Assembly (NCBI GenBank): GCA_041641305.1
Contig: JBEPYN010000002.1
Span: forward strand, 128,001-192,000
Source of the DNA: Nitrososphaerota archaeon
GTDB taxonomy: Archaea; Thermoproteota; Nitrososphaeria_A; Caldarchaeales; Caldarchaeaceae
Length of the DNA: 64,000 nt
Direction: 5' to 3'
The position numbers and the translations under genes were made by a program. The notes under the pieces were generated by a model that was not told the origin of the DNA, ran no database searches, and saw nothing but the letters and a program-made list of their open reading frames with translations. Position 1 is the stretch's first letter. Every line of letters begins with the position of its first letter. Below, one piece after another: positions 1 to 64,000 of the stretch.

Positions 1-236
1 TCCTCCTCTCGGTGACGGTGCTTCTGCCATATATCGCGAGCGTGTACATAGAGGAGCTGCAGCCTTATGCCATGTTTCTCTCTCCCGCCGTGGGGCTTGT
101 GCTGCTGTTTGTGCTTGGAATGTTTCTCGGAAAGTTCTCGAAAATTGATATGGTTAAGACTGGTTTGAAGATGCTGGGGATGGGGGTTGTCACAGCTGTG
201 TTAATTCTGTTGATGGAGATTTTCCTCAACCTGTGA
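1..236 (+). CDS. VIT1/CCC1-family membrane transporter, C-terminal part (5' truncated by window edge)
   Basis: Hydrophobic helices with VIT1-like C-terminal pattern (LLPY...LFVLGMFLGKFSK...GLKML). Confidence 0.6.
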   Translation, partial: LLSVTVLLPYIASVYIEELQPYAMFLSPAVGLVLLFVLGMFLGKFSKIDMVKTGLKMLGMGVVTAVLILLMEIFLNL

Positions 237-1269
237 GAAACTTGTTGAGCTCGTCCGGTTTGAAGACACCTTTCTCCGTTATGACCGCGGTGACAAGCTG
301 TGGGGGTGTGATGTCGAAGGCGTAGTTTATGGCCCGTGTTCCCGGCGGTGTTATTCTCTCACGGCCCACGTAATGCACCTCATCCTCAGACCGCTCCTCA
401 ATCACCACCTCATCGACAGTTTTATGCAGATCTATGGTTGACGTGGGCGCCGCGACGTAGAAAGGTATGTTGAAGTGATGTGCGTTAACCGCTGCTGATA
501 GCGTGCCTATCTTGTTGATGACATGGCCTGTTTTGGCGAGGATTCTGTCGGCGCCGACCACGACGCAGTCTATCGTATGTCTCGACATGAGGAAGGCGAC
601 GGCTGTGTCGGGCACAACGTAGAACGGTATTTTGAGTGTTTTGAGCTCGAAGGCTGTGAGCTTCGCTCCCTGTAGCCGTGGCCGTGTCTCGCTAGCGTAG
701 ACGAGTATTTTCTTCCCCGACTCATGCGCATACCTGATTACACCCAAGGCTGTGCCGTAGCCAGCCGTGGCGAGGGCCCCTGCGTTACAGTGTGTAAGTA
801 TTTTTGCGCCGTCGGGTATGAGGTCTGCGCCGAGCCTGCCGATTGTCTTGTTCATCTCCACATCCTCTCTGTGGATTTTGTGTGCTTCATTGAGGAGTGT
901 CTCCGCGATTTTTGACGGCGACCCATCCATGTTCTCGGCCTTTTTCATCATTCTGTCAAGGGCCCAGAAGAGGTTGACCGCTGTTGGTCTTGTGGAGCCG
1001 AGTTTTTTCGCGGCTTGTCTGAGCTTGATCAACAGCTGTTCACGAGTCTTAACCCTTGAACGGAGGGCCGCCAAAGCCATTCCATAAGCGGCGGCGACAC
1101 CGATTGCAGGAGCACCTCGGACAGCCATATCCTTAATCGCCACCGCAACCTCGTCAACAGTTCTACATCGTAGAAACTTTACACGCATAGGCAGAAGCCT
1201 CTGGTCAAGCAAAACAAGCTCGCCACGCCGCTCATCCCAGCGAATAGTCTCAACAGCCGGCAAACGCAA
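226..1269 (-). CDS. mtnA: S-methyl-5-thioribose-1-phosphate isomerase (eIF-2B alpha-like family)
   Basis: LLDQRLLP, VRGAPAIG, RPTAVNL, THCNAGALAT, ETRPRLQG, GADRI, NKIGT motifs. Confidence 0.92.
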   Translation of the reverse strand: MRLPAVETIRWDERRGELVLLDQRLLPMRVKFLRCRTVDEVAVAIKDMAVRGAPAIGVAAAYGMALAALRSRVKTREQLLIKLRQAAKKLGSTRPTAVNLFWALDRMMKKAENMDGSPSKIAETLLNEAHKIHREDVEMNKTIGRLGADLIPDGAKILTHCNAGALATAGYGTALGVIRYAHESGKKILVYASETRPRLQGAKLTAFELKTLKIPFYVVPDTAVAFLMSRHTIDCVVVGADRILAKTGHVINKIGTLSAAVNAHHFNIPFYVAAPTSTIDLHKTVDEVVIEERSEDEVHYVGRERITPPGTRAINYAFDITPPQLVTAVITEKGVFKPDELNKFLTG

Positions 1270-1328
1270 TCACTCTGACAACAGCATTGTAGGTATTTAA
1301 TGGTTTATAATTTGGCGAAATAATTGGG

Positions 1329-2480
1329 GTGGATGGTTTGAGCGAGGTCCTTGTTCTTGGCGCGGGTTTCGGCGGCCTAGCTGCGGCGGTGGAGTTAAGG
1401 CGACTGCTTCCCCCGGAGCATAGCGTAGCAGTTGTTGATAGACGGGATATGTTTTCGATGGGTTTCATGAACCTCTGGCTTATGGTTGGTGAGAGAGCTA
1501 TGCCCCGTGAATGCCTGTTTCCGGTTAAGGGTGTGGAGAAACGTGGCGTACGGTTTGTGAATGAAGAGGTTCTCGAGATAGACCCTGTCTCGAGAAGGGT
1601 TGTCACAAGCGGGGGTGTCTACAATCCCGACCTGGTTGTGGTTGCTCTTGGCGCCGAGTATGCTTTCGATGCTGTCCCCGGCTTCCGAGAACATGCACAC
1701 AACTTCTATGACCTGATGGGTGCCTACGCAGCCCAGAACATGCTCAAAGACTTTACACGCGGCCGCATAGCCATCCTCATAGCCAAACCACCCTACAAAT
1801 GTCCACCAGCACCCTATGAAGCAGCCCTACTCATAGACTCCTACTTCAGAAGACGAGGTATCCGCGACAAGGTCGAGATAGATGTCTACACCCCTGAGCC
1901 GCAGCCCATGCCCGCCGCAGGGCCCGTCGGCAAACGTGTTGCACAGTTTTTGACAGAGCGTGGAATAGGGTTTCATCCACGCAAACAGGTTAAACAGATT
2001 GTGGATGGCAAACTTGTGTTAGAAGATGGTGAGGCCCCGTTCGACCTTTTGCTCGGTGTCCCTCCACACCGCGCGCCTAAGCCCGTTAGAGATTCGCCGC
2101 TCGTCGACGAGTCTGGCTGGATTCCCGTAAACCCCCAGACCATGGAGACAAAGTTCAAAAATGTCTACGCCATCGGCGACATCACGTCGGTGAAGCTGCC
2201 GAGCGGAATGTTTCTCCCCAAGGCAGGGGTCTTCGCCGAAGCCATGGCCCTGACCGCTGCACGACGCATAGCCGCCACACTCCTGAACAAGCCTGCCGAA
2301 GAACTTTTCAACGGCATGGGCTACTGTTTCTTCGAGGTGGGCGACGGCCAAGCAGGCAAAATCGTCGCCAACTTCTACACAGACCCGGCTCCATCAATAA
2401 TGTTCGAGTCTCCTTCTCCAAAGTATAGGGAAGAGAAGGTTGAGTTCGGAAACGTTAGGTTGAGTAGGTGGCTGCTGTAG
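1329..2480 (+). CDS. FAD-dependent disulfide oxidoreductase, sulfide:quinone oxidoreductase-like
   Basis: GAGFGG Rossmann motif, KCPPAPYE Cys, YAIGD FAD motif, PKAG, C-terminal GYCFFE Cys. Confidence 0.8.
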   Translation: MDGLSEVLVLGAGFGGLAAAVELRRLLPPEHSVAVVDRRDMFSMGFMNLWLMVGERAMPRECLFPVKGVEKRGVRFVNEEVLEIDPVSRRVVTSGGVYNPDLVVVALGAEYAFDAVPGFREHAHNFYDLMGAYAAQNMLKDFTRGRIAILIAKPPYKCPPAPYEAALLIDSYFRRRGIRDKVEIDVYTPEPQPMPAAGPVGKRVAQFLTERGIGFHPRKQVKQIVDGKLVLEDGEAPFDLLLGVPPHRAPKPVRDSPLVDESGWIPVNPQTMETKFKNVYAIGDITSVKLPSGMFLPKAGVFAEAMALTAARRIAATLLNKPAEELFNGMGYCFFEVGDGQAGKIVANFYTDPAPSIMFESPSPKYREEKVEFGNVRLSRWLL

Positions 2481-2481
2481 C

Positions 2482-5211
2482 TCAGCTGCTCATGATGCGT
2501 CGCAGCACATACTGGAGTATGCCGCCGTGTCTATAGTATTCGACCTCTATTTTTGTGTCGAGACGTGTTATGACGTTGAATTTCTTGACTTCGCCGTTGT
2601 CGCTGACGGCCTCGACGGTTAGTTTTTTGCCGGGTGTTAGACCCTCTGATATCCCATGTATTGTGTAGCGTTCGCGGCCGGTGAGTCCGAGCTGCCTCCA
2701 TCCCTCGCCCTCCATGAACTGGAGAGGCAGCACACCCATGCCGACAAGGTTGCTCCTATGGATGCGTTCATAGCTCTCCGCAATCACAGCTCTGACGCCG
2801 AGTAGACGTGTGCCCTTCGCTGCCCAGTCACGTGAGCTACCCGCACCATACATCTTCCCAGCCAAAACAATCAAAGGAATACCGGCTTCTTTGTAACGCA
2901 TCGCAGCATCATAGACTGTTGTAACCTCGCCTGTCGGATGATACAGCGTCCACCAGCCTTCCTTACCCTCCACCAAAAGGTTCTTCAGACGAATGTTCGC
3001 GAATGTCCCGCGTATCATGACCTCGTGGTTTCCTCTTCTTGCACCGTAGGTGTTGAAGTCAACGGGGTCTACGCCTTTCTCTATGAGGTATTTGCCTGCT
3101 GGGCTGTTGACTGGGATTGCGCCGGCGGGTGAGATGTGGTCGGTTGTGATGCGGTCGCCGACTAGGATGAGGACGCGGGCGTTGACTATGTCGTCCGGCT
3201 CCTTAGGCGTCTTCGACATGTTGATGAAGTAGGGCGGCTCACGGACGTAGGTGGAGCTCTCATCCCACTGGAACACCTCTCCAACAGGAGCGGGCAGCCT
3301 CTCCCACCTCTCCTCACCCTTCAATATGTCAGCATATTTTTTGATAAAGAGCTCCGGTGTAATGGCTTGGTTGATGACCGACTTTATCTCCTCGAGGCTG
3401 GGCCAGATGTCGCGGAGGTAGACTGGCCTACCGTCTGAGCCGATGCCCAGCGGCTCGTTGAACATGTCGATGTCTATGCGGCCGGCGAGTCCATACGCGA
3501 CCACAAGCATAGGTGACATGAGGTAGCTGGCTCTCACATGCGGATTTATCCGGCCCTCGAAGTTTCTGTTTCCGCTGAGCACCGCGACGGTGTAGAGGTT
3601 TCTCTCCTTTATCTGTTGAACAATATGCTCGGGTAATGGACCGCTGTTGCCGATGCATGTTGTACACCCGTAGCCCACCAGGCTGTAGCCAAGCTTCTCG
3701 AGATAAGGTGTAAGACCCGCTTTCTCGAGATACTCTGTCACGGCCATCGAGCCGGGTGCGAGGCTCGTCTTGACGTAGGGTGGTGTACGTAGGCCTTTTT
3801 CCACGGCTTTTTTCGCAAGCAGCCCCGCCCCGATCATCACCGAGGGGTTTGATGTGTTGGTGCAGCTGGTTATAGCCGATATCACCACCGAGCCGTGAGA
3901 AAGTCCATCAACCCCGCTGCCTGTTTTCTTCTGCACGGTGGTCACGGAGGCCTTCGGCGCCCCGCCTTCATAGCTCCACTCACGCTCGTTAACATCATCA
4001 ACAGATATCCCGGCCTGTTTGAGATAAGCCAGCATGATTTCACGCGTCCGCCTCTTAGCCTCCCTAAGCGGTATACGGTCCTCAGGGTTGGCGGGCCCTG
4101 CGATAGAGGGCTCCACCGTTGACAAGTCAAGCTCCAGCGCAGTGTTGTACACAGGTGTTTCCGCGGGGTTGTAGAAGAGGCCCTGCATCTTCGCATATTC
4201 TTCGACGATGCGTATGTGTTCCTCTGGCCTGCCTGTCATGCGTAGATAGTTGATGGTTTCACGGTCTATGGGGAAGTAGCCGATGGTTGCGCCGTATTCG
4301 GGGGCCATGTTAGCTATGGTGGCGCGGTCTGGGACGCTGAGCTTCGAGAGGCTTGGGCCGAAGAACTCGACAAACTTGCCGACCACGCCATGTTTTCTAA
4401 GCATCTCCGTGATTGTTAAGACAAGGTCTGTCGCCGTAGTGCCTTCACGCAGCCCGCCGACAAGTTTCACACCCACAACCTCGGGCGTGGTCATGTAGTA
4501 GGGCTGGCCCAGCATAACCGCCTCCGCCTCGATTCCTCCGACACCCCATCCAACCACGCCCAGCCCATTAACCATCGGAGTATGCGAATCCGTTCCCAGC
4601 ACAGTGTCAGGGAAAGCGGTTAAAACCCCGTCAAAACCACGCACATCAACAACCTTCGCCAAATACTCGAGGTTGACTTGGTGAACAATACCTCTGCCCG
4701 GCGGTATCACGCGGAAGTTTCTAAAAGCATTCTGCGCCCACTTGAGAAAAACATAGCGCTCAGTGTTGCGTTTGAATTCGTAGTCGAGGTTGAGGCTGAA
4801 CGCCTCGGATGTTCCATAGAAGTCAACCTGAATAGAGTGGTCTATGACGAGGTCAACCGGGATGCTTGGGTTAACTTTAGCGGGGTCTTGGCCGACGCGT
4901 TTAACAGCAGACCGCATGGCCGCGAGGTCAACCAGCGCAGGCACACCCGTAAAGTCCTGTAAGAGAACACGAGACGGGAAGAACGGGACCTCTCTTTTCC
5001 CACCATGCAGATAATTAGCAGCCTCCCTCACATCATCATCCGTGCAGATAAACCCGTCCTCGTTCCGCAGCACATTCTCCACAAAAACCCTAATGCTGTA
5101 GGGAAGCTTAGCCAATTGAAGGATACCCTGCTCCTCCAAAACCTTCAGCGAATAATAACGCATCCTCCTGCCATCAACCACAAACTCCCTGGCGGCTAAA
5201 TCCCGCAACAA
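2482..5211 (-). CDS. acnA: Aconitate hydratase A
   Basis: LQDFTGVP, DLVIDHS, GIVHQVNLE, GTDSHT, ITSCTNTSNP, GYGCTTCIGNSG, TTDHISPAG, GSSRDWAAKG. Confidence 0.97.
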   Translation of the reverse strand: MLRDLAAREFVVDGRRMRYYSLKVLEEQGILQLAKLPYSIRVFVENVLRNEDGFICTDDDVREAANYLHGGKREVPFFPSRVLLQDFTGVPALVDLAAMRSAVKRVGQDPAKVNPSIPVDLVIDHSIQVDFYGTSEAFSLNLDYEFKRNTERYVFLKWAQNAFRNFRVIPPGRGIVHQVNLEYLAKVVDVRGFDGVLTAFPDTVLGTDSHTPMVNGLGVVGWGVGGIEAEAVMLGQPYYMTTPEVVGVKLVGGLREGTTATDLVLTITEMLRKHGVVGKFVEFFGPSLSKLSVPDRATIANMAPEYGATIGYFPIDRETINYLRMTGRPEEHIRIVEEYAKMQGLFYNPAETPVYNTALELDLSTVEPSIAGPANPEDRIPLREAKRRTREIMLAYLKQAGISVDDVNEREWSYEGGAPKASVTTVQKKTGSGVDGLSHGSVVISAITSCTNTSNPSVMIGAGLLAKKAVEKGLRTPPYVKTSLAPGSMAVTEYLEKAGLTPYLEKLGYSLVGYGCTTCIGNSGPLPEHIVQQIKERNLYTVAVLSGNRNFEGRINPHVRASYLMSPMLVVAYGLAGRIDIDMFNEPLGIGSDGRPVYLRDIWPSLEEIKSVINQAITPELFIKKYADILKGEERWERLPAPVGEVFQWDESSTYVREPPYFINMSKTPKEPDDIVNARVLILVGDRITTDHISPAGAIPVNSPAGKYLIEKGVDPVDFNTYGARRGNHEVMIRGTFANIRLKNLLVEGKEGWWTLYHPTGEVTTVYDAAMRYKEAGIPLIVLAGKMYGAGSSRDWAAKGTRLLGVRAVIAESYERIHRSNLVGMGVLPLQFMEGEGWRQLGLTGRERYTIHGISEGLTPGKKLTVEAVSDNGEVKKFNVITRLDTKIEVEYYRHGGILQYVLRRIMSS

Positions 5212-5316
5212 CCCAACCCATGTGCAAAAAAGCAGCTATTAAACCAAAACATCCACCACACAAAATACCGAAGTCTTGCTTAACGTTTTTAACCAAGTTC
5301 ATGCAGGAAAAACTAA

Positions 5317-7557
5317 ATGCGCTCAGCAGCGTTTACTATACTGCTTGTTGTTGTTTTAAGCCTGCTACCGCACAGCAGCTGGTCTTTCCCCACGCCTCAG
5401 CAGACATCGGACGAATATCGTGTTTTGCCCATAGAGGGCGACCTGTTGGTCAATGTTTTCTTCTACGACGTGGACCCGCAGTGGTTTGGTGCTAGAAACC
5501 TTAACGAGTTGTTGAACATGGTTATCGAAACCGGGATAATCCGGGATAAGGCCCGTTCCCAGATAGCAGCCTTCACCACGGACGAGAACTTGGCCCCATT
5601 CACGTTTGATATTTCATTACGCTTCATAATTCCATCCAACGACATCGTGTCAGAGTATCGTCAACGAATGCGTTCTCTTGTCTCTAAAACACCTTTCCAA
5701 GTGGCCCAGAAAGCTGTTGAGTTTGCAGTGGCCTGGGGTATGCCGCTTGGATGGACCGACCAGACAATAAAGGCCCGCGACGCTTTACGGGTCTTCGCCA
5801 CACTCACCGAAGAATATTTCCCAGAAGTAGCCGGAGGCTACGCAATTTTCTTCTTCTGCAGCATACCTTTCATGAACGGTGAAAGACCAGTCATCTACTA
5901 CACATTCGGCCAATCACCCGACACCGGAAGATACCTGGCCGACTTCGGCATAACGATTTTCGGCGGCCCATGGTGGGGCAGATACTATTACATAGACATC
6001 TGCTCATTTCCGCCCCCACGCTTCCGCGACGTTATCAGACCCATTTACAACATCGGAACCCCGGAGGAACGCGTGACCTATCTCGCAACTCTCATAGACC
6101 TGCTGATAGACATGGGTGGCTTCGTCAAGTCGACTGTTTACCAGCCCAAGTATGGTCTCCAGACCCTTGTAGATGTGGTGGTTATTGATGCTACGGTGGC
6201 TGGTGTCGGTTTCGACATGTTGGTGCGGTACTTTGACGCCGAGATGATGCTGAAAGCCTATACCACTTTGTTGCCTTACAACAAGTTCAACATAAGGCTG
6301 AAACGAGTTGACTTGGCCACGGTGCCTGAGCTGAGAAACACCCTCGTATACACGCAGCAAGGCATTCTCCTCAAAACTTACCAAGCCTATGACATCCTTA
6401 GGCAGAAGGGATACATCGAGGCTTTGGGCGAGCAGCGATACACATACATGCCTGTGATTGTTCTGGTTACGACCACGAACTCGTTCATAGAGGAGCCGGG
6501 TGTACTCGGCCAGGCCTCGCCTGACCCAGATAACCCCACGAAACCCCATCACGCATCGGCGGCAGTTTACTACGAACACATGATAGAACAAGGTATGACC
6601 GTCCTCGTGACACATGAGGCAGGCCACATCTTCGGGCTAAGACACCCCCATGACGACTATGACGAGTATCGCAAATCTCAGTCCAGCTTCTTCCCGCTGA
6701 CATACTTCACCGAAACAATCATGAGCTATAGCGTTTCCTGGGCTTCAGCCGTTGAGCAGAACCTTGTCTTCCCCAACCACTATCCCATGAGAACCTTCTA
6801 CAGCATCTTCGACCTCGACAACATCGACCGTGCCACAATCATCCTACTGCTACAAAACTACGAACAAAACATCCAAACAATTTTATCAACGCTTGAACGC
6901 AACAACATGCGTTTACAGGATATCCCGGAACTTGAGCAGGTGCTTAACGCGGCGAAAGAGATGGCCCGGCTCTCGGTACAAGAGTTTAAGAAACATAACT
7001 ACTTCAACAGACTCACTTTCAAGGGCCTCGGCGCCCAGCATGAAACAGCCTTCGACCTCGCTTTCACCGCTTGGCTATACACAGAGAACACCAAAAACTA
7101 CCTACTCCCGGGCTTGGTTGACGAGCAGCGGAGACTGGGAGGCGAGATCTCACAGCTAACACAGCTGCGTGACCAGCTTAGGAGCGAGGCCGAGAAGGCG
7201 CAGAGAGACCTCGACGATGCACGGGCTAGGCTTGAGGAGAAGAGAAGGGAGCTGTCTGACGCTGAATCACAGCTAAACCAGCTTGAGAAAGCCGTCAGCG
7301 ACGCTGAGGAACGTGCCGCAAAAGCTAAGGCAACAGCAAAAGACATAGAGAACCTTGAAAACAGCTTGAGCAGGGTTTCAGCCGATGTTGAGAAGATGCG
7401 TGAAAGAGTGGAGTCTCTTAGACAGCAGACCAACCTGCTTATTGGTGTCGCGGTGGTTGGGGCGGTTGCCGTCGGAGGAGCCGCTATAGTTGGGCGCAGG
7501 TTCACAACAAGGAGGAGGATGCCTCCTCCGCCTCCGCCGCCTCCACCTGGCGTCTAA
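5317..7557 (+). CDS. Secreted, membrane-anchored zinc metalloprotease (metzincin) with coiled-coil stalk and poly-Pro C-terminus
   Basis: Signal peptide; HEAGHIFGLRHPHD zinc motif; ETIMSY Met-turn; ~100-aa heptad region; C-terminal TM helix followed by RRRMP9GV. Confidence 0.8.
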   Translation: MRSAAFTILLVVVLSLLPHSSWSFPTPQQTSDEYRVLPIEGDLLVNVFFYDVDPQWFGARNLNELLNMVIETGIIRDKARSQIAAFTTDENLAPFTFDISLRFIIPSNDIVSEYRQRMRSLVSKTPFQVAQKAVEFAVAWGMPLGWTDQTIKARDALRVFATLTEEYFPEVAGGYAIFFFCSIPFMNGERPVIYYTFGQSPDTGRYLADFGITIFGGPWWGRYYYIDICSFPPPRFRDVIRPIYNIGTPEERVTYLATLIDLLIDMGGFVKSTVYQPKYGLQTLVDVVVIDATVAGVGFDMLVRYFDAEMMLKAYTTLLPYNKFNIRLKRVDLATVPELRNTLVYTQQGILLKTYQAYDILRQKGYIEALGEQRYTYMPVIVLVTTTNSFIEEPGVLGQASPDPDNPTKPHHASAAVYYEHMIEQGMTVLVTHEAGHIFGLRHPHDDYDEYRKSQSSFFPLTYFTETIMSYSVSWASAVEQNLVFPNHYPMRTFYSIFDLDNIDRATIILLLQNYEQNIQTILSTLERNNMRLQDIPELEQVLNAAKEMARLSVQEFKKHNYFNRLTFKGLGAQHETAFDLAFTAWLYTENTKNYLLPGLVDEQRRLGGEISQLTQLRDQLRSEAEKAQRDLDDARARLEEKRRELSDAESQLNQLEKAVSDAEERAAKAKATAKDIENLENSLSRVSADVEKMRERVESLRQQTNLLIGVAVVGAVAVGGAAIVGRRFTTRRRMPPPPPPPPPGV

Positions 7558-9734
7558 GCCCTTCTTCTAAAGAAGACCAGCGTAACCCCTGCTCCGGCGA
7601 ATAAGACAACCGCCACCCCGGTGAGAACCATGTTCAAGCTTTCCAGCTGAGCCGCATCGGCTTGAGCCCGCTGAAGCTCAAGGTTTTTCTCGCTCAGCTC
7701 TTTCTCCAGCTCTGTTTTTCTCTGGCTAAGCTGCTGCAGGTTAGCTGCTTCTCTCTCCAGCTGGGCAAGCTTTTCCTCCAGCTGTGCAGCCCTTTCACGC
7801 GCAGCCGCTATCTGCTGCGTAACCTGGCTAATCTCATCCTCTGTGTTGCTCTTCTCTCTGCGAATCTGCTCCAATCTCTGGGACAACGTCTCGACCTCGT
7901 TTCTGAGCTGCTCAATATCGGGCGTGAGCCTCTGGTTTTGCAGCAAAGCCGCTTCGAGATAGATTTTCATCAAGTCTGTGGCGGCCCATGCCATGAAGGC
8001 GTAGTCGAGAGAGGTGTCAAGCTGTGCGCCGAAGCCTTTGAAAGTGAGGCGGTCGAAGTAGTTGAATTTCTTGAACTCTTCGACAGCCTGTCGAGCCCAC
8101 TGTTTAGCCGTTGACAGAACGGATTTTAGCGTCTGCAGGTCGTCTAACCTGAGGCCAGCCTCATCCAGCTTGCGCAGTATCTCGGCATAGTTTTTCTCAT
8201 AGTTTTGGAGAAGAAGTGAGATGGTGACTCTGTCGATTGCGTCAAGGTCAAAGATGCTCCAGTAGGTCCGAATCGGATAAAATCCCTCCCTCACCGTTTT
8301 TTGCTTAACACCTTCAACCCAGGAGGTACTGTAAACCATGAAAGTCTCCATAGAATCCGTGTAAATCCATTTAGGCCCCACTTCAATTTCATTCACCTCG
8401 TCAAAATCGTCGTGAGGATGTCTAAGTCCGAGAACATGTCCTATCTCATGAGCCACTGTGACGGCCATTCCCTCGTAGAACAACGAGTAATAGCTAGCCC
8501 CAGCTGTTGCCACTAAACCATACATGGGCTGCTCAGGGTTTTCCAAGGCAATCCCCAGAGCCGGGCCCCAGTCCTCAAAACCAGGTATCAAAACACCTGT
8601 GCTATACTGTGTTACAACAATTATTGTGGGGACGTATTTGTATTCCTCTGTTTCAGCCTCGATTATTCCAGCTGATTTTAAAATGTCGTAGGCTTGGTAG
8701 GGGTCGAAAACAGCCACCTGCTCCTTTCCTCTACGCGTCTCAAACTCATCAACTCTTATGATTGATGAGAAGCCGGGAATTTCATCGACATCATAGAGTC
8801 TTAGGCGGAAGCTGTAGAAGTTATACGGCGTTAAAGTTCTCAACGACGCCTCCGTGAGCTCGATGTCGAAGGAATTCACCAACGTTTCAAAGTTGATACC
8901 CTGTCCAGAAGCATCTACAACTATAACGTCGACGAGAATCTGAAGGTTGTAATATGGAAGATATACCGTGGACTTGACAAACTGGTAGTCAATCAACTCG
9001 TCGACATACTTGGACAATAGTTGAACTCTTTCCTGCGTAGACTGGATAGATAGAACAGATGGATATTCGTCACCTGAGCCGTAGCCTGCACAGATATCGA
9101 TGAAAACATATCTTCCCCACCAAGCGCCTCCATACATGTTCAGAAACAAAACGCCTCCTACTTTCCCGGTCTCAGGCAATATGCCGTAGGTGTAGTAGTT
9201 GGCGCTTTTGCCGAGCGCGTTTACGCTGCAGATGAAGAAAATGGTGTAGCCCTCAAAGGGTGTCTGCAGATACTTATTTGAAAGGTCGATGAGAGTTTTG
9301 AGGGCTGTTGGTGCATGAATACCCGATAATGAGCCGTTGTACTTCTTTTGTATGAGAAGATCCCGTGGAACAGGCTGGTTTAAGCTACGCCAATCGGACC
9401 TGAACTCCTGCAGCGCCGCGCTTCTCAGCTGGAAACCACGCAGCAACACGTCATAGCTGTAGGGTGCGTAAAGGATGCCTTGGTCGGTATACCATGTAAG
9501 CGCAGACTTGGCCTCAGCCCTAACCCCGGTGGCAACCCTCCTCAGCAAATCCTCCAAACCATTCACGCCGAAAAGCGTAAAATCAACATCTACGAAAACG
9601 AGGTTGACCACCAAATCGGACTCGATGGGGAGAACCCTGTAGTCTTCCTGAGCAAAACCATGTGGTAGAAGCGAGGTTAGAAAAAGCATGGCCAGTAGGC
9701 AGACGAGGAAAGCTCTCATTGTCAATTCGGGCAA
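7554..9734 (-). CDS. Secreted, membrane-anchored zinc metalloprotease (metzincin), paralogue of 5317..7557
   Basis: Signal peptide; HEIGHVLGLRHPHD; ETFMVY Met-turn; coiled coil; C-terminal TM helix plus RRRA. Confidence 0.8.
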   Translation of the reverse strand: MPELTMRAFLVCLLAMLFLTSLLPHGFAQEDYRVLPIESDLVVNLVFVDVDFTLFGVNGLEDLLRRVATGVRAEAKSALTWYTDQGILYAPYSYDVLLRGFQLRSAALQEFRSDWRSLNQPVPRDLLIQKKYNGSLSGIHAPTALKTLIDLSNKYLQTPFEGYTIFFICSVNALGKSANYYTYGILPETGKVGGVLFLNMYGGAWWGRYVFIDICAGYGSGDEYPSVLSIQSTQERVQLLSKYVDELIDYQFVKSTVYLPYYNLQILVDVIVVDASGQGINFETLVNSFDIELTEASLRTLTPYNFYSFRLRLYDVDEIPGFSSIIRVDEFETRRGKEQVAVFDPYQAYDILKSAGIIEAETEEYKYVPTIIVVTQYSTGVLIPGFEDWGPALGIALENPEQPMYGLVATAGASYYSLFYEGMAVTVAHEIGHVLGLRHPHDDFDEVNEIEVGPKWIYTDSMETFMVYSTSWVEGVKQKTVREGFYPIRTYWSIFDLDAIDRVTISLLLQNYEKNYAEILRKLDEAGLRLDDLQTLKSVLSTAKQWARQAVEEFKKFNYFDRLTFKGFGAQLDTSLDYAFMAWAATDLMKIYLEAALLQNQRLTPDIEQLRNEVETLSQRLEQIRREKSNTEDEISQVTQQIAAARERAAQLEEKLAQLEREAANLQQLSQRKTELEKELSEKNLELQRAQADAAQLESLNMVLTGVAVVLFAGAGVTLVFFRRRA

Positions 9735-9763
9735 AGAAGTCGTTTATATTTTTATTTTTTTAG

Positions 9764-10090
9764 CTATTGTTTGTTTTGTTTTTTGAGCATGTCTTCAAGC
9801 GTGTAGGTTGATGGTGGTGGAGGTGTTTTCCCTGTGAGCTTTTCCTCGACTGCTACGGTGAGAAGGCTTGTTTTCAACACTTTCTCAAGACGTTTTACCA
9901 GGTCGAGGGGTGGGTTGAACTCGTTCTGCTCAATCTTCTTGATGATTGTTTCTTTCGTCTTCACGAGGGCTGCCAGCTCAGCCTGCGAGAGACCAAGCTT
10001 CTCCCTCTCACGTCGAACAACCTGTCCAAGATCATCCACATACTCATACTCTATCTCGAAATCTTTTCGTCCACGAGCTGGCTTAGCCAT
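9764..10090 (-). CDS. MBF1-like Cro/C1 HTH protein lacking the N-terminal zinc ribbon
   Basis: VDDLGQVVRREREKLGLSQAELAALVKTKETIIKKIEQ...LEKVL and C-terminal TLED (TLGD-like), typical of archaeal MBF1. Confidence 0.78.
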   Translation of the reverse strand: MAKPARGRKDFEIEYEYVDDLGQVVRREREKLGLSQAELAALVKTKETIIKKIEQNEFNPPLDLVKRLEKVLKTSLLTVAVEEKLTGKTPPPPSTYTLEDMLKKQNKQ

Positions 10091-10105
10091 GCATATCCAT
10101 AGTGC

Positions 10106-10798
10106 TTAGGGGGGTTTAAGGTTTTGCTCGATGTAGCAGAGCACGCGTGAGACAACTGTCCAAGCCTCGAGAGGGGTTTGATGTATTGCGAGGGCTTTGT
10201 CGGCGAGGGATTTTGTTTCGGATGTAAAGTCGCCGTGGGGAAAACAGCCAACCATAATCAGAGGCCTTGCATAGCCTGCCAAGGCCGCGGAAAATCTCAA
10301 GGCATTGACATGCTCTCCCCTCTCCGTCAGCAGAATTTTGGTGGACGGGTTAAGGGTCTCGGTCAAGGATTTGAGGGATTTTTTCTCACACCGCAGCAGC
10401 GTCTCACCTGTCTCAGACCTTATCTCCCCCTCTTCGAATAGCTTCTCCACTACGCCTTTAAACCGCTCATATACACGGGGCAGCCTCACACGTGGGTTCA
10501 CATATATGACGAGGCCGCTATTTGTCGAAACGTATGTCTCCAGCTTGTTGGCTTGGTTGAGCGGTGAGCCAAGCGCCTCGAGCAAACAAAAGTGGACAAT
10601 ATCTGGTCTGCCGCGTTTCTCGGCGTCGGGAAGCTTTTTCATGGCGAAATGATGATAAGACTTGTCAAGCAGTATCTGGCCCGGCTTTTTCCCACGCCGC
10701 CTAGCATCCTTAACAACAGCGGGATGCCCCTGTATCTCGGGTGGAACAGTCTCAAGCGCAGCCTCCACCAAAACTAGGAAAACCTTCTCCAACAACAA
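10106..10798 (-). CDS. nep1: 16S rRNA pseudouridine N1-methyltransferase Nep1/Emg1 (SPOUT)
   Basis: EAALETVP, LLDKSYH, RGRPDIVHFCLL, SPLN, RLPRVYERF, GCFPHGDF. Confidence 0.93.
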   Translation of the reverse strand: MLLEKVFLVLVEAALETVPPEIQGHPAVVKDARRRGKKPGQILLDKSYHHFAMKKLPDAEKRGRPDIVHFCLLEALGSPLNQANKLETYVSTNSGLVIYVNPRVRLPRVYERFKGVVEKLFEEGEIRSETGETLLRCEKKSLKSLTETLNPSTKILLTERGEHVNALRFSAALAGYARPLIMVGCFPHGDFTSETKSLADKALAIHQTPLEAWTVVSRVLCYIEQNLKPP

Positions 10799-10860
10799 GC
10801 AACCGGAAAACCCTATAGGCCACAGACCACTTAAACCTGTCCATAGAGTACCATGTAGAT

Positions 10861-11264
10861 GTGCAAGCTAGGCTGATGCCAAACATCACAAGAACCGCGA
10901 AGGGAAATACGGTTTGAACACTTCGCTTATCCTAAATCCCTGCAACAGCAAATACGTGTTACAAACACCATCATCAACACTGCCAGAGAAAAAAATTAGC
11001 CTCGGCGTTACCGGGTTTGAAGCTGGTTTCGGAGAGGGCTAAGGATGGGACCATGCGTCTCATGGGTCAGCCCAACTGGCTAGAAGAGATACTTGTGAAA
11101 GGCTTGGAGAGAAACATCGTCTGGCCGGCATAATGGTCGCGGAAAACGTGGTAATGGTCTACGCCCCAAGAAATGAGGACGAGATAGACACTGTCTACAA
11201 CATCGTTCTACTAGTGGGCAAAGAATACCAGACCCTAGTAGCGTTTAATAGCCAGCCGAGGTAG
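10861..11264 (+). pseudogene. Degraded gene remnant resembling the PF17648 'Luciferase'/DUF5519-like family
   Basis: Frame 11041.. reads KDGTMRLMGQPNWLEEILVKG; after a 1-nt shift at ~11104-11105 it continues GEKHRLAGIMVAENVVMVYAPRNEDEIDTVYNIV to TAG 11262-11264. In-frame stops upstream. Family recognised from memory. Confidence 0.5.
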
Positions 11265-11307
11265 TTGATGGACTTTTTTATCGAGGGTTGTCGGTGTTTG
11301 AGACGTC

Positions 11308-14300
11308 TTGAGAACGATGTACAGGGGGCTTTGCCCGAACTGTGGCGGCGACGCAAACGATGAGGAGTTGTTAACTAACGGTGTTTGCGGCCGCTGTGTC
11401 GGCTTCAGGGCCTCGAGCAAAGCAGAGGTTTACCGGTCTCTTCTCGAGACAGGTAGGCTGAGAAATGTGAAAGATGTGTTTGAGCTGGCCATGGAGATGG
11501 AGGAGTTCAGTAACCTTTTCCGGAGACTGGTCGGCTCTGAGCCGTGGTCTCTGCAGGAGACTTGGATGAGGAGGATGCTTCTGGGTAGAAGCTTCTCAAT
11601 CATCGCTCCCACGGGAATCGGGAAAACCACCTTCGGCATAGTCGCCGCGATACATCTACATCAGAAAAAAGGTTTGAAAAGTTACCTCATCTTTCCCAGC
11701 AGCCTACTGGTCCAACATGTTTATGAAAGGTTCGGCGAATATCTTTCAAAACTCGGCGAGGGCCCCCGTGTCACAGCATACTACACCGGAGTCCCAAAAC
11801 CTAAGACGCTTCTTGACGATATCATGTTTGGAGAGTTCGATGTCCTGATAACCACAGACCGGTTCCTCTACAGCCGCTTCGACACGTTAAGGGGGAAGGA
11901 GTTTGACCTGGTTTTCGTAGACGATGTCGACTCCTTTCTCAAGAGCCCGCGAAACATCGACAAGGTTGTGGAGCTGCTGGGCTATAGCCCTGAAGTCGTC
12001 GAAACAGTTCTTAAGAAAATACGTGCCAAGTCTCTTGACGAGAATCCTGAGAACTACAGACGCTCCGTGGGAAAGAAGATTTTAATCGTCTCCGGAGCTA
12101 CCTCGAGGGCGAAGAGAACTCTTAGAGTCAAGATCTTTAGACAGCTTTTTGGCTTCGAGCCGGGCCACACCTTCGAGCTTGTCCGAAACATCGGCACATA
12201 TTATCTGAGGCTTGAGAAACCGGCTGCGATGGTTGCAGCGGAGTTGTTGGAAAAGTTTGGTGGAGGTGCTCTTGTTTTTGTTCCACAGACCCAAGGCGTC
12301 GAGGGCGCCGAGAACCTCGCCGAAGAGCTGAGACGACGCGGTATACCATGCATGGCTTATCAAAAATTCAGCCCAAGCATGCTTGAGAAGTTTGAAAAAG
12401 GAGAGTATGAGGCGCTTATCGGAGTCGCGAGTAGTAGAAACCCGCTGGCGAGGGGAATAGATCTACCCGAGAGAATCAGATATGTTGCCTTCGCCGGCGT
12501 ACCAAGGAGAGAGATAGTGATAGAGCGGGCGGAGTATAGGCCTCAGATGCTGCTTACCGTTTTGAAGCATGTTGCACCGCTTCTCGATGAGCCGGTGGCA
12601 GCCGAGGCTATGCGTCTGATGGGCAGCCTTTCACGGGTAATTCCTACATCGGCAGAGGTGGTTGAGAGAGTTAGGGAAGCCATAGCAACAGGCACCGATT
12701 TGACGGGGTTTGAGGGTCATGTGCAGCGACTCGTGAAACAAGCTAGGACGCTGCTCGACAAAATCATGACACCAGAGATGGTTGCGGCTGTCTCCGAGCG
12801 AGCCGACATCAGGCTCAGCATAACATCCACAGGATTCAGCCTTGTGACACCAGACGTCGACGGCTTCATACAGGCGTCGGGCAGATGCTCGAGACTCTAC
12901 GCGGGAGGAATAACACGCGGCGTAGCAATCATGCTTGTGGACGATGAGAAAAGTTTCTACAGCTTCAGCAAAAGGCTTGAAACAATCTATGACGAGACTA
13001 TGGAGCCGTTTGATATGGAGAAGGTTGCAGAGGACTTTAAGCGTGTGGACGAAGACAGGCGGAAAGTTGCGCTGGCCCGTATGGGGAGGCTGGAGACCGC
13101 CCGTCAAGACATGATGAGAAACGCTCTCGTCGTTGTCGAGTCTCCGACTAAGGCTAGAACAATCGCAACCTTCTTCGGCAGACCCGTCAGACGGAGGATA
13201 AATGGTTTAACAGCCTATGAATCAATCAGCGGAAACGCTCTCCTCACCGTTGTGGCCTCCGGGGGCCATGTCTTCGACCTCACCACATCAGGAGGATACC
13301 ATGGCGTCCTCATAACGGACTCGAAATACATCCCGGTCTACACGACTGTGAACCGTTGCATGGAATGTGGTCAACAGTTCGTCGACTCTGCAAGGTGTCC
13401 ATACTGCGGGTCGGAGAAGGTGTCCAGCAAGTTGACTGTGGTGGAGGCGGTTAGGCAGCTTGCTCTTGAAGCCAACGAGGTGCTCGTCGCCACAGACCCT
13501 GACGCCGAGGGTGAAAAAATAGGCTATGACATCTACTGTTTTGTGAAGCCGTATAACGAACGGGTCAAGCGTCTCGAATTCCATGAGATAACGAGAAAAG
13601 CACTTGCAGCAGCCCTTGCGTCTCCGAGAGATGTTAAGGAGAGCCTCGTCGAGGCCCAGCTGCTCCGCAGAATCGAGGATAGGTGGGTCGGGTTTGAGTT
13701 GAGCAAAAAGGTGCAGGAAATTTTTGGGAGGAAGAATTTATCGGCGGGAAGGGTTCAGACACCTGTTCTAGGATGGGTTGTCAACAGGACAGAGGAAGCG
13801 GCTAAGAAAATCCCTGCTCTAGCTATCACGCTCGCGGACGGTCTGGTGTTCGAGTTTCTTAACCCAGCTGAATTGGATAAGATGGAGGAGCTTTTCAACA
13901 GAGGCAGCCTCACATGCTCTGTCGAGGTCTCTTCAGAGCTGCGAGTTGTTGCCCCAGCGCCTCCATACACGACCGACTCGATGCTAAGAGATGCGTGGCA
14001 ATATCTCAGGATGGGTGCGGCTGAGGCGATGGCGGCGGCCCAAACACTCTTCGAATCAGGTTTGATAACCTATCACCGAACAGATTCAACAACCGTCTCA
14101 ACCACCGGCCTCGGCGTAGCCAAGGCATACATAGAGGACAAGTTTCCCACATTCTTCAAGCCAAGAACCTACAGCCGCGAAGGCGCCCACGAATGCATAA
14201 GGCCAACGAAACCCCTCGACGAGAAAACCCTCAGCTACTACATATCCTCAAACATTCTCAGAACCGTGGCGAAAATTGGCAAAAGAGAGTTGGCGCTCTA

Positions 14301-14844
14301 TGGCTTGATTTTCAGACGGTTCATGGCGAGCCAGATGCCCGAAGCCCGTGTATTATATCAACGGCTAACCGTCAAAATGTTGTCAAACGTGCTAGAGGTC
14401 GAGAGACCCGTTGAGATAGTGGAGGAAGGCTTCCTAAGGTTTAACCCGGTAGTCACCGTCCAGCCACGTGTGGAGCCGGGAACAAGGAAAGTTGTCGCCA
14501 TGCAGGTCAGAAAAGTGCCCGCGGCAAGGCTATTCACCGAAGGCGAGCTCATAGCCATGATGAAGAGCAGGGGAATAGGCAGACCCAGCACCTACGCAAA
14601 AATCATCCAAACACTCTACGAAAGAAACTACATCTTTCAAAACGCTGGAAGAATAATCTCCACAAAACTCGGCAAAGCGGTTTACCGCTATCTATCCAAC
14701 ACCTTCGGCGAATTCGTCTCAGAAGACTTGACGAGAAAACTCGAGAGAGTTATGGACGAGGTTGAAGAAGGCCAAAAAGACTACATAGAAGTTCTGAGAG
14801 AGCTATACGGCTCATTAAAGACGTTCACAGCCCTTACGAAATAA
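11308..14844 (+). CDS. rgy: Reverse gyrase
   Basis: N-terminal CPNC..CGRC Zn finger, APTGIGKT, DDVD, QASGRCSRL, VESPTKARTI, second Zn finger CMEC..CPYC, DPDAEGE Toprim, LSAGRVQTP, ITYHRTDS catalytic Tyr. Confidence 0.97.
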   Translation: MRTMYRGLCPNCGGDANDEELLTNGVCGRCVGFRASSKAEVYRSLLETGRLRNVKDVFELAMEMEEFSNLFRRLVGSEPWSLQETWMRRMLLGRSFSIIAPTGIGKTTFGIVAAIHLHQKKGLKSYLIFPSSLLVQHVYERFGEYLSKLGEGPRVTAYYTGVPKPKTLLDDIMFGEFDVLITTDRFLYSRFDTLRGKEFDLVFVDDVDSFLKSPRNIDKVVELLGYSPEVVETVLKKIRAKSLDENPENYRRSVGKKILIVSGATSRAKRTLRVKIFRQLFGFEPGHTFELVRNIGTYYLRLEKPAAMVAAELLEKFGGGALVFVPQTQGVEGAENLAEELRRRGIPCMAYQKFSPSMLEKFEKGEYEALIGVASSRNPLARGIDLPERIRYVAFAGVPRREIVIERAEYRPQMLLTVLKHVAPLLDEPVAAEAMRLMGSLSRVIPTSAEVVERVREAIATGTDLTGFEGHVQRLVKQARTLLDKIMTPEMVAAVSERADIRLSITSTGFSLVTPDVDGFIQASGRCSRLYAGGITRGVAIMLVDDEKSFYSFSKRLETIYDETMEPFDMEKVAEDFKRVDEDRRKVALARMGRLETARQDMMRNALVVVESPTKARTIATFFGRPVRRRINGLTAYESISGNALLTVVASGGHVFDLTTSGGYHGVLITDSKYIPVYTTVNRCMECGQQFVDSARCPYCGSEKVSSKLTVVEAVRQLALEANEVLVATDPDAEGEKIGYDIYCFVKPYNERVKRLEFHEITRKALAAALASPRDVKESLVEAQLLRRIEDRWVGFELSKKVQEIFGRKNLSAGRVQTPVLGWVVNRTEEAAKKIPALAITLADGLVFEFLNPAELDKMEELFNRGSLTCSVEVSSELRVVAPAPPYTTDSMLRDAWQYLRMGAAEAMAAAQTLFESGLITYHRTDSTTVSTTGLGVAKAYIEDKFPTFFKPRTYSREGAHECIRPTKPLDEKTLSYYISSNILRTVAKIGKRELALYGLIFRRFMASQMPEARVLYQRLTVKMLSNVLEVERPVEIVEEGFLRFNPVVTVQPRVEPGTRKVVAMQVRKVPAARLFTEGELIAMMKSRGIGRPSTYAKIIQTLYERNYIFQNAGRIISTKLGKAVYRYLSNTFGEFVSEDLTRKLERVMDEVEEGQKDYIEVLRELYGSLKTFTALTK

Positions 14845-14910
14845 TGGTGCATCAAAGCATAGACATCTTGATGGTAAAAAACAGAAATACTGCATCCGTT
14901 TTGTGGTTTC

Positions 14911-15738
14911 GTGGTCAATCTTCTGTATGTTGTGTTCATCTCTTTTATCGCTGGTTTAGTGGGCTCTGTGACGGGGTTGGGCGGCGCCAGCATAACCACC
15001 CCTCTTCTAACCCTGGTGGGTGTCCCTATAAAGTACGCCATCGCTGCGGGCATAGTCTCTATAATAGCCACGTCAAGCGGCTCGGCGGCATCGTATGTGC
15101 GGGGCGGATTATCAAACGTAAGAGCAGCCATGTTTCTAGAGATGTTCACCATCGTGGGCGGAATCATCGGCGCAATAATAACAGTCTACATCGTGCCACG
15201 GCTTCTCTACTTTTTCTTCGCAGCATTTCTACTCACGTCCTTCATAGGTCTTAGAAGGCATTTAGGTGAAGAAATTCCATCTAATGTGAAGCAGGACAAG
15301 GCTGCGAGGTGGCTGGGCCTCTCTGGCTCCTACTACGACAGACGTCTGGGTAAGGAGGTGACATACAAGCTCACGAAACCTCTTGAAGCAGGAGCAGGCA
15401 TGTTCATCGCAGGCTTGGCGGCAGGTATGCTGGGCATAGGCGCGGGCGCCTTCAAAGTAGCTGTCCACGAGCTCATCCTAAGAATGCCATCTAAAGTCTC
15501 ATCAGCCACAAGCACATTCATCATAGGCATGACCGCGCTAGCGGGGGCCAGCATATATTTCGGTTCAGGTCTTCTCTACCTAACCCTAGCAGCACCCATG
15601 GTTGTAGGCACAACAATCGGAGCTATGGTGGGCTCCCGCCTCCTCAACAGGATAAGCAACAGAGGCACTAGAATTTTTTTCCTAGTAGTGGTGCTATACC
15701 TCATAGTGCAGATGCTGTTAAAGGGGTTGCTTGAATGA
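14911..15738 (+). CDS. Sulfite exporter TauE/SafE family permease
   Basis: Duplicated GSVTGLGG / GMLGIGAG TauE motifs, ~8 TM helices. Confidence 0.88.
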   Translation: MVNLLYVVFISFIAGLVGSVTGLGGASITTPLLTLVGVPIKYAIAAGIVSIIATSSGSAASYVRGGLSNVRAAMFLEMFTIVGGIIGAIITVYIVPRLLYFFFAAFLLTSFIGLRRHLGEEIPSNVKQDKAARWLGLSGSYYDRRLGKEVTYKLTKPLEAGAGMFIAGLAAGMLGIGAGAFKVAVHELILRMPSKVSSATSTFIIGMTALAGASIYFGSGLLYLTLAAPMVVGTTIGAMVGSRLLNRISNRGTRIFFLVVVLYLIVQMLLKGLLE

Positions 15739-16091
15739 GTCAGAACGAGAAGCTTGAATATATCATAAGCGCAATTCTCATAACCGGGGTTGCCGCCAGC
15801 CTAGTAACGACAACCTGGGGATTAACACTATATTGTCTAACCGGCTGCAACGATGTTGATTTCAGCGATAGATATAGAGTAAGCTCGGAGAGCTTCTTTT
15901 TTTATGTGCTCCACCTACCAACAAGCGGCGCAGCAGGCCTAATGGCGGCAGGCCTGGTCATTCTCATGCTAACCCCCTATATCAGGGTCGTGGCTTCACT
16001 GGTATACTTCCTCGCCAAACGCGACTTCAAATACACATTCATAACAGCCTTCGTCCTCATAATCCTAACAATAAGTCTGATCTTTCGTTGA
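15735..16091 (+). CDS. DUF1634-family membrane protein (usual TauE partner)
   Basis: 3 TM helices, GLVILMLTPYIRV...RDFKY pattern; ATGA overlap with the tauE-like gene. Confidence 0.8.
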   Translation: MSQNEKLEYIISAILITGVAASLVTTTWGLTLYCLTGCNDVDFSDRYRVSSESFFFYVLHLPTSGAAGLMAAGLVILMLTPYIRVVASLVYFLAKRDFKYTFITAFVLIILTISLIFR

Positions 16092-16156
16092 ATCTGATAC
16101 TTTCGTGTTGTTATGCAGCATAGGCTGCCGCGGAATAGTTGTAGGTTTGATGTCTT

Positions 16157-17008
16157 CTATGTCCACTTCACTTTGATTTCTGCTTCGTCTGTCACGTCTT
16201 TTTGCAGCCGTCTGACCAGCACCAGTTTTAGAAGGTGTTTGACATTTTCGCCATCGGCTACTGTTGTGTCGCGTTTCACTATTTTGTATAGGAACAATTC
16301 TTCTAGGATGTTTGATGGTGTGCATCCGAGTGCGCGGAGGATTTTCTTTACGTGACGTTTCGGTGGAAGGCTTCTGGTTGCGGTGAAAAGAGGCTGGGGC
16401 GGGCCTACTACAGGCATCCACTCGAAATACTGTGTAGCACCCGACTGTGCCCGTGCAATCTCCTGACCTATCTTTTCGTATTCGTTGTCTATCCATCTCT
16501 CGAGTATAAGCTTGGCGACTGTGTTTTCGGGGCCCTGCACAGTCAGGCTGCCGGTGAGCCGGCCGTCCTCACTCTGTAGCGAGGCGTACGCCATGCTGGC
16601 TTGGTCCGATACGCTGAGCATGTTCTTCCCGAGGTTTATCGAGAATTTACCGCTCCATGGCGTGAAAAACATCATCCAAACATCTGTTCGATACGCTATA
16701 TCCAGTTTAGCCGCAGGAGCTGTGAGAACGCCGCTGGATGTTTTCACCAAACCTGTACAGGGGTTAGCGGGCATTTCGAAGGAGAGGCGGTCTCCGGAGA
16801 CCGCGACAGTGTCAACAGGGCCTAGAAACCTGTAGCTGGCATCCCACCCACTTCCGTATCTGCGTGTATATCGTTGTCTGAATGAAAAGCTTCCGTAGCC
16901 CAGCTCAACACCTCTAACCTGCTTAGCCCCAATCACCTCAACAACAACTCGTCCATTATGGAGACGGCATTCAAGACCTTTGAGGCCGGAGAAGTTGAGA
17001 ACCTGCAT
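16157..17008 (-). CDS. Hypothetical protein
   Basis: 283-aa ORF filling the gap with an AT-rich promoter-like upstream region; no motif recognised. Confidence 0.6.
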   Translation of the reverse strand: MQVLNFSGLKGLECRLHNGRVVVEVIGAKQVRGVELGYGSFSFRQRYTRRYGSGWDASYRFLGPVDTVAVSGDRLSFEMPANPCTGLVKTSSGVLTAPAAKLDIAYRTDVWMMFFTPWSGKFSINLGKNMLSVSDQASMAYASLQSEDGRLTGSLTVQGPENTVAKLILERWIDNEYEKIGQEIARAQSGATQYFEWMPVVGPPQPLFTATRSLPPKRHVKKILRALGCTPSNILEELFLYKIVKRDTTVADGENVKHLLKLVLVRRLQKDVTDEAEIKVKWT

Positions 17009-17046
17009 TTAAAAGATACCTCATAGGCATCGATAAAAATTTCACG

Positions 17047-17964
17047 TCACCTTAGACGCTCTTGAAACATCGCTAGAAAACGTGGGCCGTCGACATGTTC
17101 GCATACCTCGGCATTCGGTTCGCGTTTTATCCAGAACCTTCTCTCGACGATGGTTTGGCCGCGTGTCAGCTCCCCGTCACAGACTACGTACACGTGGTAC
17201 GGGTTGGTTTTGAAGAGAGAGGGGTTGATTGAGGCTGCGACTGCCATCGGGTCATGAAGCTGCACAAACCCAAACCTCTCCGCAAACCTCCACACAATTT
17301 TCGCAGCGGTCCTGGCTGTTTCAGAGCTTGATGAAGCCATTTTCTCCACATCTTTTTTGCTCAAGGTGGCCGCAGGGTTCGTCGTCACATCAAGCCCTAT
17401 GCAGAGGGGGTTTAGGCCGCTTTGGAAAACGATTTTTGCAGCCTCGGGGTCGACGTAGATGTTGAACTCGGAGACGGGTGTCTCGTTGCCGTAGCCGTAG
17501 GGTGTTAGCCCGTATGCGCCGCCCATGAGAATCAACTGCTTCAAATGTTTGGCTATGGCTGGCTCGATTAGGAGTGTATGTGCTATGTTGGTCAAGGGGC
17601 CTGTGGCTATGAGCGTGACATCCCGCTCAGAAGAAAGTGTTTCTATGAGGAACTTTACTGCGCCGTCGACGGGTTTTCGCGAGGCCATAGGTATGCCGGC
17701 GTCCCCGAGCCCATCTTCTCCATGCACCCACTCCGCCGTCACAAGGCTCTTCACCAGAGGCTCAGCCGCACCACGGAAAACAGGGATATCCCGCCTACCC
17801 AAAACCTCTAAAACACGCAACGCGTTGACAGAGCTTTTATCGACATGAACGTTTCCGCTCACAGTCGTTATGCCGAGAACCTCAAGCTCCGGGGAATTAA
17901 CAGCCAGCATGATAGCCAGAGCATCGTCGATGCCCGGGTCCATGTCGAGAATAACCTTAGCCAC
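17047..17964 (-). CDS. Inosine/uridine-preferring nucleoside hydrolase (Rih family)
   Basis: DMDPGIDDA, VHGEDGLG, TGPLTN, MGG, EFNIYVDPEAA, LHDP; start moved to GTG 17964. Confidence 0.93.
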   Translation of the reverse strand: MAKVILDMDPGIDDALAIMLAVNSPELEVLGITTVSGNVHVDKSSVNALRVLEVLGRRDIPVFRGAAEPLVKSLVTAEWVHGEDGLGDAGIPMASRKPVDGAVKFLIETLSSERDVTLIATGPLTNIAHTLLIEPAIAKHLKQLILMGGAYGLTPYGYGNETPVSEFNIYVDPEAAKIVFQSGLNPLCIGLDVTTNPAATLSKKDVEKMASSSSETARTAAKIVWRFAERFGFVQLHDPMAVAASINPSLFKTNPYHVYVVCDGELTRGQTIVERRFWIKREPNAEVCEHVDGPRFLAMFQERLR

Positions 17965-18026
17965 AGCATCTTTAGAGAAACAAATCAATTATAGATTTTT
18001 ATGGTCTTGACACAGGGGGTCGGTAA

Positions 18027-18989
18027 ATGGTGGATGTTGTCGTCGTGGGCAGCTTGCACATGGACCTTACGGTAAAGTTGGCACGGCTGCCGTCGAGAGG
18101 AGAGACCGTGATTGGCGGATTTTTCCAAGTGTCTCCAGGTGGTAAGGGTGCTAATCAGGCGGTGGCTGCTGCGAGGCTCGGCGCCAGCGTTGCTATCGTG
18201 GGACGTGTAGGCTCTGACCTTTTCGGCAACCTTATACTGGATAGGCTGAGGAAAGAAAATGTTTCGACAAACTTTGTTGTCAAAGATGAGGAGACGCATT
18301 CGGGTGTCGCCTTGATTATGGTTGACAAGAGGGGGAACAACATCATAGCCGTGGCCTCCGGAGCCGACTCGAGATGCTCACCAAGCGATGTGGATGCTGC
18401 GGAGAATATGATAGCGTCGTCGAAAGTGCTCCTAACACAGCTTGAGATACCCCTTGCAACGGTTGAGCGCGGTGTTGCGATAGCGCATAGACACGGCGTC
18501 CCCGTGATACTTAACGCAGCTCCTGCGCAGCGTCTCTCTCGCAAGTTCTTGGAGAATGTTGATGTGGTTGTCGCGAACAGGATTGAGGCCTCTGTTTTGA
18601 CGGGGATACGTGTAAATGATGTTTCTTCGGCGGTGCGTGCTGGGAAGAGGCTGTTGGCGATGGGTGTGAGATACGCTGTTGTCACGCTTGGAAGGAGAGG
18701 CGCTGTGACGGTTGACAAGAAAGAGACTGTTCACCTTAGAGGCGTGAAGGTGAAGGCTGTGGATGCGACAGGTGCGGGTGATGCGTTCTGCGGAGCCCTC
18801 GCATATGGCCTCGTCAGAGGAATAAGGATTCATGACGCGGCGGAGCTGGCCAACAACGCCGCCGCACTCGCCACAACAAAGGTCGGAGCACAGGAAGCCA
18901 TGCCAACCCTCGCAGAACTCCAAAAATTCATGACATCAAATGGCAGAGCCAAAAACCTTGAAACCCTCTTCAACAAAACCTACAGCTAA
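18027..18989 (+). CDS. rbsK: Ribokinase (PfkB family)
   Basis: GSLHMDL, PGGKGANQAVAAARLG, QLEIP, DATGAGDAF. Confidence 0.92.
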   Translation: MVDVVVVGSLHMDLTVKLARLPSRGETVIGGFFQVSPGGKGANQAVAAARLGASVAIVGRVGSDLFGNLILDRLRKENVSTNFVVKDEETHSGVALIMVDKRGNNIIAVASGADSRCSPSDVDAAENMIASSKVLLTQLEIPLATVERGVAIAHRHGVPVILNAAPAQRLSRKFLENVDVVVANRIEASVLTGIRVNDVSSAVRAGKRLLAMGVRYAVVTLGRRGAVTVDKKETVHLRGVKVKAVDATGAGDAFCGALAYGLVRGIRIHDAAELANNAAALATTKVGAQEAMPTLAELQKFMTSNGRAKNLETLFNKTYS

Positions 18990-19003
18990 CAAAGTTGTTT
19001 ACC

Positions 19004-20005
19004 CTAAGAAACGAGACCTGCCCAGCTGATAACGGCCACCAACATCACCAATATGATGGTAACGGTCAAAAGGGTCATGATGATGTATTTTCGGGCTTTT
19101 TTCTGCTCATAATATTTTCTGGGTCTTACACCTCTGGCGATCAGTGTGATGATGCCGCCGATGTTTAGTCCGAGGATGTTCATCAGAGTCAGGGAAAACG
19201 CGCCTACCATGGTGTCGGCCCTACCCAACGCTATTCCGATTCCTGTTACCGAGGCAGGTGGTATTAGGGCCGCGGCGATGGCGACGCCTACAAGCAGCTC
19301 AGGTATGTTGGTTGTCAATGCGAGGCCCGCGCCAACGCCGAGCAATAGAGCCAGAGCTATGTCCGGTATGGTCATCCTTGTTCTCCGCATAATCTCCTCA
19401 TTTAGGGGAATTCCGAAAGTTTGATTCAGGAAAAATGCGCCAAGCGTGGAGGTTAGGATGGCTAAACCAAGCATCAAAAGAACAGTGAACTCGCCTCTGA
19501 GCACACGCATCGATTTTCCGAGGCATGTGTTGACGTTTACGGCGTTTATTGGTCCGAGAAGCGGTGAGAGAAGCATAGCGCCTATTATGATGACAGGGTT
19601 GTTGAGATAGAGACCTATCAGAGCCACCGCCGATGCCAGAGCAACCATGATAGACATTTCACGCGAAGGCTTCAGAAAACGGTCAACCCTCTCAACAATA
19701 GCCTCGAGAGGATTGAATGTATTTCCCGAGCCGGAGCTCTGCTTCAACCGCTCCATGTAGGGCGAAACTGTTGCAACCAAGTCGGAAACATATATGATGC
19801 TCTCCTTCCTCCTAAGGTCCATTTTCTGCGAAACCTGCTCAATTATCTTTCCAACCATCTCCTCCGACACAACTATGCTATATTGGAAACATTTCTGGCC
19901 CCCGCATGTTACCGTAGATTTAGAGTATGGCAGAGCGAGAGCCTCCATCGCCTCGTCGACACCTTTAACATTGTCTTCAACCACGCGGATTGTGACGCAC
20001 TTCAA
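19004..20005 (-). CDS. TIGR00341/DUF389 family membrane protein
   Basis: IIGAMLLSPLLGPI, LVGVAIAAALIPPA motifs. Confidence 0.88.
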   Translation of the reverse strand: MKCVTIRVVEDNVKGVDEAMEALALPYSKSTVTCGGQKCFQYSIVVSEEMVGKIIEQVSQKMDLRRKESIIYVSDLVATVSPYMERLKQSSGSGNTFNPLEAIVERVDRFLKPSREMSIMVALASAVALIGLYLNNPVIIIGAMLLSPLLGPINAVNVNTCLGKSMRVLRGEFTVLLMLGLAILTSTLGAFFLNQTFGIPLNEEIMRRTRMTIPDIALALLLGVGAGLALTTNIPELLVGVAIAAALIPPASVTGIGIALGRADTMVGAFSLTLMNILGLNIGGIITLIARGVRPRKYYEQKKARKYIIMTLLTVTIILVMLVAVISWAGLVS

Positions 20006-20131
20006 GTTATGTTGAGAAAGCTTGGCAGCCTAATATAACCTCTAACAAATATGGTATTGTTCGCCGCAAGTTCCCAAAACGGGATAATTGGCCGAGCCTT
20101 GCTACATGTTTTTATACAGGGTCTCTGGTTG

Positions 20132-21751
20132 TTGTGGACAAAGGGTGGGGGTGCTAAAATCGATTACGTCGAGGTTTTGGACACCACTCTCCGCGACGGC
20201 GCGCAGACCCGAGGAGTAACCTTCACTCTCCACGACAAGCTCCGCATAGCCGAGAAGCTTGACGAGATAGGTGTTGATATTATCGAGGGAGGCTGGCCTG
20301 GATCTAACCCGAAGGATGAAGACTTTTTCCGCGAAGCTCGGAAGCTTTCCCTCAGCAACAGCAGACTCGGCGCCTTCGGGTCCACGAGGAGACCGAACGT
20401 CAAGCCATCTCAAGACCCGTCTGTCAACGCCCTACTCAAAGCCGACGTCCCAGTCGCAATAGTCTTCGGCAAATCCTGGATACTCCATGTAATCGATGTC
20501 CTGAGAACAACTCCCGAGGAGAACCTTCGGATGGTCGCCGACACAATAGAGTACCTAAGGGAGCATGGGATGGAGGTGGTGTTTGACGCGGAGCATTTCT
20601 TCGACGGCTACCGAGAGTCCCCCGAGTATGCGATGCAGGTTCTGAAACAGGCTAGAGACGCGGGGGCCAGCACGATTGTTCTCTGCGACACCAACGGAGG
20701 CACACTGCCGTTCAGAGTGGCTGAGATAGTTAGAAGGGTTCGACGCGAGATAGACACGCGTCTGGGTATTCATGCCCACAACGACTGTGGAGTCGCGGTG
20801 GCGAACAGCCTAATGGCGGTGACCGAGGGTGTGAGGCATGTGCAGGGCACGATGATTGGGTTGGGTGAGCGCTGCGGCAACGCCGACCTTACACAGATTA
20901 TCCCGAATCTCGCGCTCAAGATGAATTACCGTGTTCTCAGAAACAGTGAGGGGCTTAGAAAGCTCAAAGATGTTGCATACTACATCGCGGAGGTGTCTGG
21001 TTTCCAGATTACACCCAATTACCCATTCTTCGGCATCAACGCCTTCGCCCACAAAGGCGGAGTACACATAGACGCGATGCTCAAAAACCCGCGCACATAC
21101 GAGCACATCGACCCATCTCTCCTCGGCATGGACAGAACCCTCTCAGTCTCGGAGCTCGCCGGAAGAGCAGCCCTCGTCAACCACGCCGCCAAGCTCGGAC
21201 TCGTCTTGACCAAGGAACAGGTGACGAGCATCCTCGAGAAGATAAAGAGGCTTGAGGCTGAGGGGTATCATTTCGAGCCTGCTGACGCCACGGTTTCTCT
21301 GATGATCCTCGAGGCGGTTGGCTATGATGTGGAAAGGCTGAGAGTTAGGACTTGGTGGGTGGAGGTTTTGATGGCTGGAAAAATAACCGCGCGGGCGGTT
21401 GTCTCAATGGACATTGATGGGGAAGCTGTGACCGAGATGGCTGAAGGCGTAGGCCCTGTCCACGCTCTTGACGCAGCCATACGCGCAGCCGTTCTCAAAC
21501 GCTATCCACAGCTCGAGACCACGCAGCTGGCCAACTACAAGGTCTCGGTGATCGACACAAAAGACGCTACAGCAGCAGCCGTCAGAGTTTTCGTGGAGTT
21601 CAGCGACAACGGTAACAGCTGGGCAACCACAGGGGTCTCCAAAAACATCGTCGAAGCAAGCCTCAAAGCGATAGTCGACGGCTACAGCTACAAGCTATTG
21701 GTGATTGACGGCGGGTTTACTTCACGTTCACAAGCAGATAACGGTTCATAA
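20132..21751 (+). CDS. cimA: Citramalate synthase (LeuA/CimA family); start uncertain
   Basis: LDTTLRDGAQ, IEGGWPGSNPKD, FGKSW, FDAEHFFDG, CDTNGG, HAHND, AFAHKGGVH, C-terminal regulatory domain GPVHALD. Confidence 0.88.
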   Translation: MWTKGGGAKIDYVEVLDTTLRDGAQTRGVTFTLHDKLRIAEKLDEIGVDIIEGGWPGSNPKDEDFFREARKLSLSNSRLGAFGSTRRPNVKPSQDPSVNALLKADVPVAIVFGKSWILHVIDVLRTTPEENLRMVADTIEYLREHGMEVVFDAEHFFDGYRESPEYAMQVLKQARDAGASTIVLCDTNGGTLPFRVAEIVRRVRREIDTRLGIHAHNDCGVAVANSLMAVTEGVRHVQGTMIGLGERCGNADLTQIIPNLALKMNYRVLRNSEGLRKLKDVAYYIAEVSGFQITPNYPFFGINAFAHKGGVHIDAMLKNPRTYEHIDPSLLGMDRTLSVSELAGRAALVNHAAKLGLVLTKEQVTSILEKIKRLEAEGYHFEPADATVSLMILEAVGYDVERLRVRTWWVEVLMAGKITARAVVSMDIDGEAVTEMAEGVGPVHALDAAIRAAVLKRYPQLETTQLANYKVSVIDTKDATAAAVRVFVEFSDNGNSWATTGVSKNIVEASLKAIVDGYSYKLLVIDGGFTSRSQADNGS

Positions 21752-22109
21752 TGCTCCAGTACTCGACAGCTACACCTGGCTCAATCTTCGCCCGCAGGTT
21801 CTCGTCCTTGGGCATCGGCACCTCAACAATCTCGAGGGACTGATTATCCATAACTGATACGGAGTCTCCTGAGATAGCCACGACCTGCCCCGTCCGTTTA
21901 TCCACTATCGGCACCTCGACCTTGTTGTCCGCGGGGCCGACCATACTCCTCTTAACCTCGTCAAATATCCCGATAGCCACGAGCCTTACCTTCGCCGAGC
22001 CATGTTTACCGGGCTTGCTCTTCTCGACCTCGACAATCCTGCATGGTTCACCGTCGATGACGATGTTATGCCCCTCCTTCAGGGAACCGAGTTCAACCGG
22101 TTTGCTCAA
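21717..22109 (-). CDS. eif5a: Translation factor aIF-5A
   Basis: SKPGKHGSAK hypusination motif. Confidence 0.96.
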   Translation of the reverse strand: MSKPVELGSLKEGHNIVIDGEPCRIVEVEKSKPGKHGSAKVRLVAIGIFDEVKRSMVGPADNKVEVPIVDKRTGQVVAISGDSVSVMDNQSLEIVEVPMPKDENLRAKIEPGVAVEYWSIMNRYLLVNVK

Positions 22110-22141
22110 ACCAATCCATCCCCGCTGGACCCGTTTTTAAA

Positions 22142-22825
22142 CTATTCGTGGACACTTTTATCAACCAACACAGCTCTCTCAATCCTCAGAAACCCGTAAA
22201 CACCTCGCCACACCATTCTCCACCCCAGCGGCCGAATCTTTTTGTGGAAAAGAGGGCAGTCGAGAACCATGGTCTCCATTTCACCGCCTTCGCCGCCAGG
22301 GTTGATGCCGTAGCGTTCAGCGAGGGCCTCCAGCTCCTCGACAGCTTCTTCATCAAGCATTCGGCCCAGCCAATTTCTGTCCAGCCCCGCGGCCGCCACA
22401 GCCACAACCATGATCTCAAACCCATCCCGGAGCATTTGGCGGAGAAGCTCACCAGGTTTTTGACCCCACAGCGGTGTCAAGACCGTGAGTCCATGTTTCT
22501 CAGCCGCATGCTTCATCCGCTCTCTTTGATAGCTGCTGGCGAGGGCTCCTGCGACGATGCCATCCACCCTGCCTGCAACCTCTGACAGCGCCCTGTTCAA
22601 GACCTCTTCTTCATCCATGCCTGCTATAGGGTATATGATGTGGTGCTTCCCCATAGCCTCAGCCTGCAAAGGCGTAAGATGTAGGTTAGGATAGTGGAAA
22701 AGGTAGCTGTCAATGGACTGCGGCAAAAAGGTGAGCAACATTTCGACAACATGGCCACCGGCTTCAGCGCGGTAAACGGCGTAGGTCGAGTCTTTACCTC
22801 CAGAGAACAGCGCCGCGAGTCTCAC
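22142..22825 (-). CDS. dph6: Diphthine--ammonia ligase (diphthamide synthase)
   Basis: SGGKDS PP-loop, SYLFH, GALASSYQ, PLW, GEGGEMETMVLDCPLF. Confidence 0.9.
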   Translation of the reverse strand: MRLAALFSGGKDSTYAVYRAEAGGHVVEMLLTFLPQSIDSYLFHYPNLHLTPLQAEAMGKHHIIYPIAGMDEEEVLNRALSEVAGRVDGIVAGALASSYQRERMKHAAEKHGLTVLTPLWGQKPGELLRQMLRDGFEIMVVAVAAAGLDRNWLGRMLDEEAVEELEALAERYGINPGGEGGEMETMVLDCPLFHKKIRPLGWRMVWRGVYGFLRIERAVLVDKSVHE

Positions 22826-22887
22826 ATCAGCTCCATCTCAAAACATTATCCATGCCTTAAGTTAAATTCAGGTGTTCGCCGCTTATT

Positions 22888-24012
22888 TTGATGAAGCTTT
22901 ACGAGTTTGAGGGCAGGGAGCTTTTCCGACGCTATGGCATCCCTGTGAACGATTACGTTGTCGTGAAAAGCGTGGAGGAGGCGCGGCATGCTGCGGAAAA
23001 GCTTGGCGGACGAACGGTTGTAAAGGCTCAGGTTCTCGTTGCTGGCCGTGGAAAAGCAGGCGGCGTCAAGGTTGCGGAGAACGCAGAGGAGGCAAGGATG
23101 TTGGCGGGCAAAATGCTCGGCTCCGAGATAAAGGGTGAAAGGGTTGAGTCACTCATCGTAACAGAGTACACAGAGATTTCTCGCGAGCTTTACCTCGGCA
23201 TCATAGTTGACAGGTTTAAGCGCTCACCCGTGGTCATCGCATCGGCCGAGGGAGGTGTAGAGATTGAGATGCTTGCGAGAACAAGCCCCGGCCACGTGTT
23301 GAAGACCGAGGTCAATCCTCTGCTGGGTCTCGCAGACTATCAGGTGAGGAAAATCGTCTCCTTCATGAAGCTTGACCAAGTGCTGGCACAGCAGGCCGCA
23401 TCTATTCTACGCGGTCTTTACCGCCTATTTGCCGAAACAGATTGCGAGCTTGCGGAGATAAACCCTCTAGCTGTTACGCCGGATAATAGGCTGGTTGCGT
23501 TGGATTCTAAGATTATTGTTGATGATAATGCGTTGTTTAGACGTGGTGAGTTTAGTCGGCCTGAGTCTGGGACGGGTTTGGAGGCCGAGGCTCGGCGTCT
23601 CGGGTTTGCTGCGGTGGAGCTTGACGGGGATATAGGCATTATTGGGAACGGTGCGGGGTTGACGATGGCTACGATGGACATGGTTAAGCTGAAGGGTGGA
23701 AACCCTGCAAACTTCCTCGACGTCGGTGGAGGCGCTGCTGAAGATGTCGTGGAAAAGGCTGCGAGACTGCTGCTCACCCATCCACGGGTTAAAGTGGTGT
23801 TCGTAAACATCCTCGGAGGCATCACACGTTGTGACGAAGTAGCCCGTGGACTTGTCTCTGCATACAAATCAGTTGGAGCGGGAAAAAAGATTGTGGTCAG
23901 GATGATGGGCACCAACGAGGAGGAGGGTAAACGCATCCTTGTCGAAAACGGTATCTACCCGCTTGACAGCATGGAGGAAGCGGCTGCGAAGGCCGCGGAG
24001 CTGGCGAGGTGA
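22888..24012 (+). CDS. sucC: Succinyl-CoA synthetase beta subunit
   Basis: [53 protein letters not shown]. Confidence 0.96.
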
Positions 24013-24893
24013 AGAACGTGGCAATACTTGTCAACGCGGACACACGTGTTCTCGTTCAGGGCGTTACAGGTAGACAGGGGGCCTTCCACACAAGAGCCAT
24101 GCTCAAGTATGGCACGAAGGTTTTGGCCGGTGTGACCCCTGGCAAAGGTGGCCAATCTGTCGAAGGTGTGCCCGTTTATAACTCGGTTGAGGAGGCGGTG
24201 GCGCAGCATCCCGAGATAAACACATCGATGGTGATGGTTCCCGCGCCCTATGCAGGCGATGCGGTGATCGAGGCGCTTGACGCGGGTATGAAGCTTGTCG
24301 TCGTCATCACAGAGCATGTCCCCATCCATGATGCCATGAAGTTCATCGCATACGCGAAGCTCCGGGGCTCAAACATAGTGGGCCCCAACTGCCCCGGTGT
24401 CATAACACCCGGCGCAGCCAAGGTCGGCATCATGCCTGGCCACATCTTCAAGAAAGGAAGGGTGGGAATTGTTTCGCGCAGCGGTACGCTAACTTATGAG
24501 ATAGCGCACGCCATAACGGTCAAAGGTCTTGGTCAGTCAACATGCATCGGAATAGGAGGCGACCCAGTCGTCGGCCTCAACTTCATAGATGTGTTGGAGA
24601 TGTTTAGAGGTGATGATGAGACGGAGGCTGTTGTGCTCATCGGCGAGATAGGGGGAGACCTTGAGGAGAGGGCTGCCGAGTACATCGTCAGAACAAGCTA
24701 TCCCAAGCCGGTTATAGCCTACATAGCGGGGAGAACCGCACCACCTGAGAAACGGATGGGCCATGCGGGGGCCATCATATCCCTCGGCGCAGGAGACCCC
24801 GCAAGCAAGGTGAAAGCGCTCACAGAAGCAGGTGTACACGTCGCAGCAACACCCGGAGAAGTAGCCAACAAACTCGCCCAACTCCTAAAATGA
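24009..24893 (+). CDS. sucD: Succinyl-CoA synthetase alpha subunit
   Basis: [40 protein letters not shown] phospho-His motif. Confidence 0.97.
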
Positions 24894-25681
24894 CAGATTT
24901 AGCACAACTCGCTGAACAAGTCGCTGAAACACTGCGCAAAGAACCCTCGCTGCTGAGAACCGATAGCCAGCTCATACTGGTTGTCGGCGACACCCACGGA
25001 GACGTAGACTCCACCAAAAAAGCCCTCGACGCCGCGGATGAGATAGGGGCTGTTGCGGTTTTTCTCGGCGACTATGTTGACAGAGGTCCTTACCAGATAG
25101 AAAACATTAGCCTGCTTTTTGAAAGGAAGCTTGCAGAGCCGAATAACCTTCTCCTTCTACGCGGCAACCATGAAACCCTCACCATGAACACCTACTACGG
25201 GTTTCTCGACATCGTCACACGCAGACACGGCCTCAAAACCTACCAACAATTTCTCAAAGCATTCACACAACTCCCATACGCGCTACGATGGAGGGATGTT
25301 TTCCTTGTTCACGGTGGAATAGCGAGAGGTTTGCACAAGGTCGACGAGGTTGAGAAGCTCGAGCGTGGAGAAGACGACCCAGAACACCCCATCGCGTTCC
25401 AGCTTATGTGGAATGATCCACATCCGGGTGTCAAAGGATTTGTCGAGAGCGAGCGTGGGGGAGGCGCGCTCTACTTCGGGGAGGATGTGTTCACACGCTT
25501 CATGGAGCAAAACGGTTTACGGCTGATGATACGCTCTCACCAGCCCATGCCCGACGGCTACCGATACATCTTCGGCGGAAAGCTTCTGACGGTTTTCTCA
25601 TGCCGCTACTACATGGTTCCTCCCAAGGCCGTCCTGCTCCAAACCTATATTGAGAAGGCAGAGACAATTGAGTTGAAGTAG
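24890..25681 (+). CDS. PPP-family Ser/Thr protein phosphatase
   Basis: GDTHG, GDYVDRG, LRGNHE, HGG, WNDP, IRSHQ, TVFS motifs. Confidence 0.9.
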
Positions 25682-25682
25682 G

Positions 25683-26561
25683 TTGCGTGTCTCGGAGAAG
25701 GTTTACCTGATTGACACACGGGCTCTCGGGTTTGAGAAAATAGTCGCCTGCTACCTTGTCTGGGGAAAGAAAACAGCCTTAGTTGACGCAGGATACGCGG
25801 CGACGGCCGATATCGTGATAAATGCTTTGCGGGAGCTGGGTGTCACGAGGCTCGACTACATAATTCCCACCCACGTCCATCTCGACCACTCGGGCGCGGT
25901 CTGGAGAATCGCCGAACACTTCAGAGAAGCCGAGGTAATCGCTCATCAGAAAGCCGTTAAACACTTGGTTGACCCGTCTAAGCTTGTGGCCAGCGTCCTA
26001 GATGTCTATGGCCCAGACATTCTACAGGTTTTCGGTGAGGTGAAGCCTGTGGAGGAGCACCGTGTCCACAGCGCCGGCGACGGAGAAACCCTTGTCCTCG
26101 GTGATGTCGAGCTAACCTTCATCTACACTCCGGGCCATGCGCCTCATCAGTTCACGATCGCGGTCAGCGATGGATCCATCATCACAGCCGACGCCGTCCC
26201 CGCAAAATATCCCGGCAAACCTTTCATAATCCCGCCAACACCGCCGCCCAGCTTCGACCTCAACCAGTACATCGACAGCCTCGCGAAGCTCGGAAAACTC
26301 GGCTCAGCGGTCTTCCACACACCTCATTTCGGCAGCTACCAAACAGATGAAGCCTATGTCGAGTTTCTCGTCAAAAAGACGCGGGAATTTGTGTCGGCGG
26401 CTGAGAAGGCGTATAGAGAGGGGGCGGGTGTCGGCGGAATATACGCCGCTCTTGAACGGATGCTTGAGAAGGAGGCTGGTGAAAAACTTCCTGTCTATGC
26501 ACAGAACCTCGTCAAAATCTCAGCCATGGGCCTCTACGACTTTTTCAGAAAAACTGGCTGA
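25683..26561 (+). CDS. MBL-fold metallo-hydrolase
   Basis: THVHLDHSG, TPGHAPH, PHFG. Confidence 0.88.
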   Translation: MRVSEKVYLIDTRALGFEKIVACYLVWGKKTALVDAGYAATADIVINALRELGVTRLDYIIPTHVHLDHSGAVWRIAEHFREAEVIAHQKAVKHLVDPSKLVASVLDVYGPDILQVFGEVKPVEEHRVHSAGDGETLVLGDVELTFIYTPGHAPHQFTIAVSDGSIITADAVPAKYPGKPFIIPPTPPPSFDLNQYIDSLAKLGKLGSAVFHTPHFGSYQTDEAYVEFLVKKTREFVSAAEKAYREGAGVGGIYAALERMLEKEAGEKLPVYAQNLVKISAMGLYDFFRKTG

Positions 26562-26593
26562 AGCTATTTTACATGCGTTGAAGTAGATTTTAC

Positions 26594-27523
26594 ATGCCGT
26601 TAATTGCTGTGGTTGGAAGTGGAAGGGTTGGGACATCGGCTGCTTTGCAGATTGCTCTCCGCGAGCTTGGCGACATAGTTTTGCTGGATGTTATTCAGGG
26701 TCTTCCGCAGGGTGAGGCCCTCGACCTAAACCATGCATGTGCAATATTGGACCTCGATGTCGATGTGAAGGGCTCTAACGACTACCGAGACATAGAGGGC
26801 TCGGATGTAGTCGTGGTCACCGCGGGACTTACACGCAAACCCGACATGACCCGGCTCGACCTCTTGCTGAAGAACGCGGATATAATCAAGGAGGTTTCGA
26901 GGCATATAAGGGAGAACGCTCCGAAGTCTAAGGTAATTGTTGTGACAAACCCGCTCGATGTGATGACCTATGTTGCTTATAGGGTGACAGGGTTTGAGAG
27001 CAAGCGTGTGATGGGCTTCAGCGGGCTGCTTGACGTGGGGCGCTACCGATACCTCATCAGAAACAAGCTGGGCGTCAGCTACAAGTCAATCAGAGGGATG
27101 GTTATAGGCGAGCACGGTGACTCGATGGTTCTGCTGCCAAGCCACACCTATGTTGGCACCGAGCCCCTGAGCAAATACTTGGATGAGAAAAGCACCGCGG
27201 AGATTGTGGAGGCGACGCGGAAAATGGGTGCGGAAATCATCAGGCTGAAGGGCTGGTCCGCCCACCACGCACCCGGAGCAGGCGTCGCCGTCATGGTGGA
27301 GGCGATACTCAAGAACCTGAAATCCATCATCCCCACATCAACCCTGCTCACCGGCCAATACGGTGAAAAAGACGTATACGCCGTTCTCCCCTGTGTGCTG
27401 GGAGCAGAGGGGGTTGAGAAGGTGCTTGAGCCGAGCCTGTCCCCCGAGGAACTCGCCAAATTCCGCGAAAGCGTAAAAATCATCCGAAACGCTGTCGGCC
27501 AACTCAGCCTAGACAAGACTTAA
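26594..27523 (+). CDS. mdh: Malate dehydrogenase (LDH-like)
   Basis: GSGRVG, GEALDL, TAGLTRKPDMTRLDLL (Arg specificity loop), VTNPLD, IGEHGD. Confidence 0.92.
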   Translation: MPLIAVVGSGRVGTSAALQIALRELGDIVLLDVIQGLPQGEALDLNHACAILDLDVDVKGSNDYRDIEGSDVVVVTAGLTRKPDMTRLDLLLKNADIIKEVSRHIRENAPKSKVIVVTNPLDVMTYVAYRVTGFESKRVMGFSGLLDVGRYRYLIRNKLGVSYKSIRGMVIGEHGDSMVLLPSHTYVGTEPLSKYLDEKSTAEIVEATRKMGAEIIRLKGWSAHHAPGAGVAVMVEAILKNLKSIIPTSTLLTGQYGEKDVYAVLPCVLGAEGVEKVLEPSLSPEELAKFRESVKIIRNAVGQLSLDKT

Positions 27524-27549
27524 AACGCCGCTATCCAGAGTATTTATGG

Positions 27550-27684
27550 ATGGGAACCGAGAAGAAAGAGTTCAGATGCCCATACTGCGACTCCGTCTTC
27601 AAGACCGAGGCCGAGCTCTCCAAACACATCGACAGAATACATATCGGCAGCGGGTTGCTTGAAGGCGACCGTACAAAATGGTGA
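27550..27684 (+). CDS. Small C2H2 zinc-finger protein (44 aa; absent from ORF track)
   Basis: MGTEKKEFRCPYCDSVFKTEAELSKHIDRIHIGSGLLEGDRTKW*; canonical F-x-C-x2-C-x3-F-x5-L-x2-H-x4-H; overlaps the next ATG (ATGGTGA). Confidence 0.85.
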   Translation: MGTEKKEFRCPYCDSVFKTEAELSKHIDRIHIGSGLLEGDRTKW

Positions 27685-29024
27685 ACTATACCGCTCTTTT
27701 CCAACACATCGAGGAAAACCGTGACAAGTATCTCGAGTATGCCAAGCGTCTGATAACCGTGCCAAGCGTCTCAACATATGGCAGCGGCCTCGAGGAATGC
27801 GCTGACCTCGTGGAGGAGATGCTGGAGAGCCATGGATTCCGTGTGGAGAAGTTCAGCAACCCCGAGGGCGGCGGCCCCATACTACTTGGCACGTTGAACT
27901 ACGAGGCCCATGCCACGTTGATGTTTTACAACCACTACGACGTCCAGCCCGCTGAGCCGCTGGAAAAATGGACAACACCACCTTTCACACCAGCCGTCAG
28001 AAACGGCAAACTCTATGGAAGGGGTGCAGCCGACAACAAGGGCAACATCGCCGCCCGTCTCGCAGCCATCGACGCTATGCGCAGCACCATAGGCGAGCTG
28101 CCTGTGAACGTGAAGTTTTTGATCGAGGGAGGCGAGGAGGTTGGAAGCCCGGGCCTCGAAAAATTTGTCCGCGAAAACCGTGACAAACTCTTCGCTGACG
28201 GCTGCATATGGGAATATGGCTACGTAAGTAGAAACGGGTCACCGGTCATCTACCTTGGACAGAAAGGGATGCTTTATGTCGAGCTCGAGACACAGGGCCC
28301 GGCCAGCGACCTACATTCCTCATGGGGAGCCGTTGTCGAAAACCCTGCTTGGAAGCTTGTCCAGGCTCTTTCCACGATGCGGAGCCCCGATGGCAGAGTA
28401 ACGATAGAAGGTTTCTACGACGACGTGGTGTATGAAGGGTTGGAGCTTTTGGAGAAGCTTGACATCGAGGAGTTCAGCCCGCCTCATAAGCTTCTCAAAT
28501 CGGCTGAGCAGGACCCGTTGAGTCAGCTGTTCCTCGAGCCAACCATAAACCTCAACGGCCTCTACGCAGGCTACATAGGCCCCGGCAGCAAAACAATCAT
28601 TCCATCAAAGGCCTCGGCAAAGCTTGACATACGTCTCGTTCCACGCCAAAACCCCGAGAAGATAAAGCAGCTTCTTCTCCAGCATCTCGAGAAACACGGC
28701 TACGCCGACATCAAGCTCCACATCCACCAATCCTACCCAGCTGCCCGGACAAGCCCCGACAACTTCCTCCCCAAACTAGTAGCAGACACAGCAACAACAG
28801 CATACGGAAAACCTCCAATCATAGTTCCTTCTGGAGCTGCCTCGGGACCGATGTACGTCATAACAGACATCCTCGAAACACCATGCGTCTCAACAGGATG
28901 CGGATACCACGGCTCCTCCCCACACGGGCCCGACGAAAACATACGCCTAACAGAATTCACCGCAAACATCAAACACATCGCACTCATCATGTATAACTTC
29001 AAAAACTACCTTTACATGGGTTAG
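27678..29024 (+). CDS. M20 family metallopeptidase (dipeptidase-like)
   Basis: YNHYDVQP, GRGAADNKG, EGGEEVGS, DLHS, HGPDEN. Confidence 0.88.
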   Translation: MVNYTALFQHIEENRDKYLEYAKRLITVPSVSTYGSGLEECADLVEEMLESHGFRVEKFSNPEGGGPILLGTLNYEAHATLMFYNHYDVQPAEPLEKWTTPPFTPAVRNGKLYGRGAADNKGNIAARLAAIDAMRSTIGELPVNVKFLIEGGEEVGSPGLEKFVRENRDKLFADGCIWEYGYVSRNGSPVIYLGQKGMLYVELETQGPASDLHSSWGAVVENPAWKLVQALSTMRSPDGRVTIEGFYDDVVYEGLELLEKLDIEEFSPPHKLLKSAEQDPLSQLFLEPTINLNGLYAGYIGPGSKTIIPSKASAKLDIRLVPRQNPEKIKQLLLQHLEKHGYADIKLHIHQSYPAARTSPDNFLPKLVADTATTAYGKPPIIVPSGAASGPMYVITDILETPCVSTGCGYHGSSPHGPDENIRLTEFTANIKHIALIMYNFKNYLYMG

Positions 29025-29035
29025 GGAAAGAGGGG

Positions 29036-29935
29036 ATGGAAACAGACCCAGTCGACATCTCATCGGATGCTGCATTTTTCCGCGATGATGAATACTTCGA
29101 CCACGTCGTGTACCGGGAGCTTGCGCGGCGAGAGAAGAATGGGAAACGGAGGGAAATGCTGGAGAAGCTTTCCGAGATGGAGAAGGAGCACTACGAGTTC
29201 TGGCGAACGCTTGCACCGGATCAGAGACCCGTTTTCAGCAAGCTCCGCTTCTGGCTCATCATAGTTCTGAGACGCCTGCTTGGAATAACCTTCATCATCA
29301 AATTCCTCGAACGCCATGAAACCGAGGTCATCAACAGATACCGCAAAGTCATAAACAAGGTTGAGGAAAAGCACCGGGAAAAAGTCGAGGACTTTCTCCG
29401 AGACGAGGAGGAGCATGAGAAAACTCTCCAAAACCAAATCGATGAACCCATACTGAAATACATAGGCTTCATAGCCTTGGGGCTATCCGACTCGATAATC
29501 GAAGTCTCAGGAGTTCACGCAGGGTTTCTTGGTGTTACTTCTTCGACGCTGATAGCGGGTGTCGCGGGGCTTGTCGTCGGCTTCGCCGCATCAATATCCA
29601 TGGGTGTCGCGGCATACCTCAAGGCGAAAAGCGAGCTCAGACAAAAATCACTCACCTCGGGGCTCGTCACAGGCGTGGTCTACCTACTGTCAACAATCAT
29701 CCTCGCATTACCCTACTTCCTAACACATGACATGCTCGAAGCCTTCACAGCCTCCATAGCCCTCGCAATAATCCTCGCCTCAACATTCACATACTATGTC
29801 GCCGTAGTCAACGAGACTAGCTTCAAAAGAGAAGTCCTCGAAAACACCCTGCTGATAATGGGCACCGCAGCGGCCACATTCCTCTTCGGCGAATTCCTCG
29901 GAAACCTCTTCGGTATACCAGGGTATTTCCGCTAG
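29036..29935 (+). CDS. Rubrerythrin/ferritin-like domain fused to VIT1/CCC1 transporter domain
   Basis: N-terminal EKEH and EEEH ExxH pairs; LGLSDSIIE, AASISMG VIT1 motifs; 5 TM helices. Confidence 0.85.
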   Translation: METDPVDISSDAAFFRDDEYFDHVVYRELARREKNGKRREMLEKLSEMEKEHYEFWRTLAPDQRPVFSKLRFWLIIVLRRLLGITFIIKFLERHETEVINRYRKVINKVEEKHREKVEDFLRDEEEHEKTLQNQIDEPILKYIGFIALGLSDSIIEVSGVHAGFLGVTSSTLIAGVAGLVVGFAASISMGVAAYLKAKSELRQKSLTSGLVTGVVYLLSTIILALPYFLTHDMLEAFTASIALAIILASTFTYYVAVVNETSFKREVLENTLLIMGTAAATFLFGEFLGNLFGIPGYFR

Positions 29936-30945
29936 CCTGTCTTCCACTGCTCTATTATGCTTTCAACGGAGTCCTCTCCCTTTTGAGCCATGACATACCT
30001 TAGCTCTTCCAACATTTTCTTAACCGTGTAGGGTCCTCTATAAACAAGCGCCGTGTAAAGCTGTACGGTATTAGCTCCTCTTCTCAACGCTTCATATACA
30101 TCTTTGCCCGTAAATACTCCTCCTAACGCGTGGATTTCAAAATTTGAGTCAACCATTTCTCGGACGTCGGAAACAACACGGAGCATGTATGGGAAAAGCG
30201 GTTTGCCGCTGAGGCCTCCTCTGCCAGCTGAAACACGTGGCTCGTCAACCAGTAAAGCGTTTACAGCAGTTACGCCTGTGAACCCGTTTTCAAACCATGT
30301 CTTGACTACACGGTATATGGATTGTTTTTCCTCTGGGCTGTTGTGGGGAGGTATTTTGAGGTAGGTGGGCTTGGTTTTCTCGGCAGCCAGCGACTCGGCG
30401 ACATCTTTGAAAACAGCTGGCGAGAAGTAGTGTCTCAGTTGGGGTGTGTTGGGTGAGCTTATGTTTATCTCTATGGCGTCGGCGTGTTTCTGAGCCTCTC
30501 TGTAGCATTTGAGAAGATACTGTGGATTTTCGTCGGCAACACTTATCAAGACCGGAACATCATAGGGCTTGTTCTTGTCGATGTTTTTCAGAAAATCTTC
30601 TAACCCGGGGTTTGGAAAGCCCATTGCGTTGACCAGCGCCTCTTCCCTTTCTCGTCTGACAACACGTGGTTTTGGAAGACCCTTTCTACGCATCAGCGTA
30701 ACAGTCCCTGCCACAACATAGCCGAATCCGAGCCGCTGCAGAGCTTTGACGTATTTTCCATGTTTATCGAAGCCTGCCGCTAAGCCTATCGGGTTTCTCA
30801 ACCGGCCGAAACATGTGTTAACGCTAAAGCCCCCTTCATCCATGTTTACTCTAATAGGTGTGAGTGAAAGCAAACGGAGACCGAGGACATGGCCCGTCTC
30901 GGGTGGCAGCCTTCTCAGAAACGCGTAAACATATTCTGCAAGCAA
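29932..30945 (-). CDS. pyrD: Dihydroorotate dehydrogenase, class 2 (quinone)-like
   Basis: NPIGLAAGFDK, NAMGFPNPG, NISSPNTP, GGLSGKP, VQLYTALVYRGP; start moved to TTG 30945. Confidence 0.88.
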   Translation of the reverse strand: MLAEYVYAFLRRLPPETGHVLGLRLLSLTPIRVNMDEGGFSVNTCFGRLRNPIGLAAGFDKHGKYVKALQRLGFGYVVAGTVTLMRRKGLPKPRVVRREREEALVNAMGFPNPGLEDFLKNIDKNKPYDVPVLISVADENPQYLLKCYREAQKHADAIEINISSPNTPQLRHYFSPAVFKDVAESLAAEKTKPTYLKIPPHNSPEEKQSIYRVVKTWFENGFTGVTAVNALLVDEPRVSAGRGGLSGKPLFPYMLRVVSDVREMVDSNFEIHALGGVFTGKDVYEALRRGANTVQLYTALVYRGPYTVKKMLEELRYVMAQKGEDSVESIIEQWKTG

Positions 30946-31137
30946 TCTATGCCTTCTAATTATAGGGTCTTTATCAACTATACCGGATTTAAAGATGTAG
31001 CAGGATAAAGATATATACCGAATATTCGAGGAGATTTTGTGGGGATGATTGCCGCGTTTTACGCGGTCTTGATTGGGGGCTGGGAGTCTGTCTAATGGGT
31101 CAGCGGCTTTTTTCTGTGATGGATGGGAGGGTTCTGG

Positions 31138-32292
31138 ATGCGTGTGCTGGTTCTGGGTGTAGGAGCGGTTGGAGAGGTTATAGCTAAACATCTCGTAGGT
31201 GAAAGCGGAGTCTCGCTGACGGTCGCCGACATCGATGAGCTGAGGCTGAGGCGAATCAGACGCATGCTGCGGAGAAGAGTTGAGACACGGATGGTAGGCG
31301 AAAACGGCTTTGATGAACTGGTTAAAGACGTCGACCTCGTCATAAACTCTGCAAAGCCCGCGATAAACCTTGAACTCATGAGGACTTGTCTACGATACGG
31401 TGTGAACTACATGGATTTGGCGAGTGACGATATTGATGAGCAGCTGGCTATGGACAGGAGCTGGCGGCGAAAAGAAGCCCTCGCGCTAATCTGCATGGGC
31501 GAGGACCCGGGCCTATCCAACATATACGCCAGATATGCCGCGGACAAGCTGGACAGAGTTAACGCCATCAGGATAAGGGACGGAGAATACTCTAAGAGCA
31601 GAAAATATCCTCTGATAGCGTTGTTTGCCCCCGAGATTTTCTTTGACGAGATACTGTCGCCTTCTCTTGTTTACGTAAACGGCCGATTCAGGAAGTTGCC
31701 TGCTCTCAGCGGCTATGAGGTTTACGAGTTTCCGGAGCCTATTGGCAAGCTTCCGGTCTACTCCGTCAGCCACGAGGAGGTGTATACTCTTCCGAGGTTT
31801 ATCGGGAAAGGTGTTCGCTACGTTGATTTTAAGCTGGCTCTTGCCGATGAATTGATAAACGCAACCAAGCTTCTGAAACGCATCGGGTTGCTGAGGTCGC
31901 GGCGTATGCGTGTCAAAGGTGCATCCGTGTCCCCGCGAGACGTATTCTTCGCTCTCATGCCCAAGCCCTCCGAGATAGCTAAGCATATCGAGGGTTATGC
32001 AAGTCTCGTCGTCGAGGTCGAGGGAGTCTCCAAAGGAAAAACCGTAACCTACACAATATACACCATGATGAGCCATGAGCAAGCCAACAAATTGTTCAGA
32101 GTAAACGCGACCGCTTACCTGACAGGCACCGTACCCGCGGTCGTCGCGTCAATGATTGCGAGAGGAGAGATTGATGAGGTTGGTGTCCGTGTTCCCGAGC
32201 AGCTTGACCCTGTTCCAATAGTTGAGCGTCTTGCACGCCGCGAGATATTGAGTTACGTGGAGTCTTCTGAGGAAAAGTTATTGGCGGAGTAG
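31138..32292 (+). CDS. Saccharopine dehydrogenase / carboxy(nor)spermidine dehydrogenase-like NAD(P) oxidoreductase
   Basis: GVGAVG, NYMDLA, MGEDPGLSN, HEEV motifs; SD GGGAGG at 31125-31130. Confidence 0.82.
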   Translation: MRVLVLGVGAVGEVIAKHLVGESGVSLTVADIDELRLRRIRRMLRRRVETRMVGENGFDELVKDVDLVINSAKPAINLELMRTCLRYGVNYMDLASDDIDEQLAMDRSWRRKEALALICMGEDPGLSNIYARYAADKLDRVNAIRIRDGEYSKSRKYPLIALFAPEIFFDEILSPSLVYVNGRFRKLPALSGYEVYEFPEPIGKLPVYSVSHEEVYTLPRFIGKGVRYVDFKLALADELINATKLLKRIGLLRSRRMRVKGASVSPRDVFFALMPKPSEIAKHIEGYASLVVEVEGVSKGKTVTYTIYTMMSHEQANKLFRVNATAYLTGTVPAVVASMIARGEIDEVGVRVPEQLDPVPIVERLARREILSYVESSEEKLLAE

Positions 32293-32307
32293 TCTGCGTC
32301 TCTGTTC

Positions 32308-33429
32308 ATGGATAGCGACCGTGCTCTCCAGCTTTTGGAGAGGCTTGTCGCTGTTCCAAGCCTTTCGGGGCATGAGGAAAAGGTTTGCGACCTTGTAGCC
32401 GAACATGTGGAGTCTCTGGGGTTTGTTGTCGAGAGGCAGGAGGTGTATAAGACGGGGTATAACGTGGTGACGAGGCTCGGCGACGGCGGTGATGTGCTTT
32501 TCTGCGGCCATCTCGACGTGGTTCCCGAGTATGATATGGTTGACGCTTTCAGACCACGGGTTGTCGGAGACAAGCTCTACGGCCGTGGTGCATGCGACAT
32601 GAAGGGTGGAGTGGTTTCCCTGCTTCTTCTGCTCGAGGGCCTCCTACAAATGGAGCCTGAGCCGAACGTCTCGTTTGCGTTCGTGGTTGATGAGGAGATG
32701 TATGGACGTGGGGCGGCTGAGCTTATGCGTCGTGGAACACGTGCCAAGATATGCATAATTACCGAGCCAACCAGCAACCTAATCTGCGTGGGCAACGCGT
32801 CATGCATGGAGTTTAGGTTAACAGCGTCGGGTAAAAGCGGCCACGGAGCCTCACGCGCAGATGGCAACGCAGTCAAGTCACTTATGAGGTTCTACGAAAT
32901 TTTTGAAAAACGGCTGATGACGGAGCTTGACGTAAGAGGCTCTGAGTTTCCGATGTCTCCTATCATTAACCTTGAAAGGTTTGAGGGCGGCATTGGTGGC
33001 TGGTTCATTCCATCCAAGGCCTTCTGCGAAGTATTGGTTCACATGCATCCCACGATAAGCTACAGAGAAGGCTTAGATGTTGTCCGTAAGCTGGTTGGGG
33101 AGACTGCGGCGGAGCTTGGAAGCTCTGTTGAGCTGACCATGCTCCATGGATGCGACGGATTCATCTTACCGCGGGAAAACCAGTTTCTCAAGCTACTTCA
33201 GCAGGCCTACAGCGTGGAAACGGGTCAGCAGCCCAAGACAGGTTTAATCGAGTCAGAGACTGATGGGAACGCACTCTACCACAAGGGAGGCATACCCTGC
33301 ATCGTCTACGGCCCCGGCGACATATCATACGCACACTCCAGCCAAGAACACGTCTCCATAGGAGATGTTACAGCCTGCTACAAGGTGCTTAAACGTTTCG
33401 TTGAAATGGTCAGCAATTCGCGCAACTGA
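32308..33429 (+). CDS. M20 ArgE/DapE-family deacylase
   Basis: GHLDVVP, GRGACDMKGG, VDEE, EPT, GPG..AHS. Confidence 0.87.
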   Translation: MDSDRALQLLERLVAVPSLSGHEEKVCDLVAEHVESLGFVVERQEVYKTGYNVVTRLGDGGDVLFCGHLDVVPEYDMVDAFRPRVVGDKLYGRGACDMKGGVVSLLLLLEGLLQMEPEPNVSFAFVVDEEMYGRGAAELMRRGTRAKICIITEPTSNLICVGNASCMEFRLTASGKSGHGASRADGNAVKSLMRFYEIFEKRLMTELDVRGSEFPMSPIINLERFEGGIGGWFIPSKAFCEVLVHMHPTISYREGLDVVRKLVGETAAELGSSVELTMLHGCDGFILPRENQFLKLLQQAYSVETGQQPKTGLIESETDGNALYHKGGIPCIVYGPGDISYAHSSQEHVSIGDVTACYKVLKRFVEMVSNSRN

Positions 33430-33463
33430 TATAAGCAGCTGTATCAATAAATTTTTGAGACCC

Positions 33464-34828
33464 TTGTCGGATAAAACGTTTCTGGAAAAGTTTCTCTCCA
33501 TTACAAAGCGTAGCAAAGCCCTTTACGACGAGGCCCTCGGACTAACACCACACGGCGTTCACAGCAATTGGCGGATCTTCGACCCCTACCCGCTCTTCAT
33601 GAACAGGGGGAAGGGCTCGCGGATATGGGACGCGGATGGAAACGAGTATCTTGACTATAACATGGCTTTCGGGGCCCTCGGCGTCGGGCATGCCCATCCT
33701 GTTCTCGTTGAGGAGGTGAAGAAAGTTATCGAGAACGGTACAATCTATGGTTTCGAGACGGAGGCGTCGGTTAAGACGGCGAAGGTTTTGACTGAGAGGT
33801 TTGGCTACGAGAGGGTTCGGTTTGCCACCACCGGTCTTGAGGCGACGCTGCTTGCTGTAAGGCTTGCACGCGCCTTTACTGGACGCAAAAAGATTCTGAA
33901 GTTTGAGGGATGTTTTCATGGGACGCATGAGCCGCTGATGGTGAGCGTCAAGCCAAGCATCTACAGAGCAGGTCATCCTAAGACACCAAACTCCGTGCCC
34001 GCAAGCATGGGAATGCCGCAGGAGTTCGCAGACCTCGTCATAGCAGCGCCCTATGGAGACCTCGACGCAGTGGAGAAAATCATGCAGAAACATGGAAACG
34101 AGGTCGCGGGCATCATCCTCGAGCCAATAGCCATGAACATGGGTGTTGTAATACCCAGTATAGAGTTTCTAAAAGGGTTGCGGCAGTTCGCCGACGAATA
34201 CAACTCGCTCCTCATATTTGACGAGGTGAAGACAAGCGGCAAGTTTTACAGGGGCGTGCAGGAGTGGTGCGGGGTGAAAGGCGACATCATGGTTACGGCG
34301 AAGTCAATCGCAGGCGGATACCCGTTTTCAGCAGTTTTATCCAGTAAAGAGGTGTTCGAAGTTGTGGGCCCGAACAAGACCGCCCACGGCGGAACCTTCA
34401 ACTCCAACCCGCTATCGGTAAACGCCGCCCACGTCACACTCACAAAAATACTCACCGAGGAAAACCTCCGCCACGCCCAAAACCTCAGCAAACAACTCGC
34501 CAACGGGTACGGAGACATCCTCGAAGACGCGAAAATCGACCACAACATATCACACATAGCAACAAGCGGAACAATCTACTTCACACAACACCCTATACGC
34601 AACTGGCGCGAATTCGTTAGACACAACGATTTTGGAAGATGGCTGGCATGGGTTCTCGGAATGCTCACAAACGGCGTGCTTCCACAGGCGCTGGGCTATG
34701 ATGAGCAGTGGACCGTCTCCGTCCAGCACAGCAAAGAAGACATAGAAACCACGTTGGAGGTGATGAAAAACGTCGTTACAAGCCTCCGAGAATCACGGCT
34801 CCAGATTGGTGTTGAGGAAGTTCTCTGA
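33464..34828 (+). CDS. Class-III PLP aminotransferase (GSA-aminomutase-like)
   Basis: WDADGNEYLD, GHAHP, KFEGCFHG, FDEVKT, AKSIAGG, GGTFNSNP; start moved to TTG 33464. Confidence 0.87.
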   Translation: MSDKTFLEKFLSITKRSKALYDEALGLTPHGVHSNWRIFDPYPLFMNRGKGSRIWDADGNEYLDYNMAFGALGVGHAHPVLVEEVKKVIENGTIYGFETEASVKTAKVLTERFGYERVRFATTGLEATLLAVRLARAFTGRKKILKFEGCFHGTHEPLMVSVKPSIYRAGHPKTPNSVPASMGMPQEFADLVIAAPYGDLDAVEKIMQKHGNEVAGIILEPIAMNMGVVIPSIEFLKGLRQFADEYNSLLIFDEVKTSGKFYRGVQEWCGVKGDIMVTAKSIAGGYPFSAVLSSKEVFEVVGPNKTAHGGTFNSNPLSVNAAHVTLTKILTEENLRHAQNLSKQLANGYGDILEDAKIDHNISHIATSGTIYFTQHPIRNWREFVRHNDFGRWLAWVLGMLTNGVLPQALGYDEQWTVSVQHSKEDIETTLEVMKNVVTSLRESRLQIGVEEVL

Positions 34829-34873
34829 AAAAACTTTATTCCGGGAATACGTCGCATTTGTAGAAGCGTAGAC

Positions 34874-35944
34874 ATGGCAGAGGTAGAGATAAGAAACGTC
34901 AAGAAAGTCTACGAAGGCGGGGTAGAGGCACTGCGGGGAGTGAGCCTCGCCATCGAGAAAAACGAGTTCTTCTCCCTACTGGGGCCAAGCGGCTGTGGAA
35001 AAACAACGCTTCTCCGCATTATCGCGGGGCTTGAGCAACAGGATGAGGGCGAGGTGATGATAGGTGGGAGAAACGTTGACAACGTCCCACCACACAAACG
35101 TGGAGTTGGACTGGTTTTCCAAGGAACGGCCATCTTCCCCCACATGACGGTGTATGACAACATAGCGTTCGGTCTCAAAATGAGGAAGTATCCGCGGCAG
35201 GAGATACGGGAAAGGATACGAAACATCCTTGAGCTGATGAACATGCCTTTCGAGAAATATGCGTGGAAGAAGTCGCATCAGCTCAGCGGCGGCGAGAGAC
35301 AGCGTGTCGAGATAGCGCGGTCGCTTGTTATTGAGCCGAAGGTGCTGCTGCTCGACGAGCCTCTTGGGCCGCTGGACCTCAAGATAAGGCAGAAGATGCA
35401 GCTGGAGCTTAAGCGGCTTCAGAAAAAGGTTGGCACAACATTTATCTATGTTACACATGACCAGACAGAGGCCTTCGCGATGTCCGACAGGATAGCGGTC
35501 ATGGAGAAGGGGCTTGTAGTACAGTTGGGTGCGCCCGAGGAGATTTACAGAAGGCCTGTGAGCAGGTTTGTCGCAGACTTCATCGGGGAAACCAACCTGA
35601 TAGAGGGAGAGGTTGAGGAGGATGGTCTCTTTGTGGCGGAGGGGCTGCCTCCTGTGAGAATCTCCCAAGAGGCTGCGGATGGCTTGGTTGGGAAGAGGGT
35701 TTACCTATCCATCAGACCCGAGCGCATTTACCTCGGCAACTCCGTGGACACAGAGAACAAGCTCACAGGCCCGGTTGTTGACAAAACCTACATGGGCCCC
35801 TACACCATGCTTAAGATTGGAGTAGGCGGCGACATGCTGCTGACCGTCCATGTCCGAGAACCCGACCTACTCCAGAGCATCAAAGTCGGCGACCGTGTCT
35901 CAATAGGCTGGAAAGCCTCAGACTCTTACCTCATAGAGAGATGA
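34874..35944 (+). CDS. potA: Spermidine/putrescine ABC transporter ATP-binding subunit
   Basis: GPSGCGKT, LSGGERQR, LLDEP, YVTHDQ, FVADFIG, C-terminal TOBE domain. Confidence 0.9.
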   Translation: MAEVEIRNVKKVYEGGVEALRGVSLAIEKNEFFSLLGPSGCGKTTLLRIIAGLEQQDEGEVMIGGRNVDNVPPHKRGVGLVFQGTAIFPHMTVYDNIAFGLKMRKYPRQEIRERIRNILELMNMPFEKYAWKKSHQLSGGERQRVEIARSLVIEPKVLLLDEPLGPLDLKIRQKMQLELKRLQKKVGTTFIYVTHDQTEAFAMSDRIAVMEKGLVVQLGAPEEIYRRPVSRFVADFIGETNLIEGEVEEDGLFVAEGLPPVRISQEAADGLVGKRVYLSIRPERIYLGNSVDTENKLTGPVVDKTYMGPYTMLKIGVGGDMLLTVHVREPDLLQSIKVGDRVSIGWKASDSYLIER

Positions 35945-36810
35945 AGACGATGAAGCAGAGGAGGAAAACGGGGCTAATACTGTTGCTTCTTCTCCCGCCT
36001 TTTCTATTCTACATCAGCTTCTTCCTCGCCCCGTTTCTCACCGTTGTGGGTGTCAGCGTCGGCCTCATATTACCGAGCGAAGCACAGCAGGCACGCGGCG
36101 AGGTCATCACACTACGCTATTTCCAAGACGCGTTGGACCCCATCTTCATTCGAGTTCTCAGCCGGTCTCTTCTCTTCGCCCTCGCGACTTCAGCGGGATG
36201 CGTCTTGCTCGGCTTTCCCGTGGCATACTTCATAGCATTCAAAGGAGGCCGGTACAAAAACTTCCTCATACTCCTCGTCATCCTTCCTCTCTGGGTAACC
36301 TTCGTGCTTAGAGCCTATGCTGTTCTCTCACTTCTCGGACCCGAGGGGGTCGTCAACTCATTTCTCATGAACCTCGGAGTAATCAAGCAGCCCCTCTACC
36401 TCATCTACAATGAGTTCGCCGTCATGCTGGGGATGCTCTACGGATACCTGCCCTTCATGATACTCCCCCTCTATGCAAGCCTCGAAAAAATAAGCAAAAC
36501 AGTGGTCGAAGCAGCGCGAGCGCTCGGCGCAGGCCCTTTCACAGCATTTCTCAAGGTAACACTGCCGCTTAGCAAGCCTGGACTAGTCGCGGGAACGCTC
36601 CTCACCTTCATTCCCGCCGCCGGAGAATTCATCATCCCATCTTTCCTCGGAGGCCCCAACGAGGTTTTCGTGGGAACCATGATTTACTCCGCCTTCATCT
36701 CAGCACGTAACTGGAACTGGGGCTCGGCGCTTTCGCTGGTCTACATCGCGCTGGTCATCGTCGGCGTAACCCTCTACATGCGATACTCGAAAGAGGAGTT
36801 GACGATATGA
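35941..36810 (+). CDS. potB: Spermidine/putrescine ABC transporter permease
   Basis: LPFMILPLYASLE, EAARALGA, TLPLSKPG, NWNWGSA. Confidence 0.88.
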   Translation: MKTMKQRRKTGLILLLLLPPFLFYISFFLAPFLTVVGVSVGLILPSEAQQARGEVITLRYFQDALDPIFIRVLSRSLLFALATSAGCVLLGFPVAYFIAFKGGRYKNFLILLVILPLWVTFVLRAYAVLSLLGPEGVVNSFLMNLGVIKQPLYLIYNEFAVMLGMLYGYLPFMILPLYASLEKISKTVVEAARALGAGPFTAFLKVTLPLSKPGLVAGTLLTFIPAAGEFIIPSFLGGPNEVFVGTMIYSAFISARNWNWGSALSLVYIALVIVGVTLYMRYSKEELTI

Positions 36811-37580
36811 AGGCGGGAGATATTCTGCTCAAGATTGTTGTCGTCCTCATTTTCCTGTTTCTCTACGCTCCGCTGGCTGCGATGGTCATCGGCTCTTTCA
36901 ACGCGGGACGCACTATTGTGGAGTGGGTTGGCTTCACTTTTGACTGGTATGTGAGAGCGTTCTCCAACGAGAGGATATTGGCCGCTGTTTACAATAGTTT
37001 CTGGGTGGCGGCTATCGTGTCTCTCTCAGCGGTGGTGCTGGCTCTTCTCGCGGCGGTGGCTGTGTCGAGGCTTTCGCCACGTATCCAGACCGGCGTCAAC
37101 AACGTCTTCTACCTCTCTATCGTGGTGCCTGAGATTGCGGAGGCTTTGACCATTGTTCTCTTCTTTCTCTGGGTGAATGTGCCGCTTGGCGTCGGCGCGG
37201 TCATCATAGGTCATCTGGTCTGGTTTCCGCTGGTCTATGTTGTTGTGAGGGCGCGTATGGCTGGGCTTCCGAGGGTTTACGAAGATGCTGCACGTGTGCT
37301 GGGTGCATCGGGGCTGCGGACTTTCTTCAGCGTGACGCTGCCGCTGCTCATGCCTGGCGTAATCACAGGCGGTCTCCTAATCTTCACATGGTCATGGGAC
37401 AGCTTCATCAAAACACAGTTCACACGAGGCCCCGGATTCGAAACCCTTCCAGTCTACATTTGGAACGCGGTCGGTGGCCGTGGAAGAGGCATATCGCCCG
37501 AGGTTAACGCAGTTGCTACTGTCTCCCTGCTCGTCTCGGTGACCCTTGCAATTCTTTACACACGCTTTAGGTCACGGTAG
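36807..37580 (+). CDS. potC: Spermidine/putrescine ABC transporter permease
   Basis: FLYAPL...SFN, GFTFDWY, VPEI, EDAARVLGA, TLP, PEVNA. Confidence 0.88.
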   Translation: MKAGDILLKIVVVLIFLFLYAPLAAMVIGSFNAGRTIVEWVGFTFDWYVRAFSNERILAAVYNSFWVAAIVSLSAVVLALLAAVAVSRLSPRIQTGVNNVFYLSIVVPEIAEALTIVLFFLWVNVPLGVGAVIIGHLVWFPLVYVVVRARMAGLPRVYEDAARVLGASGLRTFFSVTLPLLMPGVITGGLLIFTWSWDSFIKTQFTRGPGFETLPVYIWNAVGGRGRGISPEVNAVATVSLLVSVTLAILYTRFRSR

Positions 37581-38804
37581 CTAAGCAGCCAAAACTTCGA
37601 GCCACGCCTTAGTCAACATCTCCTTCTGCTCAGGCGTCCTGTTCAGCCACATCTCATATTTCGCGATGACCTCTGGCGGCGGGTAGATGCTCGTGTCTTC
37701 CTTCATGTAGTCTGGCAGCATCTCGTAGGCGAGGCTGTTGGGTGTGACGAGGCTGTTGTAGAGAACGTGCGCCACCTGGACAGCGGGTTCGAGCAGGTAG
37801 TTCATCAGAGCGTATGCCGCGTCAAGGTTCTTTGCTGACTTGGGAATGACAAGCGAGTCCTCCCAAATCTCTGAACCCTCTACAGGGGCGACGTAATCCA
37901 CGTTGTTGGCCGAGTCCTGCCAAACCCATGTCTCACTCACCCAGAAACGCGCCTCCTCGAGGCCGGGCACAAACTCTGAGGGCCCTGCGTAAGTCGCTAT
38001 GTGAGGCTTCTGCTGAATCAGTATCTCCTTTGCCTCATTTATGTTCTCGGGAGTGATGTCGTTTATCGACTTGCCCATAACCGCTTTGATGACGACGGGG
38101 ATTGTTTCGACGCCTCCGGGGATGATGGTGGCTGTTTTCACTCCGTCCCGTGGACTGTACTTGGGGAGGAAGTGGTCAAAGTCGAAGAGCGAGTCCCTGA
38201 AGCCTGTGGGCCAATCCTCCTCAGCTATTTTGTCGGTTCTGAAGGACACCCCGGTTGTGCCGAGCTCTATGGGCACGGAGTAGCCTCTATCGGGGTCGAA
38301 GGGTGGGTTGAGGATGTCTTTTATGAAGCCTGTGAAAGCGTATCTCTTGAAGTTGGGTATGCGGTTGAGGTCGAGCTTGGTGAGGTAGCGTTCATGCTCC
38401 GCCCGCGTCATGCCTCCCATGGTTACCGAGGTTACGTCATATTGCATCTGGCCCGTGAAAAGCTTGGCGTAAACCTCGTCGCTGCTCTCAAAGGTGTCGA
38501 AAATCACTTTCACACCGGTTTTCTCCTCGAAGAATGTTAACAACTGCTCGGGAAGGGTTTCGGACCAGAAGTAGAACCTTACCTCCTTGTCCTTTATCTC
38601 ATACTGGGCGAGCTTTTCCTTCAACTCGTTTATCTCAGCCTCGAGGGCGCGTATGGTCTCGTTTGCTGCTGTCGTGGCCTGTCTCTCCAACTCACTGCGC
38701 GTAATCTGCGACCCCGCAACATATCCGCCCGCAGCGCCAACTATGCCTGCCGCGACAATTGACCCAACCGTCCTGAAGAAAGAACGTCTCGAAACCTCTG
38801 ACAT
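37581..38804 (-). CDS. potD: Polyamine ABC transporter substrate-binding protein with twin-arginine signal
   Basis: SRRSFF Tat motif plus hydrophobic helix; FWSE...FEEKTGVKV.FDTFESSDEVYAKL; IWEDSLVIPK (PotD W-x-D). Confidence 0.85.
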   Translation of the reverse strand: MSEVSRRSFFRTVGSIVAAGIVGAAGGYVAGSQITRSELERQATTAANETIRALEAEINELKEKLAQYEIKDKEVRFYFWSETLPEQLLTFFEEKTGVKVIFDTFESSDEVYAKLFTGQMQYDVTSVTMGGMTRAEHERYLTKLDLNRIPNFKRYAFTGFIKDILNPPFDPDRGYSVPIELGTTGVSFRTDKIAEEDWPTGFRDSLFDFDHFLPKYSPRDGVKTATIIPGGVETIPVVIKAVMGKSINDITPENINEAKEILIQQKPHIATYAGPSEFVPGLEEARFWVSETWVWQDSANNVDYVAPVEGSEIWEDSLVIPKSAKNLDAAYALMNYLLEPAVQVAHVLYNSLVTPNSLAYEMLPDYMKEDTSIYPPPEVIAKYEMWLNRTPEQKEMLTKAWLEVLAA

Positions 38805-38850
38805 TATTGAAATGACAGGCTGAACGCTTATAAATTTTTTCGCAAATCCA

Positions 38851-40014
38851 TTATGCCGGGTATTCAGTTGACGTAGTTTTTATGCCGTGTGCAGCAACTT
38901 GTTCCAGAAAAGTCTCGTGGTCTATGCATGTCTCGGGCGGCACAACGCCTCTCTGCTTAACCTCTCCCTCTGCTATCATCATCGCGGCTATCGAGGAGGG
39001 TATGCCTACGCCTGTTTGGGCGCAGCTCATTCTCCACTCGGGCTTCGGCGGAAAAACTATGTCATAAACAAGTTTCACGCTTTTTCCTGATTTTTTGCCG
39101 TGTATGATGAGACGTGTTATCTCCCAGTCGTTGGGTGTCTGGTCGCCTCTGTAGCCGAGTAGGCCGCGTTGCTCCAGCAGCTTGAGGAGAAACCTTCGCG
39201 GAGAAACCTTCACGCCGTCAACATCAATTTCCTCGGAGGATGCGAAGCCCATGTCGGCGAGTTTCTTGACAAATAGAAGCTCAGCACTACCTTCCATCCA
39301 GTCACACTCCTTCAAACCCTTGTCGTGGAAGCTTCTGGGAAAAGTCGCCAGCTCGGAGTGTATCGTGATGTATGTGTCCAGAGGGCCAACCGGAGGCGGA
39401 AAATCAACCCTCTCCATCAGGCTCAGCGGCGGCACGGAGACGATGCGGCCGTCGCGTAGCACGACGGCGTCGAGCGTCATCTCGTCGAAGAGTGTGAGAG
39501 GCGACCATGTGAAGAGAGGCGGGTTTTCGGTGAGGTCGGCTGAGCCGTCCCTGATGTAGACCGCCCGCATTTCATCCAACTGGTCGTAGGCGTGTTTTGC
39601 GACGAGGTTGGTCAACCCCGGCTGGGCGCCCATGCCAACCAAGGCTGTCAAACCCCTGGACCTGAACAAGTCATCAAGCTCAAGCTGTTTCAACGTAACG
39701 TGGTAGAGGCCGCCGTGGTCAACATAGTGGACACCGGCCTGCAAAGCAGCCTTCATCACATCGATGTTGAAGTAGTACTGGACAGCGTTGATGACGACGT
39801 CGCATCCCCTGATAAACGCGGCGGTCTCCTCAACGTTTCGCACATCGATTTTCGCGATGGATAGTTTCTCGCTTTTGACGCTGTTCGCGAGCTTATCAAG
39901 AGCCTTTGGGTTGAAGTCGCCCACACGGACATCGGAGACCTTCTTGTTCTCGAGAAGGTTTCTAACAGCTGCCTGGCCCGTTAAACCTGCTCCACCCAGA
40001 ACAGCTATCCTCAT
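38851..40014 (-). CDS. Saccharopine dehydrogenase-like NAD(P) oxidoreductase (second copy)
   Basis: GGAGLTG, HYVDHGG, GMGAQPGLTN, HSELAT, GVVPPE. Confidence 0.83.
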   Translation of the reverse strand: MRIAVLGGAGLTGQAAVRNLLENKKVSDVRVGDFNPKALDKLANSVKSEKLSIAKIDVRNVEETAAFIRGCDVVINAVQYYFNIDVMKAALQAGVHYVDHGGLYHVTLKQLELDDLFRSRGLTALVGMGAQPGLTNLVAKHAYDQLDEMRAVYIRDGSADLTENPPLFTWSPLTLFDEMTLDAVVLRDGRIVSVPPLSLMERVDFPPPVGPLDTYITIHSELATFPRSFHDKGLKECDWMEGSAELLFVKKLADMGFASSEEIDVDGVKVSPRRFLLKLLEQRGLLGYRGDQTPNDWEITRLIIHGKKSGKSVKLVYDIVFPPKPEWRMSCAQTGVGIPSSIAAMMIAEGEVKQRGVVPPETCIDHETFLEQVAAHGIKTTSTEYPA

Positions 40015-40031
40015 ACCTATCCCTGAGGAGA

Positions 40032-42323
40032 CTATTGTCTCGGGCCTGTGTTTGCAAGTTTCCAGACCACATAGGGTGTGAGCGGTGTTTTCTCTATGTG
40101 TACTCCGTGGGGTGAGAGGGCGTCTTCTACAGCGTTTACGATGGCTTGTGTGAAGCCGATGGTCGCAAGCTCACCCACACCCTTTGTGCCGAGCGGATTG
40201 GGCGCAGGTGTCTCGGTGCGTTCGAGAATCATGGGCGGGGCTTCGGCGGCGCTTGGGATGAGGTAGTCGGCGAAAGAGCTTGTGAGCAATGCTCCGTTTT
40301 CGCCGTAGACAACCTCCTCAAAGAGGGCTTGGCCAAGTGCTTGAACCGCTCCACCGTGTATCTGTCCTTCGACCAGCATGGGGTTGACGACTTTGCCGAC
40401 GTCGTTGACGAGGTAGGCTTTCTTGACCTCGACCCTACCTGTCTCGGGGTAGACCTCGACGAGGGCTAGGTATGCGCCGTATGGGAAGGTTAGCTCGGGG
40501 TTGTAGAAGCTCGTCGCAGCAAGCCCCATCTCCACATCCTCCGGCAGCTTCTCCGGGTCATAAGCCATGGACGCTACCTCTTCGAAGGAGAGGCTTTTCT
40601 CGGGCGCGTCCTTTACGTAGAACTTGCCGTCCTCGAGTGCTATGTCATCGGGGCTGCATTCAAGGTTTTTTGCCGCTATCTTCACCATCTTCGCCCTAAG
40701 CTGGTTGCATGCATTAAGTATGGCGTTGCCTCCCGATGTGAGTGTCCAGCTGCCCGCAGTCCCCCATCCATAGGGAATTGCGAGGGTGTCGCCGTGGATG
40801 ACTTGGACATCATCCATAGAGACGGAGAAGACGTCTGCGACGAGTTGTGCAAAAGCTGTTTCCTCGCCTTGTCCGTGTGGGGAGGTGCTGGTGAAGACGA
40901 GTATTTTTCCGCTTGGCTCGATGCGGACAGATGCGCTCTGGTAAGAGAAGTTGCATACCTCGATGAAGGTTGAAAGCCCTATCCCCACATAGCGGCCCTG
41001 GCCCCGAAGCTCATCACGCATTCTCTTCAACGCAGGGTAGTCAGCCGAGTTGAGCAGAGTGTCCAACGCCTTTGCATAGTCTCCCGAGTCGTAGACAAAT
41101 CCTGTCAAGGTCTTATATGGGAGCTTGTCTGAGGGGATGAAGTTTCTGCGTCTGATTTCCGCCGGGTCTATGCCGAGTTTACGGGCTATGATCTCCATTG
41201 TTCTCTCGATGATGAAAGAGGCCTCGGGTCTGCCTGCTCCCCGATAAGCGTCTGTCGCCATCTTGTTTGTGTAAACTCCGATGACCTCGAGCTCGAGACC
41301 CTGTATCATGTAGCAGCCCTGAACCATCCTAGCAGCCATTATCGGGTTATCCTGCGTGTAGACATAGTTGTATGCGCCGAGGTCGGCCAAAAGCCTGAGA
41401 CGGAGAGCGAGAACCTCGCCACTTCTCTTAACGGCTGCTGAGACATAGGCTATCATGTCTCTGCCATGGGTGGTGGCTGCGAGGTTTTCACCACGTTCCT
41501 CAAACCATTTAACGGGCCTTCCCAGCTGCATAGCCAGATAAGGTATTATGATTTCTTCGGGGTAGTGGTTTAGCTTAGAGCCGAACCCTCCTCCAACCTC
41601 TGGCGCGATAACCCTCACCCTGTTCTCAGGCATGTTCAGCGATGTAGATATCCACGTACGGAGACGGTGCGGAAACTGTGTAGAAGACCAGACAGTCAGC
41701 ATCCTGTTGTAGCCGTCATAGTGGGCTACCACGCCGCGTGGCTCCATAGCCGACGGCGCAAGACGTTGAATAACAATACGTGCATTCACGGCCTCGTCAG
41801 CGTCGCTGAACAGCTTCTCAACATCGCCGTAAACCCTCCTCCACCTAAAGCAGACATTGTCTTCAAGCGTTTCATGAACACGTGGAGCATCTTTCTCGAG
41901 AGCCTTCTCCGGGTCTACCACGGCGGGGAGAGGCTCATACTCGACTTGGATAAGCTCTGCAGCGTCTTTAGCGGTGTATAGGTCCTCCGCCACAACCACG
42001 GCAACAGGCTCGCCCTGAAACTTGACAACATCGACTGCGAGCGGCTCACGTTTGACGAACCTCTCCTCATCCATTATGGTTTCAACAACCTGCGAACCCA
42101 CCTTTCCACTCAGGTCCCGACCCGTCAAAACCGCGACAACACCCTTGACTTTTTTCGCCGCCGAAACATCGATGGACTTTATTCTCGCATGTGCGTGAGG
42201 GCTTCTCACAAAAACCGCGTAAACCATACCCGGAAGCCTGATGTCATCGACATAGGTTGATTCCCCCTTTACGAGACGCGGGTCCTCCTTCCGCTTTACA
42301 GCCGAGCCCACTAGCTTGGCCAT
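40032..42323 (-). CDS. Xanthine-dehydrogenase-family molybdopterin large subunit (CoxL form II / aldehyde oxidoreductase-like)
   Basis: RKEDPRL, RSPHAHARI, MEPRG, VGGGFGSK, AYRGAGRPE, HGQG, VEGQIHGG, GTKGVGE; start moved to ATG 42323. Confidence 0.9.
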   Translation of the reverse strand: MAKLVGSAVKRKEDPRLVKGESTYVDDIRLPGMVYAVFVRSPHAHARIKSIDVSAAKKVKGVVAVLTGRDLSGKVGSQVVETIMDEERFVKREPLAVDVVKFQGEPVAVVVAEDLYTAKDAAELIQVEYEPLPAVVDPEKALEKDAPRVHETLEDNVCFRWRRVYGDVEKLFSDADEAVNARIVIQRLAPSAMEPRGVVAHYDGYNRMLTVWSSTQFPHRLRTWISTSLNMPENRVRVIAPEVGGGFGSKLNHYPEEIIIPYLAMQLGRPVKWFEERGENLAATTHGRDMIAYVSAAVKRSGEVLALRLRLLADLGAYNYVYTQDNPIMAARMVQGCYMIQGLELEVIGVYTNKMATDAYRGAGRPEASFIIERTMEIIARKLGIDPAEIRRRNFIPSDKLPYKTLTGFVYDSGDYAKALDTLLNSADYPALKRMRDELRGQGRYVGIGLSTFIEVCNFSYQSASVRIEPSGKILVFTSTSPHGQGEETAFAQLVADVFSVSMDDVQVIHGDTLAIPYGWGTAGSWTLTSGGNAILNACNQLRAKMVKIAAKNLECSPDDIALEDGKFYVKDAPEKSLSFEEVASMAYDPEKLPEDVEMGLAATSFYNPELTFPYGAYLALVEVYPETGRVEVKKAYLVNDVGKVVNPMLVEGQIHGGAVQALGQALFEEVVYGENGALLTSSFADYLIPSAAEAPPMILERTETPAPNPLGTKGVGELATIGFTQAIVNAVEDALSPHGVHIEKTPLTPYVVWKLANTGPRQ

Positions 42324-42396
42324 GTACTTATTTGAATAATGGCGGGTATAAAAAATTCCCGGCTCATAAATGTTATATCTCTGAGGGCTGTCTGAG

Positions 42397-43740
42397 TTGT
42401 TCATGGATGACGTTGTTGAAGACACGATAAAGTACACCTATGGAACGTGGCGACGGCAGAGGGGTTGGAAGCCTCTCCACGTGGTCGATGCGGAGGGATG
42501 CTACTTCACCGATGCCTCGGGGAAAAAGTATCTCGATTTTTCTTCGCAGCTCGTCTGTGTAAACCTCGGCCACAGGAACAGAAACGTCATCGAAGCTGTG
42601 AAAAACTATCTCGAGAAAACACCGTATCTTACGCCTGCTTTCACGTGTGATGTGCGGGCGGAGCTTAGCAGGAAACTTGTCGAGATACTGCCGCCTGGTC
42701 TAAGAAAATTCTTCTACAGCACTTCGGGGACAGAGGCCAACGAGGCCGCTCTCAAAATCTCCCGCGCATACACGAGGAGGCATAAGATAATCGCGCGCTA
42801 CCGCTCCTACCATGGAGCGACAGCCGCCTCCATGGCCGTTACGGGAGAGGTTCGCCGCTGGTACACAGAGGCTTTCCACTCGGTGCCTGGAACAGTCTAT
42901 GCACCGGACCCATATTGTTACCGCTGCCCACTCAAGCTCACTTATCCCGAATGCGGTGTCGCGTGCGCTGATTATGTGGACTACATGTTGGAGCATGATG
43001 GTAACGTGGCTGCTGTGATTGTGGAGCCTGTTGTGGGGACAAACGGTGTCATCGTGCCGCCTCCCGAGTATCTGCCGAAGCTGCGTGAGATAACTCGGAA
43101 ACATGGTGTGCTCTTGATAGCTGATGAGGTGATGAGCGCCTGGGGCCGTGTAGGCGAATGGTTCGCCGTCAACCACTGGAACGTCGAGCCCGACATTCTC
43201 ACCACAGCCAAGGGCATAACATCCGCCATCCTTCCACTGGGTGTAACAGCCACCTCGGAAAAAATCAGCGAATACTTCGACGACAACCTCTTTCCACATG
43301 GTCACACATATGAGGCGCATCCGCTCACGTTGGCGGCGGCTGTGGCGGCCATAGACGAGTACAGGAGGCTTAACCTGATCGAGCGGTCGAGGAGGATGGG
43401 CGAGTATCTGGGGAAGCGGTTGAAGGAAGTGGGTGAAAGGCATCCATCGGTGGGTGAGGTGAGGGGCCTCGGCCTCTTCTGGGCGGTTGACCTCACCAAG
43501 AACCAGAGGACACGGGAGCCCTTCAACGTGCCGAAAGACAAGTACGCCGGAGCACCCCTCGTCGTCGAACAGGTCGCCGCTGAGATGATGAAGCAGGGCG
43601 TCTACACCATGTCTTGGATAAACCACCTCGTCATCGCGCCTCCACTCATAGTCGAGAAAGAGGACATCGACAAAGGCGTCGAGGCTCTTGACAAGGCGCT
43701 AAAAGTAGCTGATGAAAAAACCGAGAAAAACGCCCAATAA
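42397..43740 (+). CDS. Class-III PLP aminotransferase (omega-amine/taurine/beta-alanine:pyruvate type)
   Basis: YLDFSSQL, SGTEANE, SYHGAT, CYRCP, EPVVG, ADEVM, TAKGITS, HGHTY. Confidence 0.88.
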   Translation: MFMDDVVEDTIKYTYGTWRRQRGWKPLHVVDAEGCYFTDASGKKYLDFSSQLVCVNLGHRNRNVIEAVKNYLEKTPYLTPAFTCDVRAELSRKLVEILPPGLRKFFYSTSGTEANEAALKISRAYTRRHKIIARYRSYHGATAASMAVTGEVRRWYTEAFHSVPGTVYAPDPYCYRCPLKLTYPECGVACADYVDYMLEHDGNVAAVIVEPVVGTNGVIVPPPEYLPKLREITRKHGVLLIADEVMSAWGRVGEWFAVNHWNVEPDILTTAKGITSAILPLGVTATSEKISEYFDDNLFPHGHTYEAHPLTLAAAVAAIDEYRRLNLIERSRRMGEYLGKRLKEVGERHPSVGEVRGLGLFWAVDLTKNQRTREPFNVPKDKYAGAPLVVEQVAAEMMKQGVYTMSWINHLVIAPPLIVEKEDIDKGVEALDKALKVADEKTEKNAQ

Positions 43741-43991
43741 GCCAAAATAAGGAAAAATAAGGCTTTCTAAGCCGCCAAACAAATTTTTAAACATTACCAC
43801 GCCTCGTTTACATGCTCTTAACTGGATGTGGGCAACGGAGAGCCGTGGCTCTGGGACGCCGGTCTAACATTTCGCGTTAAAGGGTTTTTTCCGCTATTTT
43901 CCACTGTTTTACGGCGTTTTTATTAATTTATTGGTAGAAAAAGGATAAATCTGGCAGAAAAATACATCCGCCCAGAAGGAGGTGTAGTTGC

Positions 43992-45320
43992 ATGATGAAA
44001 ACACTCCTCCACAGGAAAACCAAGTCGGAGGAGCTATTGAATGAAGCTAGAAAAATCATTCCAACTGGCGCGTCCTCAGTGATGCGCACCCGCATACCCA
44101 ACACCATGTTTGCTATCAAGGGAAGAGGCGCCCACATATGGGACGTCGACGGCAACGAATACATCGACTATCTGCTGGGCTTCGGCGCTTTGATCAACGG
44201 CCACTGTCACCCGAGGATTGTGGAGGCTGTTAAGAGGCAGGCTGAGGAGCTTCTGATGAGCGGTACACCAGTCGAGCTCGAGATGGAGGTCGCGAAGAAG
44301 ATTCAGCGTGTTGTTCCCAACGCGGAGATGGTGCTCTTCGCGTCGACCGGGACCGAGGCGACGATGGAGGCCATCAGAATCGCGAGAGCTGTGACAGGCA
44401 AGACAAAGATAATCAAGTTCGAGGGCTCCTACCACGGCCACCATGACTACGTGCTGTGGAGCGTTGAGTCATCGAACCCAGGCCTCGAGATATCACCGTT
44501 CCGGATCCCCTACTACCCAGGCATACCCGAGTCCGTTGGAAAAACCGTCACCATAGCACCGTGGAACAACCTTGAAGCGCTGCGAAAAATTGTGCGCCGT
44601 AACCGCAGCAACCTCGCAGCAATTATAGCCGAGCCTGTGATGGCGAACAACGGCGTCATCCCCCCCAAGCCCGGGTTCCTCAAGGCGTTGAAGGAGCTTG
44701 CTGAAGAGGCTGAGGCCCTGCTCATCTTCGACGAGGTAATCACAGGCTTCAGGCTTGCCCCAGGCGGCGCACAGGAACATTTCGGCGTCAAAGCGGACCT
44801 CGCCACCTTCGGAAAAGCTCTCGGAGGAGGAGTGCCAATAGCCGCTGTCACGGGCCGCAGAGACATTCTCGAAAACATAGGCCCCGGTAAGATAGGGTTC
44901 GGGGGAACATACAACGCACATCCAGTCAGCCTCGCGGCTACCTCGGCGAACCTCGACATCCTCCTCGAAAACGGCGGAGAAGCCTTCCACAGACTACACG
45001 CCACAGGCGAGAAGCTGATGCAGGGTCTCCGAGAAGCCATAGAGGACACGGGTGTCAAAGCAATGGTTCAGGGCATCGGCCCCCTCTTCCAAGTCTACTT
45101 CACAGACCTGCCTGAGATAACATCCTACAGGGAGCGGCTGGCCGTAGATCCGCAGGCCTACACCGAGTGGGCCCTGGAACTCTTTGAACGAGGTGTCTTC
45201 ATCTACGCAGACGACGGTGAGAGGATCCTGATCTCGACACAACACACAGACGAGGATGTTGAGAAGACCGTCGCCGCGGCTGAAGAGGCCTTCCGAGCTG
45301 TTAAGGCAAGGTTCAACTGA
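43992..45320 (+). CDS. Class-III PLP aminotransferase (GSA-aminomutase-like), second copy
   Basis: WDVDGNEYID, STGTEATM, KFEGSYHGHHD, FDEVITGFR, GKALGGG, GGTYNAHP; SD AGGAGGTG at 43977-43984. Confidence 0.87.
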   Translation: MMKTLLHRKTKSEELLNEARKIIPTGASSVMRTRIPNTMFAIKGRGAHIWDVDGNEYIDYLLGFGALINGHCHPRIVEAVKRQAEELLMSGTPVELEMEVAKKIQRVVPNAEMVLFASTGTEATMEAIRIARAVTGKTKIIKFEGSYHGHHDYVLWSVESSNPGLEISPFRIPYYPGIPESVGKTVTIAPWNNLEALRKIVRRNRSNLAAIIAEPVMANNGVIPPKPGFLKALKELAEEAEALLIFDEVITGFRLAPGGAQEHFGVKADLATFGKALGGGVPIAAVTGRRDILENIGPGKIGFGGTYNAHPVSLAATSANLDILLENGGEAFHRLHATGEKLMQGLREAIEDTGVKAMVQGIGPLFQVYFTDLPEITSYRERLAVDPQAYTEWALELFERGVFIYADDGERILISTQHTDEDVEKTVAAAEEAFRAVKARFN

Positions 45321-46620
45321 CCTGTTTAGAGACCTCTTTCAACGATTCTTCGACGGTGTCGAGACCCTTCTCCAGCGTCTCCTCCTCGATTGTAAGCGGC
45401 GGATGAAATCTTACAACGTTTGAGTAAAGCCCGGCTTTGAGCAGCAATACTCCTCGGCGTCTCGCGTTCTCCAGTAGGGCTGTCGTCTCCTTGACCGCTG
45501 GCTCCTTGCTCCGCCTGTCCTTGACCAGCTCAAAAGCCCTCATCACACCCAAGCCTCTAACGTCGCCCACGAGCTCAAACCTCTCAAGAAACTCTTCAAG
45601 CCTCCTCCCCATTTTTTCACCGAGACGCATAGCACGGTCGGCCATGTTTTCACGCCGCATTATCTCGAAGACTTTGACCGCTGCTGCGCATGAGACAGGG
45701 TTTCCCCCGAACGTTGAGCCCAGGGAGCCGGGAGGCATTCCGTCCATTAGCGAGGCTTTTCCCGCAACACCTGCGAGCGGGAGACCATTTGCCATAGCTT
45801 TACCAACTGTCACGAGGTCTGGCACCACCCCGCTGTGCTCGACGGCGTAGAAACGCCCTGTCCTGCAGAACCCTGTCTGAACCTCGTCATCTATCAAGAC
45901 TATGCCGTTTTCGTCGCAGATGTTTCGCAGCTCCCTAAGATACTCTGGCGGAGCAGGCACAAACCCGCCTTCACCCTGGACGGGCTCTATGATGAAACAC
46001 GCTATCTTATGCGGTGGAACCCTTGCCTTGAAGAAATGTTTTTTGACATAGTCCATGCATTCGAGGCCGCAGCCGGGATAGCTCTGCCCAAACGGGCAAC
46101 GGTAGCAGTAGGGGAATGGGACATGCTCAACCGCTGGTGGGAAGGGTTCGAAGTCAACCTTGTATGGCTCATACTTGCCTGTCAAGGCCATGGCGAGATA
46201 TGTGCGGCCGTGGAAAGAGTTCTCGAAAGACACCGCATAAGGTCTCTTAGTCATGTGGCGAGCTATTTTTACAGCGTTCTCAACAGCCTCGGCGCCGCTG
46301 TTTAACAATATACCTCGTTTCTCGAAATCTCCGGGAATGGTCTCGACAAGCTTCTCAACAACCTCCACGTAGCCGGGGTAGTTGGCAACCATTATACAGA
46401 GATGCCATGGGTTCTTCAACGCTTTTTCAACGGCTTCCCCTATCTCGGGGTTACCGTGTCCAAGGTTCACCACACCTATGCCCGAGGTGAAGTCGATGTA
46501 GTTGTTGCCCTCGGAGTCAATGAGCACAGCGTTCTCGCCGCGTATGATGGTTAGCGGATGGACAAGCGTAACCCCGGGAGAAACAAGTCGCCTAAGTTCT
46601 AGAAACTTGTTCACGTCCAA
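45313..46620 (-). CDS. gabT: 4-aminobutyrate aminotransferase-like class-III aminotransferase
   Basis: YIDFTSGIGV, NSGAEAVENAVKIAR, FHGRT, EPVQGEGG, DEVQTGFCRTG, GKAMANG; start moved to TTG 46620. Confidence 0.8.
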   Translation of the reverse strand: MDVNKFLELRRLVSPGVTLVHPLTIIRGENAVLIDSEGNNYIDFTSGIGVVNLGHGNPEIGEAVEKALKNPWHLCIMVANYPGYVEVVEKLVETIPGDFEKRGILLNSGAEAVENAVKIARHMTKRPYAVSFENSFHGRTYLAMALTGKYEPYKVDFEPFPPAVEHVPFPYCYRCPFGQSYPGCGLECMDYVKKHFFKARVPPHKIACFIIEPVQGEGGFVPAPPEYLRELRNICDENGIVLIDDEVQTGFCRTGRFYAVEHSGVVPDLVTVGKAMANGLPLAGVAGKASLMDGMPPGSLGSTFGGNPVSCAAAVKVFEIMRRENMADRAMRLGEKMGRRLEEFLERFELVGDVRGLGVMRAFELVKDRRSKEPAVKETTALLENARRRGVLLLKAGLYSNVVRFHPPLTIEEETLEKGLDTVEESLKEVSKQVS

Positions 46621-46700
46621 GACTATTTTCCGGTCTGAAAAAAGGGTTTCTAAACGTGCCGCTCGTGGTTTAAAACACGCCTCTAGACTGTTTACATGGG

Positions 46701-47669
46701 TTGGCGGAGACCTGGGAGCTGGCTGATGGCGTGGATGTTGTCGAGCTGGATGAGGATGTTGAATTTCCTGTCCGCTGCTTCCTGCTAAGAGACGGTGAAG
46801 CAAAAATGCTTGTTGACACAGGATATATCGAGACTGTGCCACAGCTTCTAAGCATTCTGGAAAAGCACAAGGTTTCACGCATTCTTTTGACACATCTCCA
46901 CATAGACCATTCGGGCGGAGCCCTAGCCGTGAAAAAAGCCAAAAACGCGCCCATCATCTACCACAGGCTTGAGCTGGAGAGTCTCAACACCGCCGTCAAC
47001 ATAGACAGAAGAGTTTACAAAATGTTCTCAGGCCTCTCAATTGATTTTCTCGACGATGCCATGCATCTTTTAAAAGGCTTGCCGCAGCCCGACGAATTCG
47101 TTGAAGAAGGCATGACACTATCTATGTGGAGAGTGATGCATACACCTGGCCACACTCCTGGACATGTCATCCTCGTGGGCGAGGACCACGCCATCACGGG
47201 AGACCTCATACTCATGGAGGAAACCTCCAACGTCGCCTACGTGCCCCTACCAGGTTACCATCCACTAAGGAGTTACCTTGAAAGCTTGGTAAAAGTGACG
47301 CAGCTGGATGTGGAGACGCTTGTTCCATCACACGGGCCCCTGATAAGGGACCCGGTGTCGAGAGTGAGGGAAATCTTCAACCATCATCGTGAGAGGCTTA
47401 GGCAGGCGGCGTCGGCGTTGGAGAAAGGCCGTTTATCGCTTAGGGAGGTGGCCGAGGAAATCAAGTGGTCGAAGGGCAGCTTCTCCTCTCTCACGCCGCT
47501 GGACAAATGGCTCGCACTCCTCGAAACCCTCTCACACCTCGACTTCCTCACGGAAACAGGCTACGCAGAACCAGACATCAACCTAACATACACGTTGAGC
47601 AAAAACCCTGACTGGCGAAAGGTTGTGCAAAATCTGGCGCAGCTCTCCAACGGCATATACCAGCCATAA
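46701..47669 (+). CDS. MBL-fold metallo-hydrolase with C-terminal winged-helix-like domain
   Basis: THLHIDHSGG, TPGHTPGH, TGD, PSHG, ETLSHL. Confidence 0.85.
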   Translation: MAETWELADGVDVVELDEDVEFPVRCFLLRDGEAKMLVDTGYIETVPQLLSILEKHKVSRILLTHLHIDHSGGALAVKKAKNAPIIYHRLELESLNTAVNIDRRVYKMFSGLSIDFLDDAMHLLKGLPQPDEFVEEGMTLSMWRVMHTPGHTPGHVILVGEDHAITGDLILMEETSNVAYVPLPGYHPLRSYLESLVKVTQLDVETLVPSHGPLIRDPVSRVREIFNHHRERLRQAASALEKGRLSLREVAEEIKWSKGSFSSLTPLDKWLALLETLSHLDFLTETGYAEPDINLTYTLSKNPDWRKVVQNLAQLSNGIYQP

Positions 47670-47676
47670 CACATCC

Positions 47677-47729
47677 AAAAGCGGCTTTCAACCGTGGAGC
47701 TGATGTGTCCCGGCCACTTAGCCGCTTTT
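47677..47729. repeat. Intergenic inverted repeat / hairpin
   Basis: AAAAGCGGCT (47677-47686) and AGCCGCTTTT (47720-47729) form a perfect 10-bp stem; inner GTGG/CCAC stem. Confidence 0.6.
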
Positions 47730-47796
47730 CGTTTCCCCCACCCCGGGTGAGTATCTTTTTATATCGTCGGGGCCTCTGCAGGGATAGGCGAAGCGT

Positions 47797-48354
47797 TTGT
47801 CATGGGTTGAGGACACGGTTGTTTTCCGGGGTGTTATTAGGAGAAGCGGTAACAGCTTAATCGCCACCATCCCACCCGAGCTCTCTCAGCGTTTTCTCAT
47901 ACGCGAGGGGCAGGAATACACCATAGTTGGGATGACGAGGGCTAGCCCCGATTTTGAGGGAGCTCTCCAGATATATCTCGGCTTCTTCGTAGTGCTTGAG
48001 AAGGCTCCGCGGCTTGACCTGGCCGTCGAGGGCATAGATTTCCCGACGCTCGAGCAAGTGCTGAAAAAATATGATGCAACGAACGTTGTGCCGAAAAAAT
48101 CAGACAACGGCTCTGTAGCCTGTTATGCTGTTTTCACGGCTGTTGAGAAGAACAGGGTGAAGCTGCCTAAATCTGTCGAGTCGGTGCAAGAGCTTCTGCC
48201 GACTATTCAGCGTGAGGTGGAGGCGTTGGGCGGGTCCGTCAAGTCGATGGAGGTCTCTGAAGTGGTTGTGGAGAATAGGCAGGTTGACCCAGCCATGCTC
48301 TCGAAGGCTCCATCACGTCTCGAGAAAAACTTGGCGTGGAAGTGGGAGATCTAG
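47797..48354 (+). CDS. Hypothetical protein with N-terminal AbrB/MazE-like swapped-hairpin domain
   Basis: IRRSGNSLIATIPPEL...LIREGQEY resembles the AbrB/SpoVT fold signature. Confidence 0.6.
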   Translation: MSWVEDTVVFRGVIRRSGNSLIATIPPELSQRFLIREGQEYTIVGMTRASPDFEGALQIYLGFFVVLEKAPRLDLAVEGIDFPTLEQVLKKYDATNVVPKKSDNGSVACYAVFTAVEKNRVKLPKSVESVQELLPTIQREVEALGGSVKSMEVSEVVVENRQVDPAMLSKAPSRLEKNLAWKWEI

Positions 48355-49526
48355 GCTTCGGCGGCTTTTCTGAGCTTGGCCACAGCTTCCACAACGTCCA
48401 TAAGATCCTCACGCTCACTCAGCAGCACATACTGTGGAATCCAGACGGCCTCGTAGTGGCTTGCCTTCTCGGTGTTGTTCAGAGGCATGGGGACGCGTGA
48501 TTTCTCTGCGATGAAGCTGTAGCTGTTTAGCGGCCTGTATCCCGCGTTGCATGGTATCCCCTCGGCGTTCAACGCTTTCACAAACTCTTCTTTGGAGCTG
48601 AAGCCGAATTTTTTGAGATCGACACGCATGATGTAGAGGTGGTAGCTGTGAGCCGTCACCTGCGGTGGCTTCTCAAACGGCTCAACACCATCTATCTCCG
48701 AAAGCTTCTCACTCAGATATTCCGCCGCCCGCATTCTTCTTTTGTTGAGTTCGGGGAGTCTGCGGAGCTGCGCCCTGAGAATAGCGGCCTGGAAAGCCGT
48801 CATGCGGAAGTTCCAGCCATATCTCACATGCTCATACCAGCCACGGCGCACATCACGTCCAACGTTCACCAAGCTCCGCGCAAGCTCAGCCAACTCTTCA
48901 TCGTTTGTCGTGATTATCCCCCCCTCGCCTGCGGCCATGTTCTTGCTCTGGTAGAAACTGAACCCCGCCATGTTTCCGATGGAGCCGACGTGACGGCCTC
49001 GCCACTCGGCGCCATGCGCCTGCGCAGCATCCTCTAACACAAGTAGCCCATGTCTCTCAGCGGTGTCAAGCAACTTGTCCATGTCCGCTGGGCATCCAGC
49101 CAGGTGGACGGGGATGATGCATCTTGTTTTTTCAGTGATGGCTTTGGAGACGGCTTCGGGGGAGATGTTGTAGGTTGCCTGGTCTATGTCGACGATGACG
49201 GGTGTGGCGCCTGTGTCAATGACGGCTGTGGCTGTTGCGAGAAAGGTGTAGGCGGGGACGATGACTTCGTCGCCGGGGCCCACACCCATGGCCTTCAGCG
49301 AAACGAATAAAGCAACTGAGCCGCTGCTGCACGTGACACCAAACCGTGCACCATGAAATGATGCAAACTCCTCCTCAAACAACCTAATCTTCGACGAGCC
49401 AGCTGACCAAGGCCCTTCACGCAAAGCCTCCATAAGCTCCTTAACCTCCTCATCGTCAAAATGAGGCCAGCGATGAAAAGGCCTTCTCCTAACGGGCTCG
49501 CCCCCTCGGACAGCCAGCGAAACCAT
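48351..49526 (-). CDS. DegT/DnrJ/EryC1/StrS family PLP aminotransferase
   Basis: GDEVIVPAYTF, PVHLAG, EDAAQAHG, FSFYQSKNMAAGEGG; start moved to ATG 49526. Confidence 0.9.
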   Translation of the reverse strand: MVSLAVRGGEPVRRRPFHRWPHFDDEEVKELMEALREGPWSAGSSKIRLFEEEFASFHGARFGVTCSSGSVALFVSLKAMGVGPGDEVIVPAYTFLATATAVIDTGATPVIVDIDQATYNISPEAVSKAITEKTRCIIPVHLAGCPADMDKLLDTAERHGLLVLEDAAQAHGAEWRGRHVGSIGNMAGFSFYQSKNMAAGEGGIITTNDEELAELARSLVNVGRDVRRGWYEHVRYGWNFRMTAFQAAILRAQLRRLPELNKRRMRAAEYLSEKLSEIDGVEPFEKPPQVTAHSYHLYIMRVDLKKFGFSSKEEFVKALNAEGIPCNAGYRPLNSYSFIAEKSRVPMPLNNTEKASHYEAVWIPQYVLLSEREDLMDVVEAVAKLRKAAEA

Positions 49527-49586
49527 GGACAAAACACTCAAAACCACTATTAAATTTCTATGAACATTTTGTCAAGGGCCTTCTCT

Positions 49587-50720
49587 TCAGGGATGCGATG
49601 TGCTCAGAAGATGTTCGGCTACGGTTTTGTAAATTTCTGCCGCTTTCACCAGCTCCTTCACCGCGACTCTTTCTCGGAAACTATGGGCTAGACGGAGGTC
49701 GCCGGGCCCAATGATGACACCCTCCACAGGCCTAATCTTTTGTATTCGGTTTAGGTCTGTTGCAGCCTCGAACCCCGTCAAAACAGGCTTCACACCGGCT
49801 GCTCGACACGCTTGTTGGCAAGCTCTTACAAGTGCGCCGCCAAGGCTGGCCATGTATGGTGGGATGTGGGATGATATGGCTGCTTTGAAAAAAGCTTGCT
49901 TGGGCAGGGCTGGCTTGATTATTTGCTTAACCATGCGGAGTGTTTCCGCTGGTTTTTCAACGGTTGTCCTGATGTCGATGACGATGTTTGAAGAGTCGGG
50001 TATGATGTTTGGTTTCAGCCCGCCTCTTATGAGGGTGACCGCGGCAGAGGACCTGCCAAGATATCTGTGTCTTTTTCCGTAGCCCCTTTCAAGCCGTGCA
50101 AGTTTGACGCATGCTCTTGCAGCGGCTGAAACAGCGTTTACGCCTTCAAGAGGTTTCGACGCATGCGCAGGTTTTCCGTAGAAGTTGACCGTGACTTCTG
50201 TGCGGCCTCTGCTCGCGACGCATATCTTCAGCGACGTCGGCTCGCCGACAACCATGTAGTCAACATGGTCCATCAACTTGATTAGAGAGAGGGAGCCGAG
50301 CCCCGAGACCTCCTCATCAGCCACAGCCATCAAAACAACCCGGCCCATCAAGCCCTCAAACCTCAGCGTCGAGACAGCGGCAAGCATAGCCGCCAACGCA
50401 CCCTTCGCATCAACGGATCCACGGCCACAGAGATAACCGCCGCTTACACCGGTTGATAATGGATGGAAACTCCAGCGCTCCACGGGTCCAACGGGCACGG
50501 TGTCGAGATGTGAGTTGAAGACCAGAACAGGGCCCTCGCCAAAAATCAGTTCAACAAGGGCCGAGGCTCTTCCTCCTCCATGGTCTATTACACGGGCCCT
50601 CAGCCCCAGCTCCGCAGCCTTTTCCGCAAAATATCTAGCAGCATCAGACTCACGGCCTGGAGGGTTCTCGCTGTTAACTTTAACCAACCCAGAGCCTATG
50701 GCCTCGATAATCTCCCTCAA
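49587..50720 (-). CDS. M20 ArgE/DapE-family deacylase
   Basis: NSHLDTVP, GRGSVDAKG, ADEE, GEPT, AHAS, GPG..AHS. Confidence 0.85.
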   Translation of the reverse strand: MREIIEAIGSGLVKVNSENPPGRESDAARYFAEKAAELGLRARVIDHGGGRASALVELIFGEGPVLVFNSHLDTVPVGPVERWSFHPLSTGVSGGYLCGRGSVDAKGALAAMLAAVSTLRFEGLMGRVVLMAVADEEVSGLGSLSLIKLMDHVDYMVVGEPTSLKICVASRGRTEVTVNFYGKPAHASKPLEGVNAVSAAARACVKLARLERGYGKRHRYLGRSSAAVTLIRGGLKPNIIPDSSNIVIDIRTTVEKPAETLRMVKQIIKPALPKQAFFKAAISSHIPPYMASLGGALVRACQQACRAAGVKPVLTGFEAATDLNRIQKIRPVEGVIIGPGDLRLAHSFRERVAVKELVKAAEIYKTVAEHLLSTSHP

Positions 50721-50798
50721 CCCGGAGCCGAAAAACCCGGGCCAGAATATAACCTAGCAGCAGGGCCTTGGCGTGGAACAGATACGCGACCGAGCCGG

Positions 50799-50996
50799 TT
50801 AAAGCTCGATCCTGACGTACCTGTTGGTGGCTGACGGCTTCTTCTTCCGGGGGCTGTTCCGCAGCAGTATGCCGCAGTAGGGACAGCGCACGCCGTCAGT
50901 CAAGTGGTAGACCCTGCAACGGGAGCAGTATTTGTAGCCGTTTGCGTAGCTCCTTCTCGCAGATGTCTTCTGAACCAGAACTGTTTTCTGCACCAT
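50799..50996 (-). CDS. Small basic zinc-ribbon protein
   Basis: YANGYKYCSRC-x10-CPYCG..LRNSPRKKK; ATG 50996. Confidence 0.75.
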   Translation of the reverse strand: MVQKTVLVQKTSARRSYANGYKYCSRCRVYHLTDGVRCPYCGILLRNSPRKKKPSATNRYVRIEL

Positions 50997-51154
50997 TTTT
51001 ACCACTTTTGTGTGGTTTTGTCGCGATATATAGATTGCGTAAATCAATTATATACCTTATTTTTAAAACAGCATTCCTAATTACCGTAATTAGCCCAGCA
51101 CAATAACGTGCAAAACACTTGTTTAAATAAAGCCTATTTTTGATACGTTTAGTC

Positions 51155-51577
51155 ATGTCGGAAACATATGATGTCCCCGACGAGCTCCTATACACGAAAG
51201 ATCATGAATGGGTTTTGCCCGAGAAGAAATACGTTATAGTGGGTATAACTGATTATGCGCAGAAGAAGCTGCGAGAAATTATCTATGTGGAGCTTCCGCA
51301 TATAAACACTAAGGTTCGGGCACGCGAGGTTTTGGGAACGGTTGAATCGGTCAAGTCCACAGCCGATGTTCTCTCGCCTGTTTCTGGACGGGTCGTAGAG
51401 GTTAACTCTAAGCTTCTCGACCATCCCGAGATTCTCAACGAATCACCTTACACCGAGGGTTGGATTGCGAAGATAGAGCTCTCAGACCCCTCTGAGCTGG
51501 ATAAGCTGCTCGACGCCGATGAATATCGCAGGTTTCTCGAGGAGCTCGAGGAGGAGAAAAGCGAGGAAGAGATGTAG
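51155..51577 (+). CDS. gcvH: Glycine cleavage system H protein (lipoyl carrier)
   Basis: YTKDHEWV, GITDYAQ, VESVKS (lipoyl Lys), SPVSG, NESPYTEGWI. Confidence 0.93.
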   Translation: MSETYDVPDELLYTKDHEWVLPEKKYVIVGITDYAQKKLREIIYVELPHINTKVRAREVLGTVESVKSTADVLSPVSGRVVEVNSKLLDHPEILNESPYTEGWIAKIELSDPSELDKLLDADEYRRFLEELEEEKSEEEM

Positions 51578-51615
51578 CAGCACTTATATGCAGCACGAAG
51601 ACCCGTATAGTAGAA

Positions 51616-51963
51616 ATGGTTCTGGTTAAGGTTCAGCGGATAACAAGCTACACAGACCCCGAGACTATGCGGCCGGGAAAAATCATTGAATTGGTTGAGG
51701 TGAGGAGAAGCAGCGGTTTTCAGGCCGTTGGTGTGGGTGAGGAGTCGGCGATGGTTCAGCGGATGCTTCAGACCGCTATGCTCCAGCTTCAGTCTATGGG
51801 TCTTATGCCGATGACGCGTGAAAACCTTTTCCCAAAAATAATTCTCTATGTGACTGAGCAGGAGTATGACATGTTGAATGTGAGGCTGGAGGTTAACGAG
51901 GTTTACGATGTTACTTTTAGCGACGGCTCAATTGTTTTCAAGAGACCTCAGGGCATCGGATGA
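51616..51963 (+). CDS. Arcadin-1 homologue
   Basis: DP..KIIELVE, EE.AM..M..Q, PKIILYVTEQE, V.EVY.V...DG.I pattern matches Pyrobaculum arcadin-1 as recalled; 115 aa. Confidence 0.7.
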   Translation: MVLVKVQRITSYTDPETMRPGKIIELVEVRRSSGFQAVGVGEESAMVQRMLQTAMLQLQSMGLMPMTRENLFPKIILYVTEQEYDMLNVRLEVNEVYDVTFSDGSIVFKRPQGIG

Positions 51964-52415
51964 CCGCTTGAGTGGTTTTCGCTCCACAGGCGGATAAACC
52001 ATTCCGGGACACGTGGCTTCTCCACGATGTCATAGTAGTCGTAGGGCTTGATGTCGAGAACGGGTGTGCCTGTGAAGGCGTCCAGTCCGAGAACTCTTAA
52101 CCCATTTGTTGTGACCTCGACGAGCCTACAAAGCGTCAGCCCTATTGGGTTTGGCCGTGTAGGACCTCGGAAAGCAAAGACACCAACCTCAGGCATATCT
52201 GCTCTACCACGGGGACGGATAACAAGCTGCACACGCTTCTCGAGATGCATGTAGTAGATGACGTAGACGTGGCTGTATTCTCCAAGACCCCGCAGCCCAT
52301 CTCTATACTCCTGATAAACTTCTATGTAGGAGGGGTTGCGCCACCTGCTCCACTCAACATTCTTCTCGGCAGGCATACCCTCCACAACAACACCGATAGG
52401 CTTGAGCGTAATCAT
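51948..52415 (-). CDS. tsaA: tRNA m6t6A37 methyltransferase TrmO/TsaA (YaeB family)
   Basis: LKPIGVV, GVFAFRGPTRPNPIGL, GLDAFTGTPVLDIKPY. Confidence 0.88.
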   Translation of the reverse strand: MITLKPIGVVVEGMPAEKNVEWSRWRNPSYIEVYQEYRDGLRGLGEYSHVYVIYYMHLEKRVQLVIRPRGRADMPEVGVFAFRGPTRPNPIGLTLCRLVEVTTNGLRVLGLDAFTGTPVLDIKPYDYYDIVEKPRVPEWFIRLWSENHSSGHPMP

Positions 52416-52419
52416 GCAA

Positions 52420-53019
52420 TCACCCCCTCAACGCCGCAGCCGCCGCAAAAAACCGTTGAACCACAGTAATTAATGAGACAGCTGTTATGAAGACTGCTGC
52501 GGCGAAGATGGTTAACGGGTTGATGTATGCGGTGAATGTGGCAACTATAGCGGCCAGCAGCCTTACAGCTCTCTCGCCTACACCCACCTCTTTCAGGCTA
52601 ACTCCAAGCGCCTCGGCCCTCGCTCTCGCGTAGCTGACGAGCATGCTTGAGGCAAGCATTCCAAGAGCAAGCACAGCGTCCACGACACCCGACAACAAAA
52701 AACCAAACACTATCAAGGCATCTGACACCCTGTCGGTGAACGAGTCCAAGAATGCTCCGAAACGCGACTGGCTGCCGAGTAGACGGGCGAGTGAGCCGTC
52801 CAACCCATCGAGGAAAGAGCTCACCGCAAGCAACACACCCGCCAAAAGGAAATAGCCGAGGTTCTCGCGGGACAGATAATAGCAAATTGTAGCCGCGGCA
52901 GTAAGTATGAGACCTGCCGCCGTCAACATATTTGGTGTTATGCTGCTGTGTGCGAGCAGCTTGACGATGGGTGTGATGGTTTTCTCGAAGAGGCCGCGGC
53001 CTCGTCGGCTTATGGACAC
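52420..53019 (-). CDS. CDP-alcohol phosphatidyltransferase (archaetidylinositol-phosphate synthase-like)
   Basis: TPNMLT, DGLDGSLAR, GAFLDSFTDRVSD, VSYARARAE. Confidence 0.9.
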   Translation of the reverse strand: MSISRRGRGLFEKTITPIVKLLAHSSITPNMLTAAGLILTAAATICYYLSRENLGYFLLAGVLLAVSSFLDGLDGSLARLLGSQSRFGAFLDSFTDRVSDALIVFGFLLSGVVDAVLALGMLASSMLVSYARARAEALGVSLKEVGVGERAVRLLAAIVATFTAYINPLTIFAAAVFITAVSLITVVQRFFAAAAALRG

Positions 53020-53109
53020 GATTGCTTAGATGGTGTCATGGATTTATAGGCTGTGGTGCGCTGCGACAGATTTATAAGTGCTGGTATCGAGTTTTTCGCG
53101 TGGTCGGGT

Positions 53110-53457
53110 TTGGTCAACGATGAAGCCTTGATGCAGGCGCAGCGACTGGTTGAGGCCGCGAAAACCCATCCAGAAGTTTCGCGCAAAGCCGCGGGGTGGA
53201 GTAAGGTTGTCCAGTTCAAGCCCAGCGACGGCACACCGTTCTACATCCACACAACTGCCTCGGGTCTCACGGTAACTGAGGGGCTTCACCCCAACCCATC
53301 TGCAACAGTTGAGTCAAGCCATCAAGACCTCGTGTCCATACTCCGCGGAGAACTCGACGCGGTTAAGGCGTTTTTCTCCGGCCGAATTAAGATTAAGGGA
53401 GACGTGTTTGCGGCGCAGGAGCTTAACTCGCTGTTCTCGACGCTTCTGAAGACCTGA
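53110..53457 (+). CDS. SCP2 sterol/lipid-binding domain protein
   Basis: GELDAVKAFFSGRIKIKGD signature; start moved to TTG 53110. Confidence 0.82.
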   Translation: MVNDEALMQAQRLVEAAKTHPEVSRKAAGWSKVVQFKPSDGTPFYIHTTASGLTVTEGLHPNPSATVESSHQDLVSILRGELDAVKAFFSGRIKIKGDVFAAQELNSLFSTLLKT

Positions 53458-53893
53458 GTGTCTCGAGTGTTTTCAAGGCCTCCGACACATGTGTGGATGG
53501 GTTGATTGACTGGATTATCTTGACTACGCGGCCCTCGGGGTCTATGATGAGAGTCATCCTCCTGGTTACCCCAAATAATCCAGCCGCGCCATATGCCTTC
53601 ACCACCTCGCCCGAGGTGTCGCTCAACAAATGATGCGTGAAGCCATGTTTCTCGGCGAATCGTTTGTGGCTCTCGACGCTGTCGCGGCTTATCCCCAGCG
53701 TAACGGCGCCCAGCTTCTCAAACTTCTCAAAGTTATCGCGTAGAAGACAGTTTTCACGGGTGCATCCAGGAGACCCATCCTTAGGATAAAAGAACAAGAC
53801 AACATAGCGGCCTCTTAATTTCTCGAGGCTGACACGCTCACCTGTGTGGGAAACAAGCTCAAAACCCGGCGCAGCATCTCCAACCTTAACCAT
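53423..53893 (-). CDS. bcp: Peroxiredoxin (BCP/PrxQ)
   Basis: FFYPKDGSPGCTRENC, GISRD. Confidence 0.92.
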   Translation of the reverse strand: MVKVGDAAPGFELVSHTGERVSLEKLRGRYVVLFFYPKDGSPGCTRENCLLRDNFEKFEKLGAVTLGISRDSVESHKRFAEKHGFTHHLLSDTSGEVVKAYGAAGLFGVTRRMTLIIDPEGRVVKIIQSINPSTHVSEALKTLETLRSSEASRTAS

Positions 53894-53985
53894 AGCCGAT
53901 GTAACGTTGTTCCGAAATTAAAACCATGGCAACCTACTCGGATTGTTTTCTAAGCCTTTATACTTCGTTTCTGATACTGTGTTTT

Positions 53986-54567
53986 GTGCTGGATGCGATT
54001 GCTGAAGAGATCAGGTCATGTAGGCTCTGTCCGCTGTGGAGAGGTAGGAGGAATGCTGTGCCGGGTGAGGGTAACCCGCGGGCGGAGCTGATGTTTATCG
54101 GTGAGGGCCCTGGCGAGGAGGAGGATTTGCAGGGTAGGCCTTTTGTGGGGCGTTCGGGCAAGCTGTTGACTGAGGCGTTGGAGAAAGCAGGCATCAGACG
54201 AGAGGATGTTTATATTACGAACGTCGTCAAATGCAGGCCGCCGGAAAACCGTGAACCGACACCTGAGGAGAGAAAAATCTGCACAAACAATTATCTCTTC
54301 AGACAGATTGAGGCCGTGAACCCGCGGTTGATAGTTTTGCTGGGCTCGGTCGCTGTTCAAACACTTCTCGGAATATCTTCCGTAACGGCGGTGAGGGGCA
54401 AGGCTTTCGAGAAAAGGGGCCGCAGGTTTTTCTGCACCTACCATCCAGCGGCAGCCCTCTACAACCCCGGAAACAAGGAAACCTTCTTCAACGACATCAA
54501 ACAGGCCCGTGAACTTTTGGAAAGCCTGAAACCTTTCGATAAGCAGAAAACGCTTTTCGAAGTGTGA
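53986..54567 (+). CDS. udg: Uracil-DNA glycosylase family 4 ([4Fe-4S])
   Basis: CRLCPL, GEGPG, PFVG, NVVKCRPPENR, YHPAA; start moved to GTG 53986. Confidence 0.93.
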   Translation: MLDAIAEEIRSCRLCPLWRGRRNAVPGEGNPRAELMFIGEGPGEEEDLQGRPFVGRSGKLLTEALEKAGIRREDVYITNVVKCRPPENREPTPEERKICTNNYLFRQIEAVNPRLIVLLGSVAVQTLLGISSVTAVRGKAFEKRGRRFFCTYHPAAALYNPGNKETFFNDIKQARELLESLKPFDKQKTLFEV

Positions 54568-54571
54568 GAGG

Positions 54572-55147
54572 TTGTCATTCTATCGGCTTGACCGCGGTTT
54601 CTACGACCGCGACACCGTGGAGCTGGCGAAGCTTCTGCTGGGTAAAGTGTTGTGTGTTAGACGCGGCGACATGGTCATGAGCTGCCGCATCGTCGAGACA
54701 GAGGCGTATGTGAAAAACGATAAGGCTAACCACGCCTACAGGGGAATGACTAAACGTAACAAAAGCATGTTCGGCCCGCCGGGAACACTCTATGTCTACA
54801 TGGTTCACACCCATTACTGCATGAACGTGGTGCGTGGAGGTGGTGAGGCTGTGCTTATCCGTGCTGCTGAGCCTCTTGCGAACGTCGATGGCAGGCTTGA
54901 TGGGCCGGGGAAGCTGTGCAGGGCCCTCGGCGTTGATAGGTCTTTTGACGGGGAGGACCTCTGTGTCTCGGAGAGGGTTTGGTTGATGGATGATGGCTAC
55001 AAGTTTACGAAAATCGCGGTCACGAGGCGTATCGGTGTGACCGCCGACGTTCACAGGCTGCTCCGCTTCTACATAGCTGGGTCTCCTTACGTTTCGCGGA
55101 AAAATGTTCCTGTCCGAAGGCTTCTGGATGCTAGTCGATGGTTTTAG
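54572..55147 (+). CDS. mpg: DNA-3-methyladenine glycosylase (MPG/AAG type)
   Basis: LLGK, RIVETEAY, MFGPPG.LYVY, CMNVV, AVLIRA.EP, GPGKLC, RIGV. Confidence 0.92.
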   Translation: MSFYRLDRGFYDRDTVELAKLLLGKVLCVRRGDMVMSCRIVETEAYVKNDKANHAYRGMTKRNKSMFGPPGTLYVYMVHTHYCMNVVRGGGEAVLIRAAEPLANVDGRLDGPGKLCRALGVDRSFDGEDLCVSERVWLMDDGYKFTKIAVTRRIGVTADVHRLLRFYIAGSPYVSRKNVPVRRLLDASRWF

Positions 55148-56426
55148 ACGCGGCCGCGGCGTGGCCTGTCAAGCCCTCCGCCCGGGCCAGTAACGCAGCA
55201 TGTTTGCCGAGACGCTTCGCCGCACCCTTCATCACCCGCACCTCCGTAACTATCTTCACGTAGTCGAGGATGCTCAGCCCACTTCTCACAGCCGCCTGGC
55301 CCATGGTGGGCAAAACATGGTTTACCCCCACTACGTAATCGCATAAGGCTGGTGATGTGTAGCGGCCGTAGGAGATCAGTCCCGCGTTTGTGATGCTCTG
55401 TAGGAGCTTCTCGTTTTTGGAGACGATGTAGAGATGCTCTGGTGCAATGGCCTGTATCAAGGCGGCGGCTGTCGTGGGCTTGTCGCAGACAACAGCGTAT
55501 CCGTTTTTCTGAAGAGACTCGTTCACGATCTCGCCGCGCTCCAGCCTCGGTGTAATAAGTTTAAGAAACTTGAGCACCTCGTTCACCAGCTCATCTGAGG
55601 TCGTCACCAAGCCAACCAAGGTATCTGTGCTATGTTCCGCCTGGGCACACATCTCCAGCGCCACGTTCTCGGCGTCGGCAACATCGTCAGCATATACGCA
55701 GAGCTCGGTAGGCCCCGCCAACATGTCCACTGCCACATCACGACTCACCAGCTTCATTGCAGCTGTCACATAGGGCCCCCCGGGGCCGACTATTTTCGTC
55801 ACGGGCCTGATTGTCTCGGTGCCGTAGGCCATGGCTGCCACGGCGTGTGGGCCTCCTGCGGTGTAAACTTCTTTGACGCCCGTGAGATAAAGCGCTGCGG
55901 CGACTACGGTGGGTATGTTTCCCTCGCGTGTGGGAGGTGTGAAAACAGCTATGCGTGGGACTTCGGCAACCTTCGCGGGTATAACTGTCATCAAAACGGT
56001 GCTTGGATACGCTGCCCCGCCTCCCGGAACGTAGCAGCCAACCGAGGGGATTGGAGAGGGCCGCTGAACAACGTAGACACCCTCCTCAACCCTGATACTG
56101 GAAAACAATCTCTTCAGCTGCGATCTACAAACCTTGGCTATGTTCTCCGCAGACTTTTTGAGAGCCTTCTTTGTCGCCTCGTCAAGCCGTGCATAGGCGT
56201 CGGCAAGCTTCTCCACAGGGACGTGGAGCTTCTCGAGACCTATCGCAGGTGAGTCAAATTTTTTCACATACTCGATGAGTGCCTCGTCACCCCTTGCCTT
56301 AACATCCTCAACAACTCTCCGCACCACTTCAACGTAGGTGTCAAAGGATTTCCTACTAGACACTATTTCGGCAGCCACTTCAGATATGTTCTTTGCTTCT
56401 ACTCTGTAGAACCTCAATCTACGCAC
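55131..56426 (-). CDS. hisD: Histidinol dehydrogenase
   Basis: YVPGG.A.YPSTVLM, AMAYGT, KIVGPG, DMLAGPTE, QAEH, APEHL, NHVLPT. Confidence 0.93.
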   Translation of the reverse strand: MRRLRFYRVEAKNISEVAAEIVSSRKSFDTYVEVVRRVVEDVKARGDEALIEYVKKFDSPAIGLEKLHVPVEKLADAYARLDEATKKALKKSAENIAKVCRSQLKRLFSSIRVEEGVYVVQRPSPIPSVGCYVPGGGAAYPSTVLMTVIPAKVAEVPRIAVFTPPTREGNIPTVVAAALYLTGVKEVYTAGGPHAVAAMAYGTETIRPVTKIVGPGGPYVTAAMKLVSRDVAVDMLAGPTELCVYADDVADAENVALEMCAQAEHSTDTLVGLVTTSDELVNEVLKFLKLITPRLERGEIVNESLQKNGYAVVCDKPTTAAALIQAIAPEHLYIVSKNEKLLQSITNAGLISYGRYTSPALCDYVVGVNHVLPTMGQAAVRSGLSILDYVKIVTEVRVMKGAAKRLGKHAALLARAEGLTGHAAAASKTID

Positions 56427-56532
56427 GGGTTTGGTTTAGCCGCTTTTATGGCTTTGCTGTAAGGCTTGTGATAAAAGTGTTGTGGATGGATTATGGGCAA
56501 CGGTTTTATCGGAGTAGTTGGACGAGGGCTTC

Positions 56533-57027
56533 ATGGTTTCCGGACGCGTAGTGGTTGCTGTCGTGTTGGTGGTTCTGGTAGCGGGTATAGGTGTGCTTTT
56601 GATAGGGATGCAGCAGACACCGCCCCCGACCAACACAACCACGGCCACCACATCGGCAACAACCACAACAACCCAAACCCCAGCAACAACACAGAACATC
56701 GTATCTCTCACACTCTACCTCAACGACTACGGCTACAACGCCTCACGCGGCGGCCCAACAATCACAGCATATGTCGGCGACATCATACGCATCAGACTAA
56801 TAGGCAACAGCTCAGGACCCATAGTCCACGACTTCGTGCTCGACAAAAACAGCCCCTCACCATACAACGTCAAATCAAACCGCCTAAGCAGAGGACAGGA
56901 ACAGGTAATAGAATTCACAGCCAACATCCCCGGAGAATTCAAGTACTACTGCAGCGTCGCTCCTCCCGCTGGACTGAGCCACAGAGAACGTGGCCAAGAA
57001 GGCGTCATCAGGATACTGGAGAAATGA
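56533..57027 (+). CDS. Membrane-anchored cupredoxin (type-1 copper) with Thr-rich linker
   Basis: N-terminal TM helix, PPPTNTTT...TT linker, VHDF His and YYCSVAPPAGLSHRERGQEG ligand loop. Confidence 0.82.
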   Translation: MVSGRVVVAVVLVVLVAGIGVLLIGMQQTPPPTNTTTATTSATTTTTQTPATTQNIVSLTLYLNDYGYNASRGGPTITAYVGDIIRIRLIGNSSGPIVHDFVLDKNSPSPYNVKSNRLSRGQEQVIEFTANIPGEFKYYCSVAPPAGLSHRERGQEGVIRILEK

Positions 57028-57407
57028 AGAACAAATCCATAGCTGCCCCGCTTGCTTTATCCATTTTCTTCAGCACAGTTCTCTTGTTAACTGATGCGGA
57101 GCTCTGGACGGTTGCGCCCTCTCACGCCTATGCATTAGCAGGGTTCATGGCAGCAGATGTTGTGGTCACAGTTCTCGCATTAAAGGGTCATCCACGTATC
57201 CCCGCCATGGGAACGGTGTATGGTGTGGGGAAGTTTGCTGTTTTCCTCGGGGACATTTTGACGGCGCCTGAATTCGGCCTAACATACGGAGAGTTCGCGG
57301 CCTACTTGTTCAGCCTCTGGGGCTACAACGGCCTCCTAGTTTCCCAGCTTCTCATAGCCGCCGGTTCGTATCTCGATTGGCGGCGTCAAACCACGACAAG
57401 GTCATAG
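57024..57407 (+). CDS. Hypothetical 4-TM membrane protein
   Basis: Real start ATG 57024 (ATGA overlap with the cupredoxin stop); hydrophobic; contains LWTVAPSHAYAL. Confidence 0.7.
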   Translation: MKNKSIAAPLALSIFFSTVLLLTDAELWTVAPSHAYALAGFMAADVVVTVLALKGHPRIPAMGTVYGVGKFAVFLGDILTAPEFGLTYGEFAAYLFSLWGYNGLLVSQLLIAAGSYLDWRRQTTTRS

Positions 57408-58348
57408 ACCCTGATGACCATGCGGGGTGAAATCTCCTTCACAACCCTTGTCTCCCTCAACCGCAACCCAGAATAACCCCTCTTGATACTCTCCCAAACA
57501 CTTTCACCTCCGCCACGCTCCTCAGCCACGTAAAGATGTATGACCGCGTCTGACACACATTTTGGAAGAGCCGTGGGCAGATACTTTAGAGACTGGTGCG
57601 GCAGGTTCATGATGACGCGGTTAAACTGTTTATCCAGCTGGGGAACTATTTCGGCTGCGTCGCCGCAGAAGGGCTTGACCCGTTTCTCGACCTTGTTGAG
57701 CCTGATGTTCTCGATGAGGTAGCTGTATGCGGTGGGATTTTTCTCGACGGCGTAGACAATTGTTGATGGATGTTTGCGTGCTATTAGGATTGAGAAGGGC
57801 CCCACGCCGGCGAACATGTCGAGCACACATTCTCCCTCACCCACCTGAGATGCTACACGGAGCCGCTCTGTCGAGAGACGTGGACTGAAGAAGACCCGTG
57901 CAACATCCAGTTTATAGACGCATCCCGACTCGCGGTGAACGGTTTCCGTGACACCATCGCCCGCCAACACCCTGTAAGAAGCAACCCTCTCCTCCCCCGA
58001 CACCTCACCAACCTTCTGCAAAACAGTCCTCACACGCCTATGCCACGCCATGATAAGCTCAGCAAGCCGAGCCGCCTCCCCCACATCCAAATCCATATCA
58101 TTCAGGATAGCCACCTCCCCAACAACATCATAAGATGCCCTGAACTCGGGGCCTCTCTGCTCCGCCGGCGGCAGCGAGGCCGACACAACCTCGAACCCAA
58201 GATCCACGGGCCCCTTTACAGGAATGTATACATATTCTCCGTCTCTCACGATACGGCGGCCCCTATCCAATAAACTGAGGGCGGCTAGCTTTCTCCGAAC
58301 CTCCTCAGCATTTCTCCGGGGAACCTTAACAGCCAAACTCGGTTCCAA
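57386..58348 (-). CDS. trm5: tRNA (guanine37-N1) methyltransferase Trm5 family
   Basis: YDVVGEVAI, ETVHRESG, FFSPRLSTERLR, DMFAGVGPF, EKNP, MNLP. Confidence 0.88.
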   Translation of the reverse strand: MEPSLAVKVPRRNAEEVRRKLAALSLLDRGRRIVRDGEYVYIPVKGPVDLGFEVVSASLPPAEQRGPEFRASYDVVGEVAILNDMDLDVGEAARLAELIMAWHRRVRTVLQKVGEVSGEERVASYRVLAGDGVTETVHRESGCVYKLDVARVFFSPRLSTERLRVASQVGEGECVLDMFAGVGPFSILIARKHPSTIVYAVEKNPTAYSYLIENIRLNKVEKRVKPFCGDAAEIVPQLDKQFNRVIMNLPHQSLKYLPTALPKCVSDAVIHLYVAEERGGGESVWESIKRGYSGLRLRETRVVKEISPRMVIRVYDLVVV

Positions 58349-58406
58349 ACTTTTCCCCGATGAATTAAAGAGTCTTGAACCTTAAATCTATGACAACATC
58401 GCGTCC

Positions 58407-59690
58407 ATGCATAGAATGAACACAGCGGCTTATTTCTCCGGACTTGTTGTGCTGGCGCTTCTCCTTGGCGGGATGATCCTTAGGGGAAGGTTCCCCAAAG
58501 TTCCCATATGGTCCCTCATGATGTTAAGTGCCGCCATCACTCTATTGCTTGGCCTAGTTGGTGTGGATGAGGCTGTACAGCTGATAGACTTGGATGTCAT
58601 AATGCTGTTGATAGGGATGTTTGCTTTGGTGGGGATGGCTGAGTACTCTGGTCTCCTAGACTTCATCTCGAGCTACTTCCTCTCAAAGGTGAGAGACACT
58701 AGAACCATGTCTATTATGTCCTCGCTGCTTTTCGGCCTAATGGCGGCTTTCTTCGTCAACGACACAGTCGCTTTAATGGGACCTCCGATAGCTGTTCTGA
58801 TAGGCAAGTCTCTCGGCGGCAGATACGAGGCGGCAATCCTGCTTCTCTGCCTATCCATAACTATCGGCTCCGTAATGACTCCTATAGGGAACCCGCAAAA
58901 CATCCTCATCGCTCTTCAGTCCGGCATGAGGTCGCCCTTCATAGAATTCCTCACGCGGCTAGCGGCACCTACCCTGCTCTCCCTCATAATCACTCCACTC
59001 ATTATCGCCAAGCTGTACAAAATTCCTAAAGAAGGCGTCGTGGTTCCCATCGACCCGTGGGAGACTGTGAAGTCAAGGAAAGATTTCTATCTCGCTCTGT
59101 TCGGTGGAAGTGTAACTGTAGCCGCCCTCATAGTCAACGATGTCCTCGCCGCGCTCGGTCAACCGCACATCACTTCACGGGGGCTAATACCCTTCGTCTC
59201 AGCAGCAGCCCTCTGGGTTCTAACAGATTCTCCAAGAGAGATACTTTCGAGGGTTGATTTTGGCACGATCCTGTTTTTCTTAGGAATGTTTATCGCGGTT
59301 GAGGGGGTGTGGCGCTCACAGGTCCTCTCACCTCTGTTTTCTATGATGAACTCCGGCGACCCAGCAGGGCCTATGGGTCTCCTGCAGCTGACTTTCATCT
59401 CGATGGTTATGAGCCAGTTGATAAGCAACGTCCCATTCACGAAGCTGGCCATACAGCAGCTCGAGATGATGGGGGTAGGGGGTCACGATGTTAAAGTCTG
59501 GCTGACTTTAGCGGCGTCCTCAACACTGGCCGGAGGAATAACTGTCCTAGGCGCCGCCTCTAACGTGATAGTTATAGAGGTCTTGGAGAGCAGGTATGGA
59601 CAGACGATATCGTATCTCAGGTTCATGAAAGTCGGTCTCCTTGTGACTGCCGTCGCCCTTTGCATCTACTTGCCCTTTCTCCTCCTGTAA
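58407..59690 (+). CDS. SLC13/ArsB/NhaD-like anion permease
   Basis: FFVNDT, IGSVMTPIGNPQN, ISNVP, GAASN; ~11 TM helices. Confidence 0.85.
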   Translation: MHRMNTAAYFSGLVVLALLLGGMILRGRFPKVPIWSLMMLSAAITLLLGLVGVDEAVQLIDLDVIMLLIGMFALVGMAEYSGLLDFISSYFLSKVRDTRTMSIMSSLLFGLMAAFFVNDTVALMGPPIAVLIGKSLGGRYEAAILLLCLSITIGSVMTPIGNPQNILIALQSGMRSPFIEFLTRLAAPTLLSLIITPLIIAKLYKIPKEGVVVPIDPWETVKSRKDFYLALFGGSVTVAALIVNDVLAALGQPHITSRGLIPFVSAAALWVLTDSPREILSRVDFGTILFFLGMFIAVEGVWRSQVLSPLFSMMNSGDPAGPMGLLQLTFISMVMSQLISNVPFTKLAIQQLEMMGVGGHDVKVWLTLAASSTLAGGITVLGAASNVIVIEVLESRYGQTISYLRFMKVGLLVTAVALCIYLPFLLL

Positions 59691-59765
59691 TATCGCCTCT
59701 ACCTCTGTCCTCCTCTGCTGCATAATTCCTTTTAAATAGCCATGTTGGTTAACATTTGAAGATTC

Positions 59766-60197
59766 TTGAGTTCGGCTGTTGCTTCTAAAAGGTTTAGCGA
59801 CGAGTTTGCCCTCATCTTGGATAGGGTGGTTAAGGTTGTGACCAGCTCCGGTGTTTACACCGGGCGTGTATTGGCCTACAACCTCAGCGACTACAGCCTC
59901 TGGCTCGCCGACGCCAAGGAGGAATCGGGAAACGTCTACTCCAAGATATTCTTGGCAGGTGGAAGCATCACCAGGATAGAGGTGCTTGAGACGGGGCCTG
60001 ACATGTCCGCGCTCGTCGAGAGGCTAAACAGGCTTTTCCCCAACCTCGTCGTCTACCATAAGGAATCGGACACCATAGTCGTCATGGATAGAATCAGGGT
60101 CTCACGTGAAGGCGTATTTGGAGAAGGGCCCGCCGCAGAAAGGGTCAAGAAAGTCTACGAGGAGTTCATGAGGGAGCAGAAGGCCAAAACCGGCTAG
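59766..60197 (+). CDS. Lsm/Sm-like RNA-binding protein, SmAP3 type (Sm fold plus C-terminal domain)
   Basis: Sm1/Sm2-like N-terminal half followed by LFPN.V..., IRVS..GV.GEGPAAERVKKVYEEF. Confidence 0.82.
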   Translation: MSSAVASKRFSDEFALILDRVVKVVTSSGVYTGRVLAYNLSDYSLWLADAKEESGNVYSKIFLAGGSITRIEVLETGPDMSALVERLNRLFPNLVVYHKESDTIVVMDRIRVSREGVFGEGPAAERVKKVYEEFMREQKAKTG

Positions 60198-60294
60198 ATA
60201 CATTTTTATCCACAATATGTTTCCATGGGTTAAACGTTTTATAGCGAAAATTCCCCCTTTCCGCCAAGCCTTGGGCTGAAGCAGGTGGTTGCCG

Positions 60295-61914
60295 ATGGTT
60301 AAGTGGCGGACTCTTGTCCACAATGGTGTCGCTCTTCCCCCACCCTATCAGCCGAAAGGACTGTCCATCAAGGTACGGGGTGAAACCGTCAAGCTGGACC
60401 CACTGCAGGAGGAGATGGCATATGCATGGGCCCTCAAAAAAGACACACCCTATGTCCAAGACCCAGTTTTCCAGAGAAACTTCCTCACCGATTTTCTCAA
60501 AACATTCAACGGCCGCTTTCAAGACGTCACCATAGATGACATAGATTTTTCGGAGGTTTACGAGTATGTGGAGAGGGAGAGGCAGCTTAAGGCGGATAAG
60601 GAGTATCGTAAGAAGCTTTCGGCTGAGAGGAAGAAGCTACGGGAGGAGCTTAAGGCGCGGTATGGATGGGCTGTGATGGATGGGAAAAGGTTTGAGGTAG
60701 CTAATTGGATGGTTGAGCCGCCTGGCATATTCATGGGCCGTGGGAACCATCCTCTAAGAGGCCGCTGGAAACCACGCATATATGAGGAGGATATCACGCT
60801 GAACCTCGGCGAAGACGCGCCCATCCCAGAGGGTAACTGGGGCCAGATAGTTCATGACCATGACTCGATGTGGCTGGCGCGTTGGGATGACAAGCTCACG
60901 GGGAAGGAGAAGTATGTCTGGCTCAGCGACACAGCTGACATCAAGCAGAAACGGGACAAATCCAAGTATGACAAGGCCGAGATGCTTGAGAACCATATCG
61001 AAAGGGTGCGGGAGAAGATTTTCAAGGGTCTGAGGTCCACGGAGCCGAAGATGCGTGAAATCGCTCTCGCATGCTACTTGATTGACAGGCTTGCGATGAG
61101 GGTTGGGGATGAGAAGGACCCCGATGAAGCGGACACCGTCGGCGCCACCACCCTCAGAGTTGAGCATGTGAAGCTTTTCAAGGATAGGATAGAGTTTGAT
61201 TTCCTCGGCAAGGACAGCGTTAGGTGGCAGAAGTCGATAGACCTCCGAAACGAGCCGCCGGAAGTTCGTCAAGTGTTTGAAGAGCTTCTCGAAGGCAAGA
61301 AAGAGGGTGACCAGATTTTCCAGAACATCAACAGCAGGCATGTCAACCGTTTCCTCGGAAAAATCGTGAAAGGACTCACAGCCAAAGTCTTCAGAACATA
61401 CATAGCGACAAAGATTGTGAAAGATTTTCTCGCAACAATTCCGCGGGAGAAAGTTACTTCGCAGGAGAGGTTCATCTACTACGCTAAGCTTGCTAACCTG
61501 AAGGCTGCGGAGGCCCTTAACCATAAGAGGGCTCCGCCGAAGAACTGGGAGCAGTCTATTCAGAAGAAGGAGGAGCGTGTGAAGAAGTTGATGCAGCAGC
61601 TTCGGGAGGCGGAGACGGAGAAGAAGAAGGCCCGGATAGCGGCCAGCCTCGAGAAAGCCGAGCTCAACCTCGACCTCGCCGTCAAGGTGCGTGACTACAA
61701 CCTCGCAACCTCTCTCCGCAACTACATCGACCCACGCGTCTACAAAGCATGGGGCAAATTCACGGGCTACGACTGGCGAAAAATCTACACAGCAAGCCTC
61801 CTCCGCAAATTCAAGTGGGTCGAGAAAGCATCGGTCAAACAGGTTTTGAACTATTTTGAGGAAAAACAGTTGAAGGATGTGGAAAAAGATATACAAGTGA
61901 AGGCAACTGTGTAG
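60295..61914 (+). CDS. top1: DNA topoisomerase IB (eukaryote-like long form)
   Basis: KWRTLVHNG, EPPGIFMGRGNHP, MRVG, FLGKDS, AKVFRT, LNH, coiled-coil linker, TSLRNYIDPR catalytic Tyr. Confidence 0.96.
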   Translation: MVKWRTLVHNGVALPPPYQPKGLSIKVRGETVKLDPLQEEMAYAWALKKDTPYVQDPVFQRNFLTDFLKTFNGRFQDVTIDDIDFSEVYEYVERERQLKADKEYRKKLSAERKKLREELKARYGWAVMDGKRFEVANWMVEPPGIFMGRGNHPLRGRWKPRIYEEDITLNLGEDAPIPEGNWGQIVHDHDSMWLARWDDKLTGKEKYVWLSDTADIKQKRDKSKYDKAEMLENHIERVREKIFKGLRSTEPKMREIALACYLIDRLAMRVGDEKDPDEADTVGATTLRVEHVKLFKDRIEFDFLGKDSVRWQKSIDLRNEPPEVRQVFEELLEGKKEGDQIFQNINSRHVNRFLGKIVKGLTAKVFRTYIATKIVKDFLATIPREKVTSQERFIYYAKLANLKAAEALNHKRAPPKNWEQSIQKKEERVKKLMQQLREAETEKKKARIAASLEKAELNLDLAVKVRDYNLATSLRNYIDPRVYKAWGKFTGYDWRKIYTASLLRKFKWVEKASVKQVLNYFEEKQLKDVEKDIQVKATV

Positions 61915-61919
61915 AGTCA

Positions 61920-61940
61920 GTTTTTTGTCAATTTTTTATT
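61920..61940 (+). terminator. T-rich tract after top1 (archaeal-type terminator candidate)
   Basis: TTTTTTGTCAATTTTTTATTT directly downstream of the stop codon. Confidence 0.4.
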
Positions 61941-61950
61941 TAGTGAAATT

Positions 61951-61970
61951 ATATTAGAGGATTTGAATAT
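61951..61970. promoter_or_regulatory. Imperfect inverted repeat (candidate ArsR-family operator) in the dsrE-tusA-sqr promoter
   Basis: ATATTAGA-GGAT-TTGAATAT, i.e. ATTA-N8-GAAT, 17 nt upstream of the ATG at 61988. Confidence 0.45.
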
Positions 61971-61987
61971 ACTAATGTCGAGGAATC

Positions 61988-62488
61988 ATGACTCAAGCAA
62001 CAGTGGTTAAACCTGTTGAAGAAAAACCTCAAGCAAGCAAGCTCTGCATCATCCTGTCCAAGGGGACGCTTGACATGGCTTATCCGGCGCTTATGCTGGC
62101 TAACGCCGCTGCTGTGATGGGCTACGAGGTCCACATCTTCTTCACCTTCTGGGGGATGAACGTAATCGATAAGAGGAAAATCGACAGCCTCAAGGTTTCG
62201 TCGGTAGGTAACCCGGCTCTTCCCATGCCCAACCTGCTCGGTGCCCTGCCAGGCATGACCGCGCTGGTGACCAAGATGCTGAAGAACAAGATGGTGAAGC
62301 AGCGTGTCCCATCCATCAGGGAGCTCATCAAAACCGCCAAAGAAGCGGGCGTCAAGCTGCACGCATGCTCCACAACCATGGACGTCATGGGCCTGAAGAA
62401 GGAGGATTTCATACCCGAGGTAGACGACATCGTTGGCGCCGCCTCCTTCATACAGATGAGCGAAGGCGGCCAAGTAATCTTCATCTGA
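61988..62488 (+). CDS. DsrE/DsrF/DrsH-like (DsrE2) sulfur-carrier protein
   Basis: SKGTLDMAYP, FFTFWG, LHACSTTMDVMG, VGAASF. Confidence 0.88.
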   Translation: MTQATVVKPVEEKPQASKLCIILSKGTLDMAYPALMLANAAAVMGYEVHIFFTFWGMNVIDKRKIDSLKVSSVGNPALPMPNLLGALPGMTALVTKMLKNKMVKQRVPSIRELIKTAKEAGVKLHACSTTMDVMGLKKEDFIPEVDDIVGAASFIQMSEGGQVIFI

Positions 62489-62500
62489 GGTGATGAAAAG

Positions 62501-62746
62501 ATGTCCCAAGCGGTTCGGAAGGTGATTGATTCGCGGGGGAGCTTCTGCCCCGGGCCCTTGACAGACCTTTTCAAGGCCTACCGCGAAGCCAAGAACGGCG
62601 ATATTCTCGAGTTGCTGGCTACTGACCCGGCCGCGAAATCCGATGTGCAGGCATGGGCTCGCAAAACCGGCAACGTCGTAGAAGAGATTGTCGAGGAGCA
62701 GGGCTACATCAGGATTGTTGTACGTGTTACGGCGAAAGGTGGATAA
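62501..62746 (+). CDS. tusA: Sulfurtransferase TusA family
   Basis: DSRGSFCPGP, ATDP..SDV.AW. Confidence 0.9.
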   Translation: MSQAVRKVIDSRGSFCPGPLTDLFKAYREAKNGDILELLATDPAAKSDVQAWARKTGNVVEEIVEEQGYIRIVVRVTAKGG

Positions 62747-62749
62747 GAG

Positions 62750-63943
62750 TTGAAGCGTGTGGCTGTGGTGGGCGGCGGAACCGGTGGAACGCTGTTAGCC
62801 AACCTTCTCGCATCCAAGCTACGCAGGGAAATTGACAGCGGGAAAATAGCGGTTACACTCTTTAGCGACAACCCACACCATGTCTTCCAGCCCGCCAACC
62901 TCGAAATCGCCTTCCACGGTGCACAACCCGAAAAATACATTAGAAAAGAAAACACACTCCTCAGCCGCCGCGTCCAGTTCATCAACGAAGGCGTCGAGAA
63001 AATAAACACAGCCGACCGCCAAATACTCACATCATCGGGAAACGAGATCGACTACGAATATCTCGTCATAGCCACGGGCTCCGTCGCCGACCCCTCTCTC
63101 ACACCCGGCCTCGCAGAAGCCAGTGTAAACTTCCACACCTCACCATGGGACGCGGCCAAGGTCTGGCAAGCCCTGTCAAAGTTTGAGCGTGGAAAAGTCA
63201 TCCTCGTCATAGCCGGTGTTCCTCACAAGTGCCCACCCGCACCCACGGAGGCCATGTTTCTCCTCGACGAATACTTCCGAAAAAGAGGGATAAGAGAGCG
63301 TGTAGACCTCACTTTCCTAACACCTTATCCACACGCCTACCCCGCGAAAACCATCGCAGAAATCGTCCAGCCCATGCTCGAGGAGAGAGGAGTAAACATA
63401 GTGCCTTTCTTCAACATCGACCAAGTAGATGTGGCTGGGAAAAAGGTTGTCTCGCTCGAGGGTGAGGAGGTGCCGTATGACTTGTTGATAGCTGTTCCGC
63501 CTCACCGCGGCTCACGCGTGGCCACAGTCTCCGAGATAGGGGACAAGGATGGATGGATACCCGCCGACAAACACTACATGACAGTCAACGGCTACGACGA
63601 TGTATACGCGATAGGCGACGCAACCAACATACCCATATCAAAATCAGGCGTGGTGGCCCATATACAGGCGGGGATAGTGGCTCACAACATCGCGTCATCT
63701 ATTACGGGCACAGACGGCAAGCAGAAATACAACGGCCGAATCAACTGCCCCCTCGAGGTCGGGGGCGGGAAAGCCCTCTTCGTGTCAGGCACCTACACCA
63801 GGCCGCCTAAACACATGAAACCCACAAAGATACGTTACCTGATGAAGAAAAGCTTCGCATCACTATACTGGCTCATGCTAAAAGGCAGCCTCGAGCCAAT
63901 CTTCGACATCTACTTCAGGGAGAAGGAGGAGAACAGCTCTTGA
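62750..63943 (+). CDS. Sulfide:quinone oxidoreductase-like flavoprotein
   Basis: GGGTGG, IATGS, KCPPAP, YAIGDAT, SKSG, YNGRINCP. Confidence 0.85.
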   Translation: MKRVAVVGGGTGGTLLANLLASKLRREIDSGKIAVTLFSDNPHHVFQPANLEIAFHGAQPEKYIRKENTLLSRRVQFINEGVEKINTADRQILTSSGNEIDYEYLVIATGSVADPSLTPGLAEASVNFHTSPWDAAKVWQALSKFERGKVILVIAGVPHKCPPAPTEAMFLLDEYFRKRGIRERVDLTFLTPYPHAYPAKTIAEIVQPMLEERGVNIVPFFNIDQVDVAGKKVVSLEGEEVPYDLLIAVPPHRGSRVATVSEIGDKDGWIPADKHYMTVNGYDDVYAIGDATNIPISKSGVVAHIQAGIVAHNIASSITGTDGKQKYNGRINCPLEVGGGKALFVSGTYTRPPKHMKPTKIRYLMKKSFASLYWLMLKGSLEPIFDIYFREKEENSS

Positions 63944-64000
63944 CCCTCGAGCAGACCTTGTCAGAAGAGTTTTACAACGCGTTGGCGGAGTTCTGCAAAG
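63940..64000 (+). CDS. 5' start of next gene (truncated), possibly an ArsR-family regulator
   Basis: TTG overlapping the previous TGA; reads MTLEQTLSEEFYNALAEFCK, resembling ArsR helix 1. Confidence 0.4.
   Translation, partial: MTLEQTLSEEFYNALAEFCK

Follow-up and report, generated by a model that had tools for sequence, protein, structure and literature searches.

The locus under study raises the question of what two adjoining, convergent open reading frames of a hot-spring archaeon encode, and how they came to lie together in the 64,000-nucleotide stretch of DNA analysed here (the window). Judged from sequence and predicted structure, both genes probably encode surface-displayed, zinc-dependent metzincin endopeptidases of an uncharacterised family, carrying a head that resembles PIGS (Gpi17), an inactive subunit of GPI transamidase, the eukaryotic machine that links proteins to GPI lipid anchors. 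The reading frames, taken from the open reading frame list, and their flanking signals are as follows.

5317..7557, + strand: gene A (protein P0001), 746 residues from an ATG start; predicted stalked, membrane-anchored metzincin with a poly-proline tail (reading frame and translation)
7554..9734, - strand: gene B (protein P0002), 726 residues from a TTG start; predicted paralogous stalked metzincin without the proline tail (reading frame and translation)
7554..7557, both strands: overlapping stop codons, CTAA, read from the sequence
5286..5292, + strand: putative TATA-like box TTTTTAA of gene A, read from the sequence about 28 nt upstream of the ATG
9743..9750, - strand: putative TATA-like box AATATAAA of gene B, read from the sequence about 27 nt upstream of the ATG at 9719

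Within CTAA, TAA (7555-7557) closes the plus-strand gene and TAG (complement of 7554-7556) closes the minus-strand gene, in agreement with the first-pass annotation, which had described convergent genes with overlapping stops. Judging from the position of its TATA-like box, gene A may have a transcript with a short leader or none. For gene B the most probable start is the ATG at 9719-9717 (residue 6), giving 721 residues: homologues begin at this point, and a TATA-like box is present some 27 nt further upstream. The two proteins share 38% identity over 760 columns (BLASTP, E 9e-147), far beyond chance, and the common blocks listed in that annotation (YRVLPIE.DL, GG.WWGRY..IDIC, FVKSTVY, SIFDLD.IDR and EFKK.NYF.RLTFKG.GAQ) all recur in both. 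Orthologues in Ca. Caldarchaeum show 51-79% identity to A and 49-70% to B. Clades A and B are sisters in the tree (SH-aLRT 99) within Ca. Caldarchaeum, with the single-copy genes of other genera falling outside; other Caldarchaeales carry one copy. Both copies stand tail-to-tail in about 8 of the 11 genus genomes and no genome has only one, while the pair is missing from about 4 of the 11, two of these being 95% complete, and is thus dispensable. On sequence evidence, the pair goes back to one inverted duplication that took place at the root of Ca. Caldarchaeum, the tree and the convergent arrangement bearing out an earlier suggestion of an old inverted duplication. The dN/dS ratio against the nearest genome is about 0.08-0.12, and no gene neighbours conserved across genera were found.

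The layout of the two proteins was derived from hydropathy, sequence alignment and an AlphaFold2 (AF2) model of A (pLDDT 77, pTM 0.73).

5317..5385, + strand: predicted signal peptide of A, residues 1-23, with predicted cleavage after SWS
5413..6162, + strand: N-lobe of A, residues 33-282, a predicted metzincin-like alpha/beta fold without zinc motif, matching the DUF7906 region of distant relatives
6163..6801, + strand: predicted catalytic metzincin lobe of A, residues 283-495
6802..7047, + strand: predicted helical lobe of A, residues 496-577, with helices 497-528 and 537-558 and the conserved NYF.R..FKGLGAQ loop
7048..7422, + strand: predicted coiled-coil stalk of A, residues 578-702, modelled as a single helix some 125 residues and roughly 18 nm long (AF2 model)
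7429..7497, + strand: C-terminal transmembrane helix of A, residues 705-727, with a hydropathy peak of 2.6 at 707-725
7498..7554, + strand: predicted cytoplasmic tail of A, a basic cluster followed by a nine-proline run
9651..9719, - strand: predicted signal peptide of B, counted from the ATG at 9719, with predicted cleavage after GFA (hydropathy and homologue starts)
8940..9644, - strand: N-lobe of B, a predicted zinc-less metzincin-like domain aligning with the N-lobe of A
7644..8012, - strand: predicted coiled-coil stalk of B, approximately residues 575-697, aligning with the stalk of A
7575..7640, - strand: C-terminal transmembrane helix of B, residues 699-720, followed only by FFRRRA (hydropathy and sequence)

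The signal-like segment, zinc motif, Met-turn and C-terminal hydrophobic segment named in the first-pass annotation are present in both proteins, whereas the coiled coil spans about 125 residues instead of the roughly 100 given there, because residues 578-702 form a single long helix in the AF2 model. At the N-terminus of A, a hydrophobic window covers residues 1-24, with small residues at -1 and -3 of the predicted cleavage site. In the best register, 72% of the a/d heptad positions are hydrophobic in the A stalk and 70% in the B stalk, and co-folding of the two stalks gave a weak pass (score 0.48 against 0.00 for the best control) that does not tell homo-oligomers from hetero-oligomers. The heptad pattern and this weak pass are the basis for the proposed oligomerisation through the stalk. 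The proline run has been maintained in clade A as well as in deep single-copy relatives, but clade B lacks it. The large N-terminal domain described earlier is likewise present, but its nature had been missed: folded alone, the N-lobe retrieved metzincin folds as the top 22 of 48,161 chains, pointing to a metzincin-like fold without a zinc site. At the sequence level, profile comparison did not relate the N-lobe to the catalytic lobe (probability 1.2%).

The catalytic lobe carries the residues expected of an active metzincin, located in the two genes as follows.

6613..6654, + strand: putative zinc site of A, HEAGHIFGLRHPHD, with H433, E434, H437 and H443
6715..6729, + strand: putative Met-turn of A, T467-x-M469-x-Y471, with Tyr as in astacins and serralysins
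8409..8450, - strand: putative zinc site of B, HEIGHVLGLRHPHD, with H429, E430, H433 and H439
8331..8345, - strand: putative Met-turn of B, T464-x-M466-x-Y468, invariant in clade B

The metzincin-type zinc motif claimed at the outset is confirmed in both proteins as HE.GH..GLRHPHD followed by a T.M.Y Met-turn, with HEAGHIFGLRH in A and HEIGHVLGLRH in B matching the extended consensus HExxHxxGxxH/D of the metzincin clan, MA(M). The H, E, H, G and H of the motif are invariant in alignments of 19 sequences and of 26 sequences, the latter reaching down to 16% identity. T467, M469 and Y471 are invariant among the 19; among the 26, the Tyr is invariant and the Met at least 90% conserved. Zinc site and Met-turn are also invariant within clade A and within clade B. 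The Met-turn Met (M469 in A, M466 in B) lies 26-27 residues past the third His, and the predicted lobe displays the metzincin catalytic-domain fold, comprising a five-stranded sheet, an active-site helix and a C-terminal helix. A profile spanning the zinc motif to the Met-turn matches serralysins at E 2e-4.

Assignment to the established metzincin families was considered and rejected in each case. Serralysins (M10B) and astacins (M12A) share with A and B the motif HExxHxxGLxHP and a Met-turn followed by Tyr (S/T-x-M-x-Y), but the NCBIfam model Zn_serralysin (NF035945), whose cut-off is 500 bits, gives the two proteins only 13.1 and 16.7 bits, with only the motif region aligning. After the catalytic lobe the chain continues into helices, a coiled coil and then a membrane helix, not an RTX beta-roll. 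The Astacin model reaches 20.6 bits against a cut-off of 22.5, and neither a type I secretion signal nor an astacin N-terminal activation segment is present in A or B. The archaemetzincin (M54) models PF07998 (14 bits, cut-off 24.4) and NF033823 (14.1, cut-off 145) also fall short, and the cysteine cluster (Cys4 site) is missing after the motif in both proteins, whereas AmzA (MEROPS M54; PDB 2x7m, 3zvs, 3lmc) is a small cytoplasmic enzyme of one domain that carries a Cys4 zinc finger. The Reprolysin Pfam models score below their cut-offs for A and B, the best adamalysin/reprolysin (M12B) match being Reprolysin_5 with 24.8 bits against 27, and Pro instead of Asp follows the third His.

Among known architectures, ADAM sheddases also tether a metzincin through a single C-terminal membrane helix and have a proline-rich tail in the cytoplasm, but they lack a coiled coil and carry disintegrin and EGF domains as well as a prodomain equipped with a cysteine switch. 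Tetrabrachion of Staphylothermus marinus likewise keeps a protease (STABLE) off the archaeal cell by a coiled-coil stalk, its proteases being separate subtilisin-like proteins bound non-covalently to that stalk.

The whole predicted head has its closest structural counterpart in PIGS, a similarity missed by the first-pass annotation: it adopts the three-lobed fold of PIGS/Gpi17, with a central metzincin-like lobe. In an exhaustive fold search with the predicted model, PIGS (PDB 7w72, 7wld, 8imx and 8imy, chain S; Pfam PF10510) was the only solved chain covering all three lobes, with about 410 of approximately 470 luminal residues aligned, and ranked 5-6 Z units above every other fold. The superposition of the predicted model has a high rmsd of 5.8-6.7 A, and Z against the fungal Gpi17 chains is 9.4-9.5. 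When the N-lobe was folded alone, its best alignment within PIGS was to the metzincin-like lobe (222-399) and not to the N-lobe, which makes the match of lobe to lobe less certain at the N-terminal end. PIGS and the A/B proteins agree in lobe order and in having a membrane helix C-terminal to the head. PIGS, however, has an N-terminal membrane helix and no stalk. In A and B the hydrophobic N-terminal segment resembles, by hydropathy, a cleavable signal peptide, and a coiled coil some 125 residues long is present. The HExxH motif is invariant and the Met-turn conserved in the A/B family; PIGS lacks both and is regarded as a pseudo-enzyme (PMC9098846).

A model predicted independently for an Asgard relative likewise recovers PIG-S, along with the eukaryotic DUF7906 family (PF25483). 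DUF7906 spans the N-lobe of distant family members (P0020, 33.4 bits; P0022, 28.4 bits; cut-off 27), with weaker matches in Thorarchaeota, Bathyarchaeia, Nitrosomirales and Kribbella proteins. Its link to A and B runs via these homologues, DUF7906 being absent from the best 25 of the 34-36 Pfam families matching A and B at E <= 1. DUF7906 proteins are uncharacterised, occur in plants (ESM Atlas), Asgard and Nitrososphaerales archaea, and share their lobe order with the A/B family; the Nitrososphaerales members lack stalk and membrane helix and end in a beta-rich domain. Relatives with both lobes are distributed patchily in Thermoproteota, Asgard archaea, Chloroflexota and Actinomycetota. The family extends beyond Caldarchaeales to Asgard archaea and some bacteria, a range missed by the first-pass annotation. 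The Asgard relatives carry a hydrophobic helix at both the N-terminal and the C-terminal end.

The likeness to PIGS could instead be convergent or generic, a matter of two alpha/beta lobes plus helices, leaving an ordinary bacterial-type metzincin with accessory domains; we regard this as a serious possibility that falls short of an even chance. Metzincin-like folds are common, the rmsd is large and the Z-scores against Gpi17 are modest, and no sequence signal connects the family to PIG-S: PF10510 gave no match at E <= 10 in the source genome or in five relative-bearing Asgard and Bathyarchaeia genomes, and PIGS is not among the best 60 of 101 matches at E <= 10 when an ectodomain profile is compared with PDB sequences. 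Against convergence stand the coverage of all three lobes by PIGS alone with its lead in Z, the shared lobe order and membrane helix, and the retrieval of both PIG-S and DUF7906 by the Asgard model, the DUF7906 Pfam model matching archaeal N-lobes by sequence. On a further reading, A and B would belong to an archaeal machine for anchoring proteins to lipid, a precursor of GPI transamidase; it would cleave C-terminal signal peptides and attach a lipid. The full-length fold similarity, the common C-terminal membrane helix and the PIGS-like terminal helices of the Asgard relatives fit such a machine, which is nevertheless highly improbable. PIGS works in a five-subunit complex, and PF01650 (Peptidase_C13/PIGK), PF04113 (PIGT/Gpi16), PF04114 (GPAA1/Gaa1) and PF06728 (PIG-U), which represent the other four subunits, gave no match at E <= 1 in the source genome, which is 99.3% complete. 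No neighbouring gene is conserved across genera either, and a stalk of about 18 nm would set the active site far from the membrane, whereas that of the transamidase lies about 22 A above it (PMC9098846).

A mainly structural role, in which proteolysis is absent or secondary, is also unlikely, though better founded than an anchoring machine. A and B would then form a stalk and anchor that keeps a surface layer or partner at a set distance from the membrane, comparable to SlaB, or a scaffold comparable to PIGS, which is non-catalytic and whose grooves hold the protease PIGK. In Sulfolobales the S-layer is anchored by SlaB, which is reportedly trimeric in its published structure, the trimer being known for SlaB only. 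Like A and B, SlaB combines a long coiled-coil stalk with a single membrane helix at its C-terminal end, and our profile matches residues 332-473 of 8qox_B, covering stalk and membrane helix, at E 2e-7, a score that possibly reflects just coiled-coil composition. Catalysis is already absent from one of the two metzincin-like lobes, and the conserved cytoplasmic poly-proline tail suggests a trans-membrane link. SlaB is, however, no enzyme and carries N-terminal beta-sandwich domains for binding the SlaA canopy, which are missing from the two alpha/beta metzincin-like lobes and helical lobe of the A/B head, and absence of the genes from about 4 of the 11 genus genomes would be unlikely for a sole S-layer anchor. 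A pure scaffold is unexpected because the zinc ligands, catalytic Glu and Tyr are invariant, and the Met at least 90% conserved, in relatives at 16-22% identity.

In the favoured reading of surface metzincin endopeptidases, both proteins would be exported through a cleavable Sec signal peptide and anchored in the membrane by one C-terminal helix, the latter evident from the sequence. The heptad helix of about 125 residues would pair as A-A, B-B or A-B into a stalk of about 18 nm, bearing the three-lobed head of zinc-less metzincin-like N-lobe, catalytic lobe and small helical lobe. That such a stalk crosses an S-layer, or serves peptide foraging or surface remodelling, as proposed in the first-pass annotation, is speculative. 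H433, H437 and H443 would bind zinc, with E434 as general base, M469 forming the Met-turn and Y471 serving as an extra ligand or switch, like the corresponding Tyr of astacins and serralysins. If PIGS is a guide, a substrate or partner is probably held by the two non-catalytic lobes and the grooves between them. Copy A appears to have retained the ancestral cytoplasmic poly-proline tail that copy B lost. The likely role of the pair would be to cleave proteins outside the cell or on its surface at a set distance from the membrane. The predicted models present A and B as structural counterparts of PIGS with an intact catalytic site, probably by common descent and possibly as relatives of the ancestor of PIGS.

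Genes A and B converge on overlapping stop codons, and their products share 38% identity over the full length (BLASTP, E 9e-147).

Features of the locus
5317-7557, + strand: gene A, 746 aa, ATG start (ORF listing)
7554-9734, - strand: gene B, 726 aa, TTG start (ORF listing)
7554-7557: overlapping stops, CTAA, in which the TAA ending A overlaps the TAG ending B
7498-7554, + strand: tail of gene A with a proline run (sequence)

This arrangement is the one described in the first-pass annotation, and all sequence blocks quoted there for both proteins were found in A and B. The likely start of gene B is the ATG at 9719, because homologues begin there and a AATATAAA box lies ~27 nt upstream. A TTTTTAA box lies ~28 nt before the ATG of gene A, and on account of these boxes both genes seem to be transcribed independently and without a leader. 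The flanking genes are of the housekeeping kind and show no obvious connection to A or B: aconitase, an HTH_3 protein, the Nep1/EMG1 methyltransferase, a reverse-gyrase-like protein, an IF-2B family protein and a flavoprotein. The Nep1/EMG1 rRNA methyltransferase and small HTH_3 genes (9764-10798, - strand) lie directly upstream of B on the same strand; since this order is common only to the nearest genome, they probably form no functional operon with gene B. The 1178-aa protein at 11308-14844 combines DEAD helicase, Toprim and topoisomerase IA domains, a reverse gyrase build that fits a hyperthermophilic host.

Hydropathy gives A and B each a signal-like N-terminal segment and a single C-terminal membrane helix. 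An AlphaFold2 model of A that drew on 19 homologues (pLDDT 77, pTM 0.73) divides the remainder as follows.

Predicted domains of protein A (AlphaFold2 model)
Residues 33-282: first alpha/beta domain
Residues 283-495: second alpha/beta domain
Residues 497-558: two helices
Residues 578-702: single unbroken helix

In the best heptad register of the long helix, 70-72% of a/d positions are hydrophobic in A and B, which is what a coiled coil predicts. The architecture proposed on first reading is sound.

H433, E434, H437, G440, L441, H443, P444 and Y471 (A numbering) are invariant in alignments of 19 sequences and of 26 ectodomains, the larger of which extends down to 16% identity, and M469 is invariant among the 19 and at least 90% conserved among the 26. 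The zinc-site and Met-turn residues are also invariant inside each of clades A and B, the two paralogue clades of Ca. Caldarchaeum. In a Pfam and NCBIfam scan of A and B, every family fell below its curated cut-off; as motif and fold are those of metzincins, the proteins are metzincins belonging to no curated family. The many coiled-coil family matches in that scan (SMC, Rad50, GAS and others) were put down to composition. Two other weakly matching loci in the genome, L003 and L004, were considered as SlaB-like anchors and rejected as unrelated coiled-coil proteins.

When the A and B stalks were co-folded, the score was 0.48, against 0.00 for the best control, a result classed as 'weak support'; 58 of 80 solved complexes reach the mark, as do 2 of 110 mismatched pairs, and at 0.60 or under it is reached by only seven of the 80 solved complexes plus both passing mismatches. 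The runs share at least 93% of contacts, with partner pLDDT of at least 80. Because paralogues can stand in for the true partner, this co-folding cannot separate hetero- from homo-oligomers. Most likely, the proteins would hold a zinc endopeptidase head ~18 nm above the membrane, atop an oligomeric coiled coil, with the two non-catalytic lobes serving as binding surfaces. The functional part of the first-pass annotation, S-layer passage and peptide foraging, is still inference.

Past the membrane helix, A carries a basic cluster followed by nine prolines, whereas B ends RRRA instead. A run of 5-10 prolines likewise ends the homologues at loci L032, L033 and L034 and protein P0030, after a membrane helix and basic cluster. 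As clade A and the deepest single-copy Caldarchaeales relatives keep this tail and clade B lacks it, the tail is ancestral and was lost by B; the run is also lost in genera g6 and g14. A partner in the cytoplasm may dock on this tail, which could link the surface enzyme to, for instance, the crenactin system encoded a few kilobases off. Behind the membrane helix, a C-terminal cytoplasmic zinc-ribbon replaces the proline tail in one Bathyarchaeia and one metagenomic relative (L073:35-2140, P0025). The coiled-coil stalk is a Caldarchaeales trait; Nitrososphaerales members carry a terminal beta-rich domain instead.

The maximum-likelihood tree places clade A as sister to clade B within the genus (SH-aLRT 99), with single-copy genes of other genera outside them, a topology that suggests a single duplication event at the base of Ca. 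Caldarchaeum. Both copies occur in 8 of 11 genus genomes, convergent each time; at their 3' ends ~50 bp separate the profile matches, and the ORFs overlap in the three genomes examined. The old inverted duplication surmised from the sequence is thereby borne out. Four genus genomes lack both copies, two of them 95% complete, and none has one copy only; since A and B are adjacent, joint loss proves little. Synteny across Caldarchaeales was put forward as a check: the context is common only to the nearest genome, the pair or single gene lies elsewhere in unrelated contexts, and no gene partner is conserved across genera. In one genome of a sister genus, the single copy (locus L035, contig C11 of genome G014, ~9240-11250) is decaying, being broken by two TGA codons and one TAA inside the match.

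Against the nearest genome (locus L024, 8665-13055), the pair shows 75% and 70% amino acid identity and its flanks 90-95%. The pair's dN is 0.18-0.21, compared with 0.03-0.05 for aconitase, Nep1 and HTH, and its dS is saturated at 1.7-2.4, compared with 0.5-0.9. The locus is far older than its surroundings or quicker to evolve. Despite this divergence, dN/dS is ~0.1, and these values suggest a surface locus that evolves fast or recombines, with purifying selection acting on it, where allele replacement through recombination may account for the divergence.

Searched exhaustively, 1.84 billion cluster representatives gave only 37 matches at E < 1e-3, the named ones all 'hypothetical' proteins of Nitrososphaerota or Aigarchaeota. 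Carriers number 21 of 75 genomes within the order and 35 of 400 genomes (21 of 161 genera) in the phylum sample. Among species-representative genomes, a scan identified as carriers Ca. Caldarchaeum, Terraquivivens, Geocrenenecus, Pelearchaeum and Benthortus, together with Nitrososphaerales, Nitrosomirales and Nitrosopumilales; distant carriers are found in Bathyarchaeia, Thor-, Hermod- and Heimdallarchaeota, Chloroflexota and Actinomycetota (Kribbella, Actinoplanes). Built from Caldarchaeales ectodomains alone, a profile still finds the N-lobe, then the catalytic and helical part, in order in distant members (Hermod-, Thor- and Heimdallarchaeota, Bathyarchaeia, Chloroflexota and actinomycete proteins). 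Asgard homologues are numerous, and several are annotated 'M66 family metalloprotease'. Three of these homologues are the following:

L077:1147-3567, L084:1147-3567 and L113:1429-3918: Asgard relatives (Thor-, Hermod- and Heimdallarchaeota) of 806-829 aa with a DUF7906-like N-lobe

Hydrophobic helices at both ends are present in the Thor, the Hermod and one of two Heimdall proteins, and HExxHxxGLxH is intact in the Thor, Hermod and both Heimdall proteins, in none of which the long stalk would fit.

The N-lobe lacks an HExxH motif, so the head pairs a zinc-less metzincin-like lobe with an active one in tandem. An internal tandem duplication is suggested by the fold only; profile-profile comparison of N-lobe and catalytic lobe gave a probability of 1.2%, and no sequence trace of such a duplication was found. 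The Pfam family DUF7906 matches the N-lobe of distant members, with proteins P0020 and P0022 exceeding the cut-off. A six-frame DUF7906 search of the window's genome gave no match, a negative that carries no information because its controls were silent as well.

The closest structural likeness of the head is to PIGS (Gpi17), a subunit of the eukaryotic GPI transamidase. Chain S of the human complex is the top Foldseek hit in the PDB (E 6e-11, ~660 columns), and fungal Gpi17 chains reach Z 9.4-9.5. As the catalytic and helical lobes comprise no more than ~330 residues, at least 80-90 aligned residues belong to the N-lobe. PIGS is 'shamrock-like', holds PIGK in its grooves and has a function termed 'less clear' (PMC9098846); its residues 222-398 adopt an archaemetzincin-like fold without the tri-histidine site and methionine (PMC9098846, 7wld). 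Until now, the one relative reported for PIGS was archaemetzincin, which a single lobe loosely resembles. A and B, whose own active site is intact, are therefore structural counterparts of PIGS. PIGS also shares the membrane topology of the Asgard relatives with a hydrophobic helix at each end. In comparisons of its ESM Atlas model, the Thorarchaeota protein matched a plant cluster that is 98% DUF7906 (TM 0.51, 529 aligned) and a fungal PIG-S cluster (TM 0.61, 372 aligned), predicted likenesses that are leads, short of proof.

The link to PIGS is structural alone, resting on model comparison. PF10510 (PIG-S) had no match in the window's genome or in five Asgard/Bathyarchaeia genomes, PIGS was absent from the best 60 of 101 matches of the ectodomain profile to PDB sequences, and a profile of distant members reached no plant or PIGS sequence, its list of candidates being taken up by Asgard proteins. 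PIGK, Gaa1, Gpi16 and PIG-U were not found in the window's genome, which is 99.3% complete; an archaeal transamidase is therefore not implied, and a proto-transamidase complex was rejected. Shared ancestry of the A/B head with PIGS is judged roughly as likely as not. That the family would be the living, active representative of a lineage ancestral to PIGS/Gpi17 and the plant DUF7906 proteins, PIGS being a dead archaeal surface metzincin turned scaffold, is a tentative proposal rated a little short of even. A literature search covering DUF7906, Asgard archaea with GPI transamidase, and metzincins with Gpi17 found no paper joining GPI transamidase with Asgard archaea, and Gpi17 tied to metzincins solely in the 2022 structure paper, its only find. 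Metzincins are long known; new to description is this build of dead and live metzincin-like lobes, helical lobe, ~18 nm stalk, anchor and proline tail, as are the PIGS likeness across the full head and the active-site-intact relatives in Asgard archaea.

If true, the proposed descent would provide the first prokaryotic root for the GPI-transamidase subunit PIGS and a hint at what its grooves first bound. The archaeal counterparts make the origin of a subunit of a eukaryotic ER complex testable. A and B offer a tractable, thermostable model for ligands of the PIGS fold and, in an uncultured hot-spring lineage of archaea, a candidate protease set at a particular height within the cell envelope.

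Follow-up and report, generated by a model that had tools for sequence, protein, structure and literature searches.

A 2021 report distinguished four prokaryotic routes of polyamine degradation, of which gamma-glutamylation was the first to be shown in archaea (PMC8394153). This route is represented by Puu in Escherichia coli, Pau/Spu in Pseudomonas and GlnA-2 in Haloferax mediterranei (PMC8394153). E. coli also combines PatA/PatD and GabT/GabD with the importers PotABCD and PotFGHI. To our knowledge, the cutting of spermidine-type secondary amines by means other than flavin oxidases is unsolved for most prokaryotes, and we know of no demonstration that enzymes of the types described below take part in polyamine breakdown. 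A literature search, outside of which most subscription journals lay, yielded no description of such a route, of such a gene set, or of Caldarchaeum polyamines.

We analyzed a 64,000-nucleotide stretch of DNA (the window) from the genome of Caldarchaeum, a hot-spring archaeon. Positions 31138–46620 contain 12 intact ORFs in the order given by a first-pass annotation. Their contiguity was confirmed; they do not make up a single operon but fall into four strand blocks (SDH_A to potC on the plus strand; MoL, SDH_B, and potD on the minus strand; AT2 and AT3 on the plus strand; AT4 on the minus strand). Module 1 comprises two dehydrogenases of the CASDH/saccharopine dehydrogenase family (SDH_A and SDH_B), an M20 amidohydrolase, a HemL-like transaminase (AT1), and PotABCD; module 2 comprises a Mo aldehyde-oxidoreductase subunit (MoL) and three transaminases (AT2–AT4). 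Judging from the sequences, the cluster probably (roughly 60%) mediates uptake and degradation of aliphatic polyamines of the spermidine, norspermidine, or putrescine type, N-acylated forms included, through a pathway that dispenses with gamma-glutamylation and flavin oxidases. Its predicted catabolic role is well supported, and the putative polyamine-type substrate is supported only indirectly.

The cluster shares Pot-type import, transamination, aldehyde oxidation, and the GABA shunt with the PatA/PatD system of E. coli, but differs from it in its HemL-like transaminases, its Mo-dependent aldehyde oxidizer, its additional dehydrogenases and M20 enzyme, and a probable beta-alanine branch. Haloarchaeal Puu-type clusters also encode Pot importers and proteins resembling AT1 and AT3, whereas the present cluster lacks PuuA, PuuB, and PuuD, and glutamine synthetase is present in a single copy genome-wide. 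Consistent with the first-pass annotation, the window ORFs scanned include no Puu, amine-oxidase, decarboxylase, or aminopropyltransferase families. The absence of NAD aldehyde dehydrogenases also holds for these ORFs but not for the genome, which encodes six. Elsewhere, the genome contains two spermine-synthase-family genes, a SpeD-type gene, and an HDAC-family deacetylase; a group IV decarboxylase was not found in the genome.

Import, deacylation, transamination, and aldehyde oxidation

The importer matches the PotABCD/PotFGHI set and consists of a PotA-subfamily ATPase (34874–35944, plus strand), a PotB/H-type permease (35941–36810, plus), a PotC/I-type permease (36807–37580, plus), and a binding protein of the PotD/F class (37581–38804, minus) that carries a twin-arginine signal. 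The ATPase scores 355.7 against the TIGR01187 cut-off of 355.6. PotD lies far below the PotD/PotF equivalog cut-offs, and 21 of its 22 PDB matches are named spermidine/putrescine-family binding proteins, the exception being the unnamed Lmo0810. Among the positions that we take to be the spermidine contacts of PotD, equivalents of six (W34, E36, E171, W229, W255, and D257) are kept, and D168, Y37, Y85, and Y293 are lost in a multiple alignment. A PotF-like acidic residue at position 232, suggested by the HMMER alignment, was discarded because the multiple alignment shows a deletion there. In the first step of the proposed pathway, PotABCD would bring in a cationic amine.

The M20 enzyme (32308–33429, plus strand) has the fold and dimetal ligands of ArgE/DapE acyl-amino-acid hydrolases. 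Arg258, Asn245, and Thr325 of HiDapE contact the substrate carboxylate (PMC5919655); in the sequence alignment, all three are replaced, by His245, Trp232, and Glu317, respectively. The same His, Trp, and Glu occur in 22 of 22 M20 homologues. This charge-reversed pocket appears to fit an acetylpolyamine. The deacetylation proposed in the first-pass annotation is thus upheld with respect to a pocket suited to a non-carboxylated acyl-amine; the reaction itself, in which M20 would strip the N-acyl group (step 2), is a prediction. Acetylpolyamine amidohydrolase (APAH) carries out the reaction proposed for M20 but has an unrelated HDAC fold (PMC9992855).

Two of the four transaminases, AT1 and AT3, resemble HemL/GSA aminomutase. 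AT1, a core gene (33464–34828, plus strand), has a probable TTG start at 33464 in an ORF that is open from 33365; AT3 spans 43992–45320 (plus). Both fall short of the 527 cut-off for the HemL equivalog TIGR00713 (351 for AT1, 420 for AT3), and AT3 exceeds the cut-off of a broader model, NF000818. The genome has a further HemL-like gene at C1:335736, and we rejected the assignment of AT1 as a plain HemL. Scores against the PatA-type putrescine aminotransferase model NF008570 (cut-off 612) are also low for AT1 (129) and AT2 (224). Among cultured organisms, the best homologues of AT1 and AT3 are encoded amid genes for PuuA-like ligases, glutamine amidotransferases, and FAD oxidoreductases, together with Pot, HDAC-type deacetylase, and agmatinase genes; haloarchaeal homologues sit in Puu-type clusters. 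This context suggests that AT1 and AT3 would convert terminal amines into aminoaldehydes (step 3).

AT2 (42403–43740, plus strand), a PRK06062-like omega-transaminase, is a probable beta-alanine transaminase, its homologues adjoining a CoA-acylating malonate-semialdehyde dehydrogenase (MMSDH). The accessory AT4 (45313–46620, minus) is a GabT-like GABA/5-aminovalerate:2-oxoglutarate transaminase that keeps I50, R141, E211, Q242, K268, and R398 of GabT and narrowly misses the TIGR00700 cut-off (471.7 versus 506.65). Both findings agree with the beta-alanine and GABA end points put forward in the first-pass annotation: AT4 would convert GABA to succinate semialdehyde and AT2 beta-alanine to malonate semialdehyde, with aldehyde dehydrogenases encoded elsewhere oxidizing the products (step 6).

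MoL (40032–42323, minus strand) is an orphan Mo-hydroxylase large subunit that scores 813.9 against NF041018 (glyceraldehyde dehydrogenase alpha), above the cut-off of 790 for this family of Sulfolobales CutA-type aldehyde oxidoreductases. A role as CO dehydrogenase was rejected: MoL reaches 627 of the 991 bits required for aerobic CO dehydrogenase form I and carries an AYRGAGR loop instead of AYxCSFR. Its FAD and FeS partners are encoded elsewhere in the genome, which contains 13 full-length Mo large subunits versus six FAD and six FeS subunit genes. In Sulfolobales, small subunits are shared between Mo large subunits. MoL, using shared FAD and FeS subunits, would oxidize aldehydes to acids (step 4); unlike that of CutA-type enzymes, its substrate is probably an aminoaldehyde. 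NAD aldehyde dehydrogenases encoded elsewhere may contribute. The earlier designation of MoL as an aldehyde oxidizer is supported by this family match and by the ALDH or AOR that occupies the equivalent slot in relatives.

The neighborhoods of homologous loci bear on the nature of the substrate. Peptide-type (Opp) importers are found more often than Pot binding proteins near homologues of SDH_A (20 versus 15 of 63 loci), and the corresponding figures for SDH_B are 18 and 2 of 45. Aldehyde-oxidizing enzymes occur in 21 of the 63 and 24 of the 45 loci. Natribaculum luteum groups AT3-like, Pot, AOR, ALDH, SDH_B-like, and MMSDH genes, and a mycobacterial H-E-E enzyme adjoins an aminobutyraldehyde dehydrogenase; certain homologues are solitary or have unrelated surroundings. 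The nearest cultured homologues share only 30–40% identity with the cluster proteins (49% for AT2), and the transfer of context is therefore loose. There is a lesser but appreciable chance that the cluster degrades a different cationic amine, such as an amine bearing an N-alkyl or N-methyl group, a modified lysine or diamino acid, or a conjugate of an amino acid; in that case the Pot-type importer and the omega-transaminases would be generic components. The diverged PotD pocket and the changing importer type would be consistent with such a substrate, as would a Bathyarchaeia SDH_B homologue that lies amid hydantoinase, cyclodeaminase, and dipeptidase genes. Thermoplasmata loci, moreover, contain added Rieske oxygenases (demethylase-like) and CrtO-like flavoproteins, which suggest other N-alkyl amines. 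Polyamines are favored instead by the Puu-type surroundings in which homologues of AT1 and AT3 occur, the presence of enzymes for the beta-alanine and GABA ends, the acidic and Trp core retained in PotD, and an M20 pocket ill-suited to acyl-amino acids.

The dehydrogenases SDH_A and SDH_B

SDH_A (31138–32292, plus strand) and SDH_B (38851–40014, minus strand) are 29% identical, and both have the PF03435 plus PF16653 architecture. They share the fold of carboxyspermidine, carboxynorspermidine, and carboxyaminopropylagmatine dehydrogenases (CASDH, CANSDH, and CAPADH; PDB 8DEB, 8H4Z, 4INA, and 4RL6), for which reference residues were taken from PMC10413350 and PMC10599626. The CASDH His-Glu-Glu triad (Bf 228–230) is kept in SDH_A (H212, E213, and E214), which also contains E171, D123, and D148 and has equivalents of CASDH E188, D140, and D166. 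SDH_B is of the H-S-E type (H219, S220, and E221), with E178 and D156, and lacks D140. In a docking model of CAPADH, the aminopropyl amino group is bound by an Asp that is conserved in both proteins. Nevertheless, they differ from CASDH, to which they are about 30% identical: the two score 129.6 and 58.5 bits against NF043000 (cut-off 800 bits), and their genes lie in an importer, transaminase, and aldehyde-oxidizer context.

The NADP-binding motif of CASDH is formed by Ser34-Arg35-Thr36 (PMC10413350). This motif is missing from both dehydrogenases, which carry an NAD-type Asp (Asp31 in SDH_A and Asp33 in SDH_B); of 97 non-CASDH alignment rows, 89 have Asp in the Ser34 column. The partner decarboxylase CASDC was not found in the host genome (99% complete), in eight cluster-bearing family genomes, or in 108 homologous loci of at least 10 kb. 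The NAD-type residue and the lack of CASDC bear out the catabolic direction assigned by the first-pass annotation, and on the same grounds we rejected CASDH biosynthesis. We assume that the two enzymes share the CASDH chemistry (amine plus aldehyde to secondary amine). At somewhat less than even odds, they would run it oxidatively with NAD+, cutting the C–N bond at the secondary amine to yield an amine and an aldehyde (step 5). The substrate would be the intact polyamine or a putreanine-type N-(aminoalkyl)-omega-amino acid produced in steps 3 and 4, and the paralogues may serve its two sides or two consecutive cuts. Thermodynamics favors reductive amination, so oxidation would need product pull, for example cyclization to a pyrroline.

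Lysine 6-dehydrogenase (PH1688; PDB 3ABI) is an NAD-type, catabolic member of the same superfamily. Enzymes acting in its manner would convert a primary terminal amine (of lysine, cadaverine, or putrescine) to a cyclic imine by oxidative deamination and leave the secondary amine uncut. SDH_B matches 3ABI (E 3e-18), the NAD-type Asp is common to PH1688, and some homologues are labeled lysine 6-dehydrogenase by automatic naming in databases. We regard this activity as unlikely: both dehydrogenases score better against CASDH structures, the H-E-E triad of SDH_A is missing in lysine 6-dehydrogenase, and the reaction would be redundant with four transaminases that already handle primary amines. A biosynthetic role, in which imported diamines would be condensed with aspartate semialdehyde or transaminase-made aminoaldehydes to give longer or carboxylated polyamines, is very improbable. 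It would follow the favored direction and suit proteins whose nearest solved relatives are CASDHs, particularly SDH_A with its H-E-E triad and D140 and E188 equivalents. However, in addition to the replaced NADP motif and absent CASDC, the aldehyde oxidizers of homologous loci would destroy the donors, SpeD- and SpeE-family genes are present elsewhere in the genome, and 9 of 17 family genomes have no match.

Returning to oxidative cleavage, it is tempting to speculate that SDH_A and SDH_B represent a widespread NAD+-dependent class that cuts polyamines, or their oxidized forms, at secondary amines, within which biosynthetic CASDH arose. In combination with HemL-derived polyamine transaminases and an acetylpolyamine deacylase of the M20 fold, this class would provide a further route across archaea and some bacteria that uses neither ATP nor a flavin oxidase. 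If the polyamine reading of the cluster holds, large families that are now misannotated ("saccharopine dehydrogenase," "HemL," and "ArgE/DapE") would gain functions, and it would explain the scavenging of amine carbon and nitrogen by heterotrophic Caldarchaeales. The weight of the proposal is limited by the membership of every cluster enzyme in a known superfamily and by the putative nature of the polyamine substrate.

Conservation of the cluster and its noncoding DNA

The cluster singled out by the first-pass annotation proved to be conserved across relatives. One related genome (G009) retains the complete gene order and another (G001) retains 11 of the 12 genes in order; the clustering is therefore not due to chance. 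Of the 17 family genomes, a single set of eight contains both modules, whether joined, split, or shuffled, and PotD marks this same set. Orthologues of SDH_B and AT1 coincide as well, in 11 of 40 genomes. These counts include kin, and hence nonindependent, genomes, several of them incomplete. Within the family, AT2 (seven genomes) and M20 (five genomes) are found only among the eight with PotD. That two unrelated modules merely lie side by side is scarcely credible: MoL-AT2-AT3 and a GabT-type gene are separated from the dehydrogenase/Pot module by ~47 kb in G012 and lie on a different contig in G014, and AT4 occurs in G007, where a search did not find the cluster, but AT2 is confined to cluster-bearing genomes, MoL and AT3 sit inside module 1 in G013, and SDH_B homologues have AT3-like neighbors at 26 of 45 loci and in haloarchaea.

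Cultured haloarchaea and rhizobia carry similar clusters. The first-pass annotation had considered the long or acetylated polyamines of thermophiles as possible substrates. A link to long or branched thermophile polyamines is not supported: mesophilic peat archaea, haloarchaea, and alphaproteobacteria carry this gene set as well, and BpsA was not found in the host genome. We rejected thermophile-specific polyamines as the defining substrate. The term "island" is apt solely in the sense of patchy distribution. The GC content of the cluster is 53.9% versus 51.9% for the genome, no tRNA was found in the window, and no mobile-element families were seen; a recent mobile island was rejected. The genes flanking the cluster are unlinked in relatives, so that an empty-site test carried no information.

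Rfam produced no matches within the window, and a promoter/terminator scan, based on a bacterial model applied to an archaeal host, remained at chance level. Predicted folding of the SDH_A leader does not surpass that of shuffled sequences (z +0.70) and therefore does not support an attenuator. Upstream of AT3, a 24-nucleotide element (43938–43961, plus strand) that contains TCTG-N-CAGA is identical across three species and is a candidate promoter or operator.

Organization and conservation of the cluster

The cluster is real: 12 intact ORFs occupy window positions 31138–46620, in the order described in the first-pass annotation. SDH_A-M20-AT1-potABC and AT2-AT3 form blocks on the forward strand, and MoL-SDH_B-potD and AT4 lie on the reverse strand. 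SDH_A and SDH_B belong to the carboxyspermidine dehydrogenase (CASDH)/saccharopine dehydrogenase family, M20 is an ArgE/DapE-fold hydrolase, AT1–AT4 are class-III aminotransferases, and MoL is a Mo-hydroxylase large subunit. The cluster had been called an island; its distribution is indeed patchy, but its GC content is near the genome mean and the window contains no tRNA, so we describe it as a patchily distributed cluster rather than an evident mobile island. The window showed none of the functions listed as absent (among them NAD aldehyde dehydrogenase), but the 1.66-Mb, 99% complete genome G000, whose nearest homologues bear the name Ca. Caldarchaeum, encodes six NAD aldehyde dehydrogenases, including one resembling methylmalonate-semialdehyde dehydrogenase (MMSDH; 48% to the Natribaculum enzyme) and one resembling aminobutyraldehyde dehydrogenase (40%). 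G000 also contains SpeD- and SpeE-family genes, an HDAC-family deacetylase, and one glutamine synthetase gene; searches of this genome for group IV decarboxylase, BpsA, and pyruvoyl arginine decarboxylase found none.

Related genome G009 retains 12/12 genes in the same order (82–93% identity) and G001 keeps 11. Because the cluster-bearing genomes are related to one another, and not all of them complete, the following counts show linkage rather than statistical independence: close SDH_B homologues (E < 1e-70) and AT1 orthologues occur in the same 11 of 40 relatives; PotD is present in the same 8 of 17 family genomes; AT2 and M20 are found in 7/8 and 5/8 cluster-bearing family genomes, respectively, and in no other family genome; and AT4 is also present in one genome that lacks the cluster. 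The co-occurrence of SDH_B, AT1, PotD, AT2, and M20 among relatives bears out the expectation that the cluster is conserved. One module of the cluster is SDH_A/M20/AT1/Pot/SDH_B; the other is MoL/AT2/AT3, accompanied by a GabT-type gene. The two are adjacent in G000, whereas ~47 kb separates them in G012, G014 has them on different contigs, and in G013 their genes interleave.

Importer and enzymes

We favor polyamine catabolism as the function of the cluster (probability roughly 0.6). All 22 PDB sequence matches of PotD are PotD/PotF-class proteins. Equivalents of E. coli PotD W34, E36, E171, W229, W255, and D257 are present and those of D168, Y37, Y85, and Y293 are absent; we take these positions to be ligand contacts. 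The ligand is likely a cationic amine, but spermidine itself is not assured. It is unlikely, on balance, that the cluster acts on a cationic amine other than a polyamine. Pot importers accompany 15/63 SDH_A and 2/45 SDH_B homologue loci, and Opp importers 20/63 and 18/45. Twelve Thermoplasmata loci with SDH_A homologues (L091, L093–L096, L098, L100–L102, L106, L108, and L111) add at least two Rieske oxygenases, CrtO-like flavoproteins, and an Opp importer, a gene set that suggests an N-alkyl amine variant. Across these families, the enzymes probably act on more than one substrate. Relatives also carry a second Pot-like importer, absent from G000 (L033:1-3561, L035:3739-9102, L036:12355-17742, and L244:4350-9829); the pocket of its binding protein differs (W-E-D, C-D, W-x-C), and it adjoins another class-III transaminase.

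For polyamine catabolism, the dehydrogenases would perform the cleavage step. CASDHs are the nearest solved relatives of SDH_A and SDH_B alike. The CASDH active site comprises His228-Glu229-Glu230 and Glu188, and Ser34-Arg35-Thr36 is the basis of its NADP selectivity (PMC10413350). SDH_A retains H212-E213-E214, E171, and D123; SDH_B has H219-S220-E221 and E178 and lacks a D140 equivalent. In a docking model of carboxyaminopropylagmatine dehydrogenase, an Asp binds the aminopropyl amino group and a His contacts the carboxylate; this Asp is present in both proteins, and the His, likewise conserved, would be compatible with putreanine-type substrates. The Ser34 column is Asp in both proteins and in 89/97 non-CASDH rows; Asp at this position favors NAD under established Rossmann-fold rules, and both enzymes are thus predicted to favor NAD. 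The partner decarboxylase of CASDH (CASDC) was found in neither G000, the eight cluster-bearing family genomes, nor 108 homologous loci, whereas it was immediately apparent in a true CASDH locus. We regard lysine 6-dehydrogenase-like chemistry by SDH_A and SDH_B as improbable.

In a quick tree, SDH_A falls in a supported clade (SH-aLRT 98) with two CASDHs and actinobacterial enzymes, and SDH_B groups apart from it, less firmly, with proteins of haloarchaea and alphaproteobacteria; neither family is confined to archaea. A topology uniting NAD-type H-E-E enzymes without CASDH was rejected (p-AU 0.016), a test whose group was picked after the tree was seen, with only two CASDHs and with 22 redundant or partial rows excluded, so the nesting of CASDH inside these enzymes is tentative. 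A catabolic family may be the origin of CASDH. The biosynthetic NADPH CASDHs in this tree adjoin the actinobacterial enzymes. In a Mycobacterium record, an H-E-E enzyme adjoins an aminobutyraldehyde dehydrogenase gene.

The predicted M20 model (pLDDT 94) resembles DapE/ArgE structures (20–24% identity), and its metal ligands are conserved. Arg258, Thr325, and Asn245 of HiDapE bind the carboxylate of the substrate (PMC5919655; see also PMC4012986). These columns are His/Glu/Trp in 22/22 homologues of the cluster M20, whereas the remaining M20 proteins of G000 retain the carboxylate-binding Arg. Such charge reversal in the sequence alignment fits an acylated amine that bears no carboxylate (an acetylpolyamine, for example), in support of the deacetylation step proposed at first pass. 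Near homologues have Pot, transaminase, and dehydrogenase genes alongside; this linkage is less clear for distant ones.

The PLP Lys and Asp are retained in AT1–AT4. AT1 and AT3 are HemL-like, and AT4 has all of GabT I50, R141, E211, Q242, and R398. The nearest solved structure to AT2 is a taurine:2-oxoglutarate transaminase; AT2 homologues of Haloferax volcanii (49%) and of Thermus thermophilus (44%) both flank a CoA-acylating MMSDH, the pairing expected for beta-alanine. AT1 shares unusual DEVKT and QWT motifs with its best cultured homologues. AT1 homologues of Natrialba magadii and Natronorubrum aibiense occur together with AT3-like genes at loci encoding GS-like ligases, glutamine amidotransferases, FAD oxidoreductases, and Pot importers, plus an HDAC-type deacetylase and agmatinase in Natrialba; together these correspond to the Puu-route gene set. 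In Natribaculum luteum, an AT3-like gene and an SDH_B-like gene share a locus with Pot, AOR, ALDH, and MMSDH. The context of cultured homologues, at identities of just 38–40%, is the best independent pointer to polyamines. Related clusters occur in the cultured organisms Haladaptatus caseinilyticus, Natribaculum luteum, Pararhizobium gei, and Terrarubrum flagellatum (loci of these and the Mycobacterium records: L221, L227, L239, L225, L224, and L230).

MoL carries an AYRGAGR loop and exceeds the Sulfolobales glyceraldehyde dehydrogenase alpha cut-off. It fell below the cut-offs of the CO dehydrogenase families. In relatives its slot is taken by ALDH, AOR, or MMSDH, which argues for aldehyde oxidation as its role. 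G000 encodes 13 full-length large subunits versus 6 FAD and 6 FeS subunits, so the small subunits are likely shared; the large subunits further include one split pair and two fragments at contig ends.

Proposed route

The most likely pathway, each reaction of which is predicted from the observed gene families, residues, and linkage and from the partners that were not found, would begin with import and deacylation of the substrate. Terminal amines would then be transaminated, the resulting aldehydes oxidized, secondary amines cleaved in an NAD+-dependent reaction (placed either before or after terminal oxidation), and the GABA and beta-alanine deaminated. Beyond polyamine catabolism, another cationic amine, and lysine 6-dehydrogenase-like chemistry, all remaining explanations are, even jointly, very improbable. 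Nothing was found that connects the cluster with the long or branched polyamines of thermophiles; long ones had been entertained earlier. By the tests applied, the cluster belongs to neither the Puu/Pau route nor the CASDH biosynthetic system, and M20 lies outside the acetylpolyamine amidohydrolase family. The cluster would work like the PatA/GabT aminotransferase route with a cleavage step added. A literature search of incomplete coverage found no description of this cluster or route.

Neighboring genes and non-coding elements

Two further M20 hydrolases flank the cluster (window 27678–29024 and 49587–50720); the latter keeps the carboxylate-binding Arg. Next to the cluster lies a dihydroorotate dehydrogenase gene (29932–30936); at the corresponding place G009 lacks it, apart from what seems to be a short remnant of the 5′ end (L031:5691-6100). 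A reverse-gyrase-type gene (helicase plus topoisomerase IA; 11308–14844) and a eukaryote-type topoisomerase IB (60289–61914) are expected for this lineage. ORFs without a Pfam match at the thresholds used, two convergent (746 and 726 aa) and three shorter, lie at 5317–9734, 16157–17008, 47797–48354, and 56493–57407.

No regulator gene lies within the cluster. About 30 nt upstream of AT3, G000, G009, and G001 share an identical 24-nt element containing TCTG-N-CAGA (43938–43961); its 18-nt core has no second match in G000 within 2 mismatches. The SDH_A leader folds no better than shuffles, and a small CCGC/GCGG hairpin is kept in it. An 18-codon upstream ORF precedes SDH_A (31039–31095); it is also open in G009 and L061, with its stop at the same place (TAA/TGA).
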